Shown one piece after another: positions 1 to 64,000 of a stretch of DNA of 64,000 bases (its first letter is position 1; the number at the start of each line of letters is the position of its first letter). Below the pieces are notes generated by a model. The model ran no database searches, was not told where the DNA came from, and saw only the letters and a list, made by a program, of their open reading frames with translations. Source of the DNA: an uncultured Bacilli bacterium (GTDB taxonomy: Bacteria > Bacillota_I > Bacilli_A > RF39 > UBA660); the NCBI GenBank assembly GCA_950097225.1, contig CATNCE010000001.1, positions 48,451 to 112,450 of the forward strand. The letters are read 5' to 3'. The position numbers and the translations under genes are program-made.

Positions 1-2
1 GT

Positions 3-2000
3 TTTATACCGGGAAAAGATCGTCATGGATATTATGTATTAGATACTTGGAATTATGATGAGAAGAAACCAACGACGAAGGCTTTCTACGAAGCACTAGT
101 GGCACAGAGATATTTTACAATCGTTAGATTAGATGGGGAGTTTTATAAGGTAAATGATACAACAGGAGAGAGAGCTTTGATACCAGAAAGTGAGTGCGAG
201 GCTTTTTATATAGCTGCTGCTTTAAAACAAACACCTAAAAGAAAAAATGCAAAAGACGCAAAAAAAGTAGAGGAACCTGTCATTAATGAACCAGTAGAGG
301 AAAACAGTGTATTAGTATCTGATGAAGTAGTAGAAGAGACTAGAGAGTCAATTAGTGAAGAGCCAATGTTAGATAACGTTTTTCCTGCTTATGAAGATGG
401 ATTACATGATTCTTCTGAAGAAGAGAGTTTAAATTCAGATTTGAGTGAATATTGTTCACAAGATTCAGGATTGAATGATATTTCGTCTTTAAGAGAGTCA
501 ATTAGTGAAGAGCCAATGTTAGATAACGTTTCACCTGCTTATGAAGATGAATTACTTGCTCCTTCTGAAAATGATAGTTATGATTCTCCAGATTTAGTTG
601 GAGAACAAACTTTAAGCTTGGATTTGAGTGCTTATTGTTCACAAAATTCAGAATTTGATGATAGTTCATATTTAGAAGATGAAGAAAAACTAGATGATAA
701 AGAAAAACTAGAGGATAAACTTGCTAAAATGACGGCTAAACGCGTTAAAAAATCTCGTAAGTTTGGCGGGAAAAAGAAAAAACGTTTTGGTTGGAAGAAA
801 ATTTTAATTTCTGCTATAGTTGCCTTACTAGGATTGACTGCTTATAAGGTAGTATCTTATCAATCATTAGAAAATCAAGTTGCTAGGGCTTATAGTGAAG
901 ACTCACAAGTATTATTTGATCTTTATGCTAAAGTATTAAAGGAAAATGAAACAATAAATGATAGCTTGGCAAAAGAAATCTTAGAGTGTATTAAATTAAT
1001 TTCTAAATATGAGTTATCTTTAGAGAATAATATAAAGATTATGCAAAATATTAAAAATACGAAATTCTATAATGCTGATAAACTTTCGAAAACTGTACTT
1101 GCAACTATTTTTGATATAAATGATAACAAGGATTATATTGTTGATGAACTTTATAATAATTATTATGGTAAGGTTACATCTGCACAAAAATATCAATTGA
1201 TATCTAATTTCTTATCTTTAAGTACAGAGGCTTGTACTGAGGTTATTAATGGAGCTAATGTCTCTGATACTATTAATCGTTATTTTAATGTCTCTGATAC
1301 TATGGTATTAGATAATAAGCTAGTTACTGATGGGGATGGACTTATCTATAAAGAGTATATGGATTCTTTTGAGCAAAGAGCATTTGTCAATATTTCTGAT
1401 GAGTGTGAGCTTAGATGTAATATATTTGATAATAATGTTAAAGGGTATGATACTAAGAAGAAATGTTATTTCTATTTTGAGAAAGAAACTCTAGAGGGAA
1501 TTAGTTCTAAGGTTTATCTAGAAAAATTATTTAATTTAGTTCAAGAAAAGTCTTCTTTAGATTATAATAATACGACTGATCGTGCTTTAGTTTATTTGTA
1601 TGCTAATGCTTGTGTAGTTAATGCTAGTAAAAATGAGGGAATAGTAACAATTGATGATATGCTTATGGCTACACATAATTCTAATTCGGTGGTTAGTTTT
1701 TATGATTCGATGTCTTTCCTTAGTGGCAATGAGTTAAATCGAAATAATATTCATTTATTAGCAAGACTTTGTGCATATGGAAGTGAATCTATTCCTTTAT
1801 TACAAGAAGTTAATTTATGTATGAAAAAAGACTTAGACGATGGGCTTATTGATACAGATTGTTATAATTTCTTTGTTGAATCGATTTATTCTTTCCTTGA
1901 AGGAAACGAAGAAATTTATAAAATGTTCGATGATGCTAATAATAACAATACCTCAATTGAGGGATATAAGTTAAATCTTGTAGATACAAAAGTTATTTAG
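3..2000 (+). CDS. Hypothetical bitopic membrane protein, 5' end cut by the window edge
   Basis: I read every codon from nt 3 to 98 and the frame of the 99..2000 ORF is stop-free, so the GTG at 99 (no RBS) is probably internal. The N part is acidic and repeat-rich. A basic stretch and one TM helix (KKILISAIVALLGLTAYKVV) follow, then a ~390-aa C-terminal domain I cannot assign to a family. Confidence 0.6.
   Translation, partial: FIPGKDRHGYYVLDTWNYDEKKPTTKAFYEALVAQRYFTIVRLDGEFYKVNDTTGERALIPESECEAFYIAAALKQTPKRKNAKDAKKVEEPVINEPVEENSVLVSDEVVEETRESISEEPMLDNVFPAYEDGLHDSSEEESLNSDLSEYCSQDSGLNDISSLRESISEEPMLDNVSPAYEDELLAPSENDSYDSPDLVGEQTLSLDLSAYCSQNSEFDDSSYLEDEEKLDDKEKLEDKLAKMTAKRVKKSRKFGGKKKKRFGWKKILISAIVALLGLTAYKVVSYQSLENQVARAYSEDSQVLFDLYAKVLKENETINDSLAKEILECIKLISKYELSLENNIKIMQNIKNTKFYNADKLSKTVLATIFDINDNKDYIVDELYNNYYGKVTSAQKYQLISNFLSLSTEACTEVINGANVSDTINRYFNVSDTMVLDNKLVTDGDGLIYKEYMDSFEQRAFVNISDECELRCNIFDNNVKGYDTKKKCYFYFEKETLEGISSKVYLEKLFNLVQEKSSLDYNNTTDRALVYLYANACVVNASKNEGIVTIDDMLMATHNSNSVVSFYDSMSFLSGNELNRNNIHLLARLCAYGSESIPLLQEVNLCMKKDLDDGLIDTDCYNFFVESIYSFLEGNEEIYKMFDDANNNNTSIEGYKLNLVDTKVI
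342..670. repeat. In-frame tandem duplication (~150-bp period) inside the first CDS
   Basis: AGAGAGTCAATTAGTGAAGAGCCAATGTTAGATAACGTTT occurs at 342 and again at 492. The protein repeat is RESISEEPMLDNV(F/S)PAYED...DLS(E/A)YCSQ(D/N)S. Confidence 0.8.
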
Positions 2001-2004
2001 AGTA

Positions 2005-2033
2005 TTTACAAAGACTTATAAAAGTTTTATAAT
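2005..2033 (+). promoter_or_regulatory. Sigma-A-type promoter candidate (TTTACA-17 nt-TATAAT)
   Basis: TTTACA is at 2005-2010, TATAAT at 2028-2033, and the spacer is exactly 17 nt. It lies just after the stop of the upstream CDS and ahead of the LOG-glyQS pair. Confidence 0.5.
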
Positions 2034-2086
2034 TATGGTTATGAAGCAAAGATGGGTGTGGAAAGCCTGGAGCTATATAGAAATAC

Positions 2087-2149
2087 AAAGACCAAAGTAT
2101 GGTGGGACAGCGAAGTTATTTTCGCCCATACGTATTTGGTCTTTTTTTT
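2087..2149 (+). terminator. Long interrupted hairpin plus U8: intrinsic terminator or attenuator
   Basis: AAAGACCAAA (2087-2096) pairs with TTTGGTCTTT (2135-2144). An inner GTATGG/CCATAC stem follows, then T8 at 2142-2149. The GGAGG RBS of the next gene comes immediately after. Confidence 0.7.
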
Positions 2150-2159
2150 GGAGGATGAT

Positions 2160-2693
2160 ATGAAGATTTTCGTCGCTTGTTCAGGGGAAGAATCGGTCGA
2201 TATTAAATATCGCGATTTGGCCACAGATGTTGCTACACTTTTAGTACGAAAACAACATAAGTTGTTATTTGGAGGCTTAGATACTGGCGCGATGCATAAG
2301 TGTTATATGACTTATAAGTATGAAGGTGGGAAAGTTAAGGCAATTGCTGATGTGCACGATGCAACTGTGGTTAATTCCTTGGAAGTAGATGCTTATGAGA
2401 TAACGCCGACGACATTTGAGCAAATTAAAAGATTGTATGATCAGGCTGATTTAGTCTTGGTATTGCCAGGTGGGATTAATACACTTGCCGAATTTTTTAG
2501 TATTTTAAATGAAAAGAAGAAAAAGTGGAGTGATAAACCAATAATTCTATTTAATTATCATAATTATTATAGAGGACTTTTGAAATTTTTAGAAAGTGTT
2601 TATAATGAGGGATTTGCTACTAATAGGGATATGAAGTTGTTTGGAATTGTTAGTGATATTCAAGCTTTAGAAAGTTATTTAGATAATTTATAA
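2160..2693 (+). CDS. LOG family / TIGR00730 Rossmann-fold nucleotide-binding protein
   Basis: RBS GGAGG is at 2150-2154 and the ATG at 2160. LPGGINTLAEFF fits the PGGxGTxxE motif of LOG (lysine-decarboxylase-like) proteins. The track start at 2052 lies inside the terminator hairpin and is unlikely. Confidence 0.7.
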   Translation: MKIFVACSGEESVDIKYRDLATDVATLLVRKQHKLLFGGLDTGAMHKCYMTYKYEGGKVKAIADVHDATVVNSLEVDAYEITPTTFEQIKRLYDQADLVLVLPGGINTLAEFFSILNEKKKKWSDKPIILFNYHNYYRGLLKFLESVYNEGFATNRDMKLFGIVSDIQALESYLDNL

Positions 2694-2707
2694 ATGTAGA
2701 TATAAAT

Positions 2708-4075
2708 ATGGCAAAGAATATGGAAGAATTAGTTAATTTTTGTAAACAATATGGATATATATTTCAGGGAAGTGAGATATATGGAGGACTTGCAAATACT
2801 TGGGATTACGGACCATTAGGAAGTCGCTTAAAAAATACTATTAAGGATTGCTGGCGTAAAAGATTTATTCAAGAGAGAAAAAATGCTTATGAGGTTGATG
2901 CAGATATTTTGATGCATCCAAAAGTATGGGAAGCATCTGGTCATGTTTCTTCATTTGCAGATCCTTTAGCAGATTGTAAGGAATGTAAAACAAGACATCG
3001 TGTTGATAATTTAATTAACGATTATACTAATTCATCTATGGGTGATGCAATGAGTCAAGAAGAAATGATGGAGTATATTAAGGCTAATAAAGTTCCTTGT
3101 CCTAAGTGTGGAAAATCTAATTTTACGGATATTCGTCAGTTTAATTTGATGTTCCAAACTCAAAGAGGTGTTACTAATGACTCAAAGAATGTAGTTTATT
3201 TGCGACCAGAAAATGCTCAAGGAGAGTATGTTAATTTCTTAAATGTTCAAAGAACAATGCGTGCTAAACTTCCGTTTTCTATTGGACAAATTGGTAAAGC
3301 TTTTAGAAATGAGATAACGCCAGGTAATTTTACATTTAGAACTATTGAATTTGAACAAATGGAGTATCAAACATTTTGTAAAGAAGGAACGGATTCAGAA
3401 TTATACCAATATTTTAAAGAATATGGTAAAAAGTTCTTTATGGATTTAGGATTACCTGAAGATAAGTTAAGATATCATGATCATGAAAAGTTAGCACATT
3501 ATGCTAAAGAGGCTTGTGATATAGAGTATAAGTTTAATTTTGGATGGGGAGAGATCAATGGCACTCATAATCGTACTGATTTTGATTTAACTCGTCATCA
3601 AGAATACTCAGGGGTATCTCAAAACTATTTAGATCCAGATACTAATGAAAAATATATTCCATATATTATTGAGTCTACTTATGGACTTGATAGAACAGTT
3701 TTAGCTATTTTGGATGAGGCGTATAATGTAGAAGAGTTAGAAAATGGAGATACAAGAGAAGTATTAAAATTAAATCCTGTTCTTGCGCCTTATAAAGTAA
3801 ATGTTTTACCTTTGATAAAGAAGAATCACTCCGAAAAAGCCTTAGAAGTATATGAAAAGTTGAGTAAGTATTTTATGGTAAGTTATGATGAGACTGCTAA
3901 TATTGGTAAACGTTATCGTAGAGCTGATGCAATTGGAACACCTTGGTGTGTAACTGTTGATGATGAAACATTAAATAATGATACTGTCACTTTACGTAAT
4001 CGTGATACAATGGAACAAATTACTATGAAGGTATCAGAAGTGAAAGATTATGTGTTAGAAAGAATAGTTTTTTAG
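2708..4075 (+). CDS. glyQS: Glycine--tRNA ligase (dimeric class II GlyRS)
   Basis: 455 aa. The N-terminus FQGSEIYGGLANTWDYGPLG and the motifs RPENAQG and FRNEITPGNF are typical of GlyQS. Confidence 0.95.
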   Translation: MAKNMEELVNFCKQYGYIFQGSEIYGGLANTWDYGPLGSRLKNTIKDCWRKRFIQERKNAYEVDADILMHPKVWEASGHVSSFADPLADCKECKTRHRVDNLINDYTNSSMGDAMSQEEMMEYIKANKVPCPKCGKSNFTDIRQFNLMFQTQRGVTNDSKNVVYLRPENAQGEYVNFLNVQRTMRAKLPFSIGQIGKAFRNEITPGNFTFRTIEFEQMEYQTFCKEGTDSELYQYFKEYGKKFFMDLGLPEDKLRYHDHEKLAHYAKEACDIEYKFNFGWGEINGTHNRTDFDLTRHQEYSGVSQNYLDPDTNEKYIPYIIESTYGLDRTVLAILDEAYNVEELENGDTREVLKLNPVLAPYKVNVLPLIKKNHSEKALEVYEKLSKYFMVSYDETANIGKRYRRADAIGTPWCVTVDDETLNNDTVTLRNRDTMEQITMKVSEVKDYVLERIVF

Positions 4076-4186
4076 TGAACTATTTCTTTTTTTTTGATAT
4101 ACTAATAAAGAGCTTTAAAAAGTGTTTACTATAGTAAACAAAATATGATATTATATTGATATAGTAAATATATGGAGGTGTTTCTT

Positions 4187-4597
4187 ATGGCATTCAAAGC
4201 GATAACTGAAGCTTTATTTCCAAAAGGTAATAATGATGATGTAATTGATACTGAAGATGAATCTTATGATAATGATGTTGAGATGACGACATCAAAAACA
4301 GGGGCTAAGATGATCCTTGTTGAACCAAGAGCTTATTCAGAATCACAACAGATTGCAGATCATTTAAAAAGAAGAAATTCCGTTGTAGTTAATTTAAAAA
4401 GGGTTACAAATGATCAAGCTAGAAGAATTATTGATTTTTTAAGTGGTACTTTATATGCAATTGGTGGAGAATTACAAAGATTAGGTTATGGCATTTATTT
4501 ATGTACTCCTAAAAACGTTAATGTTGAGGGACGCATAAGTGATGAGGAAAGTGAAAAAAAAGCTAAATCGAAAATTGAAGACGAAATGGATTTTTAA
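4187..4597 (+). CDS. sepF: Cell division protein SepF
   Basis: The core is the SepF domain: ILVEPRAYSESQQIADHLKRRNSVVVNLKRV...ARRIIDFLSGTLYAIGG. RBS GGAGGTG is at 4174-4180 and the ATG at 4187. Confidence 0.9.
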   Translation: MAFKAITEALFPKGNNDDVIDTEDESYDNDVEMTTSKTGAKMILVEPRAYSESQQIADHLKRRNSVVVNLKRVTNDQARRIIDFLSGTLYAIGGELQRLGYGIYLCTPKNVNVEGRISDEESEKKAKSKIEDEMDF

Positions 4598-4615
4598 GTA
4601 TTTAGGTGATGCGTT

Positions 4616-5047
4616 ATGAAAAAATTTGATAGGAGTTTAAACGGCTATAATGTCATACAAGTTAATGCATTTTTAGATGATGTTATCAATAGAGTTGATG
4701 ACATGATAACAAAAATGAAGCAAAAAGATTTAGAAATAGATCGCTTAAATAAAGAACTTGAGCATTATAAAAAGATGGATGCAACTTTAAATCGTGCAGT
4801 AGTTGTTGCCGAAGAAGCTGCTAGCAAATATAAGGAAGCATCACTTAATGAAAGTGATTTAATAGTTACAGAAGCTAAGAAAAATGCTAATCGCATAATA
4901 AATGATGCTTTGATGAAGGCAGAAAAGTTAGAAGGCGATGCAGCACGTTTACGTCGAAATATCGTTGCTTATAAGCGAAGAGTGAGATCATTAATTGAGC
5001 AGCAAGCCGATATTATTGATGATTTAGACAAAATAGATATTGAATAG
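4616..5047 (+). CDS. divIVA: DivIVA-domain cell division protein
   Basis: The N-terminal FDRSLNGYNVIQVNAFLDDV matches the DivIVA lipid-binding motif. The rest is coiled coil, and the gene sits directly after sepF. Confidence 0.75.
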   Translation: MKKFDRSLNGYNVIQVNAFLDDVINRVDDMITKMKQKDLEIDRLNKELEHYKKMDATLNRAVVVAEEAASKYKEASLNESDLIVTEAKKNANRIINDALMKAEKLEGDAARLRRNIVAYKRRVRSLIEQQADIIDDLDKIDIE

Positions 5048-5106
5048 CAAGGATACTTGTTATTTTTTTGTTTAGTTATATTATGAAGGTGGAAGTGGGT
5101 GATATT

Positions 5107-5376
5107 ATGAAGACTAGTCTATTAGAGATTCCTAATGTTGGAAGAAGAACGATGATAAGCTTGATGAATATCGGGATAACTTGTGTTGAAGATTTAGTTG
5201 GAGCTGATCCAGAAGAGCTATATAGAAAAGATTCATTAAAAAAGGGGATGAATGTTGACAGATGCCAGTTGTATCTTTTTAGAATGATTGTTTATTATGC
5301 GGAAAATGAAGTAAGAGATGCGGAAAAACTCAAATGGTGGTATTGGAAAGATAAAGAGTATCCAGAAAAAAACTAA
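5107..5376 (+). CDS. Helix-hairpin-helix domain protein (Cdd1 / pathogenicity-locus-like)
   Basis: LLEIPNVGRRTMISLMNIGITCVEDLVGADPEELY is an HhH-type motif. The start was chosen at the ATG at 5107. Confidence 0.45.
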   Translation: MKTSLLEIPNVGRRTMISLMNIGITCVEDLVGADPEELYRKDSLKKGMNVDRCQLYLFRMIVYYAENEVRDAEKLKWWYWKDKEYPEKN

Positions 5377-5391
5377 GTAGGGGCTACTTAG

Positions 5392-5931
5392 TTAGGAGAA
5401 GAGTTTTTTAGCTAAATTTTTTAAATAGGCATTTATTTCATCGAGAGAATAATTTGTTTCGCCACGGAAATGCTTGATATAGAGATTGGCACAGCCATGA
5501 GTATATAGTATGAGATCCAACTCATGACGAGTTTTACCAAATGATATATCTAATTTCTTGCGTAGAAGTTTAACGATATGATCAGCATACATGATAGCTT
5601 CAGGGCTAGATAGAATCATGGAATAGATGTATTCATTTTCTTTTAAATAGTCGGTTATAGCATCTAAAGCATGATCAAAGTCTTTAGTGCTTTTTAAGTC
5701 TTCAATATTTTTTTGAAGTATTTCCATTGTTTCAGTTTGAATATCGCCTGCTACTTCATAAATATTATCATAATGCGTATAAAAAGAAGAACGTGTGATG
5801 CCAGCAATGCTAACGAGTTCTTTAACGGTGATGTTAGAAAGAGTCTTTTTTTCATACATGAGAACAGCAAAAGCTTCTTTGATAGCTTTTTTTGTTTTGC
5901 GTGAAGAGGCGTTAAGGTTTTTTACTTTCAT
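5392..5931 (-). CDS. TetR/AcrR family transcriptional regulator
   Basis: HTH: ITVKELVSIAGITRSSFYTHYDNIY. I chose the start MKVKNLNASS (ATG at 5931), because the longer track ORF to 6132 overlaps the divergent transporter start. Confidence 0.85.
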   Translation of the reverse strand: MKVKNLNASSRKTKKAIKEAFAVLMYEKKTLSNITVKELVSIAGITRSSFYTHYDNIYEVAGDIQTETMEILQKNIEDLKSTKDFDHALDAITDYLKENEYIYSMILSSPEAIMYADHIVKLLRKKLDISFGKTRHELDLILYTHGCANLYIKHFRGETNYSLDEINAYLKNLAKKLFS

Positions 5932-5998
5932 TTTTTTTGCTCCTTTAGGCAATATTATAGCATTAAAATAACATCTTTTATATTGGACAGTGTAAAAA

Positions 5999-6033
5999 TA
6001 GACAATAATTTTTACTTTGTCTAAATTTAGACA
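5999..6033. promoter_or_regulatory. Candidate TetR operator (TAGACA half-sites, 14-bp perfect palindrome)
   Basis: GTCTAAATTTAGAC at 6019-6032 is a perfect palindrome. A further TAGACA lies at 5999-6004. Both sit in the divergent TetR/MMPL intergenic region. Confidence 0.4.
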
Positions 6034-6106
6034 TAATAGCGAAATGTGTGCTGTTTTTTGTCTTCTTTCTTGCATATAATGTTTTGTGGTTGAAAGGAAT
6101 GATAAC

Positions 6107-9100
6107 ATGAAAAAACGAATAGTTGATTTCATAGTTGATAAAAGATATTTAGTTCTAATAACTTTTACAATTGGAGCTTTATTTTGTCTATTTATCAGCA
6201 GTTATGTGAATATAAATCGCGATATGATGGAGTATTTGCCAAGTTCTTCTGAGACGAGGATTGGCAGCGATATTATGGAAAGAGAATTTGGAAGTAGTAG
6301 TACAAGTGATCTTAATTTAATGTTTGAAGATTTAGATGACAAGATGTTTGTAAAAGAAAGTCTTCAAAAAATGGAACATGTTTTGGAAGTTAAATATGAT
6401 GAGTCTAGCAATTACAATAAGGATAATTATACTCTTTATGTACTTACGATTGACGATGAGGCAAAAGGAAAAAATGCTCGCCTGGTATATGATAATATTG
6501 TAAAAAATTATGATGATTATAAAATCTATATGAGCGGGAGTGTAGCAGAGTGGAATAAACCAGTATTACATGTGGGAATTATTATTTTAGCAATTGTTTG
6601 TGCTATGATTATTTTAATAATTATGTGTGAGTCGTATATTGAACCATTTTTATTTTTGTATGCTATTGGTTTAGCAGTATTTGTCAATATGGGGACTAAT
6701 TTAATCTTTAGTAGTGTTTCTAATATAACAAGTTCTATTGTAGCAATATTGCAATTAGCACTTTCGATGGATTATTCAATTATGTTGATGAACCGTTATA
6801 GTCAGGAGCGCAAACGTGCAAGTTCACGTGAAGAGGCAATGAAGAAATCACTTTTAAATGCATTTGGCTCTATAGCAAGTAGTTCAGTTACAACTATTGT
6901 TGGACTTCTCGCATTAGTGTTTATGAGTTTTACAATTGGAAAAGATTTGGGTTTTGTCTTAGCTAAAGGAGTCTTTTTAAGTTTAGTAAGTATTTTTCTT
7001 GTCTTGCCTTCTTTAATTTTATTGTTTGATAATATAATTGTTAAGACAAAGAAGAAAAGTTTGAATGTTAAGATGAATCTTATTGCTTCAGGAGTATATA
7101 AACTTAAATATCCAATGGCTATTTTGTTTGTTATTTTATTTGGTGTAAGTTTTTTATTAAAGGGAAATCTTCATATACTATATACGGGTACAGAAAATGA
7201 TGAAATTGCTGCTGTATTTGAAGAGAATAATCAAATAGCTATCGTGTATGAAAATAAGTATGAAGAAGTAGTGGCTGATTATTGTCGTAACTTGGAAGAT
7301 GAAAAAATTAGTAATGTCTTGTGTTATGGCAATACGATTGGGGAAAATTTATTTTACGATGAGGTAAATGGTAAGTTAGAGTATTTAGGTTTAGACGTTG
7401 CTATTGAAGATGATTTATTAAAAATAATTTACTATGATTATTATAATAAAGATATTGATAATAAACTAACATTAAATGAATTCGTTAATTTTATTAATAA
7501 AGAGGTCTTGACTAATGAAGAGTTTAGAATTGATTTGGATAAAAAGGTTATAGATAATATTCATATGTTAGAAGATCTAACTAATAAGGGGAATATAAAA
7601 AAGAAAATGTATCCTAAGGAGATGGCCAATAGTTTAGGTATTGATAAGGACTTAGTCGATAATTTGTATGTTTTATATTTTGCTGATAAAGTAAATAATA
7701 AGATTAAGATTGATGAGTTTGTTACTTTTATTAATAAGGAAGTTATAACCGATAAGACGTATGGAAGTATGATTGATGCTAGTATGAAGAGGAACATTAA
7801 TATGCTTTTACCATTTATATCTAAGAAAAATATCAATACTTTTTATACTAGTGAGTATTTAGCTAGTATTTTAGGAATAGAAAAAAGCGATATGGATAAA
7901 TTGATGCTTCTATATTATAAAGATGCTGATAGGGGTATTAAATTAAGTATTAAAGATATATTTATAGGCGTAGATTATCTAAATAAAAATACAGATTATT
8001 TAGTGGGTATAGATACCAGTTTATTTACTAAGTTAAACGTTTTTGCTACTAATAAGAATAATATTAATAATACTAAGATGAGTTATTTTGAGCATAGGGA
8101 AGTATTTAAGAGTATTAATCCTAATTTGGTAGATTTAGTTTATAGTGGATTAGATCAAAATACTCTTCTTAGTCCTTTAGAATTATGTGAGTTGGCATTA
8201 AGGGATTGGAGTGAATATTTGAGTGATGATGATAGTGCTAAGTTAAAGTTATTGGTTATGATTATGGGGAGTACTAATAATAATACTCTTTATAGTTCTA
8301 AGGAGTTTGCTAAAATGTTTTCTTTAGATAATGGAGTAGTTAATTCTTTGTATACTTTAGTTGCAAGTGTTAATGGCTATGAATTTAAAATGAGTATCTA
8401 CGAGGCTGTTAATGTTATTTTAACTAATAAAGATTTACTTCAGGATAAAATAGACTCTAATGTATTAGCAACGTTAGATAGAGTAAATTTAATAATGATG
8501 AATGTCAATAAGGGAAAATCTCTAAGTAGTAAAAAGATGGCTGATATTATGGGAATTAGCAGTGATAATGTTAAGTTACTTTATTCTTTATATGATAGTA
8601 AGAAAAGTCCTAAGAAGATGAATCTAATTGATTTTACTGACTTTATTATTAAGGAAGTTATGAATGATAAGCGTTTTAGTAGTTACTTTAAAGAAAAAGA
8701 TAAGAATGCTGTTAAGACGATAAATGAGATAATGAAGTTATCTTTGGATAATAAGCGTATGAGTGCAACACAAACGCATGCTGTTTTAGCTAATTTAACT
8801 GATGATTTAGATGTTAATTTGGTTAGATTAGTTTATTTATATTATGCTTCAGCAAATGAGTTTGATGAGCATATGAAACTTAGTTTGGAAACTTTGGTAA
8901 AATATATAAGTGATGATGTAATAAAAAGGGATATGTTTAAGGATTTCATTAGTGATGATATGCAAAATAAGATAACAGATGGAGCTAGTAGAATAGATGA
9001 GGCTAAACAAGAACTTGTTGGAGAACATTATTCGCGTATTGTATTAAATACTAAGTATTCTAAAGAAGGAAATGATACGTTTTCATTTGTTGCTAGGTTA

Positions 9101-9673
9101 AAAGATGATTTAGATAGGAAGGGGATTTATGTTATTGGGGAGTCTTCTATGGCTTATGAGATGAATGAGAGCTTTAATGGGGAACTTAATTTTATAACAC
9201 TTTTAACTATGTTAGCGATATTTGTGGTAGTAGCAGTGACATTTAAGTCCCTAATTATTCCTTGTATCTTAATATTAATTATTCAATGTGCAGTGTATAT
9301 AACGATGGCCTTTATGTCTTTAACAGGATCAAATGTATATTTTATTTCACTTTTAATTGTTCAGAGTATATTAATGGGAGCAACGATAGATTACGCGATT
9401 GTGTATACTTCATATTATTTAGAAGCTCGCAAGGATAAGAAGAATGTAAAAGATGCCATTATAAGTGCTTATAATAATTCGATACATACTATTTTGTGTT
9501 CATCTTCTATTTTAGTAATTGTAACACTGGTTGTTGGTAATTTTGCTTCGGCTATTGCTGCTAAAATATGTTTAACTTTATCCAAAGGATGTTTTGCTTC
9601 AGCCTTGCTTATATTGTTAATATTGCCAGTTATGCTTGCTATATTTGATCGATTTATTATTAAGAATAGATGA
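6107..9673 (+). CDS. MMPL/RND-superfamily membrane transporter with a very large repeat-containing extracytoplasmic loop
   Basis: Two hydrophobic 5-6 TM bundles (residues ~160-320 and ~1010-1190 of the track ORF) with MMPL-like motifs (LALSMDYSIMLMNRY; GATIDYAIVY). It is divergent from the TetR gene. ATG at 6107 with RBS GAAAGGAA. Confidence 0.8.
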   Translation: MKKRIVDFIVDKRYLVLITFTIGALFCLFISSYVNINRDMMEYLPSSSETRIGSDIMEREFGSSSTSDLNLMFEDLDDKMFVKESLQKMEHVLEVKYDESSNYNKDNYTLYVLTIDDEAKGKNARLVYDNIVKNYDDYKIYMSGSVAEWNKPVLHVGIIILAIVCAMIILIIMCESYIEPFLFLYAIGLAVFVNMGTNLIFSSVSNITSSIVAILQLALSMDYSIMLMNRYSQERKRASSREEAMKKSLLNAFGSIASSSVTTIVGLLALVFMSFTIGKDLGFVLAKGVFLSLVSIFLVLPSLILLFDNIIVKTKKKSLNVKMNLIASGVYKLKYPMAILFVILFGVSFLLKGNLHILYTGTENDEIAAVFEENNQIAIVYENKYEEVVADYCRNLEDEKISNVLCYGNTIGENLFYDEVNGKLEYLGLDVAIEDDLLKIIYYDYYNKDIDNKLTLNEFVNFINKEVLTNEEFRIDLDKKVIDNIHMLEDLTNKGNIKKKMYPKEMANSLGIDKDLVDNLYVLYFADKVNNKIKIDEFVTFINKEVITDKTYGSMIDASMKRNINMLLPFISKKNINTFYTSEYLASILGIEKSDMDKLMLLYYKDADRGIKLSIKDIFIGVDYLNKNTDYLVGIDTSLFTKLNVFATNKNNINNTKMSYFEHREVFKSINPNLVDLVYSGLDQNTLLSPLELCELALRDWSEYLSDDDSAKLKLLVMIMGSTNNNTLYSSKEFAKMFSLDNGVVNSLYTLVASVNGYEFKMSIYEAVNVILTNKDLLQDKIDSNVLATLDRVNLIMMNVNKGKSLSSKKMADIMGISSDNVKLLYSLYDSKKSPKKMNLIDFTDFIIKEVMNDKRFSSYFKEKDKNAVKTINEIMKLSLDNKRMSATQTHAVLANLTDDLDVNLVRLVYLYYASANEFDEHMKLSLETLVKYISDDVIKRDMFKDFISDDMQNKITDGASRIDEAKQELVGEHYSRIVLNTKYSKEGNDTFSFVARLKDDLDRKGIYVIGESSMAYEMNESFNGELNFITLLTMLAIFVVVAVTFKSLIIPCILILIIQCAVYITMAFMSLTGSNVYFISLLIVQSILMGATIDYAIVYTSYYLEARKDKKNVKDAIISAYNNSIHTILCSSSILVIVTLVVGNFASAIAAKICLTLSKGCFASALLILLILPVMLAIFDRFIIKNR

Positions 9674-9698
9674 CTAGTTTGAATAGTCATCTTTTTTT
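9668..9698 (+). terminator. Intrinsic terminator of the MMPL gene
   Basis: AGATGACTA / TAGTCATCT stem with a 7-nt loop, followed by T7. It overlaps the TGA stop. Confidence 0.75.
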
Positions 9699-9806
9699 GT
9701 TGTCTACATAATATCTGTCATTGTCTACTTTTAGTTTATCATTACACATTGTCATTGCAAAACGTGTCAAATTGTTCCTTTTTTCAACAAAACCCTTGAT
9801 TTTTTC

Positions 9807-9816
9807 GGGGGGGGGG
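9807..9816. repeat. Poly(G)10 homopolymer inside a promoter spacer
   Basis: Ten consecutive G in an AT-rich intergenic region. They are flanked by TTGATT (9796-9801) and TATGAT (9817-9822). Confidence 0.95.
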
Positions 9817-9875
9817 TATGATTAAATTATAGTAGGGAAGTATGTTTAGTTATAAACAAAAAAAGGTGATATGAT

Positions 9876-11303
9876 ATGACACAAAATAGTAAAAGAATAG
9901 CTGTTATTTTATCAGTGTTGATCTTGGTAATAGGTTTTGCTGCAGTAACAACAACACTAGTATTAAATGGTGGTTTGTTAATAAGCGAATCAGATGACTT
10001 TAAGATAATATTTACTGAGGCTATCTTAGATGGAAGAAAAGATAATAGTTTAATAAGTAATGATAAGAAAACGATAACGTTTGAGTCAAAAGAGTTATTA
10101 GATCTAAATGATAGAACTACATTAGAGTATATGGTAGCGAACACAAGTAGAAATTATGATGCAAATGTAAGTGTAAATTGTAGTATAAGTAGTAATACTA
10201 GTGAGTACGTTTATGTAAGAAATAATCCAAGTGAAATGATAGTTGAAGCTGGAACAAGTAAAAAAGGAACCATTGAAGTAGAGTTAATAAAAGTGTTAAC
10301 TGAGAGTAAAGAAGTCTCTTTAACATGCGAATTAGTTTCTACACCAATTGAAAGAGATAATTTAGCTAATGAATATACGGAACCCGAAAAAGAGCCCTTT
10401 AGTGAAGCTGGCACTATAAAAAGTATTTCATCTTATTATGAAAGTAATATGGGATATTTTGTCCCAAGTTCAGTAGACTTTTGGAAATATGCGTATATGA
10501 TTTCAAAGGTGGTTTTTGAAGACACTTTAACATCTCATGAAACAAGCGATGATCTAATATTTGATGTAAGTGCTGAAAATTCTTCAAATAAAGTTATGGC
10601 TTATTTAGTTGCTAATGAGAAACCTTATGGAGGAAAGCATCTCTATGATTTATATATACAATCTGAAACAGGTGTAAAAGCCAATTCTGATTCATCAAAT
10701 TTATTTTTGCAATTTAGTTCATTAGAAGAAATTGTTGGGCTAGAACATTTTGATACAAGTGGGGTAACAAATATGAGCTATATGTTTTCTTGTTGCGAAA
10801 TGCTAACAAGTTTAAATTTAAGTAAATTTGATACAAGCAATGTAAGCAATATGAGTTCTATGTTTTACGGGTGTAGTAGTTTAACAAAGTTAGATGTAGG
10901 TAATTTTGATACAAGTAATGTAAATAGTATGAGTGAAATGTTTCATTATTGTTGGAGTTTTATAGATTTAGATTTGGGTAATTTTGATACGAAGAATGTA
11001 ACAAATATGAGTGGTATGTTTTCTTATTGTAGAAGTTTAGCAAGTTTGGATTTAAGTAATTTTGATACCAGCAATGTAACAGATATGAGTGGGATGTTTT
11101 CTGATTGTAGTAGTTTAGCAAGTTTGGATATAAGTAAATTTGATACAAGCAATGTAACGCTTGAAGGTAATATGTTTTTTGGGATGCCAGATAATGCTAA
11201 AGTTTATGTAAAAGATATTGCATCTCAAGAATGGATTTTGAATTTACAAGGCAGCGATCGTCCCTCTTCCTGGACAACAGAAAATGTTGTTGTCAAAGTT
11301 TAA
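9876..11303 (+). CDS. Surface protein: N-terminal signal-anchor plus shared beta-rich module, C-terminal DUF285 / BspA-like leucine-rich repeats
   Basis: RBS AAGGTGA precedes the ATG at 9876. Signal-anchor: IAVILSVLILVIGFAAVTTTLVL. There are 5.5 copies of FDTSNVTNMSxMFxxCxSLxSLDLSN, the PF03382-type (DUF285) repeat. Confidence 0.8.
   Translation: MTQNSKRIAVILSVLILVIGFAAVTTTLVLNGGLLISESDDFKIIFTEAILDGRKDNSLISNDKKTITFESKELLDLNDRTTLEYMVANTSRNYDANVSVNCSISSNTSEYVYVRNNPSEMIVEAGTSKKGTIEVELIKVLTESKEVSLTCELVSTPIERDNLANEYTEPEKEPFSEAGTIKSISSYYESNMGYFVPSSVDFWKYAYMISKVVFEDTLTSHETSDDLIFDVSAENSSNKVMAYLVANEKPYGGKHLYDLYIQSETGVKANSDSSNLFLQFSSLEEIVGLEHFDTSGVTNMSYMFSCCEMLTSLNLSKFDTSNVSNMSSMFYGCSSLTKLDVGNFDTSNVNSMSEMFHYCWSFIDLDLGNFDTKNVTNMSGMFSYCRSLASLDLSNFDTSNVTDMSGMFSDCSSLASLDISKFDTSNVTLEGNMFFGMPDNAKVYVKDIASQEWILNLQGSDRPSSWTTENVVVKV
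10748..11170. repeat. 78-bp in-frame tandem repeats encoding DUF285 units
   Basis: 26-aa units repeat about 5.5 times. The antisense ORF 10960..11148 is an artefact of this periodicity. Confidence 0.8.
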
Positions 11304-11368
11304 TTGTCAAGAATAATCAAGTGTTATTCTTTTTCTTTTGTGATAAAATGTTGCTAGGTGATACGATA

Positions 11369-12223
11369 ATGTATAAAGTATTGAAAAATGAAAAGCTAAA
11401 TGATAGTGTGTATTTACTTGAAATAGAATGTTTGGAAATTGCTAGAGAATCTATCCCAGGGCAGTTTGTAATTGTCATGGCTTATGAGGATTCAGAGCGC
11501 ATTCCTTTGACTATTTATGATTATGATAAGAAGTCGGGTAGTATTAAGTTAGTTTATCAGGTTGTTGGGGCATCAACTCTGGAACTCACTAAAGTTAAGG
11601 ATAATTTGTATGCGGTATTAGGTCCTTTAGGAAATCGTGCATTGATTATTGAAAATGAGGCTAATTTAAAGGAAAGTATGGTGCTATTTGTGGCTGGTGG
11701 TGTTGGAGTTGCTCCCGTTATTCCACAGATGAAATATTTAAAAGATAAGGGGATTTCTGTTGATTTAATATATGGTGCTAAAAATAAGAGTTCTATTATT
11801 TTAGAAAATGAAGTAAAAGATATAGCAGATGAGGTGATTATAACTACAGATGATGGCAGTTATGGAATTAAAGGATTTGTAACAGATGTTTTAAAAGATA
11901 TAAGTAAAAGGTATGATTATTGTGTTGCAATTGGACCAGTTGTTATGATGAAACATGTTGTTATGGAAGCCATGAGCAAAGGCTTAAAAACGATTGTTAG
12001 CATGAATCCGATTATGGTTGATGGGTCTGGTATGTGTGGAGCTTGTCGAGTTATGGTTGATGGTAAAGTTAAATTTGCCTGCGTTGATGGGCCAGAGTTT
12101 TTTGGGGAAGAAGTAGACTTTGATATGGCTATTAGACGAATGAATCTTTATAAAACAGAAGAAGGAAGAGCTTATTTAAAGTCTTTGGAAGGTGAACATA
12201 AGGGGTGTAAAGGTCATGAATAA
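11369..12223 (+). CDS. nfnA: FAD/NAD-binding, [2Fe-2S] oxidoreductase subunit (NfnA / PyrK-like partner of homotetrameric GltA-type enzyme)
   Basis: Ferredoxin-reductase-type layout, a C-terminal cysteine cluster (MVDGSGMCGACRV...FACVDGPEF), and translational overlap with the next gene. RBS AGGTG precedes the ATG at 11369. Confidence 0.65.
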   Translation: MYKVLKNEKLNDSVYLLEIECLEIARESIPGQFVIVMAYEDSERIPLTIYDYDKKSGSIKLVYQVVGASTLELTKVKDNLYAVLGPLGNRALIIENEANLKESMVLFVAGGVGVAPVIPQMKYLKDKGISVDLIYGAKNKSSIILENEVKDIADEVIITTDDGSYGIKGFVTDVLKDISKRYDYCVAIGPVVMMKHVVMEAMSKGLKTIVSMNPIMVDGSGMCGACRVMVDGKVKFACVDGPEFFGEEVDFDMAIRRMNLYKTEEGRAYLKSLEGEHKGCKGHE

Positions 12224-13574
12224 GGTAAAAATGCGTACGTTAGATAGTAGCATTAGAGTTAACAATTTTGAAGAGGTTAATTTGGGATATAATCGCGATG
12301 AAGCTGTAGCTGAGGCGAGTCGTTGCTTAAATTGTGCTAATCCTAGGTGTGTTTTGGGGTGCCCAGTTAATATTCAAATACCTAAGTTTATTCAAGCTAT
12401 TAAAGAAAATAAGATGGAGAGTGCTGCTTCTATAATTGAAGAAAGTAATAGTTTCCCTGGGATATGTGGGCGTGTCTGTCCGCAGGAGAAGCAATGTGAA
12501 GCAATGTGTATTAAAGGATTTCGAGGAGATGCCATTTCGATTGGGTCATTAGAGCGTTACGTGGCTGATTGGGCACTAGAAAATAAGCTTAATGATACTA
12601 CTCATGCTATTTCTAATGGGAAAAGGGTGGCGATCATTGGAAGTGGACCAAGTGGATTAGCTTGTGCCTCTGTTTTAGCATTTCATGGTTGTGAAGTCAC
12701 GATATATGAAGCACTTCATAAAGCGGGAGGAGTTTTGGCGTATGGTATTCCGGAATTTCGTCTGCCTAAAAGAATTTTGCAAGAAGAAATCGATAAATTA
12801 AAGAAAATGGGTGTTAATTTTGTTTTTAATACCTTGATTGGTGCTACGATTAGTTTTTCTGAATTAAAGAAAACTAATGATGCTATTTATGTGGCAACTG
12901 GGGCGGGACTGCCTAAGTTTATGGGAATAAAAAATGAAATGGCGAAAGGAGTGTTCTCAGCAAATGAAATTTTAACGCGAATTAATTTGATGAAATCTTT
13001 TGAACATGACGCTAAAACCCCGATATATGCTTATAAAAAGTGCTTAGTAGTTGGTGGGGGAAATGTTGCTATGGACGCTGCTCGTTCAATCAAAAGGATG
13101 GGAGGAGAAGTCTCAATTGTTTATCGTCGTAGTCTAGATGAGCTTCCCGCTCGAAGAGAAGAAGTGTTGCATGCATATGAAGAGGGAATTGAGTTTAATT
13201 ATTTAGTTAATCCTTTAGAAGTTGAGGTTGATGGTGAGGGACACGTTTTAGGTTTGAGAGTTGCGAAAATGGAACTTATTGATGAAGGAGGAAAGCGTAA
13301 GAGTGTTCGAGAAATACCTGATTCTTCCTATGTTATACCAGGGGATATGGTTATAATGGCGATTGGAACAAATGCAAATCCTTTGATAAGAAAAAATATT
13401 GATTTAGAATGTGATGATAAAGGATTAATTATTGTTGATGGAACGAAAACAAGCGATGTTGCGGTTTTTGCTGGTGGCGATGCTGTAACAGGGGCAGCTA
13501 CGGTTATTTTAGCAATGGAAGCCGGAAAAAAGGCAGGATTAGAGATTGGCAAGTACTTAGGAATTATGGATTAA
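12216..13574 (+). CDS. nfnB: NADPH-dependent glutamate-synthase-small-chain-like oxidoreductase (NfnB-type)
   Basis: CLNCANPRCVLGCPV and CGRVCPQEKQCE are 4Fe-4S motifs. GSGPSGLA and VVGGGNVAMD are dinucleotide folds. The ATG at 12216 overlaps the nfnA stop. Confidence 0.7.
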   Translation: MNKVKMRTLDSSIRVNNFEEVNLGYNRDEAVAEASRCLNCANPRCVLGCPVNIQIPKFIQAIKENKMESAASIIEESNSFPGICGRVCPQEKQCEAMCIKGFRGDAISIGSLERYVADWALENKLNDTTHAISNGKRVAIIGSGPSGLACASVLAFHGCEVTIYEALHKAGGVLAYGIPEFRLPKRILQEEIDKLKKMGVNFVFNTLIGATISFSELKKTNDAIYVATGAGLPKFMGIKNEMAKGVFSANEILTRINLMKSFEHDAKTPIYAYKKCLVVGGGNVAMDAARSIKRMGGEVSIVYRRSLDELPARREEVLHAYEEGIEFNYLVNPLEVEVDGEGHVLGLRVAKMELIDEGGKRKSVREIPDSSYVIPGDMVIMAIGTNANPLIRKNIDLECDDKGLIIVDGTKTSDVAVFAGGDAVTGAATVILAMEAGKKAGLEIGKYLGIMD

Positions 13575-13630
13575 AAGTTAGTATTTGACATATGAATGAA
13601 TATTAAATATAATTGATATGGTGATGATTT

Positions 13631-14233
13631 ATGAAGTATACAGGTTGGATAGTTGCAGGTATAGTGGCTTTAGTTATCATTATATCGTGCAATTTGTCGC
13701 CAAAAGATAATAAGATAGATGAGGTGGAAATTATGGAAGGAAAACATCATATTCAAATAGCAGTTAGGGATTATGGAACTATTAATGTAGAACTTGATGC
13801 TGATGAGGCACCAATTACAGTTACTAATTTTATTTATTTGGTTAATAAGGGCTTTTATGATGGCTTAACTTTTCATCGTATTGTAAGTGGATTCATGATT
13901 CAAGGTGGAGATCCAGAGGGAACTGGTTTTGGTGGAAGTTCACAAAAAATAAAGGGTGAATTTAGTTCGAATGGTGTTACTAATAATATTAGTCATAAAC
14001 GTGGAGTTATTTCTATGGCACGTAGTAGTGATCCAAACTCGGCAAGTAGTCAATTCTTCATTGTTCATGAAGATTCGCTTTCTCTAGATGGAGATTATGC
14101 TGCTTTTGGACATGTTACAGATGGAATGGATGTTGTCGATAAAATAGCTAAAGATGCCAAACCAATTGATGGGGACGGATTAGTTGCTAAGGAACAACAA
14201 CCAGTTATAGAGTCGATAAAGGTAATTGACTAA
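13631..14233 (+). CDS. Membrane-anchored cyclophilin-type peptidyl-prolyl isomerase
   Basis: FHRIVSGFMIQGGDP and SQFFIV are cyclophilin signatures. There is an N-terminal TM helix. Confidence 0.9.
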   Translation: MKYTGWIVAGIVALVIIISCNLSPKDNKIDEVEIMEGKHHIQIAVRDYGTINVELDADEAPITVTNFIYLVNKGFYDGLTFHRIVSGFMIQGGDPEGTGFGGSSQKIKGEFSSNGVTNNISHKRGVISMARSSDPNSASSQFFIVHEDSLSLDGDYAAFGHVTDGMDVVDKIAKDAKPIDGDGLVAKEQQPVIESIKVID

Positions 14234-14289
14234 GGGAACATAACTTGTATAGTTATGTTTTTTTGTGGTATAATTTTTATGTGATAAGT

Positions 14290-16149
14290 ATGATAAAAAA
14301 ATTTTTTAATTGGGATAGAATATTATTTCTTATGATGTTTGTTTCTCTTTTTTCCATAAGTATGTATGCAGATATATATACAAGAAGTATATTGGATATA
14401 GATAGTTTTGGTTTTAATGTTTTTAATTATCGAATTCTTTGGATAGGTTTTTCTTTATCGTGGATTTTATTGATATTATTGTTAATTTATTTTGTTCCTA
14501 GGGAAAAGCGTGTTAAAGTTTTTTCAATCGTTAATGTCTTTATGGCGGCTTTGCTTTTTTCTCAGGTTTGTTATGTTCAACAACTAGGAAAGTTTATGAT
14601 TGTTTCAGATTTATTTTTGGCAGGAGAAGGTTTACAATACATTAAGAGTATTTTTTTGAATTTGAATTTTGGAATGATTTTTACGGTGTTGTTTTCTGTG
14701 TTTTGCATTGTTGTTTTGAATGTTCTTGATTATCGTTTACAAAAAAGTAATCAAAGAGCTATCCAAAAGCGAAGTATGTTAGCAATTGGTATTTTAATTT
14801 TTTTGATATTTGGTTTTCGTCTTATCTCGTATGGAATGCTTGGACATAATGTCGAAGATAACAATTGGCAAGAAAACTATAATCCTAAGAACATATATAA
14901 TAATTTTACTAATCCTAATTCAGCCATGTTTGTTTCAGGTTTTTATGAATATCATGTGCGAGCAATATTTAAGTATATTTATAATTTAGTTACTTTAGAT
15001 CGTGCAGCAATGCGGGCTAATATTGATCAGTATAATGCGATATATGGAACGACGAGAGCGGATAATGAATATACAGGTGTTTTAAAAGATAAAAATGTAA
15101 TATTCATTATGATGGAGAGCATTGATTCATGGATTGTCGATGAAGAAACCATGCCAACACTAAAATATTTAATGAATACAGGCTTAAATTTTACTAATCG
15201 TTATTCGCCATTTTTTAATGGCGGACAGACAATTAATTCAGAGTTTGCCCTTAATACAGGAATGTATGCAATTAGTGATAAGGACACGATTTATGATATT
15301 GATGATGTTGATTATTCGCATAGTTTAGCTAGCATTCTTAAGAATCATGGTTATAAAGTGAATTCGTTTCACGCTAATTCAGGTTATTTTTATAATCGTA
15401 TTAATTTCCATAAGCGACTTGGCTATGAGAATCATTATTCGGCATATGATTTGCAAAAAGAGGGTAAGTTAAATAAGCATAAAAACTATTTTTTAGATTC
15501 GGAGTTTATCGAAGATGATACCTTGTATGAGTATTTTACAGGGAATGATAAGTATTTAAGCTTTATGACGACATATTCTGCACATTTAGATTATACTTTA
15601 GAAAATAAAGTATTTAAAAGTATTAATCCTAAAGTCGATAAGAGGAGATATTCTGAGGAAGAGTTTGTGTATCGTACATTAGCTAGAGATACGGATAATT
15701 TCTTGAATATTTTATTAGAAAAGTTAGAGGATGAGGGGAAACTTGATGATGTAGTATTAGTGTTAGCAAGTGATCATTATTCATATGGTTATAGCGATAT
15801 TGACTATGTTGCTCAAAAAAAAGAGACCATTAATGATCGCAAGGATTTACAAAAGACACCTTTTGTTATTTGGTCGAAAGATTTACAACATCAGGATATT
15901 GATACTATTTTAGATACCGCAGATATTTTGCCAACATTATTTAATCTACTAGGAGTAGAGTATGATCCTAAGTATTATATGGGAGAAGATGTTTTTTCTA
16001 ATAATCATGATGATTTTGTGTGGTTTTCTGATGGGACTTATATAAAGAGTAAGGAATGTCTTTTATCTAATGAGGCTATTTTGACTAAGATTAATTATAA
16101 TATATCTAAAAATAAGGCTATATTGTTGACTAATTATTATGGGAAGTAA
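14290..16149 (+). CDS. LTA synthase / sulfatase-family membrane protein (LtaS-like)
   Basis: About 5 N-terminal TM helices, then an alkaline-phosphatase-superfamily domain (IFIMMESIDSW ... LVLASDHYSYG). The start could be 14245 or 14290. Confidence 0.7.
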   Translation: MIKKFFNWDRILFLMMFVSLFSISMYADIYTRSILDIDSFGFNVFNYRILWIGFSLSWILLILLLIYFVPREKRVKVFSIVNVFMAALLFSQVCYVQQLGKFMIVSDLFLAGEGLQYIKSIFLNLNFGMIFTVLFSVFCIVVLNVLDYRLQKSNQRAIQKRSMLAIGILIFLIFGFRLISYGMLGHNVEDNNWQENYNPKNIYNNFTNPNSAMFVSGFYEYHVRAIFKYIYNLVTLDRAAMRANIDQYNAIYGTTRADNEYTGVLKDKNVIFIMMESIDSWIVDEETMPTLKYLMNTGLNFTNRYSPFFNGGQTINSEFALNTGMYAISDKDTIYDIDDVDYSHSLASILKNHGYKVNSFHANSGYFYNRINFHKRLGYENHYSAYDLQKEGKLNKHKNYFLDSEFIEDDTLYEYFTGNDKYLSFMTTYSAHLDYTLENKVFKSINPKVDKRRYSEEEFVYRTLARDTDNFLNILLEKLEDEGKLDDVVLVLASDHYSYGYSDIDYVAQKKETINDRKDLQKTPFVIWSKDLQHQDIDTILDTADILPTLFNLLGVEYDPKYYMGEDVFSNNHDDFVWFSDGTYIKSKECLLSNEAILTKINYNISKNKAILLTNYYGK

Positions 16150-16205
16150 TTTAGTTATAATAGACAATAAATAGACTATTTGATACAATTAGGTTGGTGA
16201 TGTAT

Positions 16206-16811
16206 ATGAAAGATACAAAAGAGATTGTTTTGTTTTTTAAAGATAAACAGGATTTTAGTCCGTTAGATGTTTCTAAGGAATTAATGGGGAGATATCCAGA
16301 GCTTGGAGAGCCAATAATATTACCTGATAATGGCGTAACTAAAGCTCCATTAGTATTATTTAATACTAATTCTGATTTTCAAATGCAAATAAGTCGTATA
16401 TCTTTAAATTTCGTTGTTAATCATACATATTTTAAAAAAATGGCGGCAATTATATTTGATATTGTCGATGCTTTTGAGTCTTTTGATGCACATTTCTTTA
16501 GATTAGGGTATATATCGAGTATATTTTTTTCTCCTAATTATATCGAGAAAGCAAAGAAGAGATTTTTAAATATGGATAACTTAGAGGGAATTCAAGATTT
16601 TCATATAAGTTGGTATAAAGAGCTTGAAAATAGTTGTGGAGTGATCAATTGTTGGGAAAGAGCTATAACTGATCATCTTGATTTTCCGGATTTATTGATG
16701 CAGTATGATTTTAATTCGCCAATTGACATTGATGTTGATTTTGAAATGAAGTATATTAAAGAATTTTTAAAAACAACGGATGAGTATATTGAAGGTAGAA
16801 CTGATTTTTAA
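16206..16811 (+). CDS. Hypothetical cytoplasmic protein
   Basis: Clean ORF with RBS GGTGA 5 nt before the ATG at 16206. I recognise no family. Confidence 0.5.
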   Translation: MKDTKEIVLFFKDKQDFSPLDVSKELMGRYPELGEPIILPDNGVTKAPLVLFNTNSDFQMQISRISLNFVVNHTYFKKMAAIIFDIVDAFESFDAHFFRLGYISSIFFSPNYIEKAKKRFLNMDNLEGIQDFHISWYKELENSCGVINCWERAITDHLDFPDLLMQYDFNSPIDIDVDFEMKYIKEFLKTTDEYIEGRTDF

Positions 16812-16853
16812 TGATGTGGAACCATAGTAGTCGTCATAAATGTTTTAGAGGTT

Positions 16854-17495
16854 ATGATGAAGAGAGTTATTAATATAGGTTTAGGATTACTTTTTAGTGG
16901 AACATTTCTTTTAACAATATTTACATTGACAGTTTTATCTAAAAATTTTGTTTTAAAGGTAGCTAACGAAAACAATATATATGAATACATACTTAATAAA
17001 ACTTGTGATAATTTTGCTACAAGCAATAAAAATTGTTTAGAAGTAATAGATTTAAAAAAAGTAAAGAAAGATTTTAAGCGTTATGTTACTAGTAAATATA
17101 AAAATGAATACTTTTATTTAGATGGAGAACAGATTTTTCGCGATTCTTATAATAGTAGTTTGAAATTTGATAATTACTTTAGTGAGTATGATATTACTTC
17201 AACTATTTATCTTATATATGCAGCTGATATATTTTTAATTATTTTGACCGGGGTAATTTTTTTAAAGACTAAGAGCAAGCATGATTTGAGTGAAATCATA
17301 ATGATTAATTTTATTGTTAGTATTTTAGGCTATGGTGCTATTAAAATATTCTTGAAAATTGATAATGAATTTTTAGAAAGTATTTTTATGCTATTTAATA
17401 AATACTATTTGGGTAGTGCTATTATCGTTTTTGAGTTGATGATTATTAATAAATTGGGGAAAAATAAAAAAATACCTCATTTCTTTTGGAGATGA
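16854..17495 (+). CDS. Hypothetical multi-pass membrane protein
   Basis: ORF with 4 hydrophobic helices. No recognisable motif. Confidence 0.5.
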   Translation: MMKRVINIGLGLLFSGTFLLTIFTLTVLSKNFVLKVANENNIYEYILNKTCDNFATSNKNCLEVIDLKKVKKDFKRYVTSKYKNEYFYLDGEQIFRDSYNSSLKFDNYFSEYDITSTIYLIYAADIFLIILTGVIFLKTKSKHDLSEIIMINFIVSILGYGAIKIFLKIDNEFLESIFMLFNKYYLGSAIIVFELMIINKLGKNKKIPHFFWR

Positions 17496-17585
17496 GGTTT
17501 TTATATGGTAAAAAAACAATAGTAAAACCTCACTTAGTAAGTGAAGTATAAATGAGCTTTTATATGGAATAATTATGGTAGTGAG

Positions 17586-17831
17586 GTGGTTAATCTGAAT
17601 AAAGAAGACGTTAATTACGTATATTATTTAGCAGGACAGAATTTGAAGAAAATTCGGAAGGCCAAAGGATTAACACAGGAAGAATTAGCTATTGCAAGTA
17701 CATATTCTTTAGGATATATTATGAATATAGAAAGTAGTAAATATATGCAGTCAATATCTATGGGAGCTCTTTGGCAATTTTCGAAGGTGTTAAAGTGTGA
17801 TATTAGAGATTTCTTTAAACCTTTAGATTAG
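17586..17831 (+). CDS. XRE-family helix-turn-helix transcriptional regulator
   Basis: LKKIRKAKGLTQEELAIASTYSLGYIMNIE is a Cro/C1-type HTH. GTG start is uncertain. Confidence 0.7.
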   Translation: MVNLNKEDVNYVYYLAGQNLKKIRKAKGLTQEELAIASTYSLGYIMNIESSKYMQSISMGALWQFSKVLKCDIRDFFKPLD

Positions 17832-18520
17832 AGTTCTTGTTTTTCTTTTTTGAATTCGCGATAGAGCTTAGTAATAGCTCTTTTTTCGATGCGTGAAACG
17901 TATGAACGAGATATATTTAAATGTTCAGCTATTTCTTTTTGAGTAAATTCATCACTTTCGAATAGGCCATATCGTTTTGTGATTATTTCTTTTTCGCGTT
18001 TGTTTAAGACTTGAAAGTATTGATTTAATTTAGCTACATTGTCTTTATTGTGTAATAGTTCACTTATTTCTTTGTTGTTAGATTTTATTACGTCGATAAG
18101 ATTAATTTCATTGCCGTCTTTATCATAACCGATCGAATCATTTAAAGAGACATTGCCATTGTTTTTCTTGTTGCTACGGAAATACATGAGAACTTCATTT
18201 TCTATACAGCGAGCAACATAAGTTGTTAGTTTATTATTTTTATCGAGTTTGAAGGAGTCAATACCTTTTATGAGACCGATGGTGCCAATGCTTATTAGAT
18301 CATCGTTGTTTTTGTCGATACAATCAAATTTTTTGACGATATGAGCTACTAAACGAAGATTATGTTCAATAAGTTTAGAACGGGCTTCTTTATTTCCCAT
18401 AAGCATTTCATTAATTAATTTTTCTTCTTCATCTTTAGGTAAGGGATTGGGGAATACATTAATAGAATAAGAACCTAAAGAAAAAGAAAGCATATTTAGC
18501 ATATGTATTAAAAATAACAT
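17828..18520 (-). CDS. sigK: Sporulation sigma factor SigK (pro-sigma-K, uninterrupted)
   Basis: Close match to B. subtilis sigma-K: NVFPNPL, LIEHNLRLVAHIVKKF, DLISIGTIGLIKGIDSF, YVARCIENE, NLIDVIKS, ISRSYVSRIEKRA. A ~17-aa hydrophobic pro-sequence is present. RBS AGGTGA. Confidence 0.9.
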   Translation of the reverse strand: MLFLIHMLNMLSFSLGSYSINVFPNPLPKDEEEKLINEMLMGNKEARSKLIEHNLRLVAHIVKKFDCIDKNNDDLISIGTIGLIKGIDSFKLDKNNKLTTYVARCIENEVLMYFRSNKKNNGNVSLNDSIGYDKDGNEINLIDVIKSNNKEISELLHNKDNVAKLNQYFQVLNKREKEIITKRYGLFESDEFTQKEIAEHLNISRSYVSRIEKRAITKLYREFKKEKQEL

Positions 18521-18694
18521 TTAATCACCTAATAATAACTTATTAAGTAAATGTCAAAAATATGTCTTATTTGTGTTAGTATTTGGTTGTTATATCTTGA
18601 CAATTAAGGCTGATTTATGGTACTTTAGTTGGGTGTGTTTTGGGAATTTTGACCTAAAATGGGAGAATAAGCAACTAGATGGGGAAGTGAAAAG

Positions 18695-20422
18695 ATGAAA
18701 AAAAGTAGTGAATTATTAAAGAATAAAATTCAAACTATTTTAGATGAAAAATTGCAAAATGAAATATTAAGAGTACAAGAAAAAATTGAAATAGTTAAAG
18801 GTTTAGGACATATTGGTATATTTGACGGCGTAGGAATTTGTGATAATAATAAATTTGATGAGCTGAATGATTATCTTTTCGAAGAAAGCAAGATAAATAA
18901 AAAACTTAGGGAAATAGATGCCAAGTTAGAAGTTATTGAACAAGAAATGTTGCAAGACCTAAAGAAATGTTTAGCTACTATGCAAGAAATCCAAAGAAAA
19001 AAGGGTAGAAAACGTGGGACAAAGATAACTTGTAATGGTAAAGAAAAGTATGTAAGTGTTTCAGAAAAATACTATAACAATTATATCAGTTTGTTAGTTC
19101 AAGTTGATTTTTATGAGAAGTTGATGGCTTGTATTAAGGATAGATTAAAAGATCCTTGTGAGGATATTTTTAAAATTGATGATGCATTAGTTAAGACGTT
19201 AAGTAATAAAGAGAAGATTACATATTTTGATATTTTAGGAACTTTGATGCTTTTAGAAGGACAAGGGGAAAAAGTATTAGTTAAAGCTAATCGTGATTAT
19301 TATGTTAGTGCTTCTAATGCTTTAGAGTTTGAAAAGTGTTTTTTAGAGTATAAAAAGGCTGCGCGTAAAGAGAAGTTTAGTTTGTCTAGAATTGCTAGTA
19401 ATTTGAGTTCACGACTAACTAAAAAGAAGAATAGGGTATTTCCTGCTTATGGAAGATTAGCTGTTATTTCTTTAATAATCGGTATTTTTGGTGGAGATGC
19501 GGTAGCACGTTATTATGATTCTTTACGAAGTGAAAGAGCTGAGTGTATAAAAAGAATTGAGCAAGAGTTGTTAGCTTTTGAGGAATCTTTAGAAAGTGGA
19601 AATAATCCGAATTCTATTGCGCGAGCAAAAGTGAATCTAGATGATATTATGCCACTTAGTAATGATATAGCTTCTTCATCTTTAGAAGTTGTTGATTATG
19701 GAACTAATGTTGCTTCTTTAAATGTTAGTGATAATACTGATTTTATGGTAACTAATACGACATTTGTTAATGTTAATACGGATATAGGAATTGTTGGAAG
19801 TGAAGATGAGACATTTGTTTTTAGTGATCCGGAACTTGAAGAGTTACGTGTGCGTAGTGAAGAGATGGGAGTTAGCAATGACGAGATAAGTAGAGGGTTG
19901 CATTTAACATTTAATAATACAACTTATCCAGTTAGTAAAGAAGATTTTTTAAAAGTTTATGATGTAGTTGCACATGAGTGTAATGGAACTTATTCGGATG
20001 CTTTAGGCGTTATTTCTATTATTTTAAATCGTATTGAAGATGGAAGATATGATGTAGAGAATGTTATTGATGTTGTTTCGGCTCTTGGACAATTTGAAGT
20101 ATGGAATGCAGCACGTGCTGAGGCGTTTGCGAATTCGAACCCAGAGTTAAAAGAACCTATATATAATGCAATGTATGATGCAATTTATAGGGGGATTAGG
20201 GTTAATGACTATGTTGAATTTAAGGCTTCTTGGACATCTGATTATACATCTAGAGGGGAAAGAAAAGTGCAAATTGTTGAGGATGGCAATAAGTATCATA
20301 ATTTAGCTCATAATCTTGATCGGGTTAATAATGACGATGAAGCGCAAGAAGAATTAGAAAATAGTTCGGAAAGTGCAAAGCCACTTTCATTGGTTAAACC
20401 AGAGTATATTACTGTCGAGTAA
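18695..20422 (+). CDS. Bitopic membrane protein with a C-terminal SleB/CwlJ-type (Hydrolase_2) cell-wall hydrolase domain
   Basis: Coiled-coil N part and a TM helix (LAVISLIIGIFGG). The C-terminal AHECNGTYSDALGVISIILNRIEDGRY...SALGQFEVW resembles the Hydrolase_2 core. Confidence 0.6.
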   Translation: MKKSSELLKNKIQTILDEKLQNEILRVQEKIEIVKGLGHIGIFDGVGICDNNKFDELNDYLFEESKINKKLREIDAKLEVIEQEMLQDLKKCLATMQEIQRKKGRKRGTKITCNGKEKYVSVSEKYYNNYISLLVQVDFYEKLMACIKDRLKDPCEDIFKIDDALVKTLSNKEKITYFDILGTLMLLEGQGEKVLVKANRDYYVSASNALEFEKCFLEYKKAARKEKFSLSRIASNLSSRLTKKKNRVFPAYGRLAVISLIIGIFGGDAVARYYDSLRSERAECIKRIEQELLAFEESLESGNNPNSIARAKVNLDDIMPLSNDIASSSLEVVDYGTNVASLNVSDNTDFMVTNTTFVNVNTDIGIVGSEDETFVFSDPELEELRVRSEEMGVSNDEISRGLHLTFNNTTYPVSKEDFLKVYDVVAHECNGTYSDALGVISIILNRIEDGRYDVENVIDVVSALGQFEVWNAARAEAFANSNPELKEPIYNAMYDAIYRGIRVNDYVEFKASWTSDYTSRGERKVQIVEDGNKYHNLAHNLDRVNNDDEAQEELENSSESAKPLSLVKPEYITVE

Positions 20423-20488
20423 CATTTTTTAGTTGATTTTTCTTGTAAGTTGTGAGGATATCATCTATAATTTAGATAGGTGGTTAAT

Positions 20489-20965
20489 GTGAAGAGTAAG
20501 AATTTTGTGTATTATTTAGCTACTATTATTTTGTTTTCATGTCTATTAATGCCTGATGTTATGGCGTGGTGTCCTTTAGGGCCAGATGTAACTAAAGATT
20601 TGTATGGTATGTTAAAGATTTTTCAAATAGCAGCGCCTTGTTTATGTATTGCTTTGTCAATAGGAGATGTTATAAAGACTGTTGCTAAGGGTGATGCTGA
20701 AGCGGAAATGAAGAAGGTTGCGACACGTTTTGGTAAGAGAGTTTTTTTTGCGGCTTTATTGTTCTTTTTGCCAGTTTTAGTTGATCAGGTTATGCAGATA
20801 GCTGATGTATGGGGCGTCGATGGAACTTGTGATTTGACAGCGCCAGAAGACAATGGTGTTAGTGACCCAAATGCAGATCAAAAAGATAATACTGAAGAAG
20901 AGGTAAAGGGGAAAAATCCTACTCGCGGGACTTTGCCTTCAAAAGTTACAAGAGATAATAGTTAA
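20489..20965 (+). CDS. Small membrane protein (signal peptide plus two hydrophobic helices)
   Basis: AGGTGG at 20478-20483 lies 5 nt before the GTG at 20489. The layout is signal, helix, charged loop (KGDAEAEMKK), helix. Confidence 0.5.
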   Translation: MKSKNFVYYLATIILFSCLLMPDVMAWCPLGPDVTKDLYGMLKIFQIAAPCLCIALSIGDVIKTVAKGDAEAEMKKVATRFGKRVFFAALLFFLPVLVDQVMQIADVWGVDGTCDLTAPEDNGVSDPNADQKDNTEEEVKGKNPTRGTLPSKVTRDNS

Positions 20966-20975
20966 ATGTTAATTG

Positions 20976-20999
20976 GAGAACGTTAGGTTCTCTTTTTTT
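20976..20999 (+). terminator. Intrinsic terminator
   Basis: GAGAAC-GTTAG-GTTCTC hairpin followed by T7. Confidence 0.75.
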
Positions 21000-21108
21000 A
21001 TTTTATTTGATGATGAATGAAGGCGTTTTTTGACAAAATACTACACCATAATCGTTGTAAGCAAAATGAATTTTATGATACAATATTAGAAGAATAGGAA
21101 GCATGTTC

Positions 21109-22801
21109 ATGAGAAGAAAGAGTCTGCTAATTTTAATTATATTGTTACTTGTAGTTGGTTTTGCCAGTGTAGCAACAAATCTAATAATAAATAATACTTT
21201 AAACATCGGTTTTAATAATACATTCTTAGATGATGTTGTATTCATAAAAACTAAGACAGAAGGGGAGTCTTCCATAAGTGAAGATGGAAAAACAATGACC
21301 TATGATGCCAAGAAAATAAGTGCAGTGAATGAAGAGGCCATATTAACATTCTGGGTAAAGAACAAGAATACTCAGTATGATGCAGATGTAACCATTAATT
21401 GTAGTCTAAATGATAATTCAAGTACCTTATCTAATTTAGTAGATGTGACAATTGAACCCGATAAATTTACTCTGGCATCTAATGAAGTTAAAGTTGGTGA
21501 AGTAAAAATAAAGTTAAAAAGTGTAGTAATAGAAGAAAAGTCTGGAACCTTCACTTGTGAGTTAGTAGCAACACCAGAAGAAAGAGAAGTGCCAGGTGTA
21601 ATAACACCTGATAATTTATATGAAGATGGTGTAATAAATGGAGCTAAGCCTGAGTTATCAAAAGAGCTGATTCCAATAACTTTAGATAATACAGGAGTAG
21701 TAACATATGCTAATACCGATGAAAAATGGTATGATTATACAAATAAAGAATGGGCTAATGCAGTAATATTGGTTGATAGTCCAAGTAAAAACTATAATGT
21801 AGGAGATGTTATTTCTGAATCAGATATAGAATCATATTTCGTATGGATACCAAGATATCGATATAAGTTATTCCATGCTAATCAGGCAGATGGAACAACC
21901 ACAAAGTTGTCTGAGAGTATAGCTCAAGAAATCGAGATTGAGTTTGAGAGTAAAGATATACCAGTATCAACAGGAAGTCAAGATGGGGAATGGTTAACGC
22001 ATCCAGCTTTCACTAATTTTGATGTGAATGGTATGTAGATAGGAAAGTTTGAAACAGGTTATAAAGGAGCAACAAGTATAGCATCCTCGGAAGTAAATTC
22101 AAGTGATCCAACCAAAATACAGGTAAAACCAATTGTATACTCATGGTGTAATAATTCGGTAGGCAATTTCTTTAAAGCCATGTATAACTATAATCGTGAA
22201 TTAGATTCGCATATGATGAAAAATACAGAATGGGGGTGCAGTAGCATATTTAAGTCATTCTAAACATGGAATAAATACAGAGGTGCGAATAAATAATAAT
22301 TCAAACTATTTAACAGGATATGCAGCCAACACAAAAGATGCAGGACAAAGTACAACAAATAATCAACCATATAATACAGAAACAGGATATCTAGCTTCAA
22401 CGACTGGTAATATAACTGGGATATATGATATGTCAGGTGGGTCTTGGGAATATGTAGCTGGATACCTAGATGGAACTGTAGGGAGTAGTGGGCTCTCATT
22501 AACTGAAATAAGAAATACCTATAGTAAATATATAGATGTGTATGCAAGTAATAGTGGAATAACAACGTATAGCAACCGAATCTTAGGAGATGCAACAGGA
22601 GAGATGGGACCATTTTATGGAAGCAATCCATATTATAACAACTGGTATGATGATTATTTGAGCTTTGTGGACTCTTCCTACCCTTGGTTTTATCGCGGCA
22701 GCAGTTACTACTATGGCTCCGTTGCAGGCCAGTTCTACTTCGATAGGGGCACTGGTGATGCCTACAGCGGCGTCAGCGCACGCCTCGTTTTAGCTTTTTA
22801 G
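21109..22801 (+). pseudogene. Disrupted surface protein gene, copy A (shared N-terminal module plus FGE-sulfatase/C-type-lectin-like C-terminal domain)
   Basis: Collinear with the copy at 61626-63316. There is an in-frame TAG at 22036-22038 and a +1 frameshift in the G5 run at 22232-22236; deleting one G restores EWGAVAYLSHSKHG. GIYDMSGGSWEYV and YRGSS...VSARLVL resemble the GxYDMxGNVWEW and RGGSW...GFR motifs of FGE/SUMF1 domains. Confidence 0.75.
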
Positions 22802-23103
22802 TAAAACGAAATTAAATATTAAAAAAATTCTAGAAAATTATGTTATATATATTTGGATGGTATTTGCATTTAAAAGAAGTTTATTCAGTCAGAAGATATT
22901 GTGATTGGTTTTCTATTAGCTATTTATGAGAGGAAAAAGCCTGATATTAAAGTTTTGTGTCAATCCATATAGGAAATTAATGTCTTGAAAGAGCAAAACA
23001 ATGTATCTGAAAATGATGCGTTGTTTTTTTGTGCTCTTCTAAAAAGAACCTATTATTTTTTTATTGTTTATGGTAAAATTAATTTAATATGGAAGGTGTT
23101 TTT

Positions 23104-23628
23104 ATGTTTGAAAAATTGGTGCCTGATAAGTATTATAAGAGTATTTATGATGTTAATTATAAAGCTTTGAAGAAGAGTGGAGTTAAGTGTTTAATCTTCG
23201 ATTTGTCGAATACTTTAGAGGCAGAGTCGATCAAGACACCTTCGCGAAAAGTCAAAGATTTATTTGAAGATTTAAAAGATATGGGTTTCAAATTAATTGT
23301 AATGAGCAATAACTTTAAAAAAGAGGTAATGCCTTTTAAGGAATTATTGTGTGTTGATTCTTGCTATTTGTCTTTTAAGCCATTGAAACGCAAGTATAAG
23401 AAAATTATTAATTTGTTCCATTATGAAGATGTTGAAATAGCTTGTATTGGAGATCAGTTGTTTTTTGACATATGGGGAGCTAATCGAATGAATTTTACAT
23501 CAGTGCTTGTTAATCCGATTAGTGCTGATGAGTTTGCAGTTGCAAAATTAAATCGCAAGATTGAAAATATGGTAATTAATAAGTTAACAGCTAAAGATTT
23601 ATTTAAAAGGGGAAGATATTATGAATAA
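23104..23628 (+). CDS. yqeG: YqeG-family HAD phosphatase (TIGR01668)
   Basis: Motifs LIFDLSNTL and VMSNN...IGDQLFFDIWGANR. It sits immediately upstream of and overlapping yqeH, as in Bacillus. Confidence 0.75.
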   Translation: MFEKLVPDKYYKSIYDVNYKALKKSGVKCLIFDLSNTLEAESIKTPSRKVKDLFEDLKDMGFKLIVMSNNFKKEVMPFKELLCVDSCYLSFKPLKRKYKKIINLFHYEDVEIACIGDQLFFDIWGANRMNFTSVLVNPISADEFAVAKLNRKIENMVINKLTAKDLFKRGRYYE

Positions 23629-24598
23629 AATATGTTATGGGTGTGGTGCAAAGTTTCAAACAAAGGATAAAAATCAAGTTGGCTATGTTCCAGAAGCGAA
23701 ATGTGAAGATGCGCGTTATTGTATGCGTTGTTTTAGAATGATCCATTATGGTGAAGAAAGAGCGGCAACGACGCCAAAAGAGGCAAAGGAAATAATTAAT
23801 AAGATTAATAAGGATTATCGTTTTGTTATATTTTTAGTGGATTTTTTGAATTTAAATAAAGAAGTTGTCGAGATATTTAAATCAATAAAAAAAGAAAAAG
23901 TGTTAATCGTTAATAAATGTGAGTTGATGCCTAAACATATTAATCAAGAGCGCGTTAGAGAATTTATTGCTAATTATTATGGAATAAAGGATCCAATTCG
24001 TTTAAAGGGTGGAAATAACTCGCATGGAGCTAAAAGTGTGTATAATTATTTGGAGAGTAAAAATATTCATGAAGCTTATATTTTGGGAATTTCTAATTCG
24101 GGGAAATCGACACTTATTAATGATTTGATTGATATATCTGGTTCGATAGTTAGTAAGACAACGGTTAATAATAAGGCTAATACAACACTTGATTTTATAA
24201 GAGTTAAATTAAGTCGCGATTTGACACTAATTGATTCACCAGGATTTATTATCAATAATTCTTTAAATGATGATACGACGGGGAAGTTGATTACTGCTTA
24301 TAATTTTAATATGAAAGAATGTGAAACTATTTCACTTCTTGATAATACGTATTTTTTTAAATTTGATGCCGATACACCAATAACATTTTATACAAATTTA
24401 ACTGCTAAGAAGGCGATAAAGAAGTATTTTAAGGCAGCACCAGGCTTAGTTAATTCTATTGAAGTCTTAGGTGGGGTTGATCTTGTCATTTTGGGAATTG
24501 GTTTTATATCTATTAAAAAAACATGTGTTATTACAACTAATATAGATTTAAAACACATTGAGGTTAGGAAAAGTATGTTCGGGGGAAAAGATGAATAA
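23621..24598 (+). CDS. yqeH: Ribosome biogenesis GTPase YqeH
   Basis: N-terminal zinc finger (CYGCG...CMRCF) and circularly permuted GTPase motifs (NKCEL, GISNSGKSTLIN, DSPG). Confidence 0.85.
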   Translation: MNKICYGCGAKFQTKDKNQVGYVPEAKCEDARYCMRCFRMIHYGEERAATTPKEAKEIINKINKDYRFVIFLVDFLNLNKEVVEIFKSIKKEKVLIVNKCELMPKHINQERVREFIANYYGIKDPIRLKGGNNSHGAKSVYNYLESKNIHEAYILGISNSGKSTLINDLIDISGSIVSKTTVNNKANTTLDFIRVKLSRDLTLIDSPGFIINNSLNDDTTGKLITAYNFNMKECETISLLDNTYFFKFDADTPITFYTNLTAKKAIKKYFKAAPGLVNSIEVLGGVDLVILGIGFISIKKTCVITTNIDLKHIEVRKSMFGGKDE

Positions 24599-26375
24599 AA
24601 TTCAGGTAATGAGTGAAAATTTAGCTAATAAAATTGCAGCTGGAGAAGTAGTTGAACGCATATCTTCGGTTGTAAAAGAGTTGGTAGAAAATTCAATTGA
24701 TGCTAAGGCAAAGTGCGTCGAAGTTGATTTGATTGATGCAGGAACTAAGGAAATTAAAGTTAGTGATGATGGAATAGGGATGGAGCATGATGATGCCCTT
24801 CTTTGTTTTAAAAGACATGCAACTTCCAAACTTTTAAAAGAAGATGATTTATTTTTTATCAATACATTAGGATTTAGAGGAGAGGCATTACCAAGTATTG
24901 CTTCTGTTTCTAAGATTGATTTGAAAACTAGTCAAGGAAGTGTTGGAACGCATATCGTGTTACAGGGTGGAGAGATAGTAATAGATGAAGCAAGTGATGC
25001 GCGAGTAGGAACGATTATTTCTGTTGTTGATTTGTTTTATAATACGCCAGCTAGATTAAAGTATTTAAAAAGTGATACAACAGAGCTTGCTAATGTTACA
25101 TCATTTATTGAAAAACTTAGTCTATCGCATCCAGATATTTCTTTTTCGTTAACTAATAATGGTAAGCGTGTTCTTTTTACATCGGGATCAAATGATTTAC
25201 TTAAGACGATTCATGAGATATATGGATATTCGGTAAGTTCTAATATGATTGAGATAAGCATGAGTAGTGATGATTATGATATATTCGGCTATATATGTAA
25301 GCCAAGTATTTTGAAGAGTAACCGCAATCATATGACGACTTTAGTTAATGGTAGATGCGTGCGCAATAGTGAGGTTAATAAAGCTATTAATGACGGGTAT
25401 AGTACTTTTAAACCAGATATAAAGTATCCAGTTGTGGTTATTAATATTGAAACTGATCCAACGCTTATTGATGTTAATATTCATCCTACTAAACAGGATA
25501 TTAAGTTTTCTAAAATTGATAGTTTAAAAGAGATGCTGAGTGAGGGCGTCATGTCGGCTTTAAAGAGTACTCTGTTAGTGCCTAAAATAGAAGTTAAGGT
25601 GCCTGATACGTATTATAATGAAATAGCTATGCCCGAGGTTCATGAAGAGGAGGAACCTTACAATGCTCTTAATGAACAGACGAGTCTATCTTTTTTAGAA
25701 GTAGTGCCAGAAAAAGAAAAAAGTTATGAAGAGGTTATTAAAGAAGTCAAGGAGTCTAGTCAAGAAAGAGAAGAAAATTCTTTAATAAAAAAGCTGGAAT
25801 TGTATTCTGTTGGGGTTGTCTTTGGGACATACATTGTTGCTCAAAATGATGAGGGAATGTATTTAATAGATCAACATGCAGCGCAGGAGCGAATTAATTA
25901 TGAGAAAGTCTTGCATGCTTTTGCATCAGAGCAAATTTATACTACGACTTTGTTAATCCCTATTACTATTGAGCTTTCATCTAGTGAATATTTGAAGATA
26001 AAAGAAAATATAGGAGTGTTAGAAGAGTTGGGATTTAAATTAGAAGAGTTTGGTATTAATACATTTATTGTAAAAGAGCATCCTACTTGGCTGCGAACGG
26101 GATTAGAAACCGAGAGTACAAGAAAGATATTTGACATTATAATTGAGGGAAAATATTTGTTTGATCGAGTTAAGTTTCATGATCATATTGCTGCTACTAT
26201 GGCTTGTAAGATGAGTGTTAAGGGAAACGAAGCCATAACTTTAGAGCAGGCAGATACGTTGCTAGATGATTTAGTGTTGTGTGATAATCCATATAATTGT
26301 CCACATGGCAGGCCGACGATTATTACCTATACTAAATATGAACTTGAGAGAATGTTTAAAAGAGTAATGAATTGA
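24591..26375 (+). CDS. mutL: DNA mismatch repair protein MutL
   Basis: NKIAAGEVVERISSVVKELVENSIDA, GFRGEAL, and the C-terminal QHAAQERI...CPHGRP. The ATG at 24591 overlaps the yqeH stop. No mutS is adjacent. Confidence 0.95.
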   Translation: MNKIQVMSENLANKIAAGEVVERISSVVKELVENSIDAKAKCVEVDLIDAGTKEIKVSDDGIGMEHDDALLCFKRHATSKLLKEDDLFFINTLGFRGEALPSIASVSKIDLKTSQGSVGTHIVLQGGEIVIDEASDARVGTIISVVDLFYNTPARLKYLKSDTTELANVTSFIEKLSLSHPDISFSLTNNGKRVLFTSGSNDLLKTIHEIYGYSVSSNMIEISMSSDDYDIFGYICKPSILKSNRNHMTTLVNGRCVRNSEVNKAINDGYSTFKPDIKYPVVVINIETDPTLIDVNIHPTKQDIKFSKIDSLKEMLSEGVMSALKSTLLVPKIEVKVPDTYYNEIAMPEVHEEEEPYNALNEQTSLSFLEVVPEKEKSYEEVIKEVKESSQEREENSLIKKLELYSVGVVFGTYIVAQNDEGMYLIDQHAAQERINYEKVLHAFASEQIYTTTLLIPITIELSSSEYLKIKENIGVLEELGFKLEEFGINTFIVKEHPTWLRTGLETESTRKIFDIIIEGKYLFDRVKFHDHIAATMACKMSVKGNEAITLEQADTLLDDLVLCDNPYNCPHGRPTIITYTKYELERMFKRVMN

Positions 26376-26425
26376 TTTTAATTTTTAATGTAAAATGATA
26401 TAATAGCGGCTGGGGAAGTGACTAT

Positions 26426-28525
26426 ATGGAATTAGTTAGTTTAAAAAATTGGCCTAATAAGGATGATATTGTTGGTTATTTACAATATGTTGATGAATAC
26501 GTTTCTGAATTAGAAAGAAATTTGGAACAGGCAGATGAGTCAAAAAATAATGATGAGGAAAAGGCACGCTTGAGCAAGGAGTTAAACTTTGCTAAAAAAT
26601 ATCAAATTGTTTTAAGAAATTCATTTGAAGATGTGGCACTTAAGAATGCCAATGTTGTTGATAACTATGATGCGGTTATCGAATATGTTAGATGTGTTAA
26701 GCAGATGTTTGTCTCAAAGTATCAGCAAGTTTTACATGAGTGTGATGCTCTTGAAACAAAAATTGCGAATGCTAATAAAATGTATTCGTTAGAACTAGAT
26801 GAAGATGAATGGAGTAGAGTATCTTATAGTTCAAATGCTGAGGCATTTTTTGATGAATTTATGGATGCTGATAGTTTTATTAAAAAGCTTATTAACGATA
26901 AAGAAACATTTGCAGATGATGATCTTGTAGAAATTTTTAAGAGTGCATCTTTAAAAGCGGATAAAGCTTGGGAATTAGCGAAGCTGATAATTGATATTCG
27001 TCAAATTAATGAAGGTTTAGAGTTTGTAGAGTTTGGATTGGCGACTACTAAGAGTATTTTAGAAAAAATTAATAATGTTTTAGTTCCAACAGATGTAAAA
27101 GAAAAGTTTTGTATGGAACTTCAAAGGAAATCGCGTTCTAACTCGGAATTCTTTAAATCCCTTAGCGACACAACGCGTGCTAAGCTTCAAAGCGAAGATA
27201 TGAATGGGGAAACTTTTAGACAGTTGAAGGAAGGTTACCAAATATATTTAGATGGTGGGGATTTTCTTCCTAAAATGGCAAATAAAACAGCTAATGAGAT
27301 AATGAAACTTGAGAGTGAACTTAATTTAAAGAAGAAGGAACTCTTTAATTTAGCTCATAAAGTGGAAAGTTTTGAGCATGTATTTGATTCTCCACAAGAA
27401 TTAGAAGATTTCTTTAAAAATGAAATTAGAGAAAGAAAAAAGAAGGTGCCGTTATCTTATACAAATTTGAATACTTTAACTTCGAATATGTCAAAGAGTG
27501 TTAGATTAAATGCTCAATATTATGAATCTTTAGTTACTAGACTTAAGGAAAAGGTAGCTACTCTTGAAAAAATGTTGAATTCTTTTTATGATGATGATTA
27601 TGAAACTTTGGATGCACAAAGGAAAATAAGGGGCCATGAGGATGAAATTTTGTTGAGTAGAAGAATTGATGATGCCTTAATTATGGAACTTAGAAGAAAA
27701 GAACAATGCATGATTTTGGGAGATGCAATAATACGATTAACTACTTGTCAAAGAAAGATTGAAGATTTTCTAAGCCGTGCTAATTTCTTTTATTCATATG
27801 ATCGAAAGGTTCTTAAATATCGAAGAAAATATGAAGAATTAATAAATTCTACTTATGAAAAATTGAAAACAGAGATGTTATTAGAATCTGGTTCGAATGG
27901 TTTATTTAAAGCAGAAGTTAATTCTTTTGAAGAGATCTTTAATCCTAAAAATAAACAAGGTTTAGATATGGATAATTGGTTGTATGCTCTTTATCTAGAA
28001 AGTTGTAGAATAGGGACATTTGATTGGGGTAATTTGAAATTTGAGACATTTGATTTTTGCTTAGGTCAATATAACGATCTTTTAGATAAGTTGTTTACTA
28101 TTTCTAAAGATGGAGAATTTTATTCTTTTGGAATAACGCGAGACGATTTGAAAATCTTGGATAGTCTACAAACTCTTTTTATCAATGCAATGCAAAAACT
28201 TAAGGAGAATAAAAGTAAGGAATACATGCGATTAATTAAAATTGTTAGTAGACCAGTTTCGGATGATTTAATTAAGCTTGCCTGTGAGGCGGGTATTGAT
28301 TTTAGCGGTTTAACAAGGGAAAATGTTGAGGATAAGTTAGAAGATACGTTTAAACAGGTGCAAATCAGTGAGCAAAGAAGAGATGAGGCTTTAGATGGAA
28401 GCAAGGCTATCGTAAGGGGAGTATCATACGAGGATGCGTTAGCATATTGTGATATGTTGCAAGGAATAGAAGAGGCTGATGTTTCTTTGAATGGTGTTTT
28501 AAAATATGCAAAAAGGGAAGTGTAG
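26426..28525 (+). CDS. Hypothetical 699-aa helical/coiled-coil protein (paralogue 1)
   Basis: Long clean ORF with no TM segment. It is collinear with the next ORF from the N-terminus (MELVSLKNW / MEILNLKDF) to the C-terminus (SYEDALAYCDMLQGIEEA / SLEDVLAYQSMLEGIYEI). Confidence 0.7.
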   Translation: MELVSLKNWPNKDDIVGYLQYVDEYVSELERNLEQADESKNNDEEKARLSKELNFAKKYQIVLRNSFEDVALKNANVVDNYDAVIEYVRCVKQMFVSKYQQVLHECDALETKIANANKMYSLELDEDEWSRVSYSSNAEAFFDEFMDADSFIKKLINDKETFADDDLVEIFKSASLKADKAWELAKLIIDIRQINEGLEFVEFGLATTKSILEKINNVLVPTDVKEKFCMELQRKSRSNSEFFKSLSDTTRAKLQSEDMNGETFRQLKEGYQIYLDGGDFLPKMANKTANEIMKLESELNLKKKELFNLAHKVESFEHVFDSPQELEDFFKNEIRERKKKVPLSYTNLNTLTSNMSKSVRLNAQYYESLVTRLKEKVATLEKMLNSFYDDDYETLDAQRKIRGHEDEILLSRRIDDALIMELRRKEQCMILGDAIIRLTTCQRKIEDFLSRANFFYSYDRKVLKYRRKYEELINSTYEKLKTEMLLESGSNGLFKAEVNSFEEIFNPKNKQGLDMDNWLYALYLESCRIGTFDWGNLKFETFDFCLGQYNDLLDKLFTISKDGEFYSFGITRDDLKILDSLQTLFINAMQKLKENKSKEYMRLIKIVSRPVSDDLIKLACEAGIDFSGLTRENVEDKLEDTFKQVQISEQRRDEALDGSKAIVRGVSYEDALAYCDMLQGIEEADVSLNGVLKYAKREV

Positions 28526-28594
28526 AGCTATGACTTCTTATATTGATTTTGTTACAATAGGCTTGAAATTTTTATATGGGGGAGAAAATATTAA

Positions 28595-30622
28595 ATGGAA
28601 ATATTAAATTTAAAGGATTTTAAAGAGAAAAATCCTGGTTGTGTCCTTGAGGATTATTTAGAGTATTTGGAGGAGCTAGCATCACAGATATCTCATACTC
28701 TTAGCGTTGCTGAAAGTTCGGGATTTCCAGAAGAATTTCTTAACGATATTACTAAAAAATATAATTTTGTAAATAATTTTAAAGTACTTGTCAAAAATAG
28801 TTTAGATGATAGACTTATTGACGCTTTTAGTAAAAAAGATTTAGAGACATATATTGATAAAGATAAAGAGAGTATTTTAGATAAAATACGTGCTATAGAT
28901 GGCAAAGTCGAAAAGTTAGAAAATGATTATAATGATGAAAGAGAATGTCATGAAATAAAGAAAAGAAATAATGCTTGCGATAGGACTATATATGAAAAAG
29001 GTGGAGCTGGGCTATTTTTTGAGCTAAAAAATTATGAGGCAGAAGATATTGTTCGTGATTTAATAATTAGTGATGAATATACTAAAGATAAATTGGCTAA
29101 ATTGTTTAAAGAAGTTATTGATGGTGAGGTAATATGTTCAAGACTTGTAGATTTAATTTGGAGTTATCGTTTAATTGTTGGGATGTCTGCTAATAAATCA
29201 GAGGCCTTAAAAACAGCTGTTAATCTCTTCTTTGATCATAATGGTGTTGGTGCTGTTTTGGGTAGTGATGTACAAAAATTTATAGAAGAGTTACGTGTTC
29301 AAATTTGTAAAAATACTGATTTTTTTATTCGTTTAGATGATTCGCTTAAGAGTGCTCTTTTAGACGAAGATCTTAAAGGAACTTTTTTTCAACACATGGA
29401 AGAAGAGTATGGGCAATATTTAAAAGGAGAAGAGTTATTTCCTGAACAAAGTGAGAGAATGAAAAGGATAGAGGAAGAGTTAATAGCTTGCGAGGAAGAA
29501 AGATCTGTCTTGTCTCAACAATTAGTGGAGTTAAGTTACAAGGAAGCTGATTTTGATGATGCTCGCGATTATATAAAGAATCGTATCCGTGCTTTGTCGT
29601 CTGATAGGACATTAACATATGGTAAACTATTAACAGCTTGTGGGGAACCTGTTTTATCAAGGTTGAAGGAGTTACGCAGTGAATTAGAGGAATTAAAAGC
29701 TAATAAGGATGGTTTAGAGAAAGTTCTACAAGAAGATAAATATAATTCTGTTTTTGAGTATTTAGAAAAAGATGCTATGTTAATTCCAACACAGAATGAA
29801 ACTTCAATTTACGATAAGTGTTTAAACTATGAAAATAATCTAGCATCTCAAATAGATATTGTTTGCAGTTATGTTTTTAGGTGTGAAGAAATATCTGAAG
29901 CTATTAAGACTATTAGATCTAAAAAAAATTTATTTGGTAAATTAAAGAAAAAAGATGTTTTTGAAGTAAACGATTTAGAGGTAGAACTTGGGGAACTTTA
30001 TGCTAAAATTGACTCTTACTTTTGCGAAATGCGTTGTCAAGTTAGGGCATCATTCATTCTTGAAAGAGAAGGATTATTATCTAACGTTCTTTCTTCGATG
30101 AATGCAAGTAATGAATCTTTTGTGTCTTGTGCAAATGGTGATGAAAGCAAAGATAATTTGTTTTTGCAACAAGAAAAATTCTTGAATGTGCTTTTTAGTC
30201 AGAGCGCTTGTGATATGAACTTTTTTAGTGCACATGCTTCGTTAGAAAAGTTAAAAGAGGTTCAGGGAAAAATCGTTTCTCATCTTCAAAGAATAGCCAC
30301 ATTAAAAAATGATGAACTTACTGATTTGAAAAATTACGTTTATCATTACCAAGATCCTAAATATTGGGAGTTAGCTGAAAAAGCTATAAAACTTGGAATT
30401 GTGGGAGTAAGTCTTTCCAAGGGGAGTTTTGTTTCTGGATATAATAATTGTAGCTCTAGAATCGCTGAAGTCCAGAATGAGATTGAAAGTTTGTTGCAAA
30501 ATGATGAACTAGTTAAGGGGATATCTTTAGAGGATGTGTTAGCATATCAAAGTATGCTTGAAGGAATTTATGAAATTGGAATAAATTCTGCTAGTGTAGA
30601 GGAGTTTAAACGTAATTTATAA
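28595..30622 (+). CDS. Hypothetical 675-aa helical/coiled-coil protein (paralogue 2)
   Basis: Collinear similarity to 26426..28525, for example NSEFFKSLSDTTRAKLQSEDMNGETF versus NTDFFIRLDDSLKSALLDEDLKGTF. Confidence 0.7.
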   Translation: MEILNLKDFKEKNPGCVLEDYLEYLEELASQISHTLSVAESSGFPEEFLNDITKKYNFVNNFKVLVKNSLDDRLIDAFSKKDLETYIDKDKESILDKIRAIDGKVEKLENDYNDERECHEIKKRNNACDRTIYEKGGAGLFFELKNYEAEDIVRDLIISDEYTKDKLAKLFKEVIDGEVICSRLVDLIWSYRLIVGMSANKSEALKTAVNLFFDHNGVGAVLGSDVQKFIEELRVQICKNTDFFIRLDDSLKSALLDEDLKGTFFQHMEEEYGQYLKGEELFPEQSERMKRIEEELIACEEERSVLSQQLVELSYKEADFDDARDYIKNRIRALSSDRTLTYGKLLTACGEPVLSRLKELRSELEELKANKDGLEKVLQEDKYNSVFEYLEKDAMLIPTQNETSIYDKCLNYENNLASQIDIVCSYVFRCEEISEAIKTIRSKKNLFGKLKKKDVFEVNDLEVELGELYAKIDSYFCEMRCQVRASFILEREGLLSNVLSSMNASNESFVSCANGDESKDNLFLQQEKFLNVLFSQSACDMNFFSAHASLEKLKEVQGKIVSHLQRIATLKNDELTDLKNYVYHYQDPKYWELAEKAIKLGIVGVSLSKGSFVSGYNNCSSRIAEVQNEIESLLQNDELVKGISLEDVLAYQSMLEGIYEIGINSASVEEFKRNL

Positions 30623-30653
30623 TTAGACGATAAACTTGCTTATGCAAAATGTA

Positions 30654-30679
30654 AAGAAGGAATATTTCCTTCTTTTTTT
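30654..30679 (+). terminator. Intrinsic terminator
   Basis: AAGAAGGA / TCCTTCTT stem followed by a T run. Confidence 0.8.
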
Positions 30680-30753
30680 ATTGAATAAAGTGGGTATAAG
30701 TAGTATATTATATGTAGACAGTGGAGATAAGTGGAAGAAAGTGGGGAATAAAA

Positions 30754-31197
30754 ATGCTAATGGGCGAGTTCCATCATAACATTGATGAGAAAAACAGATT
30801 AGTTATTCCAAGCAAATTCCGAACAGAACTGGGAGAATCATTTGTTGTTACTCGTGGTTTAGATGGGTGTTTGTTTGCTTATTCTCTTGTTGAATGGGGT
30901 AAAATAACAGAAAAGTTAAAATTGCTACCATTTACGCAAGCTAATGCTCGTAAGTTTACGAGATTTCTCTTATCTGGCGCTATCGAAGCCGAACTCGATA
31001 AATCGGGTCGAGTTGGCATTACCTCCTCATTGATCGAATTCGCCGGTATAACTAAAGAATGTGTTATTATCGGCGCGAACGATCGCATTGAAATTTGGTC
31101 AAAAGAAGGTTGGGATAAATTCATGGATGAAAATGATGATGAATTTGCTCAAATAGCTGAAAATTTATTTGCAACAGGTGATTATAATGCATTATAG
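30754..31197 (+). CDS. mraZ: Transcriptional regulator MraZ
   Basis: MLMGEFHHNIDEKNRLVIPSKFR plus a second SpoVT/AbrB-like half (DKSGRVGI). Confidence 0.95.
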   Translation: MLMGEFHHNIDEKNRLVIPSKFRTELGESFVVTRGLDGCLFAYSLVEWGKITEKLKLLPFTQANARKFTRFLLSGAIEAELDKSGRVGITSSLIEFAGITKECVIIGANDRIEIWSKEGWDKFMDENDDEFAQIAENLFATGDYNAL

Positions 31198-32098
31198 TGT
31201 TTTGTTAAAAAAAGCAGTTTCTGGACTTAATATAAAAAAAGATGGCATATATGTAGATTGTACGCTTGGTTATGGAGGACATTCTGAGGCAATCTTGAAA
31301 TCTTTGGATAGCGGCTTATTAATTGGCTTTGATCAGGACATGGATGCTTTGACATATGCTTCTAAGCGTTTATCTCTTGTTGGCAATAATTTTAAATTAG
31401 TGCATTCTAATTTTGTGGAATTAAAACAAAAATTAAATGAACTTGGTATTACAAGCGTTGATGGAATTCTTTTTGATTTGGGATTCTCATCACCACAGAT
31501 AGATGATGCCGAACGTGGTTTTTCTTTCATGAAGGATGCTAAGTTAGATATGCGAATGGACAAAAGTGCTTCGCTTAGTGCGTATGATGTTGTCAATAAC
31601 TATTCAGAGAGTGATTTAGTACAAATATTTTATAAGTATGCGGAAGAAAAGTACTCTAAAAGTATTGCTCGTAATATCGTGAATGCAAGACCAATTAATA
31701 CAACATTGGAACTTGTCGATGTTATAAAAAGAAGTACGCCAGTTAAATATGCTTTAACTCGTCATCCAGAAAGGGTAATATTTCAAGCAATTAGGATTGA
31801 AGTTAATCAGGAACTAAGTGTTTTGGAAAGTGTTTTGCCCGATGCAATAGATTTATTAAATGAAAAGGGCAGAATGTGTGTGATTACATTCCATTCACTT
31901 GAGGATAGGATAGTTAAACATATATTTAAGAGTGAAAGTGAAGTCGCGGAGATTGTCAAAGGACTCCCGGTAATTCCTAAAGAATATGAACCAAAAATAA
32001 AATTAATAAATAAGAAACCAATTCTTCCTAGTGAAGAAGAAATAAATGAAAATAGTCGTAGTAAAAGTGCAAAATTGAGAATAATTGAAAGGGTATGA
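31187..32098 (+). CDS. rsmH: 16S rRNA (cytosine1402-N4)-methyltransferase RsmH
   Basis: YVDCTLGYGGHS, FDLGFSSPQIDD, ITFHSLEDRIVK. RBS AGGTGA. The gene ends in TGA. Confidence 0.95.
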   Translation: MHYSVLLKKAVSGLNIKKDGIYVDCTLGYGGHSEAILKSLDSGLLIGFDQDMDALTYASKRLSLVGNNFKLVHSNFVELKQKLNELGITSVDGILFDLGFSSPQIDDAERGFSFMKDAKLDMRMDKSASLSAYDVVNNYSESDLVQIFYKYAEEKYSKSIARNIVNARPINTTLELVDVIKRSTPVKYALTRHPERVIFQAIRIEVNQELSVLESVLPDAIDLLNEKGRMCVITFHSLEDRIVKHIFKSESEVAEIVKGLPVIPKEYEPKIKLINKKPILPSEEEINENSRSKSAKLRIIERV

Positions 32099-32394
32099 TT
32101 AATGTGAGAAAGACTACTAGTCCGTTGAAATGGAGAAAGGGAGAAAAAATGATTTTGTTTTTTATCGCGCTTTTTGCTGTTTTAACACCAATTGCTATCG
32201 TCTACACATATGCTAGTTTAAGTAGTTCAAATATTGAAGTTGAAAAGATAAAAAAACAAATTGAGAAACAGGAAAATATCAATGCAGGACTTTCAATGCA
32301 AGTTGATGAGCTAGCATCGCTTTCTAATATTCAAGATATTGCAAAAGCTTACGGATTAAGTTATAATAATGATAATATTATAATAATAAAGTAA
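32095..32394 (+). CDS. ftsL: FtsL-like cell division protein
   Basis: Small bitopic protein (TM, then coiled coil) at the canonical position between rsmH and the PBP gene. The call rests on position. Confidence 0.6.
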   Translation: MINVRKTTSPLKWRKGEKMILFFIALFAVLTPIAIVYTYASLSSSNIEVEKIKKQIEKQENINAGLSMQVDELASLSNIQDIAKAYGLSYNNDNIIIIK

Positions 32395-32406
32395 GAGGGT
32401 TAGAAT

Positions 32407-34596
32407 ATGAAATATACAAACAATACAATAAGAATAAACGTTTTATTTATTATTAGTATTGTTTTTTTATTTTCCATCTTTTTTGGAAAGTTAGCTTATG
32501 TTGCTATGAATACTCATGTTGAAGGAACTGATTTAGCTCTTCTTGCTAAAAATAGAAGTATAGCTACTAAGACTATTAGAGCTGAGCGTGGACGGATATA
32601 TGATAATGCGGGGGAATTGTTAGCTCAAAATGTAAATAGTTATAAGTTAATTGCTTATTTAAATGAGGGAAGAACAACTGATGAGCGTTATCCAAGACAT
32701 GTGGTTGATAAAGAGGAAACAGCTCGTTTGTTGACAGAAGTGTTAAATAAGAATAATATAGGTGTTACAGAAAAGTATATGTTGGATTTATTAAATCAGC
32801 AGGGGCTATATCAGACTGAATTTGGGGTATATGGGCGTGGACTTACTGAGAATATTAAAAGACAAATTGAAGCTTTGGACTTGCCAGGCCTAGACTTTAT
32901 TAAGACAAGTAAACGCTATTATCAAAATGGAGATTTTGCATCTTATATAATTGGTTATGCTAAGACTTATGAAAAAGAGGATGGGACTAAAACGGTTGGG
33001 GAGCTTGGAATAGAGGGGTATTGTGATCAATACTTAAGAGGAAAAGATGGTAGTATTACTTATCAAAAAGATGCCTATGGTTATCAGCTGCCGGGTAAAG
33101 ATAAGATAACTTATACTGAGGAAGCTTTAGATGGGTATGATGTCTATCTGACATTGGATAAGCAAATTCAATATTTTTTGGATAATGCAGTTTCGGATTT
33201 GAAAAAGTTTGAGCCAGAATGGGTTACTTTAACTATCGCTGATGCTAAAACAGGAGCTATTATAGGGTCTTCTACTACACCATCTTTTAATCCAAATACT
33301 TTAGATATAACTAACTATAATAATCCATTATTAAGTTTTACTTATGAGCCGGGTTCGACAATGAAGATATTTTCTTATATGTCGGCTATTGAGGATCCTG
33401 ATGGAAAATATAATGGGGATGAGTTATATCAGTCAGGAACTATTCAAGTAGCTAACTATACGATCAAGGATTGGAATCGCTATGGTTGGGGGAATATTTC
33501 TTATGATGTTGGTTTTACTTATTCATCTAATGTTGCAGCAGTAATGTTAGCTGAACGTTTAGGACGAAATAAATTAACTGATTATTATACTAAACTTGGT
33601 TTTGGCAAGAAAACAGGAATTGAGTTATCTAATGAGTTATCAGGAGATATTGATTTTGAATATTTATCAGAGTTAGCGGCAGCTTCCTATGGACAGGGAA
33701 TAACTGTTACGCCTATTCAAATGATTCAGGCACTAACGACTTTAACAAATGATGGGACAGTTTTAAAACCTTATATAATTAGTAAAATAGTTGATCCAAA
33801 TACTGGAGATGTCGTTTATTCGCGTGATCGCAAGGAACTAGAGAAGGTTTATTCTACTTCAACAGTTAAGAAGATGATTGAGTTAATGGATAAAACAGTT
33901 AATGGTGATGATTCGGCAGCAACTGGTAAAGTGTATTCGACGGATGCGGTTCGTCTTATCGGTAAAACAGGAACAGCTAACTATGTTGGAGCTGATGGCA
34001 AATATGTTACGGGGAGTTATGCAAATATTCGTTCTTTTGCAGGAGTTTTTCCAAAGGAAAATCCAGAATATATAATTTATATGGCAGTTAAGGATTTTAA
34101 GGGAGCATCAAAAGATTTAGGATCGGTAGTTAAGAATTTGGTCGAAAGTGTGGCTAAATATCGTAATTTAGATGAACGCCCAAGCGATAAGGACGAGACA
34201 AAAATCGTAAAAGTTGGTAATTATTTAAATACATCGCTTATATCTAGTCAAACAAAATTGAATAATTTAGGAGTTGCACCAATTATCATTGGGGATGGGT
34301 CAGTTGTAATTGATCAGTATCCAAAGAAGAATACGAAAATAAGTCAAAAATCTAAAGTATTTTTGGTTACCAATGGTAAAAATGTTGTTGCTCCTAACAT
34401 GGTAGGGTGGAGCAGCAGTGAGATTACTAGTTATGCTAAGTTATTAGGAATTCCTTATGAAATAAATGGATATGGCTATGTTGTATCGACAAATATCAAT
34501 GAGGGTGATATAATTGATGTATCAACATCAAAGATTGTTGCTACGCTTTCTAATTTAGAAGCGGGATCATTAGTTACAGAAGGAGAATTGACATGA
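32407..34596 (+). CDS. Class B penicillin-binding protein (PBP2B/SpoVD type) with two PASTA domains
   Basis: SxxK (GSTMK), SSN (YSSNVAA) and KTGT motifs, a dimerisation domain, and two C-terminal PASTA-like repeats. It lies in the dcw context. Confidence 0.9.
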   Translation: MKYTNNTIRINVLFIISIVFLFSIFFGKLAYVAMNTHVEGTDLALLAKNRSIATKTIRAERGRIYDNAGELLAQNVNSYKLIAYLNEGRTTDERYPRHVVDKEETARLLTEVLNKNNIGVTEKYMLDLLNQQGLYQTEFGVYGRGLTENIKRQIEALDLPGLDFIKTSKRYYQNGDFASYIIGYAKTYEKEDGTKTVGELGIEGYCDQYLRGKDGSITYQKDAYGYQLPGKDKITYTEEALDGYDVYLTLDKQIQYFLDNAVSDLKKFEPEWVTLTIADAKTGAIIGSSTTPSFNPNTLDITNYNNPLLSFTYEPGSTMKIFSYMSAIEDPDGKYNGDELYQSGTIQVANYTIKDWNRYGWGNISYDVGFTYSSNVAAVMLAERLGRNKLTDYYTKLGFGKKTGIELSNELSGDIDFEYLSELAAASYGQGITVTPIQMIQALTTLTNDGTVLKPYIISKIVDPNTGDVVYSRDRKELEKVYSTSTVKKMIELMDKTVNGDDSAATGKVYSTDAVRLIGKTGTANYVGADGKYVTGSYANIRSFAGVFPKENPEYIIYMAVKDFKGASKDLGSVVKNLVESVAKYRNLDERPSDKDETKIVKVGNYLNTSLISSQTKLNNLGVAPIIIGDGSVVIDQYPKKNTKISQKSKVFLVTNGKNVVAPNMVGWSSSEITSYAKLLGIPYEINGYGYVVSTNINEGDIIDVSTSKIVATLSNLEAGSLVTEGELT

Positions 34597-35156
34597 CGAA
34601 AAATATGGAAAATAATAATAGTATGATGATGCGTATTAAGGATTTTTTTAATAGACCTGCACCATTAATTATTGTTTTAATTGCGATAATATGTTTTTTG
34701 CTTTTATTTATTTCTAAGAATAGTGTAGGCAGTAGAATATATGTTGGAGAGATTAATAAAGATGATATTCAAGTTGGAAGTGTTCATTATTTTGTCAATG
34801 GGGATATGAATTACTTCTATGCGTCAAATGGTGTTTATAATGGTGAACATAAAGATACAAAAGTATATACATATCAATTGGGATATTATGTAGTTGATAG
34901 TAATAATGAATATCATGAATTTTTAACTCGTTCTAAAGAAGCTGATACGGCTGCATCTTTAGCAGATATTGTAAATGAGCTTAGTGGATGGAGTTTGGCA
35001 GAATCAATGAGTAATCGCAAGTTCTTTACAAATGATATTATGAAGAATTTAAATAATTTACACTTAGTTATAAAGGCTAGTACTAAAAAAGGCTCTAAAG
35101 AGGCAGATATTAGTCTTGACTATAGAGTTGAATTAAATAAAATTACTAAAAAATAA
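34593..35156 (+). CDS. Hypothetical membrane-anchored protein
   Basis: Start overlaps the PBP stop (ATGA). One TM helix. No recognised family. Confidence 0.5.
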   Translation: MTKNMENNNSMMMRIKDFFNRPAPLIIVLIAIICFLLLFISKNSVGSRIYVGEINKDDIQVGSVHYFVNGDMNYFYASNGVYNGEHKDTKVYTYQLGYYVVDSNNEYHEFLTRSKEADTAASLADIVNELSGWSLAESMSNRKFFTNDIMKNLNNLHLVIKASTKKGSKEADISLDYRVELNKITKK

Positions 35157-35328
35157 TTATCAGGCACTTTCTATACAGGAAGTGTTTTTTTATTTTATAA
35201 AGAAGCATTTTATGAAAAAATGGCAATAAAAAACCATTTCTTAAAAATGGAGTATTAAAATGATAAAAACGACTCTTTGAGAAGCCGTTTTTCTATTGTA
35301 CTCGAAAGTGTCGAGTTATTATTTTGTT

Positions 35329-35405
35329 TGGTGACCCGTACGGGATTTGAACCCATGAATGCATGCGTGAAAGGCATGTGTGTTCAACCACTTCACCAAC
35401 GGGCC
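35329..35405 (-). tRNA. tRNA-Glu (anticodon UUC), CCA encoded
   Basis: The reverse complement GGCCCGTTGGTGAAGTGGTTGAACACACATGCCTTTCACGCATGCATTCATGGGTTCAAATCCCGTACGGGTCACCA folds as a cloverleaf. The anticodon loop is CTTTCAC. Confidence 0.95.
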
Positions 35406-35500
35406 GTGATTAAATATTACTATATAAGGGTTTGTTTTGTCAACTAATAATTGCTTAAATATTGTCAAATTGTGGTATAATATGTGTAGAGGTAAAAAAT

Positions 35501-36955
35501 ATGATATATTCAGGAAATAAGTGTAAAGGAAAAAATGCGCGTAGTAGACGATATTCTGCTGTTTTTATTGTTGCTTTTTTTAGTGCTTTTTTAACATGTG
35601 GGCTTATATTTAGCACATATAGTCATGCTGATAAAACGAAACTTCATTTAGAACTTATTGGCGATAAGAATCATATTTTATCGGTTAATGAAATGTATGA
35701 AGATGAAGGAGTAAAGCTTACTATTAATAATAAAGAAGTGGATATTAAAGATGTTAGCTATACGGTCGATAATAAGGTGACTAGTGATATTTTAGGGGAA
35801 TATACAGTTGATTATCATGTTACTTATGAAGATAAAACTTATAATATTTCGCGAAAAGTGACAGTAGTTGATGATGTTAAGCCAGAATTAGTTGTTTTGA
35901 CTAGGGAAGTTACAAGATCTTCTTGTGGTAATAATTTGCGCTATTATGCGTTTGATAATTATGATGGCGTTATTACCGATAAAGTAGTTGTAAGTGAAGA
36001 AGATTCACAATATAAATTGGTTGTTACTGATTCTTCAGGAAATGAAAGCGTTGCTTATGTTCCTTTTGCTAATGAGGGGACCGATATAGTTTTAGAGTTA
36101 AAGGGAACCCTTATAGAATATGTTGCCAAGGGAGAAGCCTATGTTGATAAAGGGATCAAGGTTAGTAATATATGTGGTAGAGAGTTAAATATTAATTATA
36201 GTGTTGAGAGTACTATTGATACTAATGTTCCTGGAACTTATCGAGTTCGTTATAAAATGAGTGATAGTCCAGTAGAGCAAGAACGCATTGTCGTTGTATA
36301 TGATAAAGTTACAAGCAATAATATTCATGAGTCAGGGGAGAAAGTGGTTTATTTAACTTTTGATGATGGGCCAGGAGCTTATACGGAGGAACTATTAGAC
36401 ATTTTGGCTAAGTACGATGTTAAGGCGACATTTTTTGTAACAGCTCAGTTTAAAAAGTATTTGCCTCTTTTAAAACGCGAACATGATGATGGACATGTAG
36501 TAGCTTTACATACTAAAACGCATGATTGGAATATTTATCGAAGTTTTGAAAATTATTATAAGGACTTTTTGGAGATGAATAGTATTATTGAAGAGTATAC
36601 AGGCGCTAAAACGAAGATATTTAGATTTCCTGGTGGGGGATCGAATACGATAAGTCGTGGTAAGAGTTTAGGCGTTATGAAATATAATGTTTCACAAATG
36701 AATAAGCTTGGGTATACTTATTTTGATTGGAATGTCGATTCCGGTGATGCAGCAGGGGCTCAAGAGGATAAAATATTTCAGAATGTCATAAATGGAATAA
36801 GTAGTCGAAATTATTCAGTTGTCTTGATGCACGATATAAAAAGACCGACGATAAACACTATTGAGAAAATAATTCAGTATGGTTTAGATAATGGTTATAC
36901 TTTTGCAACATTAACTGCCGATGCGCCAACTGTACACCATCATGTAAATAACTAA
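35501..36955 (+). CDS. Membrane-anchored polysaccharide deacetylase (NodB domain) with Ig-like repeats
   Basis: VVYLTFDDGPGAYT and ALHTKTHDW are NodB motifs. Two DUF5011/Ig-like repeats (GEYTVDYHVTY / GTYRVRYKM) are present. An extended -10 TGGTATAAT lies at 35473-35481. Confidence 0.85.
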   Translation: MIYSGNKCKGKNARSRRYSAVFIVAFFSAFLTCGLIFSTYSHADKTKLHLELIGDKNHILSVNEMYEDEGVKLTINNKEVDIKDVSYTVDNKVTSDILGEYTVDYHVTYEDKTYNISRKVTVVDDVKPELVVLTREVTRSSCGNNLRYYAFDNYDGVITDKVVVSEEDSQYKLVVTDSSGNESVAYVPFANEGTDIVLELKGTLIEYVAKGEAYVDKGIKVSNICGRELNINYSVESTIDTNVPGTYRVRYKMSDSPVEQERIVVVYDKVTSNNIHESGEKVVYLTFDDGPGAYTEELLDILAKYDVKATFFVTAQFKKYLPLLKREHDDGHVVALHTKTHDWNIYRSFENYYKDFLEMNSIIEEYTGAKTKIFRFPGGGSNTISRGKSLGVMKYNVSQMNKLGYTYFDWNVDSGDAAGAQEDKIFQNVINGISSRNYSVVLMHDIKRPTINTIEKIIQYGLDNGYTFATLTADAPTVHHHVNN

Positions 36956-37009
36956 TTGCCAAATAAACGTAAATACTATATAATTAAGGTGTATGGAGGA
37001 TGTAGTAAA

Positions 37010-38005
37010 ATGCCTAAGAAAAAAGAAGATCTTGAAATAAAAAAGACAAAAGAAGAATTATCACAAGAGCTAATGGCGATGATTAAAGAGCCGGTTAAAG
37101 AAAAAATTGTTTCGGAAGTTGTTGATGACATTAAATCGACTTTTGATAATGAGTATAAGAGAGAAATAAAACGCGAGTTAAAAAGCGAGATTGTAACCGA
37201 TATTAGAAAAGACATAGCTAAAGAGCAAAAAAGATTGATATTTGGGAAAAACTTTAAGATATTTCGTCTATCGATTTATTTAATTGTCATAGTTGGTGCC
37301 TTACTTTATTTGATATATCGTCTTTATACGACAGATAATATGGGAGTTATCGATTCACGCTTGACTAGGCCGACAGCGTCATCAGACGTTTCATCGCAAG
37401 TAACGACTAAACCAGTTTCAACTGAACCAGTTCGCGATTTAGCATATTATATGGAAAAATATAGCTATATCATGGATGATTTGAAGATATATAATTATAG
37501 TTTGGTGAATGGAAGTTATGTTGTTGCTAATATGAGTAGTGCAGATAAGCTTAGTATGGCTTATGCACAGTTACAATCTAGTGATATTGTCGTAGATGGT
37601 ATAATTCATATGATAAGTGATGAAGCAATGAAACAAGCTTACAATAAAATGTTTGGCAGTTTAGATGGTTACGAAGCAACTTCTTTTAGTATAAGAAATC
37701 TTAGTTATGCTTATTCCTTTAATAGTGCAAGTTATATCGCGATTGGAGATGAGGATCTTTCAACTAGTGAGGTAAGAAATCATATCGTTGATATTAAAGA
37801 AGAAAATAATAAAATTAAATTTACAACACGTGTTTATGTGGTTAAGAATAGTGGTATATATAATGTTGGTAATATGAATGCCAAAATAGCCGATGATAGT
37901 GAGACTATGGACTTTAGTAAAATTGAAAGCAGATTGTCGCTTGTTGAATATACTTTTGCTTTAGTTAATGATGAATATCGTCTTGAGAGTATTCAGAAGA
38001 AATAA
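37010..38005 (+). CDS. Hypothetical bitopic membrane protein
   Basis: Charged N part, a TM helix (FRLSIYLIVIVGALLYLIY), and a ~220-aa external domain. GGAGGA precedes the ATG at 37010. Confidence 0.55.
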   Translation: MPKKKEDLEIKKTKEELSQELMAMIKEPVKEKIVSEVVDDIKSTFDNEYKREIKRELKSEIVTDIRKDIAKEQKRLIFGKNFKIFRLSIYLIVIVGALLYLIYRLYTTDNMGVIDSRLTRPTASSDVSSQVTTKPVSTEPVRDLAYYMEKYSYIMDDLKIYNYSLVNGSYVVANMSSADKLSMAYAQLQSSDIVVDGIIHMISDEAMKQAYNKMFGSLDGYEATSFSIRNLSYAYSFNSASYIAIGDEDLSTSEVRNHIVDIKEENNKIKFTTRVYVVKNSGIYNVGNMNAKIADDSETMDFSKIESRLSLVEYTFALVNDEYRLESIQKK

Positions 38006-38044
38006 TTGAAGTTATCAATTATTTTTTTCTTAGGGAGTGATTTT

Positions 38045-38701
38045 GTGAAAAAAATTATTGTTAGTGTATGCTCTGTTCTTATCATTGTAGTTTCGTTAAT
38101 ATTTATTCAGCGCCTTTTATATGATGATGGGGATTTAGGCGATAAGACGACGACAACTATTTCATTTGGAGAATATGATTTATTTGATTATGGTGGTAAT
38201 TATGCTTCATATGTTATAAGTGATCTAGAGTATTTTGATTATCTACTCGATGGCTTTGATATTCGTTATGAAAATAATATATTGACTATTAATGAAAAAG
38301 AATTTACGGGTATTAGTAAGGTTTATAAGTATTTTGCTATTTATGATAAGTCAGTTTTGGTGATGGGGATAACTACTGAAGATGGGGATGCCGTTTTAAC
38401 TTATAATTATAAATTAGAACATCTAGAAATGTATGATAATTATAAGGGAATGTTAGTTGGCCTTGATCGTGATTTAGTATTTGAGGATGCTGGTTTTTTA
38501 GTTAATTATACGAATATTAAAGATAATAAGTATATAAAGGGAAATAAAGATATTTGCAAGATCAAAGAAGATGGGAAAATAACCGCTTATCTAGCAGTAG
38601 AATATTATTATGATAAGTCGGCTAAAAAGTTTTTAAAGAGTGAGGAACTTTATTCTACTAATTTATTTGTTTATAAAAGAGATAATAATTTATGCAAGTA
38701 A
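38045..38701 (+). CDS. Hypothetical membrane-anchored protein
   Basis: GGGAG RBS precedes the GTG at 38045. There is an N-terminal TM helix. Confidence 0.5.
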   Translation: MKKIIVSVCSVLIIVVSLIFIQRLLYDDGDLGDKTTTTISFGEYDLFDYGGNYASYVISDLEYFDYLLDGFDIRYENNILTINEKEFTGISKVYKYFAIYDKSVLVMGITTEDGDAVLTYNYKLEHLEMYDNYKGMLVGLDRDLVFEDAGFLVNYTNIKDNKYIKGNKDICKIKEDGKITAYLAVEYYYDKSAKKFLKSEELYSTNLFVYKRDNNLCK

Positions 38702-38704
38702 TGG

Positions 38705-38735
38705 ACATTATTGGATTAATCAATAATGTTTTTTA
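38705..38735 (+). terminator. Intrinsic terminator
   Basis: ACATTATT / AATAATGT stem followed by a T run. Confidence 0.7.
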
Positions 38736-38983
38736 TGATTGTTTGTTTTAATTTAAAGAATGGGCGTAAACGTTCCTATTTTTTTCTATATTATTTTGAT
38801 ATAATGTAATTAGAACACATCTAATAAGTGAGATTGTAGTTTTGATTAAAGGCTAGTCAATTGTTAATCTTAGCAATTAATAATAGATTAAATATTTTGA
38901 GAGGAGTGAATCATAGTGTTTCTGAAATTAAAAAAAATATTGCTTTAAAAAGTTATTACAAAAAAAGTTTAGGAGAGAAAGAA

Positions 38984-40309
38984 ATGAAAAAGAAAACAAT
39001 TATATTAATTTTATGTTTAATTTTTAGCTGTAATGTTAAAAATGTAATGGCAGCAACTGCTTATAGTGTTGGTTGCAAATATCCGGCTTCTACAGGGTTT
39101 AATGAAGATACAACTCAAATAGCCAAGGACGCAGCTTATGGATACGGGTTAGCTTCAGAGATAACGGGTTCATATTATAATACTGAACCAACATTTTCTT
39201 ATCTAAATAGTACTACACGTTTAGGGAAATCAAGAGCTTTTTTTATAGCAGGGCATGCATCTCCTCAGTATATAGTGCTTGCTTCGTCGGCTGGCAAAAC
39301 TGGAGTTGGAGTAAGTGAAGGATATGCATTTAATTATCATCTTGTTGGTTTAGCTAATAAAGATATGTCTCAAACTAGGGTTATAACGTTTGCCGGATGT
39401 AATACAGCAAATTTGGATAATGCAAATATAGCTAAAAAAGCATTTGAACAAGGGGCGAAGGCATCGATTGGATGGATTACAACAACTGATAATAATCAAG
39501 GGTGGTTGAAAACTTTTAATTATTCACTTGGTTATGGGTATTCTGTCAACGATTCAATTACAAGAGCAAACGCTTCAAATGGCGGAACTAATACTTCTAT
39601 ATATGTTTATGTTTATGGAGATAGACAAACTAAAATTACTACATATAATAAAAGTTTGACACCATTGCATTCAACAATTGACGCGAAGCTGTTAAGTGAT
39701 CAGACATATCAAGAGATAAGCAAACCATTAACTGATACTTATATGGCTTTAGATATGCCAGAATTATTTATTTCTTCAGAGACTGGTGATATCTTTTATG
39801 AACCATTACGTAATTATTCTGATAGTTTTAAAAATGTTATTAATTCTTTGGAGAGTATTGATAGTGACTTTGATGTTAATGATTACTATATTACATATAG
39901 AATTATTGATGAATCAACAATGAGTGGTTTTTTACAATTAACTTATCATATAGATGAACAAATAAAAACTAATAAGGGATATTTATTTACTTTTGAAAAT
40001 AAAAAAATTGTTGAAAAGATTTTATCTGGTGTTAAAAGGAAGAACTTGAAAAAAATTGATGGTTTAGACACGAAACAATTGCTAGAAAAAGTTTATGATT
40101 TTAATCAGAAAAAAATGTTTGAACTGGAAAAAAATATTCCTTCGTTTTTTGGAAAATCAGCTATTCCAAGTAAATCAAGCGAATTTTCAGTTAAAAATGA
40201 GTATTTCTTTTATGATTATAATAATGAGAAATTGGAGTATGATGTTGAGATTGTGAGCGAGGATGAAGATGAAGCCACTTCTATGACTATTAAAAAAATT
40301 GAAGTATGA
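38984..40309 (+). CDS. Secreted hypothetical protein with a possible His/Cys dyad
   Basis: RBS AGGAGAG precedes the ATG at 38984. The signal peptide is MKKKTIILILCLIFSCNVKNVMA. FFIAGHASP and ITFAGCNTA resemble strand-GH and strand-xC catalytic elements; this is inference only. Confidence 0.55.
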   Translation: MKKKTIILILCLIFSCNVKNVMAATAYSVGCKYPASTGFNEDTTQIAKDAAYGYGLASEITGSYYNTEPTFSYLNSTTRLGKSRAFFIAGHASPQYIVLASSAGKTGVGVSEGYAFNYHLVGLANKDMSQTRVITFAGCNTANLDNANIAKKAFEQGAKASIGWITTTDNNQGWLKTFNYSLGYGYSVNDSITRANASNGGTNTSIYVYVYGDRQTKITTYNKSLTPLHSTIDAKLLSDQTYQEISKPLTDTYMALDMPELFISSETGDIFYEPLRNYSDSFKNVINSLESIDSDFDVNDYYITYRIIDESTMSGFLQLTYHIDEQIKTNKGYLFTFENKKIVEKILSGVKRKNLKKIDGLDTKQLLEKVYDFNQKKMFELEKNIPSFFGKSAIPSKSSEFSVKNEYFFYDYNNEKLEYDVEIVSEDEDEATSMTIKKIEV

Positions 40310-40986
40310 AAAAGAAAAATGTAGTGATAGTAATTGGGGTATTATTTTTATTAATCGTGGGAGTTTTAATCGGCTATCGATTTTATATAAAAAGGTATAA
40401 GAAGACCTCATTTAAAGAGAATGTGATAATCAGTCAAGTGGATGTTGCTTATAGCTATTTTAATCTTTTTGGGGAAGAGATGCGGATCGATACTAATATT
40501 TTTGAAGTTGGCAATGAAGTTACAATAGAGGGAGTTCGTCAGAATAATAAATATAGCATTAATAAAGTAACTTTGGATGTGCTTCCAGAAAACAAAAAAG
40601 ATTATATAAAGAATGTTTTAGCTAGTAGTGATAGGTTTAAGGAATTAGGTAAGTATGTGAAAAGCGAGGATGTCTCTTGTGTTGAAATGATCCCTGTTAA
40701 AGTAAGTGGGCAGGAGATTAAAGTTAATATAGATGTTCTTGAATACATAAAAGCCGCATATCGTTATCCGTTTATGTCTCAGCAAGAGCGCAGTGTTAGC
40801 TTTGTTAAACAGATGGATTCGGTTGAAATCTTGGATGTTATGGTTTATTATGATGATGGAAGAATAGTGGATATAGATTTTGATAACGATGATGAAATAA
40901 CATTTGATGTAGCAAACGAGATTGCTTATTATGGTGTAACATTTGCTATAGAAAATGGGAATGTATATAAGTATATATTTATATAG
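40306..40986 (+). CDS. Hypothetical membrane-anchored protein
   Basis: ATGA overlap with the upstream gene. There is an N-terminal TM helix. Confidence 0.5.
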   Translation: MKKKNVVIVIGVLFLLIVGVLIGYRFYIKRYKKTSFKENVIISQVDVAYSYFNLFGEEMRIDTNIFEVGNEVTIEGVRQNNKYSINKVTLDVLPENKKDYIKNVLASSDRFKELGKYVKSEDVSCVEMIPVKVSGQEIKVNIDVLEYIKAAYRYPFMSQQERSVSFVKQMDSVEILDVMVYYDDGRIVDIDFDNDDEITFDVANEIAYYGVTFAIENGNVYKYIFI

Positions 40987-41071
40987 GGGAGTATGGGAGG
41001 CTTGTAGCACTGGTCTTCCTTTTTTTCACGCATAAAAAAAGCATACTTCTTAGTACACTTTAATATTCATT

Positions 41072-41148
41072 TGGTGACCCGTACGGGATTTGAACCCATG
41101 AATGCATGCGTGAAAGGCATGTGTGTTCAACCACTTCACCAACGGGCC
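41072..41148 (-). tRNA. tRNA-Glu (anticodon UUC), second identical copy
   Basis: All 77 nt are identical to 35329-35405. Confidence 0.95.
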
Positions 41149-41156
41149 ATACAAAA

Positions 41157-41233
<77 letters not shown>

Positions 41234-41249
41234 ATTTTGTTAATTAAAA

Positions 41250-41325
41250 TGGTGTCCCCTTAGGGATTCGAACCCTAGACCCACTGATTAAGAGTCAGTT
41301 GCTCTACCAACTGAGCTAAGGAGAC
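41250..41325 (-). tRNA. tRNA-Lys (anticodon CUU)
   Basis: The reverse complement GTCTCCTTAGCTCAGTTGGTAGAGCAACTGACTCTTAATCAGTGGGTCTAGGGTTCGAATCCCTAAGGGGACACCA folds with a 7-bp acceptor stem. The anticodon loop is CTCTTAA. Confidence 0.9.
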
Positions 41326-41346
41326 ATTCCCGCGAGTTACTAGTTA

Positions 41347-41355
41347 ATTATAGCA
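41347..41355 (-). promoter_or_regulatory. Extended -10 (TGCTATAAT on the minus strand) for the tRNA cluster
   Basis: The reverse complement of ATTATAGCA is TGCTATAAT, about 20 nt upstream of the tRNA-Lys 5' end. Confidence 0.4.
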
Positions 41356-41447
41356 TATATTTTGAAAAAATCTAGTACTAAAATGAAAAAACGTGAAAAA
41401 TATTGGGTAAAACATTATTTTATGATAAAATTATATTAGGTGGTAAC

Positions 41448-42260
41448 ATGATAAATTGTTTTTTGATCGTAAATTATAATGATTTTAAATCGACAAAACA
41501 TTTAATTGATAATATAAAGAACTACAATTGTCTTCGAGAAATCGTCATTGTTGATAATCATTCGAATGCGGATGAAGTTGAGGATTTAGATTCGTTAAAC
41601 GATCCTAATGTTCATGTTATTTATAATGATGCTAATTTGGGATATGGTGGAGCCATAAACGTGGGAGCTATGTATCTTATAAATAAGTATCAAAAATGCA
41701 ATATAATTGTTAGCAATAGTGATATAGTTATAATGTCTGAGGAGGACTTGGTTCGCTTAATTAATTTACTCGATGATAATAGTGTGGGTTTAGTAGGACC
41801 ACAGATATTAGAACGTGGCGGCATTGTAAGGGGAAAAAGAGATTGTTCTGTTAACTATGAGATTATGAATAATATTCCTTTTCTTCGTTTGTTTGTAGGA
41901 AATTCACATATTCTTTATAGTGAATCTTACTATGCTACACCTTTTAGCATCGTTGATGTGATATCGACATGTTTCTTTTTGATCACTAGTGAAAACTTGA
42001 AAAGAATAAATTTTATGGATGAAAATTTGTTTTTGTATTATGAAGATTTTGTTTTAGCTAGGAAAGTGCACGATATTGGTTTGGATGTTATTATTGCCAA
42101 TGACGTAAAAGTCAAGCATCTCTCATCAGTTAGTGTCGACAAGAGTTTTGATAAGCGAGTGAAGAAGAAAATGATGAAGCAAAGTCAGTTTTATTATCAT
42201 ACAACATATCATGAACTTAATTTATTTCAAAAGGTGTTGATGAGGTTGCTATTAAAATAA
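41448..42260 (+). CDS. Family 2 glycosyltransferase
   Basis: FLIVNYNDFKST...IVIVDNHSN and YYEDFVLARK are GT-A/GT2 features. RBS AGGTGG precedes the ATG at 41448. Confidence 0.8.
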   Translation: MINCFLIVNYNDFKSTKHLIDNIKNYNCLREIVIVDNHSNADEVEDLDSLNDPNVHVIYNDANLGYGGAINVGAMYLINKYQKCNIIVSNSDIVIMSEEDLVRLINLLDDNSVGLVGPQILERGGIVRGKRDCSVNYEIMNNIPFLRLFVGNSHILYSESYYATPFSIVDVISTCFFLITSENLKRINFMDENLFLYYEDFVLARKVHDIGLDVIIANDVKVKHLSSVSVDKSFDKRVKKKMMKQSQFYYHTTYHELNLFQKVLMRLLLK

Positions 42261-42275
42261 ATTTAGGAGGAAATA

Positions 42276-43253
42276 ATGAAAAAAAGAATATGCTTTTTGG
42301 CTTCTGAAAGGGGTTATGGTGTTAAAACACGAGAAGTTGTAACTCTTGCTAATAGTCTAGTTGATTTTTATAATGTAGAATTGTTGTTTTTGCAAGATGT
42401 AAACCCCGATGTTGAGATAAATAGTAAAGTTAAAGTGCAGTTTTATAATATGAAGCTTGTTGGCAATGCTAAGTTCTTTAAAGAATTTTTAAGTGATGCT
42501 CATGTTATTGTCGTAGTAGATACGATATTTAATAAATATATTGAAAAATTTAATGTAAAAAAGATATTATGGCTTCATGAGGCATTGGAGATAAATTCTT
42601 TTAAAGATTTTAAATATGACAAATTAGTTGTTCCTAATAAGGAATTATTGGAGTTTTATCAATATAGTTTTGATAATGTTATAATTATCAATGATGCTCT
42701 AGAAATTAGCTCAGTAGTTAGTCCTTTGACTAGCAGTGAGATTGTGTATATTGGCAATTTAACAAAAGAAAAGCGTGTGCGAGAGTTAATTGATATACTT
42801 TGTTTGGTTAATAAAGAAGTACGTGTAAAACTCAATATTATTGGAACAGGAGAAGAAAAGGCGAACTTAGAACAATATGTTAAAGAGCAAAAAATTAAAT
42901 TTGTTAATTTCTATGGCTCTATTAATGAAGAGAGTCTTAAAGATGTTTTATTGAATTCGAGTTTATTTGTTAGTGTTTCTAAAAATCCGTATAGTTCTTT
43001 TTCTGCACTCTTAGCTATGAATTATGGAATACCAGTTATTGCTTGTGGGGAAGCTTCTTCTTTGGCATCTTTGATAATTGACGATGTCAGTGGTTATGTT
43101 ATAAAGAAACACGATATAAATGATTTGAAAATAAAAATCATTGAGGTTATTACAGACGCACAAAAAAGAGAAGAAATGGGGAGCTGCGCCAAAGAAAAAG
43201 TAATGGAATTTGATATAAAATCTATTAAAGTTGAATGGTTAAAGATATTATAA
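42276..43253 (+). CDS. GT-B glycosyltransferase (GT4 / Glycos_transf_1-like)
   Basis: The C-terminal half (GTGEEK...SFSALLAMNYGIPVIACG) matches the GT4 nucleotide-sugar binding fold. RBS AGGAGG. Confidence 0.7.
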   Translation: MKKRICFLASERGYGVKTREVVTLANSLVDFYNVELLFLQDVNPDVEINSKVKVQFYNMKLVGNAKFFKEFLSDAHVIVVVDTIFNKYIEKFNVKKILWLHEALEINSFKDFKYDKLVVPNKELLEFYQYSFDNVIIINDALEISSVVSPLTSSEIVYIGNLTKEKRVRELIDILCLVNKEVRVKLNIIGTGEEKANLEQYVKEQKIKFVNFYGSINEESLKDVLLNSSLFVSVSKNPYSSFSALLAMNYGIPVIACGEASSLASLIIDDVSGYVIKKHDINDLKIKIIEVITDAQKREEMGSCAKEKVMEFDIKSIKVEWLKIL

Positions 43254-43264
43254 AAAGAACTACG

Positions 43265-43468
43265 TTAGTATTTTAAGTAATCTTGTAGTTCTTTTTTTAG
43301 TTGTCTTTCTTCACGCTTTTTTACCTTATCTAATTTAGAGTAAGTACTAGTTTTAGAGGCAGGGATGATATATGGTTTATTTAATTTAGCAGCTTCGATG
43401 GCGTCGATATGGTAAATTATATTATCGTCTTTTTTTATTGGCGTAGTTTTTATCGTTTTATTTTTCAT
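43265..43468 (-). CDS. Small hypothetical basic protein (67 aa)
   Basis: It is the only ORF in this gap and lies convergent to the GT4 gene. No family recognised. Confidence 0.35.
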   Translation of the reverse strand: MKNKTIKTTPIKKDDNIIYHIDAIEAAKLNKPYIIPASKTSTYSKLDKVKKREERQLKKELQDYLKY

Positions 43469-43551
43469 AGTATCACCTAAATATATTATAGCAAAGATGT
43501 GCTAATTTATTTACAAATATTGGTTAGTATGATACTATTTATTAGAATAGA

Positions 43552-44283
43552 ATGGGTGATATGATGAAGTGTCCTTATTGTGATAGTATGATCAAGAGTG
43601 GATTAGAGGAGTGTCCACATTGTCATGCTAAAATGGAAATTAGTAGTAGTGAAAGACCAAAAGTTCACTATTTGGGGATAATTGTTGGATGTTTTATTGT
43701 TATTGTTTTTCTTTTAGGTCTTACTTATTTAAAAATTGGAAAGAAAAGTGGATATGTTCCGCCAGGAAATATTACTACTGAAGAAGCCGAACCAAAAGAG
43801 ATGAGTAAAAATTTAGGAGTATATTCAGGGCTTATTAATCCAGTTAAAATGGGAGTTAAGACATTTGCTACTTTGCGGGATGATGATGGTAAAAGCAAAG
43901 AGGCCGATGTACAAATTATTAGGTATTTAACTGAAGAGGAAATTAATGAGATCGTCCTTGAAAATTCCCAAACTTTAATTGAAGGATTTCGTTGGGTAGG
44001 GGTACAATACCAGATTATTTTAAATGACTTTGCCTACTTGGAAGAAAAAAGCATTAGCCCGGTTTTTAAAATGACTTTGCATGATTATCTTTATAAGAAT
44101 GATTTCTTCTTAGTTAATGAACATTATTACAATATTCCAGTTTTGGTTAAGTCGGGATATAACAATATTAAAAATAACGAAAGTACAGAAGTTAGTATTG
44201 CCTACCAGGTTCCAATTGATCAACAATATTATTTGTGTTTTGGTGGTATTGATGAGGTTCAAGGGTGTTATGATAATTTATAA
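43552..44283 (+). CDS. Zinc-ribbon membrane protein with an extracellular beta-rich domain
   Basis: CPYCDS...CPHCHA zinc ribbon, one TM helix, and a DUF4352-like external part (inference). The start could be 43552, 43561 or 43564. Confidence 0.6.
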   Translation: MGDMMKCPYCDSMIKSGLEECPHCHAKMEISSSERPKVHYLGIIVGCFIVIVFLLGLTYLKIGKKSGYVPPGNITTEEAEPKEMSKNLGVYSGLINPVKMGVKTFATLRDDDGKSKEADVQIIRYLTEEEINEIVLENSQTLIEGFRWVGVQYQIILNDFAYLEEKSISPVFKMTLHDYLYKNDFFLVNEHYYNIPVLVKSGYNNIKNNESTEVSIAYQVPIDQQYYLCFGGIDEVQGCYDNL

Positions 44284-44357
44284 AAGTTAAGTTAAAAATG
44301 TTTACTAAGAATGTTAATTATGATATATTATTTTTAGAATAAGGAGTGTGTTTGATA

Positions 44358-46502
44358 ATGTTAAAACATAAGAAAAAAGGTTTTACGTTAGTTGAACTTT
44401 TAGTAACAATTGTCTTACTTGGAGTAATTGGAGCAATTGTTATTTATAATATGACGAGTATTTCCACAAGCTCTAAAGAAGTGGAGTATGAGCGCTATAT
44501 TGCGAAAGTTAAATCAGCTGCTAGTGTATATGCTGATATGAATCAAGCAGCATTTAATGAGTTATATGTAAGTAGGGCTTATATTTATATTAAAATCGAT
44601 GATTTAGTTAAGAATGGTTTATTAGATGCTGATTTGGTAAATCCGTATACTAATGAGAGAATTGACCTTAGTGATTTAGTAAAAGCTAGTTTGGATACAA
44701 CGAATGGTAGTGTTGTTTTCGAGTATCCAATGAATGAGACTTTAACTGAGTCAACATTGGTTGCTATAAGTGATTATGTTGTATGGGGGGAACCATATGA
44801 TTGTATGCGTGGTGCAGGTAGTTATGAGTTAGCGCTAAGCGATGAAGAGGGAAATTTAATTGACTTAACTGCTACTGATGAACATGGGGTTAAGAATATG
44901 CAAAAGTACAATTTTGCTTGTCAAATGCCAAAAGAATTTGAGAATTATAATGATCCATCGACTGGTGTTAAGGGGCTTAGAACTACTAAACCAGGAAATT
45001 ATGAGATAACTTATAGTTGGATTACTGAAAGTGGGACAAAGAAGACAGCTTCACGTATTTTAAGAGTTTTATCAAAGTCAGAGCCATCTTTTAAAACAAA
45101 TGTTGCAGATTATGATTTTGGTAAGAATATAGATGTTAAAAATGGAGCAAACAATTTTATTAGATGTTCAAATTGCGATGCTAATAACTTCTATCAACCA
45201 GCTTTAAATAGTGATGGATCATGGAGAGTATTAACATATGAACCATTGATTGAAGGATCTGATGCTGCAAATTCTTCATTTAAGATATCTAAAAAGAAAA
45301 ACAATCCATCTAGTAATGTATGGGAAGACGTTAGTGGTGGATATGTTACTTCATTTGCGGCTCGTCAGGCGGATGATGGAGATAAGACCTATAAGATTGA
45401 GGCAACCGTTCATGGACATTATATAAAGAATTATACATACAATTCGGAAGGTTATGCGCGCTTTAAACAGGAACTTATTTTACCTTCACAATATATATCT
45501 TCTGATACGCCATCTACAAATTGGGGAACAAAGAATAGCTATAATATTAACTCAGATACAACGGGACATCAGTCTCCAGTCGGAATTGCTAGGTATGAGT
45601 ATCGTATAAGTAATTCTACTTCAATGGATAAGAGCTTAGAAGTTATTAATGCTAATTTATTTGAGAAGATTGCTACTGTTACTAGTAAGGATGTTTCAAT
45701 TTTAAGTGATACATCGTGTGTTGATCGTGCACTTGAATATACTAATATATTCTTCAGGGCTATAAACAAAGATGGCTATGTTGGTACGTGGACGCGTTAC
45801 GATACAAAACTTACTAATCAGTTAACGAAGCTGATAGATCAAGATTCTAATTCGTGTTCTAGTTCGGCATCTTGTTGTTTACGATATGGCTCAGAGTGTT
45901 ATTATACAAATAAAGTTTTATATGTAAGTGCTAATAATCAATTGTTAGTAGGTCTTAGAAAATATGGAGATGGATCAATGCTGTTTGCCCTTGATGGTAC
46001 GACAAATGTCAAAGTTTCGCCGTTATCACTTATGAATGGGTATGCAGAACAACAGACTTGTGATGGAACATTCTATAAGAATTATACTTATAATGTTGCA
46101 AATGATAATATTCAACGCGAGGTACTTCGTTGGGCTAATGCAAGCTTTGGAGGATCATCAAAAGTAGTTACGCCAGTAATTCCTGGAGGGGCTTCATATT
46201 CAGCTACTACACTAGATAAAAAGCTTCTTATGACTTATGGTAGTGCTGTTGCTGGAAATCCAACACATTGGCTTTTAGATAATGGTAGAAGTGAGACAAT
46301 AATTTATTTGGATCAACCACACAAACATGCAAATGAATCAACAACGGCATATAATGCATATTTCTATTATGCACAAGGGTTAAATGCTCATCAACAATAC
46401 TCTGGACAAATGGACTATGTAAAACCATTAATTAGATTGCGTGATTTAAATATTTGTTCAGGTTCAGGAACAGCAAGTGATCCATTTATTGTTCTTACAT
46501 AG
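44358..46502 (+). CDS. Giant (714 aa) prepilin-type N-terminal cleavage/methylation domain protein
   Basis: MLKHKKKGFTLVELLVTIVLLGVIGAIVIYN is a class III (type IV pilin) signal, G|FTLVE. RBS AAGGAG. The C-terminus VKPLIRLRDLNICSGSGTASDPFIV resembles the end of 48719..49831. Confidence 0.75.
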   Translation: MLKHKKKGFTLVELLVTIVLLGVIGAIVIYNMTSISTSSKEVEYERYIAKVKSAASVYADMNQAAFNELYVSRAYIYIKIDDLVKNGLLDADLVNPYTNERIDLSDLVKASLDTTNGSVVFEYPMNETLTESTLVAISDYVVWGEPYDCMRGAGSYELALSDEEGNLIDLTATDEHGVKNMQKYNFACQMPKEFENYNDPSTGVKGLRTTKPGNYEITYSWITESGTKKTASRILRVLSKSEPSFKTNVADYDFGKNIDVKNGANNFIRCSNCDANNFYQPALNSDGSWRVLTYEPLIEGSDAANSSFKISKKKNNPSSNVWEDVSGGYVTSFAARQADDGDKTYKIEATVHGHYIKNYTYNSEGYARFKQELILPSQYISSDTPSTNWGTKNSYNINSDTTGHQSPVGIARYEYRISNSTSMDKSLEVINANLFEKIATVTSKDVSILSDTSCVDRALEYTNIFFRAINKDGYVGTWTRYDTKLTNQLTKLIDQDSNSCSSSASCCLRYGSECYYTNKVLYVSANNQLLVGLRKYGDGSMLFALDGTTNVKVSPLSLMNGYAEQQTCDGTFYKNYTYNVANDNIQREVLRWANASFGGSSKVVTPVIPGGASYSATTLDKKLLMTYGSAVAGNPTHWLLDNGRSETIIYLDQPHKHANESTTAYNAYFYYAQGLNAHQQYSGQMDYVKPLIRLRDLNICSGSGTASDPFIVLT

Positions 46503-46513
46503 GAGGCATAGGT

Positions 46514-48517
46514 ATGCAAAAGAATAAGATGAAGAAGAAACAAAGAGTAATAGCTATTATAGTAGTTCTAATACTACTAGTAGCTGTTACAGCTGTTGTA
46601 ATTTATATGTTGAAGAATAAAAACAGCAATGGAGGTTTCTTTGGGGAGCCAATAAATGAGAATTTTTCATTCTTAGTTTCGGAACCAAGTGAGGAACTTG
46701 TTGATTATAATATGATTGGTGCACAAGGAGAGATAACTAAGAATATATTAGATACTTATAAAAAGGGAAAATATACGGTTGATAATCCATATATTGTGGT
46801 TAATCCATACTTATATAGTCCACAGACAGCTTTAATGCTGTTTAAGACTGATAAAAAGGAAGCTGTTAAAATAACTATTAAGGGGAAACACAATGATGAT
46901 TTAGTAGTTAATTTTGAAGAGAGTAAGGATCATTATATCCCATTATATGGTTTATATGGCAAGAGTGAAAACGAAGTAACTATTGAAACTGCTAGTGGGA
47001 AAAAGAATACTGTTAAAATCAATGTTGAAGGTGGTACTTCACATGGTGAAATAGAAGTAATTACTAATAATGTTACAAATAGCAATGGAGAGTTTTTCTT
47101 TGGTACTACTGCTATAGGAACTGCTACTTTGGGTATTGATAATTATGGAGAAGTTAGATGGTTTTTAAGTGAGGACTTTTCTAAGGGAATGGTTATGTTA
47201 CAGAATGGACATCTTTTACTTGCTGATGTTACAGCTGGACCTAATGCTATTTCAACTGGTGGAGTTATAGAAGTAGATATGTTAGGTTTTATTCATCGTC
47301 AGTATGAAATAGAAGGTGGATATCACCATGATGCATATGAGATGGAAAATGGAAATCTTTTAATAACGAGCAATGATATAAATGCTGATTCCTTTTGTGA
47401 TGTTGTCTATGAGATTGATCGCAAGACAGGAAAAGTAGTAAAGACTTTTGATTTTACTAAAATTGTCAAGGAAGTTGATCCTAGTATCATCGAGTATGGA
47501 GAAATTACTTGGGGATTTATCAATAGTGTTTTTTATGATGAGGCACGCAAGGAAGTCGTTGTGTCTTTGCGCAATCGCAATTCGGTAATGGCTATTGATT
47601 ATGAAACTGAGAGCATTAAATGGATATTAGGAAATAGTAAATATTGGTCAAATAAGTTTAATCCGTATTTAATTAGGGGTGTGGGAGCTGATTTTATTTA
47701 TCCAGCTGGACAACACTCAGTGGAAATTGATAAGGATGGTAATCTGTCAATATTTAATAATGGTTATAATTCTTTTAGAGAGAAGACAGTTTCTTGTGCA
47801 TCGTTAAAAGGAAGCTCTTCTTATGGAATGATTTATAATCTTGATCGAGATAGAAAGACGGCAACTGTTACTTATAAGTTTGGTGGAAGTCAATATTTCT
47901 CTTATGCTTTGAGTAGTTTTAATTATACTAAAGATGGGCATAAGGTCTTTAATACAGGATGGCATTTTAGTGATCCAAGTATTTATGATGATACGAAGTG
48001 TACACAATTTACTAATGATAAGTATGATGCCTATATTGTTGAACTTGATGATAATGACAATGTCCTAGTTGAACTCAAGATTAATGAGTCTAAATTTGAA
48101 GTAATTAAGGCACCAATATATAATTTAGAAGCAGTTAGTGTTAAAAAGAATGTTAAAGAGGTAATTTCTAATTATGACTTTAGCAGTGATGCTTATTATG
48201 TTTCTAATATTGAATCACAACAATACGAAATTTTAAGTGAAAAAGATGCTTTAGCTTATAAAGAAAATACTGCTAATCCACTTGATTTCTTTATCTTGAA
48301 TAAGAGAATGACTTTCCAAGGTATGTTAATGAACTCTGCGACTTTGAAAGTTACATTAATTTCTCCTAAGGGAGTTGCATATCGTTATGTGGTTAAAGAG
48401 TCGGGAAGTGAAACATATAGAGTTATAGATCTATCGGCTTTACCAAAGGGAAGATATTATATTTATGTTAATTTAGATGATTCAATATATAATACTCAAC
48501 AGCATATTGAGTTATAG
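46514..48517 (+). CDS. Arylsulfotransferase (ASST)-family beta-propeller protein, membrane anchored
   Basis: NPYIVVNPYLYSPQTALMLFKT...ITIKGKH fits the ASST N-terminal domain. GGYHHDAYEMENGNLLI fits the HHD...NGN propeller motif. RBS GGAGG lies 11 nt after the upstream stop. Confidence 0.6.
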   Translation: MQKNKMKKKQRVIAIIVVLILLVAVTAVVIYMLKNKNSNGGFFGEPINENFSFLVSEPSEELVDYNMIGAQGEITKNILDTYKKGKYTVDNPYIVVNPYLYSPQTALMLFKTDKKEAVKITIKGKHNDDLVVNFEESKDHYIPLYGLYGKSENEVTIETASGKKNTVKINVEGGTSHGEIEVITNNVTNSNGEFFFGTTAIGTATLGIDNYGEVRWFLSEDFSKGMVMLQNGHLLLADVTAGPNAISTGGVIEVDMLGFIHRQYEIEGGYHHDAYEMENGNLLITSNDINADSFCDVVYEIDRKTGKVVKTFDFTKIVKEVDPSIIEYGEITWGFINSVFYDEARKEVVVSLRNRNSVMAIDYETESIKWILGNSKYWSNKFNPYLIRGVGADFIYPAGQHSVEIDKDGNLSIFNNGYNSFREKTVSCASLKGSSSYGMIYNLDRDRKTATVTYKFGGSQYFSYALSSFNYTKDGHKVFNTGWHFSDPSIYDDTKCTQFTNDKYDAYIVELDDNDNVLVELKINESKFEVIKAPIYNLEAVSVKKNVKEVISNYDFSSDAYYVSNIESQQYEILSEKDALAYKENTANPLDFFILNKRMTFQGMLMNSATLKVTLISPKGVAYRYVVKESGSETYRVIDLSALPKGRYYIYVNLDDSIYNTQQHIEL

Positions 48518-48522
48518 TTTAT

Positions 48523-48545
48523 AGAAGCTTTTGCTTCTTTTTTTG
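48523..48545 (+). terminator. Intrinsic terminator
   Basis: AGAAGC-TTTT-GCTTCT hairpin followed by T7. Confidence 0.8.
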
Positions 48546-48605
48546 TATGTAAAATTTTACAAAAAAATCAAAGAAATTACCTTGACAGAATAGTTTTGAC
48601 TTGCT

Positions 48606-48623
48606 AAAAAAAAAAAAAAAAAA
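48606..48623. repeat. Poly(A)18 homopolymer inside a promoter spacer
   Basis: Eighteen consecutive A between TTGCTA (48601-48606) and TGGTATATT (48624-48632). Confidence 0.95.
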
Positions 48624-48718
48624 TGGTATATTATTAATAGGGTAGTCCGCCTTGGAAGTAGTATATGAATAAGAAAAAAATAATTATGATAGCAATGCTT
48701 TGTTTTTTTGGAGGCTAG

Positions 48719-49831
48719 ATGATTGGTGTAGGAGCTGGGACTTTGTGTAATGCCAAAGATATCCTTTATAATGCTGGAAATGATGTTAATATTGATACTG
48801 TTGAGGATGCGTTAAATGATTTATATTATAGAGTAAATTCATTTAGTTTGTATGATCATGTTAAGAGCAAAGTTAAAGGAGATACATCTCTAATTGATTT
48901 TAATACTCCAGCTGATATTGCCGAAACAGGGGTGTATAAAACTATTGGTGAAGGAAATAAGGAAGTATATTTCTATCGTGGAAATGTTATAGATAATAAT
49001 GTTATATTTGCAGGCTTTTGTTGGAGTATAGTTAGAACAACAGAAAACGAGGGAGTTAAATTAATTTATAATGGTGTTAATGTTGATGGTAAGTGTGAGA
49101 GGACGAAGGGAGCTTCGATAGGAAAATCTGCATGGAATGTCGAAACAGGGGATAATGCCTATGTTGGATATATGTATGGTACACCTGAAAGTGATAATTA
49201 CAATGATACTCATGCTAATATAAATGATTCAGTGATAAAAAAGTATCTTGATAAATGGTACGAGAATAATGTTGCTGAAACCAGATATGAAGATTATTTG
49301 GATGATGTTATTTGGTGTAATGACCGCAGTATGAAAATTGGTGGAGATAATAATATCAAGGATAGTACTTATGGTATTTTAGGGTATGGGAAAAACAAAA
49401 CAGGATACGGAGTGTTGGCAAGGGGAAGTTTATATACTAAAAATGTTAGTCCAAGTTTAGTATGTCCTCAAGATGATGATAAATTTACTGTTGATAAAAA
49501 CAATGGAAATGGGAAATTAAAATATCCGCTTGGACTACTTACCTTAGATGAGGCTGCTTATGCTGGATTTACAAGTCATACTATGCCGGATGGAACAAGC
49601 AAAAAACCTTATTGTACGCATGATAATTATCTTTTTATGAAGGAATATTTTTGGGTTCTTACGCCTGTTTTTAATGATTTAGATCGTATTGAACAAGGAT
49701 TCGTCTTTTGCGATTTGAGTAACGCTTACGTTACTTATGAGTTAGATGTAAGGCCTTCTATAGCACTTCGGGCAGGGATCAGGGTGACTGCTGGAGATGG
49801 CACTGCCGCGAATCCGTTTATTATTGAATAA
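48719..49831 (+). CDS. Hypothetical secreted-type protein whose signal peptide is cut off by an in-frame TAG
   Basis: ORF with GGAGG 5 nt upstream. The same frame from the ATG at 48665 encodes MNKKKIIMIAMLCFFGG, then TAG (48716-48718). The C-terminus YFWVLTPV...VRPSIALRAGIRVTAGDGTAANPFII resembles the C-terminus of the pilin-like protein. Confidence 0.65.
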   Translation: MIGVGAGTLCNAKDILYNAGNDVNIDTVEDALNDLYYRVNSFSLYDHVKSKVKGDTSLIDFNTPADIAETGVYKTIGEGNKEVYFYRGNVIDNNVIFAGFCWSIVRTTENEGVKLIYNGVNVDGKCERTKGASIGKSAWNVETGDNAYVGYMYGTPESDNYNDTHANINDSVIKKYLDKWYENNVAETRYEDYLDDVIWCNDRSMKIGGDNNIKDSTYGILGYGKNKTGYGVLARGSLYTKNVSPSLVCPQDDDKFTVDKNNGNGKLKYPLGLLTLDEAAYAGFTSHTMPDGTSKKPYCTHDNYLFMKEYFWVLTPVFNDLDRIEQGFVFCDLSNAYVTYELDVRPSIALRAGIRVTAGDGTAANPFIIE

Positions 49832-49840
49832 CATAAAAAA

Positions 49841-49870
49841 AGCTCAACAAATTGTTGAGTTATTTTTTTA
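49841..49870. terminator. Bidirectional intrinsic terminator
   Basis: CTCAAC / GTTGAG stem flanked by A7 upstream and a T run downstream. It lies between a plus-strand CDS and the minus-strand tRNA-Ser. Confidence 0.65.
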
Positions 49871-49871
49871 A

Positions 49872-49962
49872 TGGCGGAGTAGGAGGGATTTGAACCCTCG
49901 CGCCAGTTGCCCGACCTACACCCTTAGCAGGGGCGCCTCTTCAGCCTCTTGAGTACTACTCC
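49872..49962 (-). tRNA. tRNA-Ser (anticodon GCU), long variable arm
   Basis: Reverse complement: GGAGTAGTACTCAAGAGGCTGAAGAGGCGCCCCTGCTAAGGGTGTAGGTCGGGCAACTGGCGCGAGGGTTCAAATCCCTCCTACTCCGCCA. Confidence 0.9.
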
Positions 49963-50016
49963 AAGCCCGATAAATAAATTATACTTAAATAAGAGAAAAG
50001 TGTCAATAAGAAAAGG

Positions 50017-50949
50017 TTAGTTTTCTTCATTTTCTAACCTTTTGACATCTTTAAAATAATTCTTTATTATTGAGAAGCGATCTTCTTCTGACATTTGTGA
50101 ACCCGATGCTTTTTGATGACCTCCTCCAGAAAATAATGCCGCGAATTCATTACAAGCCACATCATCGTGAGTAGTACGATAACTGACTTTTTCACATGCA
50201 CTTATAATGATGATTAAATCGAGATCGGGGTTGTTTGCTGATAAGTAATTTCCAAGTTCACTGCGATGCATTTCGGCAAACACGATACCAACTTTATGAT
50301 TGGCGATAACGTATTTTTCCATTTTCGTCTCTTTATTTTGTAAGTAGCGTGTTAGTTCTTCTTCTTTAATTTTGCAGTAACGTTTTTCGAAGGCCGTTAA
50401 CTCAAATTTTTCTTTATCTTTTTTTAGACGCTTGGTAATTGATTTGATATAATCTTTTTTTCCGTATAAAAAGGGAAGTGAACCAATTCTTTGGGCGTAT
50501 TCTTTATCAATAAAATCCCAAGTATCACATTCTCTTACGATTTCGACGTAGTGGCGAATCAATGGGGTGTTTAGACTTGGATAAAGCTTAATTAAGTAGT
50601 TATAAAATAACTCTGTTCCACAAGTAAGGCGATTGTTTAATTTAACTTCTATTGTCGTATAAGGATAGATAGAAGCATATAAGTGGGTTTCATGGTGATC
50701 AAATACACGAATCTTGTCCGTTATACCCTCAATACCATTTATAGCATTATATATTTCGTTTGGTAGTGTTAAATCAGTTATATAAATATTTTCATAAGTG
50801 TTTAAATCATTTGCAATTAATTCTGTAATTGTATTTTCTACTTCCCATATTTCAATTGATTTGTATTCAAATTCACGACCAGTTAAGTTCATTAAGATGA
50901 TGGGAGAAATTCCATCTAAATCAGTGTGGGTTATTAGTAAATCTTTCAT
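50017..50949 (-). CDS. DHH-family phosphoesterase
   Basis: THTDLDG, VFDHHETH and GGGHQKASG are DHH/DHHA1 motifs. I prefer the ATG at 50949 (GAGGT upstream) over 50967. Confidence 0.65.
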   Translation of the reverse strand: MKDLLITHTDLDGISPIILMNLTGREFEYKSIEIWEVENTITELIANDLNTYENIYITDLTLPNEIYNAINGIEGITDKIRVFDHHETHLYASIYPYTTIEVKLNNRLTCGTELFYNYLIKLYPSLNTPLIRHYVEIVRECDTWDFIDKEYAQRIGSLPFLYGKKDYIKSITKRLKKDKEKFELTAFEKRYCKIKEEELTRYLQNKETKMEKYVIANHKVGIVFAEMHRSELGNYLSANNPDLDLIIIISACEKVSYRTTHDDVACNEFAALFSGGGHQKASGSQMSEEDRFSIIKNYFKDVKRLENEEN

Positions 50950-50950
50950 A

Positions 50951-51811
50951 TTATGTGTATACCTCATTTTTTAGCATTTCGATTAGAACATCCATCATTT
51001 GCTCATAGTTGTAACCATCTTTTTCTTCTTCATCAGTTAAATTGATCATCGAAGGAACATAGACAATAGTTGCGCCTAGGGCTTCTAATTTTTTTGTGTT
51101 TTCGTTTAATTCATCAGTGTTTAGAACGAAGATGAAGGTATTTGTTTTAGCCTCAATACGACTCTTAGCTTCGTTGTATTCGGCTGCGCTGTAAAAATCA
51201 TTTTCTTCAAGAGAAAGAACGGTAAAGCCATATTTTTCTAAGAATTTGAAAACGTCATTTCCGGCAATAATTGTTTTGTTGCTAGTGCTTTCAGCAATTA
51301 CTTTTAATTCAGCATCGAAAGTAGATATTATTAATTTTAGTTTATCGTAATTGTCGATAATTTCTTGTTTGACAATCGTTGATGATGTGTATTCGACTAA
51401 ACTATTTTTTATGTTTTGAGCGAGCATTAAGTAATTAGATGGACATAACCATAATTCTTCTTCGTCGCGTTTAATAGCTATGCCTTTAGCAACATCGATT
51501 ACTTTTAAATGTTTGTTGCGCTTTAAGAAAGAAGCAGCAATAGTTTTTTCCTTCGTTAAGCCATTATATACAAGCATATCTGTTTGCGCATATTCTTTGA
51601 TTTTTTTGTCTGTTAAAGTGTATTCGCGAGGATTAACTGAGTTAGGATAAATTGAGTTGACTTCTGAGTTATAACCATATATATAATCAGTTAAGTATTC
51701 AATTGGATAGGTTGTCGTGTATATTTTTATGTCGTCCATTGAATCACGTTTAAAGCATCCGCTTAGTAAAATTGGCATCATTAATAGCATAATTAATTTG
51801 ATTTTTTTCAT
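50951..51811 (-). CDS. ZnuA/TroA-like substrate-binding lipoprotein
   Basis: Lipobox LLSGC. IYTTTYPIEYLTDYIYG...MLVYNG follows the cluster-9 SBP pattern. No permease or ATPase gene is adjacent. Confidence 0.55.
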   Translation of the reverse strand: MKKIKLIMLLMMPILLSGCFKRDSMDDIKIYTTTYPIEYLTDYIYGYNSEVNSIYPNSVNPREYTLTDKKIKEYAQTDMLVYNGLTKEKTIAASFLKRNKHLKVIDVAKGIAIKRDEEELWLCPSNYLMLAQNIKNSLVEYTSSTIVKQEIIDNYDKLKLIISTFDAELKVIAESTSNKTIIAGNDVFKFLEKYGFTVLSLEENDFYSAAEYNEAKSRIEAKTNTFIFVLNTDELNENTKKLEALGATIVYVPSMINLTDEEEKDGYNYEQMMDVLIEMLKNEVYT

Positions 51812-51919
51812 AATAATTTCTCCTTTTTAATCTATTTTAAATATATCAAAATAAGATGTTTTTGTAAATTATAACTAGATTATAAGCTAATATTTATGTA
51901 TAATGATAGTGGTGATAAT

Positions 51920-52561
51920 ATGAACTTTTTATCAGATTTAGGAATTGTTATTAAAAATAAGGAATTACTCTTAACAGCACTTACGCATTCTTCTTATGCT
52001 AATGAAGAAAATGTTGAAAGTTATGAGCGTTTAGAGTTTTTGGGGGATGCAGTTTTAGAACTTGCAACTAGTGAATATTTTTATTTGCGCTCTTCTTTAA
52101 AAGAGGGCGATATGTCTAAAGTACGTGCTAGTTATGTTTGTGAAACGGCCTTAGCTGAGTATAGCAATAAAATTGGTTTGACTCCTAATATTCGTACAGG
52201 TAATGGAGTTAATAAAGAAACTCCATCGATTGTTGCCGATTGTTTTGAAAGCGTTTTAGCAGTTATCTTTTTGGAACATGGTTTTTCGGTTGCTAAAAAG
52301 TATGCTTTGAATATTATTACGCCTTATGTAGAAAAGGGAGTTACTTTTATTCATGATCATAAATCTTATTTACAAGAGATGGTACAGATGGAGAAGAAGA
52401 GTTTAGAGTATATTGTCGTTAAAGAGGAAGGACCTGCTCATGATAAGACGTTTGTAGTAGAAGTAATTGTCGATGGTATTAAATTTGGACGTGGGGTTGG
52501 TAAGTCAAAAAAAGAGGCTGAACAAAATGCGGCTAGAGATGCGATAAGTAAAGTGGCTTAG
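51920..52561 (+). CDS. rnc: Ribonuclease III
   Basis: ERLEFLGDAVLE signature and a C-terminal dsRBD (GPAHDKTF...GKSKKEAEQNAA). Confidence 0.95.
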   Translation: MNFLSDLGIVIKNKELLLTALTHSSYANEENVESYERLEFLGDAVLELATSEYFYLRSSLKEGDMSKVRASYVCETALAEYSNKIGLTPNIRTGNGVNKETPSIVADCFESVLAVIFLEHGFSVAKKYALNIITPYVEKGVTFIHDHKSYLQEMVQMEKKSLEYIVVKEEGPAHDKTFVVEVIVDGIKFGRGVGKSKKEAEQNAARDAISKVA

Positions 52562-52569
52562 GTGATAAT

Positions 52570-55512
52570 ATGAAGTTGATGAGTATAAAGGCACATGGCT
52601 TTAAGTCATTTGCTGATAAAATTGAGATTAATGTTGGCGATGGAATAACTGGTATTGTTGGACCTAATGGTTCTGGGAAAAGTAATGTTGTTGATGCTGT
52701 TAAATGGGTGCTTGGAGAGAGTAGTTTAAAAGAGATTCGTGGAGGAGAGCAATCAAGCGATATTATATTTATGGGCTCAAATTCGCGCAGTGGATCAAGT
52801 CGTGCTTGGGTTTCTTTGACTTTTGATAATCATGATCATTATTTGGCAACCGAGTTTGAAGAAGTCGAAATAAAAAGAGAAGTATATAAAACAGGGGAAA
52901 ATGAATATTACATAAATAATACCAAGGTTCGTAAGAAAGATATAACGGATTTGTTTTTGGATAGTGGAGCTAATGCGGATTCTTTTTCTATTATTTCGCA
53001 AGGTAAAATTATGGAAATCTTAAAGGGAAAAGCAAGTGATAGAAGAGTTATTATCGAAGAGGCATCAGGAGTCTTGAAGTATAAAAAGCGCAAGGACGAA
53101 ACAATGCGTAAACTGGCTAATACTAATGATAATTTAGAAAAAGTAAATTTAGTTATTGATGAATTAGAGGTTAATGTTGAACCCTTACGTAAACAAGCCT
53201 GTGATGCTAGTAAGTATTTAGAATTAAAAAGTGAACTTGAAAGCATTGATATTGCTTTAATGGCTAGTGATATTAAAAATATTCATGCTGAATATAAAAT
53301 ATGTGAAGAGGATTTGAAACGTTTACAAGAAGAAGTTTTGAATATGGATAATGCTAATTCGGTTGATAATACTAAGTTATCTGGCTTAAAGCACATGGGA
53401 GATAAGCTCGAGGAAGAGATAAGTTCTTTGAGTGATGAAGTGATTAAAATTAGTGAAACTGTTAGTGCTTTGGAGATGCGAAAACAGGTTATTAAAGAGC
53501 GTAAGAAGTATGAAGTTGATGATCAGAAATTAGAGAATAATATTTTAGCTCTTAAGGAAAAAGAACTTGCTTTTCGGAAGAGTATAAGTTTTTTGGAAAA
53601 CGAAATTAAAGTTTTAGAAGAAGATAAGAATAGTAAAGATAAAGTTCTTAGTGATGCACAAGCTGAGTATCGGAATTTAGGGGTGCGCAAGCAGACTTTA
53701 AATGATGAACTTGCCAATAAGTCAAGAGAACTTTTGAATGTTAAAAATAAGATTGAGGTATTAAAGGATAATATTGAAAATGATACTAAACTTCCATATG
53801 CTGTTAAAAGTGTTTTAAATAATCCACGTTTAAAGGGGATACATGATGTTTTAGTTAAGTTGATTGATGTATCAGAAAAACACGTTATGGCGATAGAAAT
53901 AGCACTTGGAGCTAATAGTAATGTTGTCGTTGTTGATAATGAAGAGGCAGGGAAAAGCGCTATTAACTATCTAAAGGATAATAAGTTAGGAAGAGCTACT
54001 TTTTTTCCAATAAGTATTATTAAAGGAAGAATGATTTATCCTGATGATTTAAAATTGGCAAAAGAGGTTCCAGGTTTTGTGGGGGTGGCTGCGGAATTAG
54101 TTAAATATGATCCACTATACAAGGGGATTGTTGAGAATCAACTCGGGAATACTTTAGTTGTCGATAATATTGATTCGATGAATGCTCTTGGTAAGAAAAT
54201 CAATTATAAGTATCGCGTTGTAACATTAGATGGAGAAATTTTGCATACTGGTGGAGCAATGAGTGGTGGTATTAACAAGGCTTCTAATGGAGTTATAAAT
54301 GCTAAGTTTGAATTGGATAAAAATATTAATTTGCAAAATGTCTTAGTAAATGAGGTTAAACTTATTGAAGAACATCTTAATAGCTTAGATGATGATTTAA
54401 AGATATTAGAAGAAAAAATATTTGCGAGCCAAGCGAATGTTGTAAGCGTTGGGGAGCAAGTTAATCGTAAGAAAATGGAAATGCAAAGTGCAAGTAAAGA
54501 CTTGGATGATTGTATTTTAGAAATTCAGGGAACAAGTAATGTTTTAAATAATGAGACTGATAAAGAATTAGATCAGGTATTAAAAGAATATTTGGCTAAT
54601 ACGACGAAGAAGGATGAATTAGTAATTAAATTAAACGCTAAAAAGATGGAAAGAAATGATGTTATGGCTAATATCAATGAACTCGAGTCGATTAGTCGTA
54701 AAAATAATGCTGAATATAATAGGAAACAGGCTTCTATTCATGATTTAGAAGTTAATATTGGTAAGATGGATGTTAAACTTGATAATATGCTTAATAGGCT
54801 TAGTGAAGAATACCAAATTACTTATGAAAGAGCAATGAGTGAATATAGTTTAGATATGGATGAGGCTGTTGCTCGTAGTAAGGTTAATCAAATTCGCAGA
54901 GATATTAAAGATTTGGGTGATGTTAACGTTGGGGCTATTGGAGAGTATGAACGAGTTAATACGCGTTATACTTTCTTGGTTGATCAACGAACAGATTTGG
55001 AGAGAGCTATTGCCGATATTGTCGAGATTATTGCCGATTTGGATGAGACAATGAAGGCACGTTTTTCAGAGACTTATGCGAAAGTTAATGAGGAATTTGG
55101 GAAAGTATTTAAAAAGTTATTCAAGGGTGGACATGCTGAACTTATTTTAACAGATCCAGAAGATATGCTTACAACCGGTATAGATATATCAGCAGAACCG
55201 CCAGGAAAAAACTTGAAGAGTATTAATACATTATCAGGTGGAGAGATGACACTTACAGCTATTGCTTTGCTTTTTAGTATTTTAAATATTAGGACTGTTC
55301 CATTTTGTATCTTGGATGAGGTCGAGGCCGCACTTGATGAGGCAAATGTTGATCAGTTTGGAACTTATATTAAAGAGTATGAAAATAATAGTCAATTTAT
55401 AGTTATAACGCATAAGAAGAGAACAATGGAGTATGCTAATACCCTTTATGGGATTACGATGCAAGAATCTGGGGTTTCAAAACTTGTTAGTGTTAAGTTA
55501 GAAAATTTATAA
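52570..55512 (+). CDS. smc: Chromosome segregation protein SMC
   Basis: Walker A GPNGSGKSN, long coiled coils, a hinge, and C-terminal LSGGE and ILDEVEAALD. Confidence 0.95.
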   Translation: MKLMSIKAHGFKSFADKIEINVGDGITGIVGPNGSGKSNVVDAVKWVLGESSLKEIRGGEQSSDIIFMGSNSRSGSSRAWVSLTFDNHDHYLATEFEEVEIKREVYKTGENEYYINNTKVRKKDITDLFLDSGANADSFSIISQGKIMEILKGKASDRRVIIEEASGVLKYKKRKDETMRKLANTNDNLEKVNLVIDELEVNVEPLRKQACDASKYLELKSELESIDIALMASDIKNIHAEYKICEEDLKRLQEEVLNMDNANSVDNTKLSGLKHMGDKLEEEISSLSDEVIKISETVSALEMRKQVIKERKKYEVDDQKLENNILALKEKELAFRKSISFLENEIKVLEEDKNSKDKVLSDAQAEYRNLGVRKQTLNDELANKSRELLNVKNKIEVLKDNIENDTKLPYAVKSVLNNPRLKGIHDVLVKLIDVSEKHVMAIEIALGANSNVVVVDNEEAGKSAINYLKDNKLGRATFFPISIIKGRMIYPDDLKLAKEVPGFVGVAAELVKYDPLYKGIVENQLGNTLVVDNIDSMNALGKKINYKYRVVTLDGEILHTGGAMSGGINKASNGVINAKFELDKNINLQNVLVNEVKLIEEHLNSLDDDLKILEEKIFASQANVVSVGEQVNRKKMEMQSASKDLDDCILEIQGTSNVLNNETDKELDQVLKEYLANTTKKDELVIKLNAKKMERNDVMANINELESISRKNNAEYNRKQASIHDLEVNIGKMDVKLDNMLNRLSEEYQITYERAMSEYSLDMDEAVARSKVNQIRRDIKDLGDVNVGAIGEYERVNTRYTFLVDQRTDLERAIADIVEIIADLDETMKARFSETYAKVNEEFGKVFKKLFKGGHAELILTDPEDMLTTGIDISAEPPGKNLKSINTLSGGEMTLTAIALLFSILNIRTVPFCILDEVEAALDEANVDQFGTYIKEYENNSQFIVITHKKRTMEYANTLYGITMQESGVSKLVSVKLENL

Positions 55513-55656
55513 GAATGTAAAAAACTATATACAAATTGCTAAATATTTGTTAGAATATTTGTATATAGTAGGTATATGTTCTTTAACTTGACCAATAATA
55601 CGATATTTGATATAGTATTATCGGTTGAAAAGAATGTGTGTGGAGGGAAAGTAAAA

Positions 55657-58449
55657 ATGGACGAAAAGTTTATACAAAAATATTTTGACGAATTTCGTAA
55701 ATTTTCTTTGATGTTAGAAGAAAAAGAGAAAAAAGTTTTTGCGATGTCAAATGTAGATTATGATGTTGATCGTGGTATTTATGATGCTATAGAAGATACG
55801 TATTCAAACATGAGCTATTCGGATTATGTAGAAGAAGAGTCTAAGAAAAATGGGACAGTTATGTCAGAAAACGAGTTTGAAGCGTATAAGAAAGAAAGAG
55901 TTGCAGCGCTAAATAGAAATAGTGTTGGAAGAACTGATTATAATGGCGTTTATCAACCACATATGTATACTGAGGTTGAAAGTGAAATAGACGATATTAC
56001 TAAACAAATTAGAGAAGAGATAGCTCGTGAGAAAAAGGTTATTTCTAATTTGGTTCGTACGATTGAGGCTCAACTTAGTGTTTACCAAGATGAACTTGAT
56101 GATTGTTATAAAGCGATGATTAACGCGGATACTAATGAAGAAAAGGTGCGTCTTGGAGTAGAATTCAATGTTATAAAGAAAAATCATGAAATCAACAAAC
56201 AAGCTTTAGCTGATATGAAAATGTATCGTCGATTAATTGATCAAATTAATAAGGCGTATAGTCGTGATGATAGCTCACTTACTTATGATTCTATGGTGGT
56301 ATTTGCCGATAAGATTCATGAAGTTGAGGCATCAGTTAAATATTTAGGAGATAAGTTAGATAATGTTGATTATAATGAATTTCAAATCGATGTTACTTTT
56401 GATCCAGTAAGAAATGTAAATGTTGTGAATTGTCGTTGTGGGAATGTTGTATTATTTCCTGCACCTGATTTTGTTGCAGGCCAAATTACACCTGATACAA
56501 TAGATGGTATTTTATATAAATTTGCTGATAAAGTGGCTGCTAATTCACCATTGTCAGTGGAAGAGATAAAAGCTAAAGACATTAAATGTGTGGTATATGA
56601 TAATAATTATGGTAAAGTACCTTTTGCTAATGTTGGTGAAGTTTTATGTTCTCATATAGATAAGGATTTGAATAATGCTAATAGTTTGGATAATCCTTCA
56701 GCACCAGGACAAGATGATTTCTTAGCACCAGAATCACAAACTCCTCCAGTGCCAGGACAGGATAATTCTCCAGTACAAGGACAACAAACTCCTCCAGTAC
56801 CAGGACAGGATAATTCTCCAGTACAAGGACAACAAACTCCTCCAGTACAAGGACAGGATAATTCTCCGGCACAAGGACAGCAAACTCCTCCAGTACCAGG
56901 ACAGGATAATTCTCCAGTACAAGGACAGCAAACTCCTCCAGTACCAGGACAAGATAATTCTCCAGTACAAGGACAAGATAATCCTCCAACATCTAGAAGA
57001 AATGATAGTCCAGTGAAGGAACTCATGAAAGAAGCTAAGAGAATTAAATCAGTTAGAAATTCGAGATTACACAAAGCAGAAATGGCTGGATTAATTGCAA
57101 CGGTAGCAGCAGCGGGCTTAGGGGCTACTATTTTCCCTCCAGCAGCGTTGGCTACTGTACCAGCTCTTGTAGCAACAGGGGGAGTTGCAGCTACGGATGT
57201 AATTTCAAAAGTAAAAGACAAAGCTAAAGTGTGGGCTGTTACTCATAAATATAATAGCATAGCTAAGAAGTTAACTAAAAAATTAGGTGGAAGAAAAAGT
57301 GGTATAAAATGCTACGTTAAATCAATTCCGAATACCGGTGAAATTAGATTTATGATTTCTCAAGATGGGAAAGAAATTGGGCCAATTGATTCACATTCGA
57401 CGGGATATGTATTGTGCGATGAATTAGGATACGAGCAAAATGAAGCAAATACAATAGTTAATTATTTGAATAAGGCTTTGAACAAGTCATTCGATTACAT
57501 GAATAATGATGAAAAACGTAAAGGTACTCATTATGAAAAATATAGAATTCCAAAGGTTGATGTTGATAACTTAGAAGCAGCATATGTTGAGTATGGTGGC
57601 TATGATTTTGGACTTGAGGGTGATCAATATGCCGAAATGGATATTCGCAAGAAATCGCGAAAGAAGATGAAAAAAGGACGCAAAAGCATCTTTAGAAAGA
57701 GACATAGACTTGGTGATGAAATTACAGAGGATAATTTAGAAGATATAGCCGAGAGAAATTTTCAAGCTTTAGGTGATGGTACTTCTGAGGGAGAAGCGTT
57801 AAGCGAAGAAGAACAAGAAGAGTTCTTAGATCAGTTGTACGCTGATGATTATGATTATGACTATGAACAAGGTCAACAAGGACAAGAAGAGGAACTAATA
57901 GAAACACCAAATGAAGATTGGTATTCCCAACCTGTAGGTGAAAATCAAGGAACTGAGAGTAATTTTCAAGATGAACAAACTCCAGTAAATTATGAAGATA
58001 GCGAGTTACAAAATCCTGGTCAAGCTCAGCAAGCATCAGTGAATCCTGGTCAAGCTCAGCAAGCATCAGTGAATCCTGGTCAAGATGAACAACCGTCAGT
58101 AGATCCTGCTGTTGCTGCTAGATGGAGTGTGGATGATGAACAGGATTTTACTCCTCTGGATGAAAATTCTAACCAAGAGATGTCATTTCAGGAAGTGGGA
58201 CAAAATCAAAATTTGAATAATGCGCTTGCTGCAAATATAAATTCTGTTCTTGAAGCATTGCCATTTACGGCAGAACTTGATGAGACTGAAAGACAACAAT
58301 TTGTAAATGAGATATTAATGCAAGGCGAAGCTAGACAAAACGAAATCTTGAATGAAATATATTCAGGAAATGTAGCTTCTATTGATGAATTAAGAAACGT
58401 TATTTTACAAGATTCTATGGCACAAGAACAAAGTGCTCCAAGTATGTGA
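55657..58449 (+). CDS. M1: 930-aa hypothetical protein (N-domain, P/Q-rich repeats, Gly/Ala hydrophobic hairpin, shared core module, acidic repeat tail)
   Basis: RBS GGAGGG precedes the ATG at 55657. The core from ~aa 470 is paralogous to 58838..59695 and 60055..60918. Confidence 0.7.
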   Translation: MDEKFIQKYFDEFRKFSLMLEEKEKKVFAMSNVDYDVDRGIYDAIEDTYSNMSYSDYVEEESKKNGTVMSENEFEAYKKERVAALNRNSVGRTDYNGVYQPHMYTEVESEIDDITKQIREEIAREKKVISNLVRTIEAQLSVYQDELDDCYKAMINADTNEEKVRLGVEFNVIKKNHEINKQALADMKMYRRLIDQINKAYSRDDSSLTYDSMVVFADKIHEVEASVKYLGDKLDNVDYNEFQIDVTFDPVRNVNVVNCRCGNVVLFPAPDFVAGQITPDTIDGILYKFADKVAANSPLSVEEIKAKDIKCVVYDNNYGKVPFANVGEVLCSHIDKDLNNANSLDNPSAPGQDDFLAPESQTPPVPGQDNSPVQGQQTPPVPGQDNSPVQGQQTPPVQGQDNSPAQGQQTPPVPGQDNSPVQGQQTPPVPGQDNSPVQGQDNPPTSRRNDSPVKELMKEAKRIKSVRNSRLHKAEMAGLIATVAAAGLGATIFPPAALATVPALVATGGVAATDVISKVKDKAKVWAVTHKYNSIAKKLTKKLGGRKSGIKCYVKSIPNTGEIRFMISQDGKEIGPIDSHSTGYVLCDELGYEQNEANTIVNYLNKALNKSFDYMNNDEKRKGTHYEKYRIPKVDVDNLEAAYVEYGGYDFGLEGDQYAEMDIRKKSRKKMKKGRKSIFRKRHRLGDEITEDNLEDIAERNFQALGDGTSEGEALSEEEQEEFLDQLYADDYDYDYEQGQQGQEEELIETPNEDWYSQPVGENQGTESNFQDEQTPVNYEDSELQNPGQAQQASVNPGQAQQASVNPGQDEQPSVDPAVAARWSVDDEQDFTPLDENSNQEMSFQEVGQNQNLNNALAANINSVLEALPFTAELDETERQQFVNEILMQGEARQNEILNEIYSGNVASIDELRNVILQDSMAQEQSAPSM
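56737..56990. repeat. 48-bp near-perfect tandem repeat x5.3 (QTPPVPGQDNSPVQGQ)
   Basis: Units start at 56737, 56785, 56833, 56881 and 56929, with only a few substitutions between them. Confidence 0.95.
58012..58101. repeat. 30-bp tandem repeat x3 (NPGQAQQASV)
   Basis: AATCCTGGTCAAGCTCAGCAAGCATCAGTG occurs at 58012 and 58042, with a diverged third unit. Confidence 0.9.
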
Positions 58450-58463
58450 GAAAGGGAAAGAAT

Positions 58464-58772
58464 ATGATAGAGGTTGGTAATATAGTTACTCTTGAAAATG
58501 ATCAAGAATATCTATTGTTAGAAGAATTAGTGCATGATGCTAAGAAATATGTGTATGCAGTAAGAACAATTGAGAACGATACCCCTACAGATGAATTCAT
58601 TATATATGAAGTGATAAGTGCTGAGGATGGGGACTATATGAAGAATATCGATAGTCAGGAATTGTATGATGAGTTGATTGAAGAGTTCAAAGATGTTGTT
58701 GCTGATAAGATTCTTAATGGAGATTTTAAAGATACATTTGAGGAAAAAGATAATGAAGGAGAAGCTAGTTAA
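58464..58772 (+). CDS. S1: small acidic protein (102 aa), partner of M1
   Basis: The ATG at 58464 is 15 nt after the M1 stop. It is about 73% identical over 88 aa to 59698..59988. Faint resemblance to DUF1292-type small acidic proteins (inference). Confidence 0.7.
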   Translation: MIEVGNIVTLENDQEYLLLEELVHDAKKYVYAVRTIENDTPTDEFIIYEVISAEDGDYMKNIDSQELYDELIEEFKDVVADKILNGDFKDTFEEKDNEGEAS

Positions 58773-58784
58773 GCTTCTTTTTTC
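58761..58784 (+). terminator. Intrinsic terminator after S1
   Basis: GAAGCT-AGTTA-AGCTTC hairpin followed by a T run. Confidence 0.7.
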
Positions 58785-58837
58785 TTGTTATAATACATTC
58801 TGCATGTTATAATAAGTGTATGATTGGAGAATTTGTT

Positions 58838-59695
58838 ATGAGCGAAGAACAAAGAAGAGAAAATGAAGGAAATATAATTGATGATGAATTTCTTGATAAT
58901 CAACCTCGTAAAGTTATAGCACATAGAAAAGCTCGTGTTGCATCGGGAATGTTTTTATCTGGGCTTGCTTTATGTGGTTTAGGTTTGCCAATGCTTGGGG
59001 CTCCAGCTATGGTTGCGGGAGGAACAACGTTCGCTTTTACGGAGGGTAAGGAAATTGTAACAGAACTTATTGAATCTTTGAAAACTCAATTGATATTTGC
59101 TAAATTGGATAAGGTTATAGGAGAAGCTAATAAGTTGTTTGCTGATGATTATGAAAACAAGGGGATACATTTTTATTTTAAAGGTATTGCTGAAGGTAAT
59201 AGGTTAGTTTGTATGGCTACTTTATTTGGGAAAGATATTGGGGTAGTTGATTCACATACTTATAGAGAGACACTAGCCGGGAAAATGCATATGACAGAAG
59301 TAGAAGCTTTTTCAATTTATAAATTTCTTAGTGCTGCATTGAGAAGAGAATTTGCATCTATGCTTAAATCTCCTAAATTAGCACAAAAAGGCTTTGTAGC
59401 TAGTCTTGATTGTTTAGAGAAAGTTTATGTTGATGTTGGTGGATATCAGTACAAAGAAAAAGCTAATCTTACATTTGAAGAATTTTGGGAAGATTGGGAT
59501 CTTCTATGTGAGTTGTCTTCTGAATCTAAGCAAGAGTTGTATCAAGACTTAATGAATTTAGAAGAAGAAAGACAGAATCATATTTTGGCAGCTATTGCTT
59601 GTGGAAGAATAAAAAGTCTACATCAGTTAACTACTTTTGTTCATGGGGAAGAGCAGCTAGATAATGATGATGTTAGATCTAGAAGGGGAATATAA
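58838..59695 (+). CDS. M2: 285-aa paralogue of the M1 core module
   Basis: Gly/Ala hairpin GMFLSGLALCGLGLPMLGAPAMVAGG, then VVDSHTYRE, VDVGGYQY and a C-terminal EERQNHILAAIACGRIKSLHQL. Two TGTTATAAT extended -10 boxes lie at 58786-58794 and 58805-58813. Confidence 0.7.
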   Translation: MSEEQRRENEGNIIDDEFLDNQPRKVIAHRKARVASGMFLSGLALCGLGLPMLGAPAMVAGGTTFAFTEGKEIVTELIESLKTQLIFAKLDKVIGEANKLFADDYENKGIHFYFKGIAEGNRLVCMATLFGKDIGVVDSHTYRETLAGKMHMTEVEAFSIYKFLSAALRREFASMLKSPKLAQKGFVASLDCLEKVYVDVGGYQYKEKANLTFEEFWEDWDLLCELSSESKQELYQDLMNLEEERQNHILAAIACGRIKSLHQLTTFVHGEEQLDNDDVRSRRGI

Positions 59696-59697
59696 TT

Positions 59698-59988
59698 ATG
59701 ATAGAAGTTGGAAATATAGTAACTCTTGAAAATGAAAAGGAGTATCTATTGCTCGAAGAATTAGATCGTGATGATAAAAAGTATGTGTATGCTGTTAGAA
59801 CACTTGAAGATGATACTCCTACAGATGAATACGTTATATTTGAAGTATTACATGTTGATGAAGATGAGTATTTAAAAGATGTTGAGAATCAAGAACTTTA
59901 TGATGAATTAGTTGAGGAGTTTAAAGATATTGTTGCTGATAAGATTCTTAATGGAGACTTTGATGATATGGAGGAAGTTAGTGAATAG
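59698..59988 (+). CDS. S2: small acidic protein (96 aa), partner of M2
   Basis: Starts 2 nt after the M2 stop. MIEVGNIVTLENEKEYLLLEEL...QELYDELVEEFKDIVADKILNGDF. Confidence 0.7.
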   Translation: MIEVGNIVTLENEKEYLLLEELDRDDKKYVYAVRTLEDDTPTDEYVIFEVLHVDEDEYLKDVENQELYDELVEEFKDIVADKILNGDFDDMEEVSE

Positions 59989-60054
59989 CTTCTTCTTTAT
60001 TTGCCAAAATAAATGTTGCTATGGTATAATGGCGAAGAAACGGAGAAAAAGGTT

Positions 60055-60918
60055 ATGAACGAAAATAAAAGTGAAACTCAAAATGAGACTATGATTGTTG
60101 CAGAAAAAACTCATAAAGTAATGTATTCGCGATTTTGTAAATTATATAAAGTATTTGGCAGTATTGCTATTGTTGGTTTAGCTAGTATGGGCTTGGGATT
60201 TAATGATTTTGGAACGACTGTTGCAAGAGTTGGAGCGTTTTCATTAGGAACTAGTGCAGCTGCTTCACTTTTCATGCAAGCTTATCCAGCCATAATTACT
60301 CGTAAGCTTGAAAAAATCGCCAATAGGCTTAATTCTATGTTTTCTACCTTTTCTAGTAAGAGAGAGCTTAGATTTAGGTTAGCTATTGATTCACATTCGG
60401 GAGAAGTTAATTATTGTGTGTTATTAGATAATCAAGTATTGGGTTTAATTACAACTGATGGATATTTAGATGTTCTTGTTAATAAAGCTGGCCTTGAACC
60501 TGGTGCTGCTGAGGCGATTGTTACTTATCTTAATAATTCTTTATTATCTGTTTTTTCGAGTATTAAGAATAAAGATATTTATGAAGCAAATACTTTTGAT
60601 ATACCAAGTATTGATATTGATAATATGGACGCTATTTATGCAATGTATGGACATTCTTTTTTAAAGTCTAGAGATGATATGTGTTTTGAAGAATACTTTG
60701 ATAGATGGAATGTTATAGCTATTCTTGATGAAGTTGAAAAAAATGCTTTATTTGAAGAAATTTTGGCGTTAGATTTTGAAAGAAGAGCGATAGTTTTAGA
60801 GGGAATCTATACTAATTCTATTAAAGATGTTGAGGAATTACGAAGTCTTATTGCAAATGGTAAAAAAGTGCAAAAAGGACACGCTTTAGCTATGGAGAAA
60901 AAAGAAGAAATCAAGTAA
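60055..60918 (+). CDS. M3: 287-aa paralogue of the M1 core module (no S partner)
   Basis: TTGCCA-18 nt-TATAAT with TG (60001-60030). Hairpin IAIVGLASMGLGFNDFGTTVARVGAFSLG, then IVTYLNNSL, AMYGHSF and FERRAIVLEGIYTNSIKDVEEL. Confidence 0.7.
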   Translation: MNENKSETQNETMIVAEKTHKVMYSRFCKLYKVFGSIAIVGLASMGLGFNDFGTTVARVGAFSLGTSAAASLFMQAYPAIITRKLEKIANRLNSMFSTFSSKRELRFRLAIDSHSGEVNYCVLLDNQVLGLITTDGYLDVLVNKAGLEPGAAEAIVTYLNNSLLSVFSSIKNKDIYEANTFDIPSIDIDNMDAIYAMYGHSFLKSRDDMCFEEYFDRWNVIAILDEVEKNALFEEILALDFERRAIVLEGIYTNSIKDVEELRSLIANGKKVQKGHALAMEKKEEIK

Positions 60919-60979
60919 TTGATTTTTTTTGTATATTTTTTTATTACTGGGGTAACACTACTAGTAAGGAGATAAAAAT

Positions 60980-61519
60980 ATGAAAAAAGTATGTGCATTG
61001 TTGGTTATTTCATTATTGTTAGTTACAGGTTGTACACTTTTAGGAAGTGCCCCAAAGGATGAGGCTGCGAAGTTTTTTAATAGTTATAAAAATAACAGTG
61101 AAACAGTAGTTAAAGAACTTGATGATTATTTAAATACTCAAAATTTAGATGAAGATACTTTGAAAGATTATCGTGAACTATATTTGAAACAATATAGTAA
61201 TCTAAAATATGATATTAAAGATCAGAAGATTAATGGTGATACGGCTTTAGTAGAAGTTCAAATAACTGTTTTTGATTATTATAAAACTGATAAGCTAGCA
61301 GGAGATTATTTTACTGCTAATCAAGCTGATTTTGTCGGGGATGATGGGGATATCGATTTTACGAAATATTTTGCTTATAAGATTCGTAAATTATTAGATA
61401 CAACAGATACCGTTGATTATACATTGACACTTAATTTGAAAAAGGTTAATGATAAGTGGGAAGTTGAACCTTTAACTAATGAAGAATTAATGAAATTGCA
61501 TGGAACTTATGAATACTAA
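60980..61519 (+). CDS. Lipoprotein, function unknown
   Basis: Lipobox LLVTGC after MKKVCALLVISL. Confidence 0.7.
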   Translation: MKKVCALLVISLLLVTGCTLLGSAPKDEAAKFFNSYKNNSETVVKELDDYLNTQNLDEDTLKDYRELYLKQYSNLKYDIKDQKINGDTALVEVQITVFDYYKTDKLAGDYFTANQADFVGDDGDIDFTKYFAYKIRKLLDTTDTVDYTLTLNLKKVNDKWEVEPLTNEELMKLHGTYEY

Positions 61520-61537
61520 TTGTAGTATTCTTTTTTA
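61511..61537 (+). terminator. Intrinsic terminator
   Basis: GAATACTA / TAGTATTC stem followed by T6. It overlaps the stop codon. Confidence 0.75.
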
Positions 61538-61625
61538 TTTGTTTAATTCGACAAAATACTACAACGTATTTGTTGTAAGTAAAAGTGATTTTATGATATG
61601 ATAATGACAGAATAGGATGTTGTCT

Positions 61626-63316
61626 ATGAAGAAGAAAAGTTTAATAATTTTAAGTATATTGTTACTTGTAATTGGATAGCGTAGCAACTAATTTGATAAT
61701 CAATAGCAATTTGAATATTGGATATAATAATACTTTTTTGGATGATGTTGTTTTCATAAAAACTAAGACAGAAGGTGAGTCTTCTATAAGTGAAAATGGA
61801 AAGGCGATTACATATGACGCTAAGAAAATAAGTGCAATGAATGAAGAAACAAATCTAACATTTTGGGTGAAGAATAAGAAGAATACTCAATATGATGCTA
61901 TGATGTAACCATTAATTGTAGTTTAAACGATAATTCAAGTAACTTAGTCAACTTAGTAGATGTAACAATAAATCCAAGTAGTTTTACATTAGCAAGTAAC
62001 GAATTCAAAACTGGAGAAGTAAAAGTAAAGTTAAAAAGTGTAGTAACAGAAGAGAAATCTGGAACCTTTACATGTGAGTTAGTAGCAACACCAGTAGAAA
62101 GAGAAGAGCCAGGTGTAATAACACCTGATAATTTATATGAAGGTAGTGTAATAAATGGAGCTAAGCCAGAGATATCTAAAAATTTAATACCAGTAACTTT
62201 AGATAATACTGGAGTAGTAAAATATGCTAATACGGATGAGAAATGGTATGATTATACAAATAAAGAATGGGCCAATGCAGTAATATTAGTAGACGAACCA
62301 AGTAAAAATTATAATATAGGTGACGTTATAGTTGAAGCTGATATTGAGTCATACTTCGTATGGGTACCAAGATATAGATATAAGTTGTTTAATGCCGAAC
62401 CAGCAGATGGTCTTAGTGCTCAATTACCAGAAAGTAATGCTCAAACAATTGAAATCGAGTTTGAGAGTAAAGACATACAAGCATCAACTGGAAGTAAGAA
62501 CGGCGAATGGTTAACGCATCCAGCTTTCACAAATTTCGATGTAAATGGGTTGCGGGTAGGTAAGTTTCAAACGGGATACAAAGGAGCGACTAGTGTAACA
62601 TCAGCTCAGGTGAATTCTTCGGATTCTACCAAAATTCAAGTAAAATCTAATGTGCCTTCGTGGCGGGATAACACACTTGGTAATTTCTTTAAAGCTATGT
62701 ATAACTACAATCGCGGACTTGGTTCACATATGATGAAAAATACGGAATGGGGAGCTGTTGCATATCTTCACATTCAAAGTATGGAATTAATACAAATTTG
62801 CGTATAAATAACAATTCAAATTATTTAACAGGCTATGCAGCAAATACACAGTATGCTCTTGCTAGTGCAACAAATAATTCAGCTTATAACACACCAGTTG
62901 GGTATTTGGCGAGTACAACAGGAAATATAAGTGGAATTTATGACATGTCTGGTGGGGCCTGGGAATATGTTGCTGGTTATAAAGATGGTGATTTAGGAAG
63001 TAGTGGACTTACAATGGAGGAGCTAAATGGTATTTATAAAGGATATGTGGATGTTTATCCAAGTGATTCAAGTACATCTACCTATAGCAAACGAATATTA
63101 GGAGATGCAACAGGAGAGATGGGGCCTTTCTATGATTATAATAATTTTAATTTAAGTAATTGGTATCCGTCTTATTCCTTTTTTGTAGATACAGCACCAT
63201 GATTTTATCGAGGTGGGCTCTATAATGCAACAACTCATGCGGGCCAATTTCATTTTTCTAGGGGAACAGGAGAAGTCAGTGATAAAATTGGAGCTCGCCT
63301 TGTTTTATTGGGTTAG
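61626..63316 (+). pseudogene. Disrupted surface protein gene, copy B (paralogue of 21109..22801)
   Basis: Four lesions relative to copy A: a ~5-nt deletion giving TAG at 61677; a +2 insertion near 61899; a -1 deletion near 62768; and an in-frame TGA at 63200-63202 where copy A has Trp (YPWFYRG versus AP*FYRG). Reading across these gives a full-length collinear protein ending IGARLVLLG. Confidence 0.8.
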
Positions 63317-63360
63317 ATTTTGGTTATTGAAGTGCATAAAATTGCACTTTTTTTCATAAA

Positions 63361-63387
63361 TTAGCAATAGGTATTGACAAGTGCTAA
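63361..63387. promoter_or_regulatory. CIRCE-like operator 1 (TTAGCAATA-N9-AAGTGCTAA)
   Basis: 15 of 18 positions match TTAGCACTC-N9-GAGTGCTAA with the correct spacing. It overlaps the -35 TTGACA. Confidence 0.7.
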
Positions 63388-63402
63388 TTAGAATACTATA
63401 CT
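63374..63402 (+). promoter_or_regulatory. hrcA promoter (TTGACA-17 nt-TATACT)
   Basis: TTGACA at 63374-63379 and TATACT at 63397-63402. Confidence 0.6.
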
Positions 63403-63406
63403 TATA

Positions 63407-63432
63407 TTAGCACTGATGAAGAAGAGTGCCAG
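63407..63432. promoter_or_regulatory. CIRCE-like operator 2 (TTAGCACTG-N8-GAGTGCCAG)
   Basis: The left arm is near consensus and the right arm is GAGTGCCA. The spacer is one nt shorter than canonical. It lies between the -10 box and the RBS. Confidence 0.55.
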
Positions 63433-63441
63433 GAGTGAATT

Positions 63442-64000
63442 ATGGGAGAAAGACAAGAAGAGTTATTAAGAATAATTGTTGAAACTTATATTCAGACATT
63501 TAAACCTGTTAGTTCTAAGTCACTTGTCGATAAATTTAATTGTTCATCGGCAACGATTCGCAATGATATGGCGGTGTTAGAGGATTTAAACTACTTAGAG
63601 AAGGAACACTTATCTAGTGGAAGAATTCCATCAGAAGAAGGGTATAAATATTATGTTAATAATCTGATGAAGCCAAAAGAAATAACTGGAGAAGATGTTT
63701 TAAAGTTACAGACGATTTTGAACAACAATAATTTAGTTGTTAGTGATGCAGTTCAAAAATGTATGGAAATTATTAGTGATATTACTCATTATACTAGCGT
63801 TGTTATTGGACCTTCTGTTGATAAATCAACTTTACAACAAATTAGTATTATACCACTTGAAACAAGTGAAGAGGATGATGGTGAAAAACGAGTTGTTGCC
63901 ATTTTAGTTACTAATTTGGGAGTTGTTGAAAATAAACAGGTTAATGTAGCTAAGGAAATTGATGTTAGAGAATTAGTTAAGACATGTGAGCTTATTAATA
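63442..64000 (+). CDS. hrcA: Heat-inducible transcription repressor HrcA (3' end beyond the window)
   Basis: MGERQEELLRIIVETYIQTFKPVSSKSLV...SSATIRNDMAVLEDLNYLEKEHLSSGRIPSEEGYKYYV is a typical HrcA N-terminus. RBS AGGAG. Confidence 0.9.
   Translation, partial: MGERQEELLRIIVETYIQTFKPVSSKSLVDKFNCSSATIRNDMAVLEDLNYLEKEHLSSGRIPSEEGYKYYVNNLMKPKEITGEDVLKLQTILNNNNLVVSDAVQKCMEIISDITHYTSVVIGPSVDKSTLQQISIIPLETSEEDDGEKRVVAILVTNLGVVENKQVNVAKEIDVRELVKTCELIN

Follow-up and report, generated by a model that had tools for sequence, protein, structure and literature searches.

In this work we describe a poly-G tract located between the -35-like and -10 hexamers of a putative promoter upstream of a DUF285/PARCEL surface-protein gene, in a stretch of DNA of 64,000 nucleotides that was analyzed as a whole and is referred to here as the window. 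The tract differs in length between strains that are otherwise nearly identical, and it belongs to a promoter module that precedes at least four loci in a mouse-gut, Erysipelotrichales-like species. Considering its position, its conservation and its variation in length, we think it probable that this run of ten G residues (G10) is a slipped-strand hotspot in the spacer of a sigma-A-type promoter and that it works as a switch for stochastic expression of a surface gene.

Anatomy of the Putative Poly-G Promoter

In the window sequence, the region containing the tract reads ...AAACCC TTGATT TTTTC GGGGGGGGGG TATGAT TAAATTATAG... on the + strand. The -35-like hexamer TTGATT (9796-9801) matches TTGACA at 4/6 positions and is invariant in every full copy of the element, and the -10 hexamer TATGAT (9817-9822) matches TATAAT at 5/6 positions and is invariant in all copies. 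Direct reading of the sequence places TTTTC (9802-9806) at the 5′ end of the spacer, while the uninterrupted G10 tract (9807-9816), which is the mutable element, makes up most of its length (9802-9816). The spacer is therefore 15 nt long with G10, and tracts of G9, G11 and G12 correspond to spacers of 14, 16 and 17 nt. An earlier note on this DNA had assigned exactly these coordinates to the two hexamers and the G10 run, and had correctly calculated both the 15-nt spacer and the 17 nt that would be reached at G12. The conserved 5′ UTR (9823-9875, + strand) carries an RBS, AAGGTGA, at 9863-9869, and the ATG is found at 9876, 53 nt from the end of the -10 hexamer; transcription is predicted to start near 9829-9830. 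Two minor length differences were also seen in this region: the T6 in and after the -35 (9800-9805) is T5 in one X4 contig, where the spacer is one nucleotide shorter, and the A7 before the RBS (9858-9864) is A6 in several module copies.

The window has a G+C content of 31.6%, and its composition predicts about 0.006 G10 runs over 64 kb. The G10 tract is the sole run of seven or more G or C residues in the window, the runner-up being a G6, which bears out the earlier note's view that such a run is improbable by chance. A homopolymer of a different, poly-A class was observed elsewhere in the window: an A18 run (48606-48623, within 48596-48632) is preceded by TTGACT/TTGCTA and followed by an extended -10, TGGTATATT, in front of an ORF at 48719-49831 (370 aa, without an NCBIfam match), and this element is predicted to be a second homopolymer-bearing promoter.

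The gene upstream of the tract (6107-9673) was identified by profile match as encoding an MMPL/RND-type transporter, and it ends in an intrinsic terminator (9668-9692, + strand) with a 9-bp stem, a 7-nt loop and a T run. The terminator isolates the downstream gene, which therefore needs a promoter of its own. Within the 202-nt intergenic region, TTGATT/TATGAT is the only conserved promoter-like pair, the remaining promoter-like matches being located in sequence that is altered or deleted in other alleles. For example, a -10-like TATAGT at 9828-9833 reads AAAAAT in other alleles when the copies are aligned; it was rejected as a -10 on this basis, leaving TATGAT as the conserved one. We also considered GGGTAT as a sigma-B-like -10, and this reading was set aside because no GTTTAA-like -35 is found at 12-15 nt. 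The poly-G promoter was missing from a promoter consensus scan because that scan accepts spacers of 16-18 nt only and the one described here has 15. Both the consensus matches and their conservation point to this pair as the likely promoter.

Just past the MMPL terminator (TTGTCTACATAATATCTGTCATTGTCTACTTTTAG...), the stretch 9686-9746 had a summed contig depth roughly 10-fold that of its flanks in three metagenomes (92-114 vs 8.8), and at 9686 and 9732 it is joined to different sequence on its upstream side. With its TTGTCTAC/TGTCA motifs, it resembles a small dispersed repeat of intergenic DNA in its own right.

The Downstream Gene Encodes a DUF285/PARCEL Surface Protein

The gene that follows the tract (9876-11303, + strand) encodes a 475-aa protein, P0001, classified as a DUF285/PARCEL (BspA-like LRR) surface protein by Pfam and NCBIfam matches. 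It matched Pfam DUF285 (PF03382) with E=3.6e-38 and 130.4 bits (cut-off 25), and NCBIfam TIGR02167 (PARCEL repeat) over 5 repeats with E=6.7e-55 and 182 bits (cut-off 30), so that its tandem repeats of ~25-26 aa place it in the family above both curated cut-offs. The earlier note had put the tract about 55 nt 5′ of the ATG of a repeat-containing DUF285 gene, in agreement with these matches and with the 53 nt given above. P0001 has an N-terminal hydrophobic anchor, apparently an uncleaved signal anchor, and its N-terminus, MTQNSKRIAVILSVLILVIGFAAVTTTLVLNGG, has no cysteine and hence no lipobox. The products are therefore not lipoproteins and fall outside the variable-lipoprotein families.

The two ends of the protein are conserved to different degrees. 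Paralogues share 92-94% identity over an N-terminal module made up of residues 1-170 (9876-10385) but diverge in the C-terminal repeats, and identity over the whole protein is 57-60%. Relatives of residues 44-161, with 34-40% identity, were also found by tblastn in two other ORFs, at 21235-21588 and 61902-62105 of the window, which indicates that the export/stalk module is fused to other C-terminal parts as well. Even at the same locus, the DUF285 bodies of two strains are just 57% identical (P0001 vs P0019), implying that the front end has been kept and the entire gene body behind it exchanged.

The Promoter Module Is Present at Several Loci

Alignment of the copies showed a module with a constant order of elements, namely upstream block, -35, poly-G, -10, 5′ UTR and leader, starting near 9762 (ACGTGTCAAATTGTYCCTTTTTTCAACAA). 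The upstream block, ACGTGTCAAATTGTYCC-TTTTTT-CAACAA (9762-9795, + strand), is conserved in copies from three loci, and contigs from several metagenomes have break-points at 9764 and 9777/9778; it marks where the shared module begins on the left, and it may serve as a UP element or as a site for a regulator. In the paralogous copies from the three loci neither hexamer changes, and the neighboring bases vary both directly 5′ of the -35, where some copies have AACC and others GTCT, and directly 3′ of the -10.

Full sequences for three loci were obtained from assemblies retrieved via homologous proteins. Locus A, which is that of the window, lies downstream of the MMPL gene in the homologue-containing assemblies (L004 and L015-L017); at locus B (L003, L022) the neighbors are mnmA plus an IS30-like HTH_38 gene on one side and dnaG-rpoD on the other; and locus C (L018-L021, L023 and L024) is flanked by a NUDIX gene and a glycosyltransferase operon. 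The 192-kb contig from which the window comes encodes a further paralogue, P0017, beyond the limits of the window. When metagenome contigs were aligned to the region, the core of the module (~9778-9834) was found to run into different sequence on both sides, with at least five upstream flanks (breaks at 9752, 9764, 9777/9778, 9801 and 9811) and four or more continuations on the downstream side, where breaks occur at 9834 and 9836 in addition to the 5′ UTR of the window itself. Consistent with a multi-copy element, the summed contig depth over 9811-9828 in four runs exceeded that of the flanks by a factor of ~3 or more. The family thus has the organization of Vlp/Vmc-type systems, in which a shared 5′ cassette (promoter, UTR and leader) is fused to divergent bodies. 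Distant homologues from other mouse-gut species (P0066 and P0088) have ordinary promoters without a homopolymer tract, and the tract is therefore a lineage-specific addition rather than a family-wide feature.

We also observed rearrangements at the edges of the module and within it. The window allele has ~19 extra nt (ATCATTACACATTGTCATTGC) at 9741-9761, upstream of the module, which are missing from the L015-type allele. At locus C, two ENA assemblies (L023 2900-2995 and L024 1-100) have G6 directly before TATGAT, with the -35 half replaced by the unrelated TTGGGTATATCCCTAATTCTA; another strain (L019) keeps the full GATTTTTTC-G10-TATGAT. The break-point at this locus falls inside the G tract, which indicates that the tract is also a point of sequence exchange.

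Tract Length Varies Between Nearly Identical Strains

We compared the length of the tract among assemblies and Logan contigs, many of them at 3-10x depth. At locus A, ten independent assemblies or contigs, including the window, comprised four with G9, five with G10 and one with G11. Among these, G9 was found in L015 and L004, G10 in L017 and G11 in L016, and these four had 0 mismatches in the 220-400 nt upstream of the tract. L015 and L016, which are two samples from one study, have 3 other differences in 6.18 kb of upstream sequence and differ by 2 nt in the tract, and all of their A/T runs of 7-9 nt (T9, A8 and T8) are identical. In strains of the window type, X4, X5 and X2 carry G10 and X3 carries G9, and a 12,168-nt contig from X13 with the MMPL context carries G9. 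The copy at locus C in L019 has G10, and an uninterrupted G8 was found in a single copy from X6. A fourth context, with the upstream flank TAGAATAGCC...CACGTTTA, had G10, G9 and G9AG across three runs; it was recovered with contigs aligned at 85% likeness, and almost nothing was recovered at 95%. Two other copies served as controls and behaved as expected for slippage: the interrupted tract GGGAGGGG at locus B was identical in L003, L022 and contigs of X3 and X4, and the G6 form of locus C was identical in two samples whose locus-A tracts were G9 and G11. The tract is thus longer than the eight residues at which a homopolymer is considered capable of slipping, it differs in length between near-identical genomes, and its mutability is specific to the site.

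Across copies G10 is the commonest length. The observed lengths, G8-G11, correspond to spacers of 13-16 nt, so the 17-nt optimum is never reached, and neither G12 nor G13 was seen in any assembly or contig copy examined. Only the L016 allele (G11, 16-nt spacer) is within the usual range of 16-18 nt. The earlier note had proposed that the tract is a promoter-spacer device for phase or expression variation and had suggested comparing strains for an invariant tract. The tract is not invariant, given G9, G10 and G11 in near-identical locus-A sequences, and these lengths, together with G9, G10 and G9AG at a second locus and the constancy of the hexamers, are consistent with such a device.

A G10 run would be mutable whether or not the mutability is used, and the predominance of G10 requires some consideration. 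It could equally mean that most copies are low or off, near the mutational equilibrium of G tracts, that the best spacer is of a length other than 17 nt, or that the tract does something else. One alternative, which we consider unlikely, is that the G run represents an invariable element of structure or regulation (a binding site, a rigid spacer, or a set of Gs contacting sigma just upstream of the -10) or a joint for module exchange, and that the changes in length are neutral slippage noise. This would account for the modal G10 across several copies and samples and for the nominally optimal G12 being unseen, and the locus C strains in which G6 and the -10 lie behind unrelated sequence, as well as the loose contig end at 9811, agree with a joint. 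However, the tract differs in nearly identical strains whereas interrupted or short tracts and A/T runs are constant, and uninterrupted G9-G11 tracts at several loci of a genome with 32% G+C are hard to explain without selection for mutability. Moreover, a change of 1-2 nt in spacer length strongly alters promoter strength (PMC2268961, PMC13742949), which argues against neutrality.

We also considered that the length differences might be homopolymer errors of sequencing or assembly and that the real tract is constant, which we regard as quite improbable. Long G runs are error-prone in Illumina chemistry, the informative ENA contigs have 4-6x coverage, and Logan contigs fragment at this repeat. 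On the other hand, the differences amount to as much as 2 nt (G9 vs G11), a shift that is rare in a consensus of several reads, and they span assemblies from several studies and assemblers, while the same samples gave exact agreement in T9, A8 and T8, as well as in the G6 and GGGAGGGG copies. Finally, there is very little chance that the promoter lies elsewhere, with the tract in the leader (where it might cause polymerase slippage or form RNA structure), or that it is switched by DNA inversion, given that the weak promoter-like matches at 9684-9712 and 9715-9742 were rejected as unconserved (in the other allele 19 nt are deleted and TATCAT reads TAGCAA, and they are not conserved at other loci either), that the 15-nt inverted repeat bracketing the promoter (9687-9701 / 9855-9869) is a low-complexity T7/A7 match, arising from the tail of the terminator and the A run that precedes the RBS, and has no counterpart at locus B, and that an inverton, having no conserved flanking inverted repeats, was rejected after no strand-changing joints or inverted orientation were found in the contigs of 20 runs aligned to the region.

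Other G-rich tracts were noted in the same species, in coding regions. G7 runs occur at L019 4996-5002, in the Glyco_tran_28_C gene of the operon downstream of locus C, and at L022 131-137, in a small ORF near mnmA; these may be intragenic slippage sites.

Distribution of the Locus

Almost all of the public runs that contain the locus are mouse-gut metagenomes. The glycyl-tRNA synthetase encoded nearby clusters at ≥90% identity with a protein from an Erysipelotrichales MAG, and Erysipelotrichales are commonly placed close to Mollicutes. A scan of genome_contigs with the promoter pattern returned neither this species nor its relatives and gave two matches at chance level, in Gallionella and Allofustis seminis; the JGI metagenome_contigs and viral_contigs gave no matches, and an exact look-up of P0001, P0017 and P0162 found no match. 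The searches turned up no genuine RNA run with the gene; X18 has 6% of its words, in contigs that break off at the repeat. The match in Allofustis seminis DSM 15817 (L002 245-275), which is an unrelated Lactobacillales genome, reads CTTGATTTTTTC-G7-TAC-TATGATTAAA with a 15-nt spacer and is followed, after ~20 nt, by the start codon (ATG) of a short ORF with a signal peptide. Its placement is promoter-like, and it is plausibly a chance hit.

Proposed Mechanism

Our preferred reading, in which the G tract is a slippage-prone switch in the promoter spacer, would operate as follows. The bacterium places a portable module of ~110-620 bp, made up of the upstream block, the -35, the poly-G tract, the -10 and the 5′ UTR, and often including the shared signal-anchor with the 170-aa N-terminal domain, before several DUF285/PARCEL surface-protein genes. 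Slippage during replication would add or remove Gs and so shift the length of the spacer, which in turn would alter the contact of RNA polymerase with both hexamers and thereby the strength of the promoter. As a result, the transcription of each gene would go up or down stochastically, heritably and independently at each locus, and independent switching of the loci would produce combinatorial variation of the cell surface. As judged from spacer lengths, expression would depend on tract length, with G11-G13 likely high and G8-G10 low or off, and switching within clones would presumably be reversible.

Comparison With Known Systems

Poly-G phase variation in a promoter spacer is known from porA of Neisseria meningitidis. 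The spacing of the opc promoter is similarly set by a poly-C tract (PMC13742949). The element described here resembles both in having a G:C homopolymer of ~9-13 nt between the -35 and -10, here putative, of a gene for an outer-surface protein, and in Neisseria slippage by one base resets the spacer and gives graded or on/off expression. It differs from them in that its host is a Gram-positive-type gut commensal rather than a proteobacterial pathogen, in that the promoter is multi-copy and common to a paralogous family, and in that the lengths observed give spacers of 13-16 nt, 17 nt never having been seen. In Bordetella pertussis fim2/fim3, the length of a poly-C promoter tract sets the distance from an upstream element to the -10, and the fim promoters need the activator BvgA bound upstream. 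The likeness in this case is that of a surface-structure gene family with a shared promoter box carrying a C:G homopolymer. In contrast to BvgA in Bordetella, we know of no activator for the poly-G module; the conserved GTGTCAAATTG block upstream of the promoter could be a candidate activator site.

A closer likeness than that to porA/opc is found in mycoplasmas, namely vlp of Mycoplasma hyorhinis, maa2 of M. arthritidis and vmm/vmc of M. mycoides/capricolum. Indels in the spacer switch vlp, maa2 and vmm (PMC2268961), and in the M. mycoides cluster the promoters of lipoprotein genes contain poly-TA tracts (PMC3053259). In these systems each dispersed or clustered surface gene has its own conserved 5′ cassette, and a mutable repeat in the -35/-10 spacer allows independent, combinatorial switching (PMC2268961, PMC3053259). 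Three differences should be mentioned: the repeat is poly-G here and poly-A or (TA)n in the mycoplasmas, the products here have no lipobox cysteine, and the organism uses the standard code, since its ORFs are intact under table 11. There is also a connection through the gene family itself, as DUF285/PARCEL proteins form a multigene surface family that is characteristic of ruminant mycoplasmas, which express few of the members, and no promoter repeat has been implicated there (PMC2824730, PMC10634449, PMC2996958); for the mycoplasma DUF285 (drp) genes in particular, no link to such repeats has been made (PMC2824730).

These parallels allow a broader scheme, which we put forward tentatively and hold to have somewhat less than an even chance of being correct in full. 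A walled commensal near the Mollicutes would vary its surface combinatorially, in the manner of mycoplasmas, by means of portable contingency promoters. Such promoters would comprise a poly-G class (at least four loci) and a poly-A class (A18, 48606-48623), and they would be grafted, together with the shared export/N-terminal stalk, onto heads that can replace one another (DUF285/PARCEL, among others). In this scheme the G tract would be both a switch and a recombination joint through which promoter halves and gene bodies are exchanged.

Implications for Gut Commensals

Nearly all that is known of phase variation in gut commensals concerns invertible promoters, for the most part those of Bacteroides (PMC11868660, PMC13742949). 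A full-text literature search returned no report of repeat-based promoter switches in Erysipelotrichales, nor of repeat-switched DUF285/PARCEL genes outside mycoplasmas or in walled Firmicutes. The mechanism itself is textbook, and the value of the present case lies in the lineage, in the portable module and in the link to the DUF285 families of mycoplasmas. If the switch is confirmed, an abundant mouse-gut Firmicute would be diversifying its surface stochastically, locus by locus, with a bearing on IgA targeting, phage receptors and strain persistence, and poly-G tracts would have to be regarded as sites where metagenome assemblies break and strain-level calls are unreliable. If, in addition, the mycoplasma-style scheme is true, phase variation by simple sequence repeats would be a major overlooked source of heterogeneity in gut Firmicutes, beside the invertons of Bacteroides.

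Follow-up and report, generated by a model that had tools for sequence, protein, structure and literature searches.

How does the last part of a single gene come to be written in codons that the rest of the gene hardly uses? This question is raised by a short patch at the 3' end of a gene, here called copy A, which lies in a 64-kb stretch of DNA (the window, 64,000 nucleotides in all) from an uncultured small-genome gut bacterium of the Bacilli. A first-pass annotation, made from the letters alone, had proposed that the patch is the variable repeat (VR) of a diversity-generating retroelement (DGR), carried by a target gene remote from its element or orphaned of it. According to the evidence presented below, a DGR origin of the patch is very probable, and the combined claim, namely that of a DGR-written VR which is now frozen or orphaned, is likely.

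The compositional anomaly itself is clear. The 110 nucleotides at 22681-22790 comprise 17 A, 32 C, 31 G and 30 T, that is, 57.3% G+C and 15.5% A, reproducing the 57% and 15% given at first pass. Across the window, segments of this length average 31.6% G+C (sd 5.4); among the 63,890 of them, G+C peaks in the one starting at 22677, which marks the sole site at or above 55%, with tRNA genes and a P/Q-rich protein among the other stretches at or above 50%. The codon counts were also confirmed: 20 of the 36 final sense codons of copy A (22691-22798) end in C, the list being identical to the one first drawn up, against four of 36 in the collinear part of a second copy in the window, copy B. Along copy A, in windows of 15 codons, third-position C stays at 0-0.2 in the body of the gene and reaches 0.5-0.6 from about 22670, and the compositional boundary at the patch is abrupt. 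Over a 135-nt core of the VR, G+C is 0.54 and third-position C 0.53, the latter being 0.08 in the gene body and, in the patch, the highest among 106 copies compared. The features of the window that bear on the question are collected in Table 1.

Table 1. Features of copy A, its 3' end and its paralog, in window coordinates.
Feature	Coordinates	Strand	Basis or remark
Copy A, family gene	21103..22801	+	ORFs; 565 aa after repair of two lesions
In-frame TAG (TGG to TAG) at a family-invariant Trp codon	22036..22038	+	W312 invariant in alignment
G5 run where the family frame needs G4, giving a +1 frameshift	22232..22236	+	Frame comparison
VR	22646..22798	+	Bounds taken from the collinear 153-nt VR/TR pair of L017
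GC-rich, A-poor VR core (the reported patch)	22681..22790	+	Base count
Sole lineage difference in the patch	22700	+	A in window and MAG, G in four other assemblies
Non-variable GC-rich 3' repeat end (AGCGCACGCCTCGTTTTA...)	22775..22798	+	Conserved with L017 and L025 VR/TR 3' ends
8-bp inverted repeat with 9-nt loop, over the stop codon	22785..22809	+	Arms TCGTTTTA/TAAAACGA
Probable intrinsic terminator, 13-bp stem then T-run	22995..23027	+	Stem and T-run
Copy B, paralog	61626..63316	+	At least four lesions
VR-equivalent of copy B	~63158-63313	+	Decayed: 42% G+C, 4/36 C-ending codons

Copy A encodes a signal or anchor segment, an N-terminal beta-sandwich and a C-terminal FGE/C-type-lectin-like domain, once the two lesions are repaired by reading the TAG as a Trp codon and dropping one G from the G5 run. 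Both inactivating lesions noted at first pass are indeed present; they are read from the window sequence alone, the other assembly (a MAG) being gapped at about 21683-22437, and the extra G could reflect either genuine damage to the gene or a sequencing error in a homopolymer. An alternative genetic code was considered for the in-frame TGA of copy B and rejected, as translation table 11 yields long ORFs throughout the window. Downstream of copy A, the YqeH protein is identical to that of MAG GCA_948979055.1, whose contig 1 begins within copy A. Same-species paralogs are numerous and scattered over the genome, with nine family copies on the available fragments of the species: the window carries two of them, L001 four, L002 one and L009 two.

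The family as a whole counts more than 7,900 homologous proteins, the nearest of them 85% identical to the repaired copy A, and Pfam annotates none of them. The relatives that carry it are 'Bacilli/Tenericutes' MAGs of uncultured small-genome bacteria in the gut of mice, humans (Hadza) and rabbits. They include one circular genome of 1.31 Mb, and they carry many copies per genome, at least 13 in the case of MGBC164624. When the last ~55 residues of 120 homologs are aligned, a constant scaffold emerges (PWFxRGGxYxxGxxAGQFxFxRxTG...RLVL), in which hypervariable sites rich in Tyr, Ser, Gly, Asn, Asp and His are interspersed. Within a close group, mean identity is 75% in the body of the protein and 57% in the patch.

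As for the fold of the C-terminal domain, the FGE/C-type-lectin assignment made at first pass has marginal support, at the level of sequence. The repaired copy A matches Pfam FGE-sulfatase with E=0.009 and 16.1 bits, under the cut-off of 23.3. The top match among solved structures is 5vf4 (TaqVP), with E=0.029 for the single sequence and 0.004 for the family profile, and it spans the conserved HxMxNxEW...GIxDxxGxxWE core. The AF2 model of P0001, an intact paralog from the same species, is confident for residues ~40-160, corresponding to the N-terminal beta-sandwich, and has pLDDT<50 throughout the C-terminal domain. TaqVP (PDB 5VF4), Mtd and TvpA are DGR variable proteins with solved structures, all of the FGE-subtype C-type-lectin fold. 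Like TaqVP, to which their sequence similarity is marginal, the proteins considered here bear the VR at the extreme C-terminus, whereas their VR spans ~50 residues instead of the 40-45 of these three proteins.

The evidence that carries the DGR reading comes from the relatives. A scan for DGR-RT motifs over 1.15 Mb of sequence context around related loci reveals DGR-type reverse transcriptases (RTs; IPIGN[FY]TSQ...YMDD) at two loci, L017 and L037, where they lie some 1.5 kb downstream from a family gene. Each locus has a pair of direct repeats of 142-153 nt, of which one forms the gene's 3' end and the second is a non-coding copy just downstream, and over the full repeats the mismatches lie at adenines of the downstream copy in 20 of 20 cases at L017 and in 16 of 18 at L037. 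Further cassettes or templates were found at L025, L090, L091, L092, L095 and L096, of which L091 and L092, recovered by a metagenome scan with a template-specific pattern, belong to other subfamilies. In total, six loci (L017, L025, L037, L090, L092 and L095) have a template repeat (TR) directly downstream of a family member, and five of these six VR/TR loci have the complete MutS_I-bAvd-RT cassette, the contig of L092 stopping before it; L096 has a template with no VR on the same contig.

Counted over the common core of 135 nt, VR/TR mismatches at these six loci concentrate at template adenines. At L017 they affect 17 of 33 adenines and none of the 102 other positions, at L090 10/29 and 0/106, at L095 12/34 and 0/101, and at L092 17/41 and 0/94; L037 (15/31 and 2/104) and L025 (15/34 and 3/101) have a few mismatches elsewhere. 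The genes between template and RT encode a protein with a MutS_I domain and a bAvd, and the RT corresponds to RVT_1 in Pfam. The cassettes have housekeeping neighbours (ftsZ and genes for a sigma factor and for ribosomal proteins, among others), and these elements are therefore chromosomal. Their templates have ~46-50% G+C within genomes of ~33% G+C, and the scaffold codons in them end in C. Four template-adjacent VRs, measured over the same core as the window VR, have a G+C of 0.52-0.59 and a third-position C of 0.38-0.49, with 0.08 in the gene bodies. In the L025 MAG, copies on other contigs, when compared with the resident template, are adenine-biased yet 10-26% diverged at non-A positions, which makes relic copies that drift the usual case in this family.

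The window VR can be read against these foreign templates. It is nearly collinear in nucleotides with the template of L017 over 22646-22798, and its variable codons fall on the AAC and AAT codons of the template: where L017 reads TTC AAC TTC AAT AGG AAC ACT GGT GAT GCC AAC AGC AAC GAT, the window reads TTC TAC TTC GAT AGG GGC ACT GGT GAT GCC TAC AGC GGC GTC. The window codons at these places are therefore those expected from adenine mutagenesis of AAC and AAT, and the scaffold codons of the patch end in C because the templates are GC-rich with C-ending scaffold codons. Against seven foreign templates, mismatch frequencies are 0.48-0.66 at A and 0.19-0.38 at non-A positions, and the adenine enrichment is significant for six of the seven (Fisher, p<0.03, ranging from 3e-4 to 0.02), a test that uses templates of other genera in place of the cognate one, which was not found, and is thus weaker than a same-genome comparison. 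With L017 the mismatches number 16/33 at A and 19/102 at non-A (p=1e-3), and with L096 they number 19/34 and 22/101 (p=3e-4). L1g0, a sister copy of the same species, has an even stronger enrichment (p=7e-6). The proposal of a DGR variable repeat is thus supported both by the VR/TR pairs that homologs have beside MutS_I-bAvd-RT cassettes and by the adenine bias of the window mismatches. The composition of the patch, which resembles that of freshly written VRs, and the restriction of variable sites among homologs to scattered places in a constant scaffold speak for it as well; by homology, the patch was very probably written by a DGR.

The mechanism that we propose is as follows. A chromosomal DGR of the TR-MutS_I(MSL)-bAvd-RT type would have written the 3' end of a gene for a surface protein from a GC-rich and AAC-rich template repeat, with reverse transcription making its errors at the adenines of the template. 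The codons of the scaffold would be copied faithfully, which would bring in the foreign C-ending codons, whereas AAC and AAT codons would become NNC and NNT codons (TAC, GGC, GAT, GTC and others), leaving the patch low in A and producing a binding tip rich in Tyr, Gly and Ser. The window would then hold a frozen copy of such a repeat, in a gene with a stop codon and a frameshift and distant from any template.

Two explanations without a retroelement have to be weighed against this one. The patch could be a mosaic, imported by recombination or horizontal transfer from a GC-richer organism or from a paralog, a reading which the abrupt compositional boundary favors and which the numerous paralogs, by making gene conversion possible, also accommodate. 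However, ~100 copies from numerous low-GC genomes have a patch of like composition at the equivalent position, the patch finds its match in non-coding template repeats adjoining RTs, and a foreign donor predicts neither mismatches specific to adenines nor NNC codons in the place of AAC ones; we thus regard a mosaic as highly improbable. Gene conversion between paralogs could nevertheless be the route by which an already written VR reached copy A. The first-pass annotation had further held that an invariant patch in a genome without TR or RT would point to such a mosaic, a rule which proves too strict. The other explanation would make the anomaly a by-product of amino-acid composition or selection, the encoded loop being rich in Gly, Tyr, Ser and Arg and these residues having GC-rich codons. 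Even though G, Y, S, A and R abound in the patch peptide, the synonymous C-ending codons TAC, TTC, GGC, AGC and CGC reach 53% in it against 8% in the body, and in decayed copies, copy B among them, AT-rich codons specify the same scaffold. This third-position contrast, together with the decayed paralogs, effectively refutes the by-product explanation, to which we accord next to no credence. The DGR-written VR is thus the reading retained in what follows.

The absence of an RT, an Avd and a template from the window, as reported at first pass, is borne out. Lenient BLASTN with the patch against the 64 kb returns AT-rich noise and no TR-like copy, and a six-frame scan of the window finds no DGR-RT motif. 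Extending the search to 177 kb from the species and the genus (the genome being some 1.3 Mb or larger), no TR-like copy is found, and tblastn detects no MSL, Avd or RT. A degenerate pattern that accepts A in place of every VR base, meant for the cognate TR, has no match in genome and metagenome collections in which the species is not represented, the window VR itself going unmatched there too. When an 'all-Asn' pseudo-template peptide is compared with a set of 5.8 billion proteins, eight template-encoded ORFs are recovered; they come from other genera, and none has GS.AGQF...SARLVL, the scaffold of the genus of the window. The RT matches at NCBI with contigs that were checked are all from other MAGs, and neither the RT matches P0134 and P0137 nor the 'rewritten' ortholog P0253 leads to a cassette from this genus. 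As for a phage-borne version, blastn finds no match among GenBank phages, and the IMG/VR viral contigs, searched with the scaffold pattern and the protein, show no sign of one.

The 3' end of the repeat has features of its own. The GC-rich segment that closes the VR without varying sits where the IMH lies in known DGRs (PMC5758913), and by this analogy of position it may have a putative IMH role. In all four of the template-adjacent VRs examined, a hairpin of 8-12 bp starts 6-8 nt past the RLVL codons, and the corresponding templates do not have it. An inverted repeat promotes homing in the DGRs of Bordetella and Legionella (PMC5758913), which these hairpins fit. The arrangement of the four VRs is also that of the BPP-1 DGR, where a GC-rich invariant VR 3' end is followed by an inverted repeat that is missing from the TR, although the stems are AT-rich here. 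The hairpin noted at the end of the window patch, alike in kind, is exact, its arms (22785-22792 and 22802-22809) pairing perfectly, and perfect stems of at least 8 bp occur in 1.4% of 62-nt windows here and in 2.7% of shuffles. However, this stem begins 8 nt ahead of the end of RLVL, a register off by ~15 nt from that of the four template-adjacent VRs, and, unlike in BPP-1, it overlaps the final codons instead of lying 6-8 nt beyond them; as support for a DGR target the window hairpin is weak. A role for it as terminator was considered and dismissed, since it has no T-run and the probable terminator lies ~200 nt downstream.

Whether the window VR is still being rewritten can be approached by comparing strains and orthologs. 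The orthologous patch is available in six assemblies, which represent two lineages only, and in ~210 bp there is one difference between them, at 22700, where A makes an AGC (Ser) codon and G the GGC (Gly) of the conserved RGG of the family. The neighbouring ~300 bp of intergenic DNA has four SNPs between the same two lineages. The strain check for hypervariability confined to specific codons, suggested at first pass, thus returns this one difference across the six assemblies: hypervariability at template-adenine positions is not seen between the two strain lineages, and the same positions are hypervariable across paralogs and genera. Of ten pairs of orthologs in the genus that are 90% or more identical, the patch is static in eight, with 3/416 differences in the patch against 115/4078 in the body; the other two have rewritten patches, differing at 15/52 and 26/52 positions, and diversification therefore occurred in the genus at some point.

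The copies within the species add a time dimension to this picture. Their third-position C grades from 0.53 to 0.07, and the window patch and three further copies keep an undecayed composition (0.42-0.53). These four least-decayed copies differ at 55 of 159 columns, 27 of them without any A and mostly involving third-position C/T changes, and these A-free differences imply that the four have no one current template in common. The highest third-position C, in an AT-rich genome, suggests that the window patch was written comparatively recently. The least-decayed composition of the patch counts, in turn, against a frozen state, and lends some plausibility to a live DGR at another place in the genome.

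The reading that takes up this idea is that of an active remote target, in which the bacterium would carry, away from the window, a live chromosomal MSL-Avd-RT DGR whose template still rewrites several dispersed copies, that of the window included. Its strengths are several: the cassettes of the relatives are chromosomal, non-phage and set amid housekeeping genes; remote targets more than 100 kb away have been reported only for probably non-phage DGRs (PMC5758913); four copies in the species retain an undecayed third-position C; two ortholog pairs in the genus have been rewritten; and a hairpin of 8 bp stands at the end of the VR. These points have to be confronted with a patch that shows one base change between lineages with more divergent flanks, with the 27 A-free columns among copies that look 'fresh', which leave no single current template, with a disrupted host gene, with a search of 5.8 billion proteins that recovered template ORFs of other genera and none with the scaffold of this one, and with a hairpin register unlike that of proven targets. 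On balance, an active remote target is unlikely. The orphaned state, one of the two possibilities (remote or orphaned) that the first-pass annotation had left side by side, fits better than active diversification, the patch being nearly invariant across the two lineages and no TR or cassette protein having been found in the sequence available for the species. We infer instead that the window VR is frozen, its rewriting having ceased or become very rare and slow drift having taken over, because the patch holds a single SNP, most ortholog pairs are static, no TR, RT or Avd was found in the window or the 177 kb, and the remote copies in a DGR-bearing MAG have diverged.

The frozen, orphaned VR has a close counterpart in Treponema denticola, where isolates without RT and TR keep their target genes, and the VRs of these genes differ from the templates of relatives mostly at adenines (PMC4891356). 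Both cases involve multi-copy surface proteins with a C-terminal VR and a C-type-lectin/FGE fold, putative in the present family, and in both the copies are distant from an RT and a TR or wholly without them. They differ in the host, here an uncultured small-genome gut member of the Bacilli; in the accessory genes, which in the relatives studied here are a MutS-like gene and an Avd gene, whereas the T. denticola element belongs to the HRDC-gene DGR family; in the state of the window copy, which is a pseudogene; and in the template relation, drawn here across genera and not across strains. The cassette itself also has a precedent, since DGRs with MSL and avd form the 'Architecture D' of Wu et al. 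2018, an example being the Legionella DGR (PMC5758913). As in that architecture, the relatives combine, on a single strand and downstream from the target gene, a DGR-type RT with a small MutS_I protein and a bAvd. The Bacilli relatives are arranged target(VR)-TR-MSL-avd-RT, the target being directly followed by the TR; no such cassette was found in the window. Targets with an FGE/CLec fold, MSL and Avd accessories, and remote targets have all been described already (PMC5758913). What is new here is the host clade and the protein family, which appear unannotated; the mechanism is known.

The interest of the finding is thus modest, and it lies in the size of the family, in the many dispersed copies kept in genomes of down to 1.3 Mb, in the fact that most binding tips are frozen, and in the gradient of compositional decay among them. 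Raw sequence is enough to recognise a DGR footprint, even with no retroelement nearby, from a GC-rich, A-poor patch of NNC codons with which a lectin-like gene closes at its 3' side, and annotators would do well to call patches of this kind variable repeats (perhaps relic ones) and not islands of horizontal transfer. More than 7,900 unannotated surface proteins of uncultured gut Bacilli are thereby flagged as DGR targets. The decay gradient among paralogs may also serve to order rewriting events in time and to estimate how frequently remote targets are used. More tentatively, and with more doubt than belief in the reading as a whole, these bacteria may use their DGRs in a 'write rarely, then freeze' mode over 10-20 dispersed paralogs. 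If so, each copy would be rewritten episodically, its binding tip being more conserved between episodes than the remaining protein, and the cassette would come and go. With mutation biased toward AT, third-position C in the VR would then act as a clock since the last rewriting, and the window copy would be the latest written of all, shortly ahead of the disruption of its gene.

The third-position C content of the variable repeat (VR) is graded across the copies found in the window species and its genus, running through 0.53, 0.51, 0.49, 0.42, 0.38, 0.29, 0.20, 0.07 and 0.07, and in gene bodies it stays at about 0.08. The repeats end at window 22792 and 63307 (copies A and B), at 298, 9478, 11197 and 12910 of L001, 11677 of L002, and 1068 and 9250 of L009, these three being fragments of the window species, and at L089 1499. 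This gradient looks like a decay clock that counts from the last rewriting of each repeat.

In eight near-identical ortholog pairs from the window genus, including P0009/P0260, P0020/P0254 and P0022/P0263, the C-terminal variable patch is less changed than the remainder of the protein, with 3/416 against 115/4078 differences. This conservation suggests either a binding tip that, once written, was kept by selection, or bodies that were reshuffled among paralogs.

The two window copies have three conserved Trp codons altered (22036-22038, 62551-62553 and 63201-63203), TGG having become TAG in copy A, and CGG and TGA standing at the two positions in copy B. Each copy additionally carries one frameshift in a short homopolymer, with G5 where G4 is needed and T2 where T3 is needed, and both could be assembly errors. 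In the database protein P0018 the C-terminus (L009:9089-9250) runs in an alternative frame of the VR (…GSIAAAITIMVPLQGSS…), which implies that a further paralog of the window species is frameshifted just upstream of its own VR. It is in this alternative frame that the GC-rich VR of copy A opens a spurious ORF of 42 aa (22665-22793, forward strand).

All five complete cassettes examined in other genomes, including that of L096, whose contig is without a VR, share the order target(VR)-TR-MutS_I-bAvd-RT on a single strand, where TR is the template repeat and RT the reverse transcriptase. Their proteins measure about 125 aa (MutS_I), 120 aa (bAvd) and 345 aa (RT), and at least two of the five are surrounded by housekeeping rather than phage genes. 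Template repeats are at times annotated in public databases as short Asn-rich "proteins" (P0243-P0250; L017:2440-2763), and an all-Asn version of a VR scaffold used as query retrieves these specifically, which makes it a handy route to templates.

Short-read assemblies break within genes of this family, both in the conserved ILGDATGEMGPFY region and at other points. The MAG GCA_948979055.1 is broken across window 21683-22437 (end of L093, start of L003), and the Logan contigs L004-L007 share a start at window 22592. Since assemblies break inside these genes, MAGs probably contain too few of the copies and of any adjoining cassette, or carry them in pieces.

Elsewhere in the window, the acidic-protein and membrane-protein genes form a tandemly duplicated two-gene unit, and the gene for the P/Q-rich repeat protein belongs to the remaining GC-rich stretches. 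The 5-bp stem in the VR could be an incidental consequence of what the sequence encodes.

Coordinates of the cassettes and of further window features
Feature	Position	Remark
DGR cassette	L017:2909-4648	
DGR cassette	L037:12109-13848	
DGR cassette	L090:936-2669	
DGR cassette	L095:5296-7026	
DGR cassette	L096:747-2483	
957-aa protein with P/Q-rich repeats (QTPPVPGQDNSPVQG)	window 55576-58449	precedes the duplicated two-gene unit
Small acidic protein, start MIEVGNIVTLEN, two copies	window 58446-58772 / 59698-59988	
Membrane protein, ~295 aa, two copies	window 58820-59695 / 60013-60918	
GC-rich 5-bp stem (GGCGT...ACGCC)	window 22769-22784	in the invariant VR 3' end, immediately before the AT-rich hairpin

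The DGR target of the 1.31-Mb circular MAG (L037:9590-11554) has a type IV pilin-like N-terminus (KGFTLIELLAVIIILG), whereas in the window copies its place is taken by a plain signal/anchor and a domain of beta-sandwich type. Given this difference at the N-terminus, the variable domain is joined to different display modules.

Follow-up and report, generated by a model that had tools for sequence, protein, structure and literature searches.

A conserved gene pair, coding for a modular, probably membrane-anchored protein (M) and a small, strongly acidic protein (S), was found 3′ of smc in an uncultured gut bacterium, where it has been expanded to three M and two S copies in the order M1-S1-M2-S2-M3. 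The window analysed is a 64,000-nucleotide stretch of one contig, and all features described below lie on its forward strand. Comparison with related loci indicates that both genes are genuine and conserved, and that the unit was originally a single long M gene, located after smc and followed at its 3′ end by S. To this the source genome has added a second S and two short copies of M, and only this M2-S2-M3 expansion is special to the source species. All five open reading frames (ORFs), together with the motif strings quoted for them in an earlier note on this DNA, are present in the translations.

M1 (930 aa; 55657–58449), which is the long form and the orthologue found throughout the clade, is preceded by a promoter-like site at 55588–55616 (TTGACC, 17 nt, TATAGT and an upstream TG; a consensus match only) and, downstream of this, by a GGAGGG ribosome-binding site (RBS) at ~55641; the earlier note was wrong in reporting no promoter for this gene. 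S1 (102 aa; 58464–58772) begins 14 nt after the end of M1 at 58449, and its stop codon is overlapped by a terminator-like hairpin and T-run (58755–58783). The short paralogues M2 (285 aa; 58838–59695) and M3 (287 aa; 60055–60918) each have a promoter-like site matching the consensus and including a TG: TTGTTA, 17 nt and TATAAT at 58785–58813 for M2, and TTGCCA, 18 nt and TATAAT at 60001–60030 for M3. S2 (96 aa; 59698–59988) lies 2 nt behind the end of M2 at 59695, a second, weaker terminator-like hairpin is present 3′ of S2 (59970–59996), and there is no S gene 3′ of M3. The TGnTATAAT elements proposed for M2 and M3, the terminator after S1 and the close placement of S behind M1 and M2 were all recovered.

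The -10 boxes of M1, M2 and M3 fall within their longest ORFs, which open at 55576, 58820 and 60013, respectively. Because of the positions of the promoter-like sites and RBSs, the likely starts are 55657 for M1, 58838 (not 58820) for M2 and 60055 (not 60013) for M3. Orthologues of M1 begin with MDEK or MDER, which supports the start at 55657 given in the earlier note, and the lengths of 285 and 287 aa were also given by independent gene calls on another contig. The start of S1 was placed at 58464 (MIEVGN..., conserved in 25 aligned homologues) and not at the GTG at 58446.

Synteny was compared across 26 species-level metagenome-assembled genomes of uncultured gut or rumen Bacilli and further metagenome contigs. 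Wherever the flanks of a related locus are long enough to show it, the order smc, M, S is fixed: one large M-type ORF (700–1290 aa) follows smc, and S lies 0–21 nt behind it or abuts it. The tight coupling of M and S extends across the clade. Copy-number variants occur in other species, with M-S-M in one locus (L007) and M-S-S in two (L021 and L026). A profile search of 1.84e9 representative proteins returned only 15 matches. Of the proposal that the genes are a lineage-specific insertion, the restriction to a lineage therefore stands, whereas the order fixed across 26 genomes contradicts an insertion at the level of the strain. Neither M2 nor S2 was found on phages, and S2 was not found on plasmids. 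Since the organisms carrying these genes are all rather closely related (SMC 64–78% identical), the position beside smc may reflect shared ancestry and not function. The source organism is walled and encodes the usual division proteins (SepF, DivIVA, MraW and PBP2B).

Clade-wide, S is 55–78% identical, and the identity of M to M1 is 13–37%. The folded parts of M are, as judged by sequence comparison, under purifying selection: dN/dS rises from 0.065 for smc to 0.15 for S and 0.33 for M, and when two closely related species, L030 and L031, are compared, the folded parts of M are ~90% identical, with the linkers unalignable.

In AF2 models, M is modular, with confident folded domains joined by disordered repeat linkers. 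The N-domain of M1 (aa 1–343; 55657–56685), put at ~330 aa in the earlier note and at ~340 aa here, is confidently predicted (pLDDT mostly 80–95) as a long helical bundle (1–234) and a small α/β subdomain (242–343), the latter carrying the conserved motif V.C.CGN...EFT.EQ.T.EA..G.LYKFA.KVA. It is followed by the disordered, P/Q/G-rich linker 1 (aa 344–450; 56686–57006), by a basic stretch and then a Gly/Ala-rich hydrophobic hairpin (aa 452–517; 57010–57207), and by the core module common to M1, M2 and M3 (M1 aa 509–650; 57181–57606), which is defined by alignments and modelled at pLDDT ~80–93. In this module a long basic helix is followed by a β-meander of three strands, by helices and then by a PKV(T/D)VDNLEAAY..GGY motif. 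Beyond it lie the basic patch RKKSRKKMKKGRKSIFRKRHRL (aa 664–685; 57646–57711), present only in the long ones among the forms compared, the strongly acidic and disordered linker 2 (aa 687–846; 57715–58194), and a C-terminal five-helix domain (aa 847–924; 58195–58428; pLDDT ~90) that M1 shares with M2 and M3. Both repeat tracts described for M1 are real, one of 48 nt × 5.3 inside linker 1 (56736–56988) and one of 30 nt × 2.4 inside linker 2 (58012–58084). In relatives, repeat number in linker 1 or in the C-terminal acidic linker varies in frame within species.

The hydrophobic part of the M1 hairpin spans aa 474–517 with a PP turn mid-way, and its Kyte–Doolittle (KD) maximum is 1.69 (19-aa window). 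The hairpin arms are short (~17 residues each) and moderately hydrophobic (KD ~1.4–2.2), and AF2 confidence is low across this region of M1. Of 30 upstream ORFs inspected in related loci, 29 have a hairpin and the other (L024) is a 159-aa fragment cut off at a contig end; G487/L488, the GL of a GLG motif, are invariant in a 12-sequence alignment. The surrounding 50-aa blocks in M1 carry net charges of +5 and +9; because the flanks are basic on both sides, both ends of the hairpin are probably cytoplasmic (positive-inside rule). No signal peptide was found on M or S. M is probably membrane-anchored, and with the hairpin flanks inside and no signal peptide, all folded parts of M, and S itself, would therefore face the cytoplasm. 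The hairpin may also be re-entrant or monotopic, or may not lie in the membrane at all.

As the earlier note had held, M belongs to no described family: searches of Pfam, NCBIfam, PHROGs and PADLOC, and of the PDB by sequence and by fold, gave nothing credible. Its hairpin is like glycine-zipper two-helix domains and SLATT 2TM effectors in having two short Gly/Ala-rich hydrophobic helices with a tight turn and an invariant GL. However, the window proteins matched none of the Pfam families Gly-zipper_Omp, Gly-zipper_YMGG and Rick_17kDa_Anti, Gly-zipper families are absent from the 25 best-supported families listed for 36 homologues, and the lone SLATT_1 match (E 9e-4) is weak and comes from one of these 36. 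PADLOC returned nothing for M1–M3 and only chance-level matches for S1 (E 0.004–0.025). The N-terminal bundle of M1 weakly matched LemA (2etd, E 0.0015) and the PACSIN F-BAR (E 0.06), and in Foldseek the STAT coiled-coil and Hof1 F-BAR (E 0.16–1.6); none of these matches is significant, all are of the kind that long helices commonly give as noise, and they are not taken to show membership. ZipA, the FtsK N-terminal linker, RodZ, EzrA and MapZ are membrane-tethered division or envelope scaffolds with long disordered linkers. M may be analogous to them in general design only, as an anchor, a variable Pro/Gln-rich disordered linker and small cytoplasmic interaction domains. No similarity to them in sequence or fold was found, and M differs from them in that its anchor is an internal Gly/Ala hairpin and not a terminal TM helix, and in that one protein carries two tethers.

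S1 and S2 are paralogous, as had been proposed (72% identity, E 2e-37), small (96–102 aa) and strongly acidic, with 30–34 acidic against 8 basic residues, a pI of 4.05 and no hydrophobic segment. The AF2 model of S (pLDDT 80) predicts a single compact domain of a five-strand β-sheet and one C-terminal helix, with an invariant D-[E/D]-T-P-T-D-E loop that would be exposed. On profile evidence, S is probably a divergent DUF1292/UPF0473 (YrzB family) protein. S2 matched PF06949 at 22.5 bits (E 2e-4; gathering cut-off 24 bits), S aligns across the whole model (profile positions 4–74 of 75), the family was matched at E <= 0.01 by 14 of 25 S relatives (best 9.2e-7), and one S homologue is labelled 'DUF1292 domain-containing protein' by NCBI. 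S is thus not without recognisable relatives. Like DUF1292/UPF0473 proteins (PF06949; B. subtilis YrzB type), S is small (~100 aa), acidic, cytoplasmic and single-domain; unlike them, the window copies fall under the Pfam gathering cut-off (S2 at 22.5 against 24 bits; S1 with no match at E <= 1). The usual DUF1292 neighbourhood in Bacillota is ireB(yrzL)-ruvX-yrzB, whereas S sits behind a large hairpin protein after smc, and not with ireB/yrzL-ruvX, in all loci with enough flank. No function of DUF1292 was described in the literature searched. Because the family is itself uncharacterised, this assignment does not place S in a characterised family, which the earlier note would have counted against its reading.

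The three M proteins share one collinear core, in agreement with the earlier description, with BLASTP E values of 2e-16 over 239 aa (M2 and M3), 2e-13 (M1 and M3) and 7e-11 (M1 and M2), and a separate match between the C-terminal helices of M1 and M3 (E 5e-6). M2 and M3 consist of the hairpin, the core and the C-terminal helices, and M2 lacks the N-domain. They could be decaying duplicates without function: their identity to M1 and to each other is just 22–28%, they were seen only in the source species and, with amino acids unchanged, in one other sample, and M3 has no S. We consider this quite improbable, as both ORFs are intact (285–287 aa) and keep all core elements including the C-terminal helices, each has a strong promoter-like site and an RBS, S2 remains intact, with 72% identity to S1, and the best match of M3 is an independent short M behind M-S in L007 (E 6e-16). 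Another short M (P0134) occurs in a different context, without S on its 3-kb contig.

The best, though still tentative, reading of these data is that M may be a membrane-anchored cytoplasmic scaffold or hub that docks S as an acidic adaptor. Its two hydrophobic helices would enter the cytoplasmic membrane as a hairpin whose flanks both stay inside. Next to the membrane, the basic helix and core form the one module that all three paralogues retain, and this would be the likely docking site of S, because M and S are likely to be co-translated and are complementary in charge. As a membrane-anchored hub, the long form of M would carry another two folded modules, each on a flexible tether whose length varies. 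S, whose sequence is much better conserved than that of M, would act as the adaptor for a conserved partner in the cytoplasm, and M2 and M3 may be extra anchors, or hetero-oligomer partners via their Gly-rich helices. Binding of S by M we infer from gene coupling and charge only. As copy numbers are unmatched (three M to two S in the source genome, one M to two S elsewhere), M and S need not form a strict 1:1 complex. A housekeeping role in the cell envelope or cell cycle is our guess from the fixed chromosomal context.

Other readings turn on what the hairpin does and which way M faces. M could form pores or channels that perturb the membrane, with a Gly-zipper-like two-helix hairpin that oligomerises and an acidic S that restrains it as a regulator or antitoxin. 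The hairpin is full of small-xxx-small motifs, the GL of GLG is the most conserved feature of M, one homologue has the weak SLATT_1 match (E 9e-4), and the gene for a very acidic S lies directly behind that of M. This is nevertheless unlikely, given the fixed position in all related loci with enough flank and the size of M, a multi-domain protein with conserved cytoplasmic modules. A large protein encoded first is an unusual toxin–antitoxin gene order, M3 and P0134 have no adjacent S, the SLATT match is confined to one of 36 proteins, and PADLOC gave no match below E 0.004, with all of its matches on S. If M instead spanned the membrane once, everything from the core through the acidic linker to the C-terminal domain would lie outside the cell. 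M would then be a surface protein whose repeat linkers cross the wall, and S would either have no relation to it or act on its N-terminal side alone. The Pro/Thr/Glu-rich linkers, length-polymorphic in frame within species, do recall the stretches by which surface proteins of Gram-positive bacteria cross the cell wall, and M evolves fast. But the hydrophobic region, which has a Pro-rich turn at its centre, extends over ~45 residues and has strongly basic flanks on both sides (+5 and +9), M lacks a signal peptide, LPXTG or other wall-anchoring Pfam domain, and the same kind of repeats occurs in the linker on the N-terminal side, which is necessarily cytoplasmic; a surface location is quite unlikely.

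The earlier note had also offered an effector/chaperone system beside a scaffold/adaptor one. The repeated pairing of a large with a small acidic protein and a very weak YezG-like immunity match of S2 (E 0.036) would suit a secreted or polymorphic effector with S as its chaperone or immunity protein. Against this, Pfam and NCBIfam searches of M1–M3 and 36 homologues gave no LXG, WXG, Rhs or toxin domain, no signal peptide was found, no secretion genes lie nearby, and the locus is single and fixed wherever flank suffices (26 species-level genomes). It is the linkers that vary and not a C-terminal toxin module, the C-terminus of M being conserved, and M2 was not found on phages, nor S2 on phages or plasmids. 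With nothing else to recommend it, the effector/chaperone reading is highly unlikely; scaffold/adaptor fits better, still as an inference.

Taken further, the scaffold reading would make M-S a clade-specific membrane-tethering module, in which S is the conserved adaptor to a core cytoplasmic machine and M its fast-evolving positioning anchor, a speculative and on balance fairly unlikely extension. Candidate machines that S might link are the chromosome/SMC apparatus, the divisome, or the control circuit for cell-wall precursors that neighbours canonical DUF1292 genes, and regulation, for example by a Ser/Thr kinase, could act through the D-[E/D]-T-P-T-D-E loop of S. If true, the obligate pairing of M and S would provide the first functional handle on DUF1292, a widespread and uncharacterised family.

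The five genes of the M-S cassette lie on one strand, 3' of rnc (51896-52561) and behind smc (52570-55512), in the order M1 (55657-58449, 930 aa), S1 (58464-58772, 102 aa), M2 (58838-59695, 285 aa), S2 (59698-59988, 96 aa) and M3 (60055-60918, 287 aa), where M1-M3 are the Gly/Ala-hairpin proteins and S1 and S2 the small acidic ones. Start codons were set by promoter-like sites, ribosome-binding sites and orthologue comparison, and the lengths of 102, 285, 96 and 287 aa recur in gene calls made independently on another contig. The M1-S1-M2-S2-M3 arrangement described in the earlier note was borne out with small corrections: all the motif strings quoted there are present in the translations, and scans recovered both the TGnTATAAT-type sites upstream of M2 and M3 and the hairpin with T-run 3' of S1. 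M1, for which no promoter had been reported, does have a good site by scan (TTGACC-17 nt-TATAGT with an upstream TG, 55588-55616), and S2 is followed by a weaker terminator-like hairpin. These signals are consensus matches only, and promoter-like sites over the whole region (39, versus 31 ± 6 expected) show no significant excess.

Pairwise comparison aligned M2 with M3 (E 2e-16 over 239 aa), M1 with M2 (E 7e-11) and M1 with M3 (E 2e-13), the last pair also matching separately at the C-terminus (E 5e-6), and S1 and S2 are 72% identical (E 2e-37); on these alignments, the paralogy of the M and S copies is real. The three-way M alignment is collinear: it begins with a basic stretch and the hairpin, passes a β-rich segment and then the GGY motif, and ends in the terminal helices; in M1 a ~200-aa acidic insertion precedes the last domain. 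All three paralogues have just one module in common, made up of hairpin, basic helix with core, and C-terminal bundle. Local hhalign comparisons gave no sign of internal duplication among four M modules or of homology between M and S (probabilities ≤1.5%). The short Ms, only 22–28% identical to everything, are either old or fast-evolving; M3 matches best the short M of another locus, L007 (E 6e-16).

Homologues of S fall into 173 clusters at 55–99% identity, and the few with a source name come from MAGs labelled 'Bacilli bacterium'. A search for related loci with the S alignment, taking one genome per species, returned 26 loci, all in uncultured MAGs from mouse, human (Hadza), rabbit, deer, sheep or rumen and labelled Bacilli, Erysipelotrichales, Firmicutes or, in a few cases, Muribaculaceae, this last label being probably wrong. 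Wherever a locus had sufficient flank, smc (64–78% identical to that of the window) is followed by one large ORF of 700–1290 aa and then by S at the ORF boundary (0–21 nt). The M HMM matches this large ORF in most loci; in the four that are too diverged (L019, L022, L025 and L027) it retains the basic stretch, the Gly/Ala hairpin and a basic K.KL..IA.K helix. Since this order holds throughout, the ancestral unit is a single M-S pair, of which M2-S2-M3 in the window is an expansion; the closest relative of S2 (78% identical) belongs to a locus with just one pair, an M of 842 aa and an S of 95 aa. Expanded forms also occur elsewhere: L007 has M-S-M, its second M being 271 aa long, and L021 and L026 have M-S-S. 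One short M (P0134) occurs in another context, adjoining a glucosaminidase gene on a 3-kb contig without S. M2 was not found on phages, nor S2 on phages or plasmids. The pair is thus clade-wide and not confined to one strain. Its link to smc may be just gene order inherited within a family-level clade.

S1 and S2, each with a pI of 4.05, resemble DUF1292/UPF0473, a family of small acidic proteins known from Bacillota, among them Bacillus subtilis (YrzB). S2 scores 22.5 bits over the whole DUF1292 model (PF06949), for which the cut-off is 24; of 25 S homologues, 14 match it at E ≤ 0.01 (best 9e-7), and one homologue is named 'DUF1292 domain-containing protein' by NCBI. These matches indicate that S is a divergent DUF1292-like subfamily; no function is assigned to the family in the literature searched, which contained no functional study of DUF1292, YrzB or UPF0473. 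An AF2 model of S built on a 25-sequence alignment (pLDDT 80) has a five-strand β-sheet, one long C-terminal helix and a disordered acidic tail. Its Tudor/SH3-like appearance is an impression only, and Foldseek gave nothing significant against either the PDB (best E 0.8) or BFVD, where a protein of Bacillus phage SP-15, itself uncharacterised, came closest (E 0.08, TM 0.6). A conserved, surface-exposed D-[E/D]-T-P-T-D-E loop was also seen at residues 38–44 of S1 and S2 (58575-58595 and 59809-59829); neither Thr varies in any of the 25 homologues, and conservation of D38, P41, D43 and E44 is 90% or higher. To regard this loop as a candidate modification or binding site is pure speculation.

By contrast with S, the earlier view that M belongs to no described family was upheld, as M1-M3 had no credible match in Pfam, NCBIfam, PHROGs or PADLOC, and no Pfam family recurred among 36 M homologues scanned singly. 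A three-sequence M profile run against 1.84 billion representative proteins retrieved 15 proteins, two of them the window's own and nearly all M1-like (770–855 aa). Word-indexed searches returned only M3 itself when M3 was used alone, and one protein when the 36-sequence alignment was used, low-complexity words dominating. When PDB sequences were searched by profile, neither whole M nor the core by itself yielded more than chance-level matches (LemA 0.0015, Sso1 0.016, RRF 0.018). Replacement of ftsY by M in the position after smc was considered and dismissed, since Pfam shows no NG-domain or other GTPase signature in M. M is an undescribed orphan multi-domain family, a clear case of one that current profile libraries lack.

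The AF2 model of M1, built on a 16-sequence alignment, predicts with high confidence a helical bundle (residues 1–234) and an α/β subdomain (242–343), followed by a disordered linker (344–450, pLDDT ~30). A helix at 452–490 is of moderate confidence, low after ~480, and overlaps a low-confidence stretch (482–515) that spans most of the hairpin. Beyond this lie the core, with a long basic helix, a three-strand meander and helices (509–650, pLDDT 80–93), a low-confidence disordered region (651–846) and a five-helix bundle (847–924, pLDDT ~90). M is thus predicted to carry three confidently folding orphan domains, and the whole model gave long-helix noise only against the PDB in Foldseek (best E 0.16). 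The Gly/Ala region covers ~45 residues with a Pro-rich turn at its centre, and the sequence on either side of it is strongly basic. In a 12-sequence alignment G487 and L488, which are the GL of the GLG motif and lie in the first arm of the hairpin, are invariant. M has no N-terminal signal peptide. The most economical topology would be a helical hairpin whose two ends both lie in the cytoplasm; S has no export signal, which would place it there too.

Within species, M varies almost only in the number of in-frame linker repeats, with lengths of 784, 812 and 833 aa in one species (L001/L003/P0125) and of 774 and 792 aa in another (L004/L005). In two assemblies (L002 and L006) the gene is interrupted precisely where the repeats lie, which leaves two ORFs; errors of assembly or slippage are the probable cause. 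Between the close species represented by L030 and L031, the N-domain, the hairpin with core and the C-terminus of M are ~90% identical, while both linkers are unalignable and differ by >100 residues; dN/dS is 0.065 for smc, 0.15 for S and 0.33 for M. The folded parts of M are thus constrained, and the tethers vary freely. S is much more conserved than M. In the same comparison, dS in M and S (~0.46) is ~3x that in the adjacent smc (0.14), which could reflect recombination, a separate history of the M-S segment or repeat alignment noise.

M3 is followed by a gene for a 179-aa lipoprotein (60980-61519, lipobox LVTGC) with no Pfam family and weak NCBIfam matches to the C-terminal part of Mycoplasma MSC_0619-type F1-like ATPase alpha subunits (E 6e-4). 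The lipoprotein gene lies downstream of S in several of the relatives checked and is apparently absent from others; it was rejected as a member of the unit because in L016, L022, L025 and L027 it does not seem to be present where S gives way to the following large ORF, and because in L004 a transporter gene intervenes between S and it. The interval from this gene to hrcA (start 63442) contains one reading frame of ~545 codons (61672-63313), split over successive frames into 61672-61905, 61896-62804, 62705-63199 and 63203-63313. The third of these four pieces weakly matches FGE-sulfatase (E 1.7e-4). The whole resembles a decayed gene or the result of frameshifts in the assembly, and in L001 and L033 hrcA directly follows the lipoprotein gene. 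Elsewhere the window encodes a protein of 718 aa that has a prepilin-type methylation motif at its N-terminus, then an arylsulfotransferase (ASST) homologue (44346-48517), and a DUF285 ('Mycoplasma') repeat protein (9876-11303). Pfam gave no match at all for several large ORFs (26426-30622, 99-2000). It also carries, at 4172-5047, 31169-34596 and 14245-16149, adjacent SepF and DivIVA genes, MraW, a PASTA-PBP2B and an LtaS-like sulfatase-domain protein. These ordinary Gram-positive division and wall genes indicate a walled host, and a role of M-S as stand-in for a missing wall was accordingly rejected.

The coupling of S with M1 and M2 is tight and its charge is opposite to theirs, and the gene arrangement suggests that M and S are co-translated. 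Together with the predicted cytoplasmic hairpin topology and the module common to all copies, this coupling leads us to favour, tentatively and at somewhat less than even confidence, a reading in which M would be a membrane-anchored cytoplasmic scaffold onto which the DUF1292 adaptor S docks. Less probably, the same hairpin could instead form a Gly-zipper pore with S as its regulator, or M could be a single-span surface protein, a rival to the predicted topology with both ends inside; the short paralogues M2 and M3 might also, with low probability, be decaying duplicates. An effector/immunity pair is unlikely, and of the earlier interpretation the undescribed nature of M stands, while S is now placed with DUF1292, the pair is not strain-specific and the effector reading has lost ground to the scaffold.

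Practical weight is limited, as the carriers are all uncultured and the family is narrow. What is new is a context and partner for the known DUF1292 family, together with the orphan multi-domain protein M. The variation in linker length within species makes M a natural case for the evolution of tether length. Taken together, these analyses describe a divergent DUF1292 subfamily whose invariable partner in gene order is a multi-domain protein, undescribed and probably membrane-anchored; this pairing offers a concrete partner hypothesis for DUF1292.
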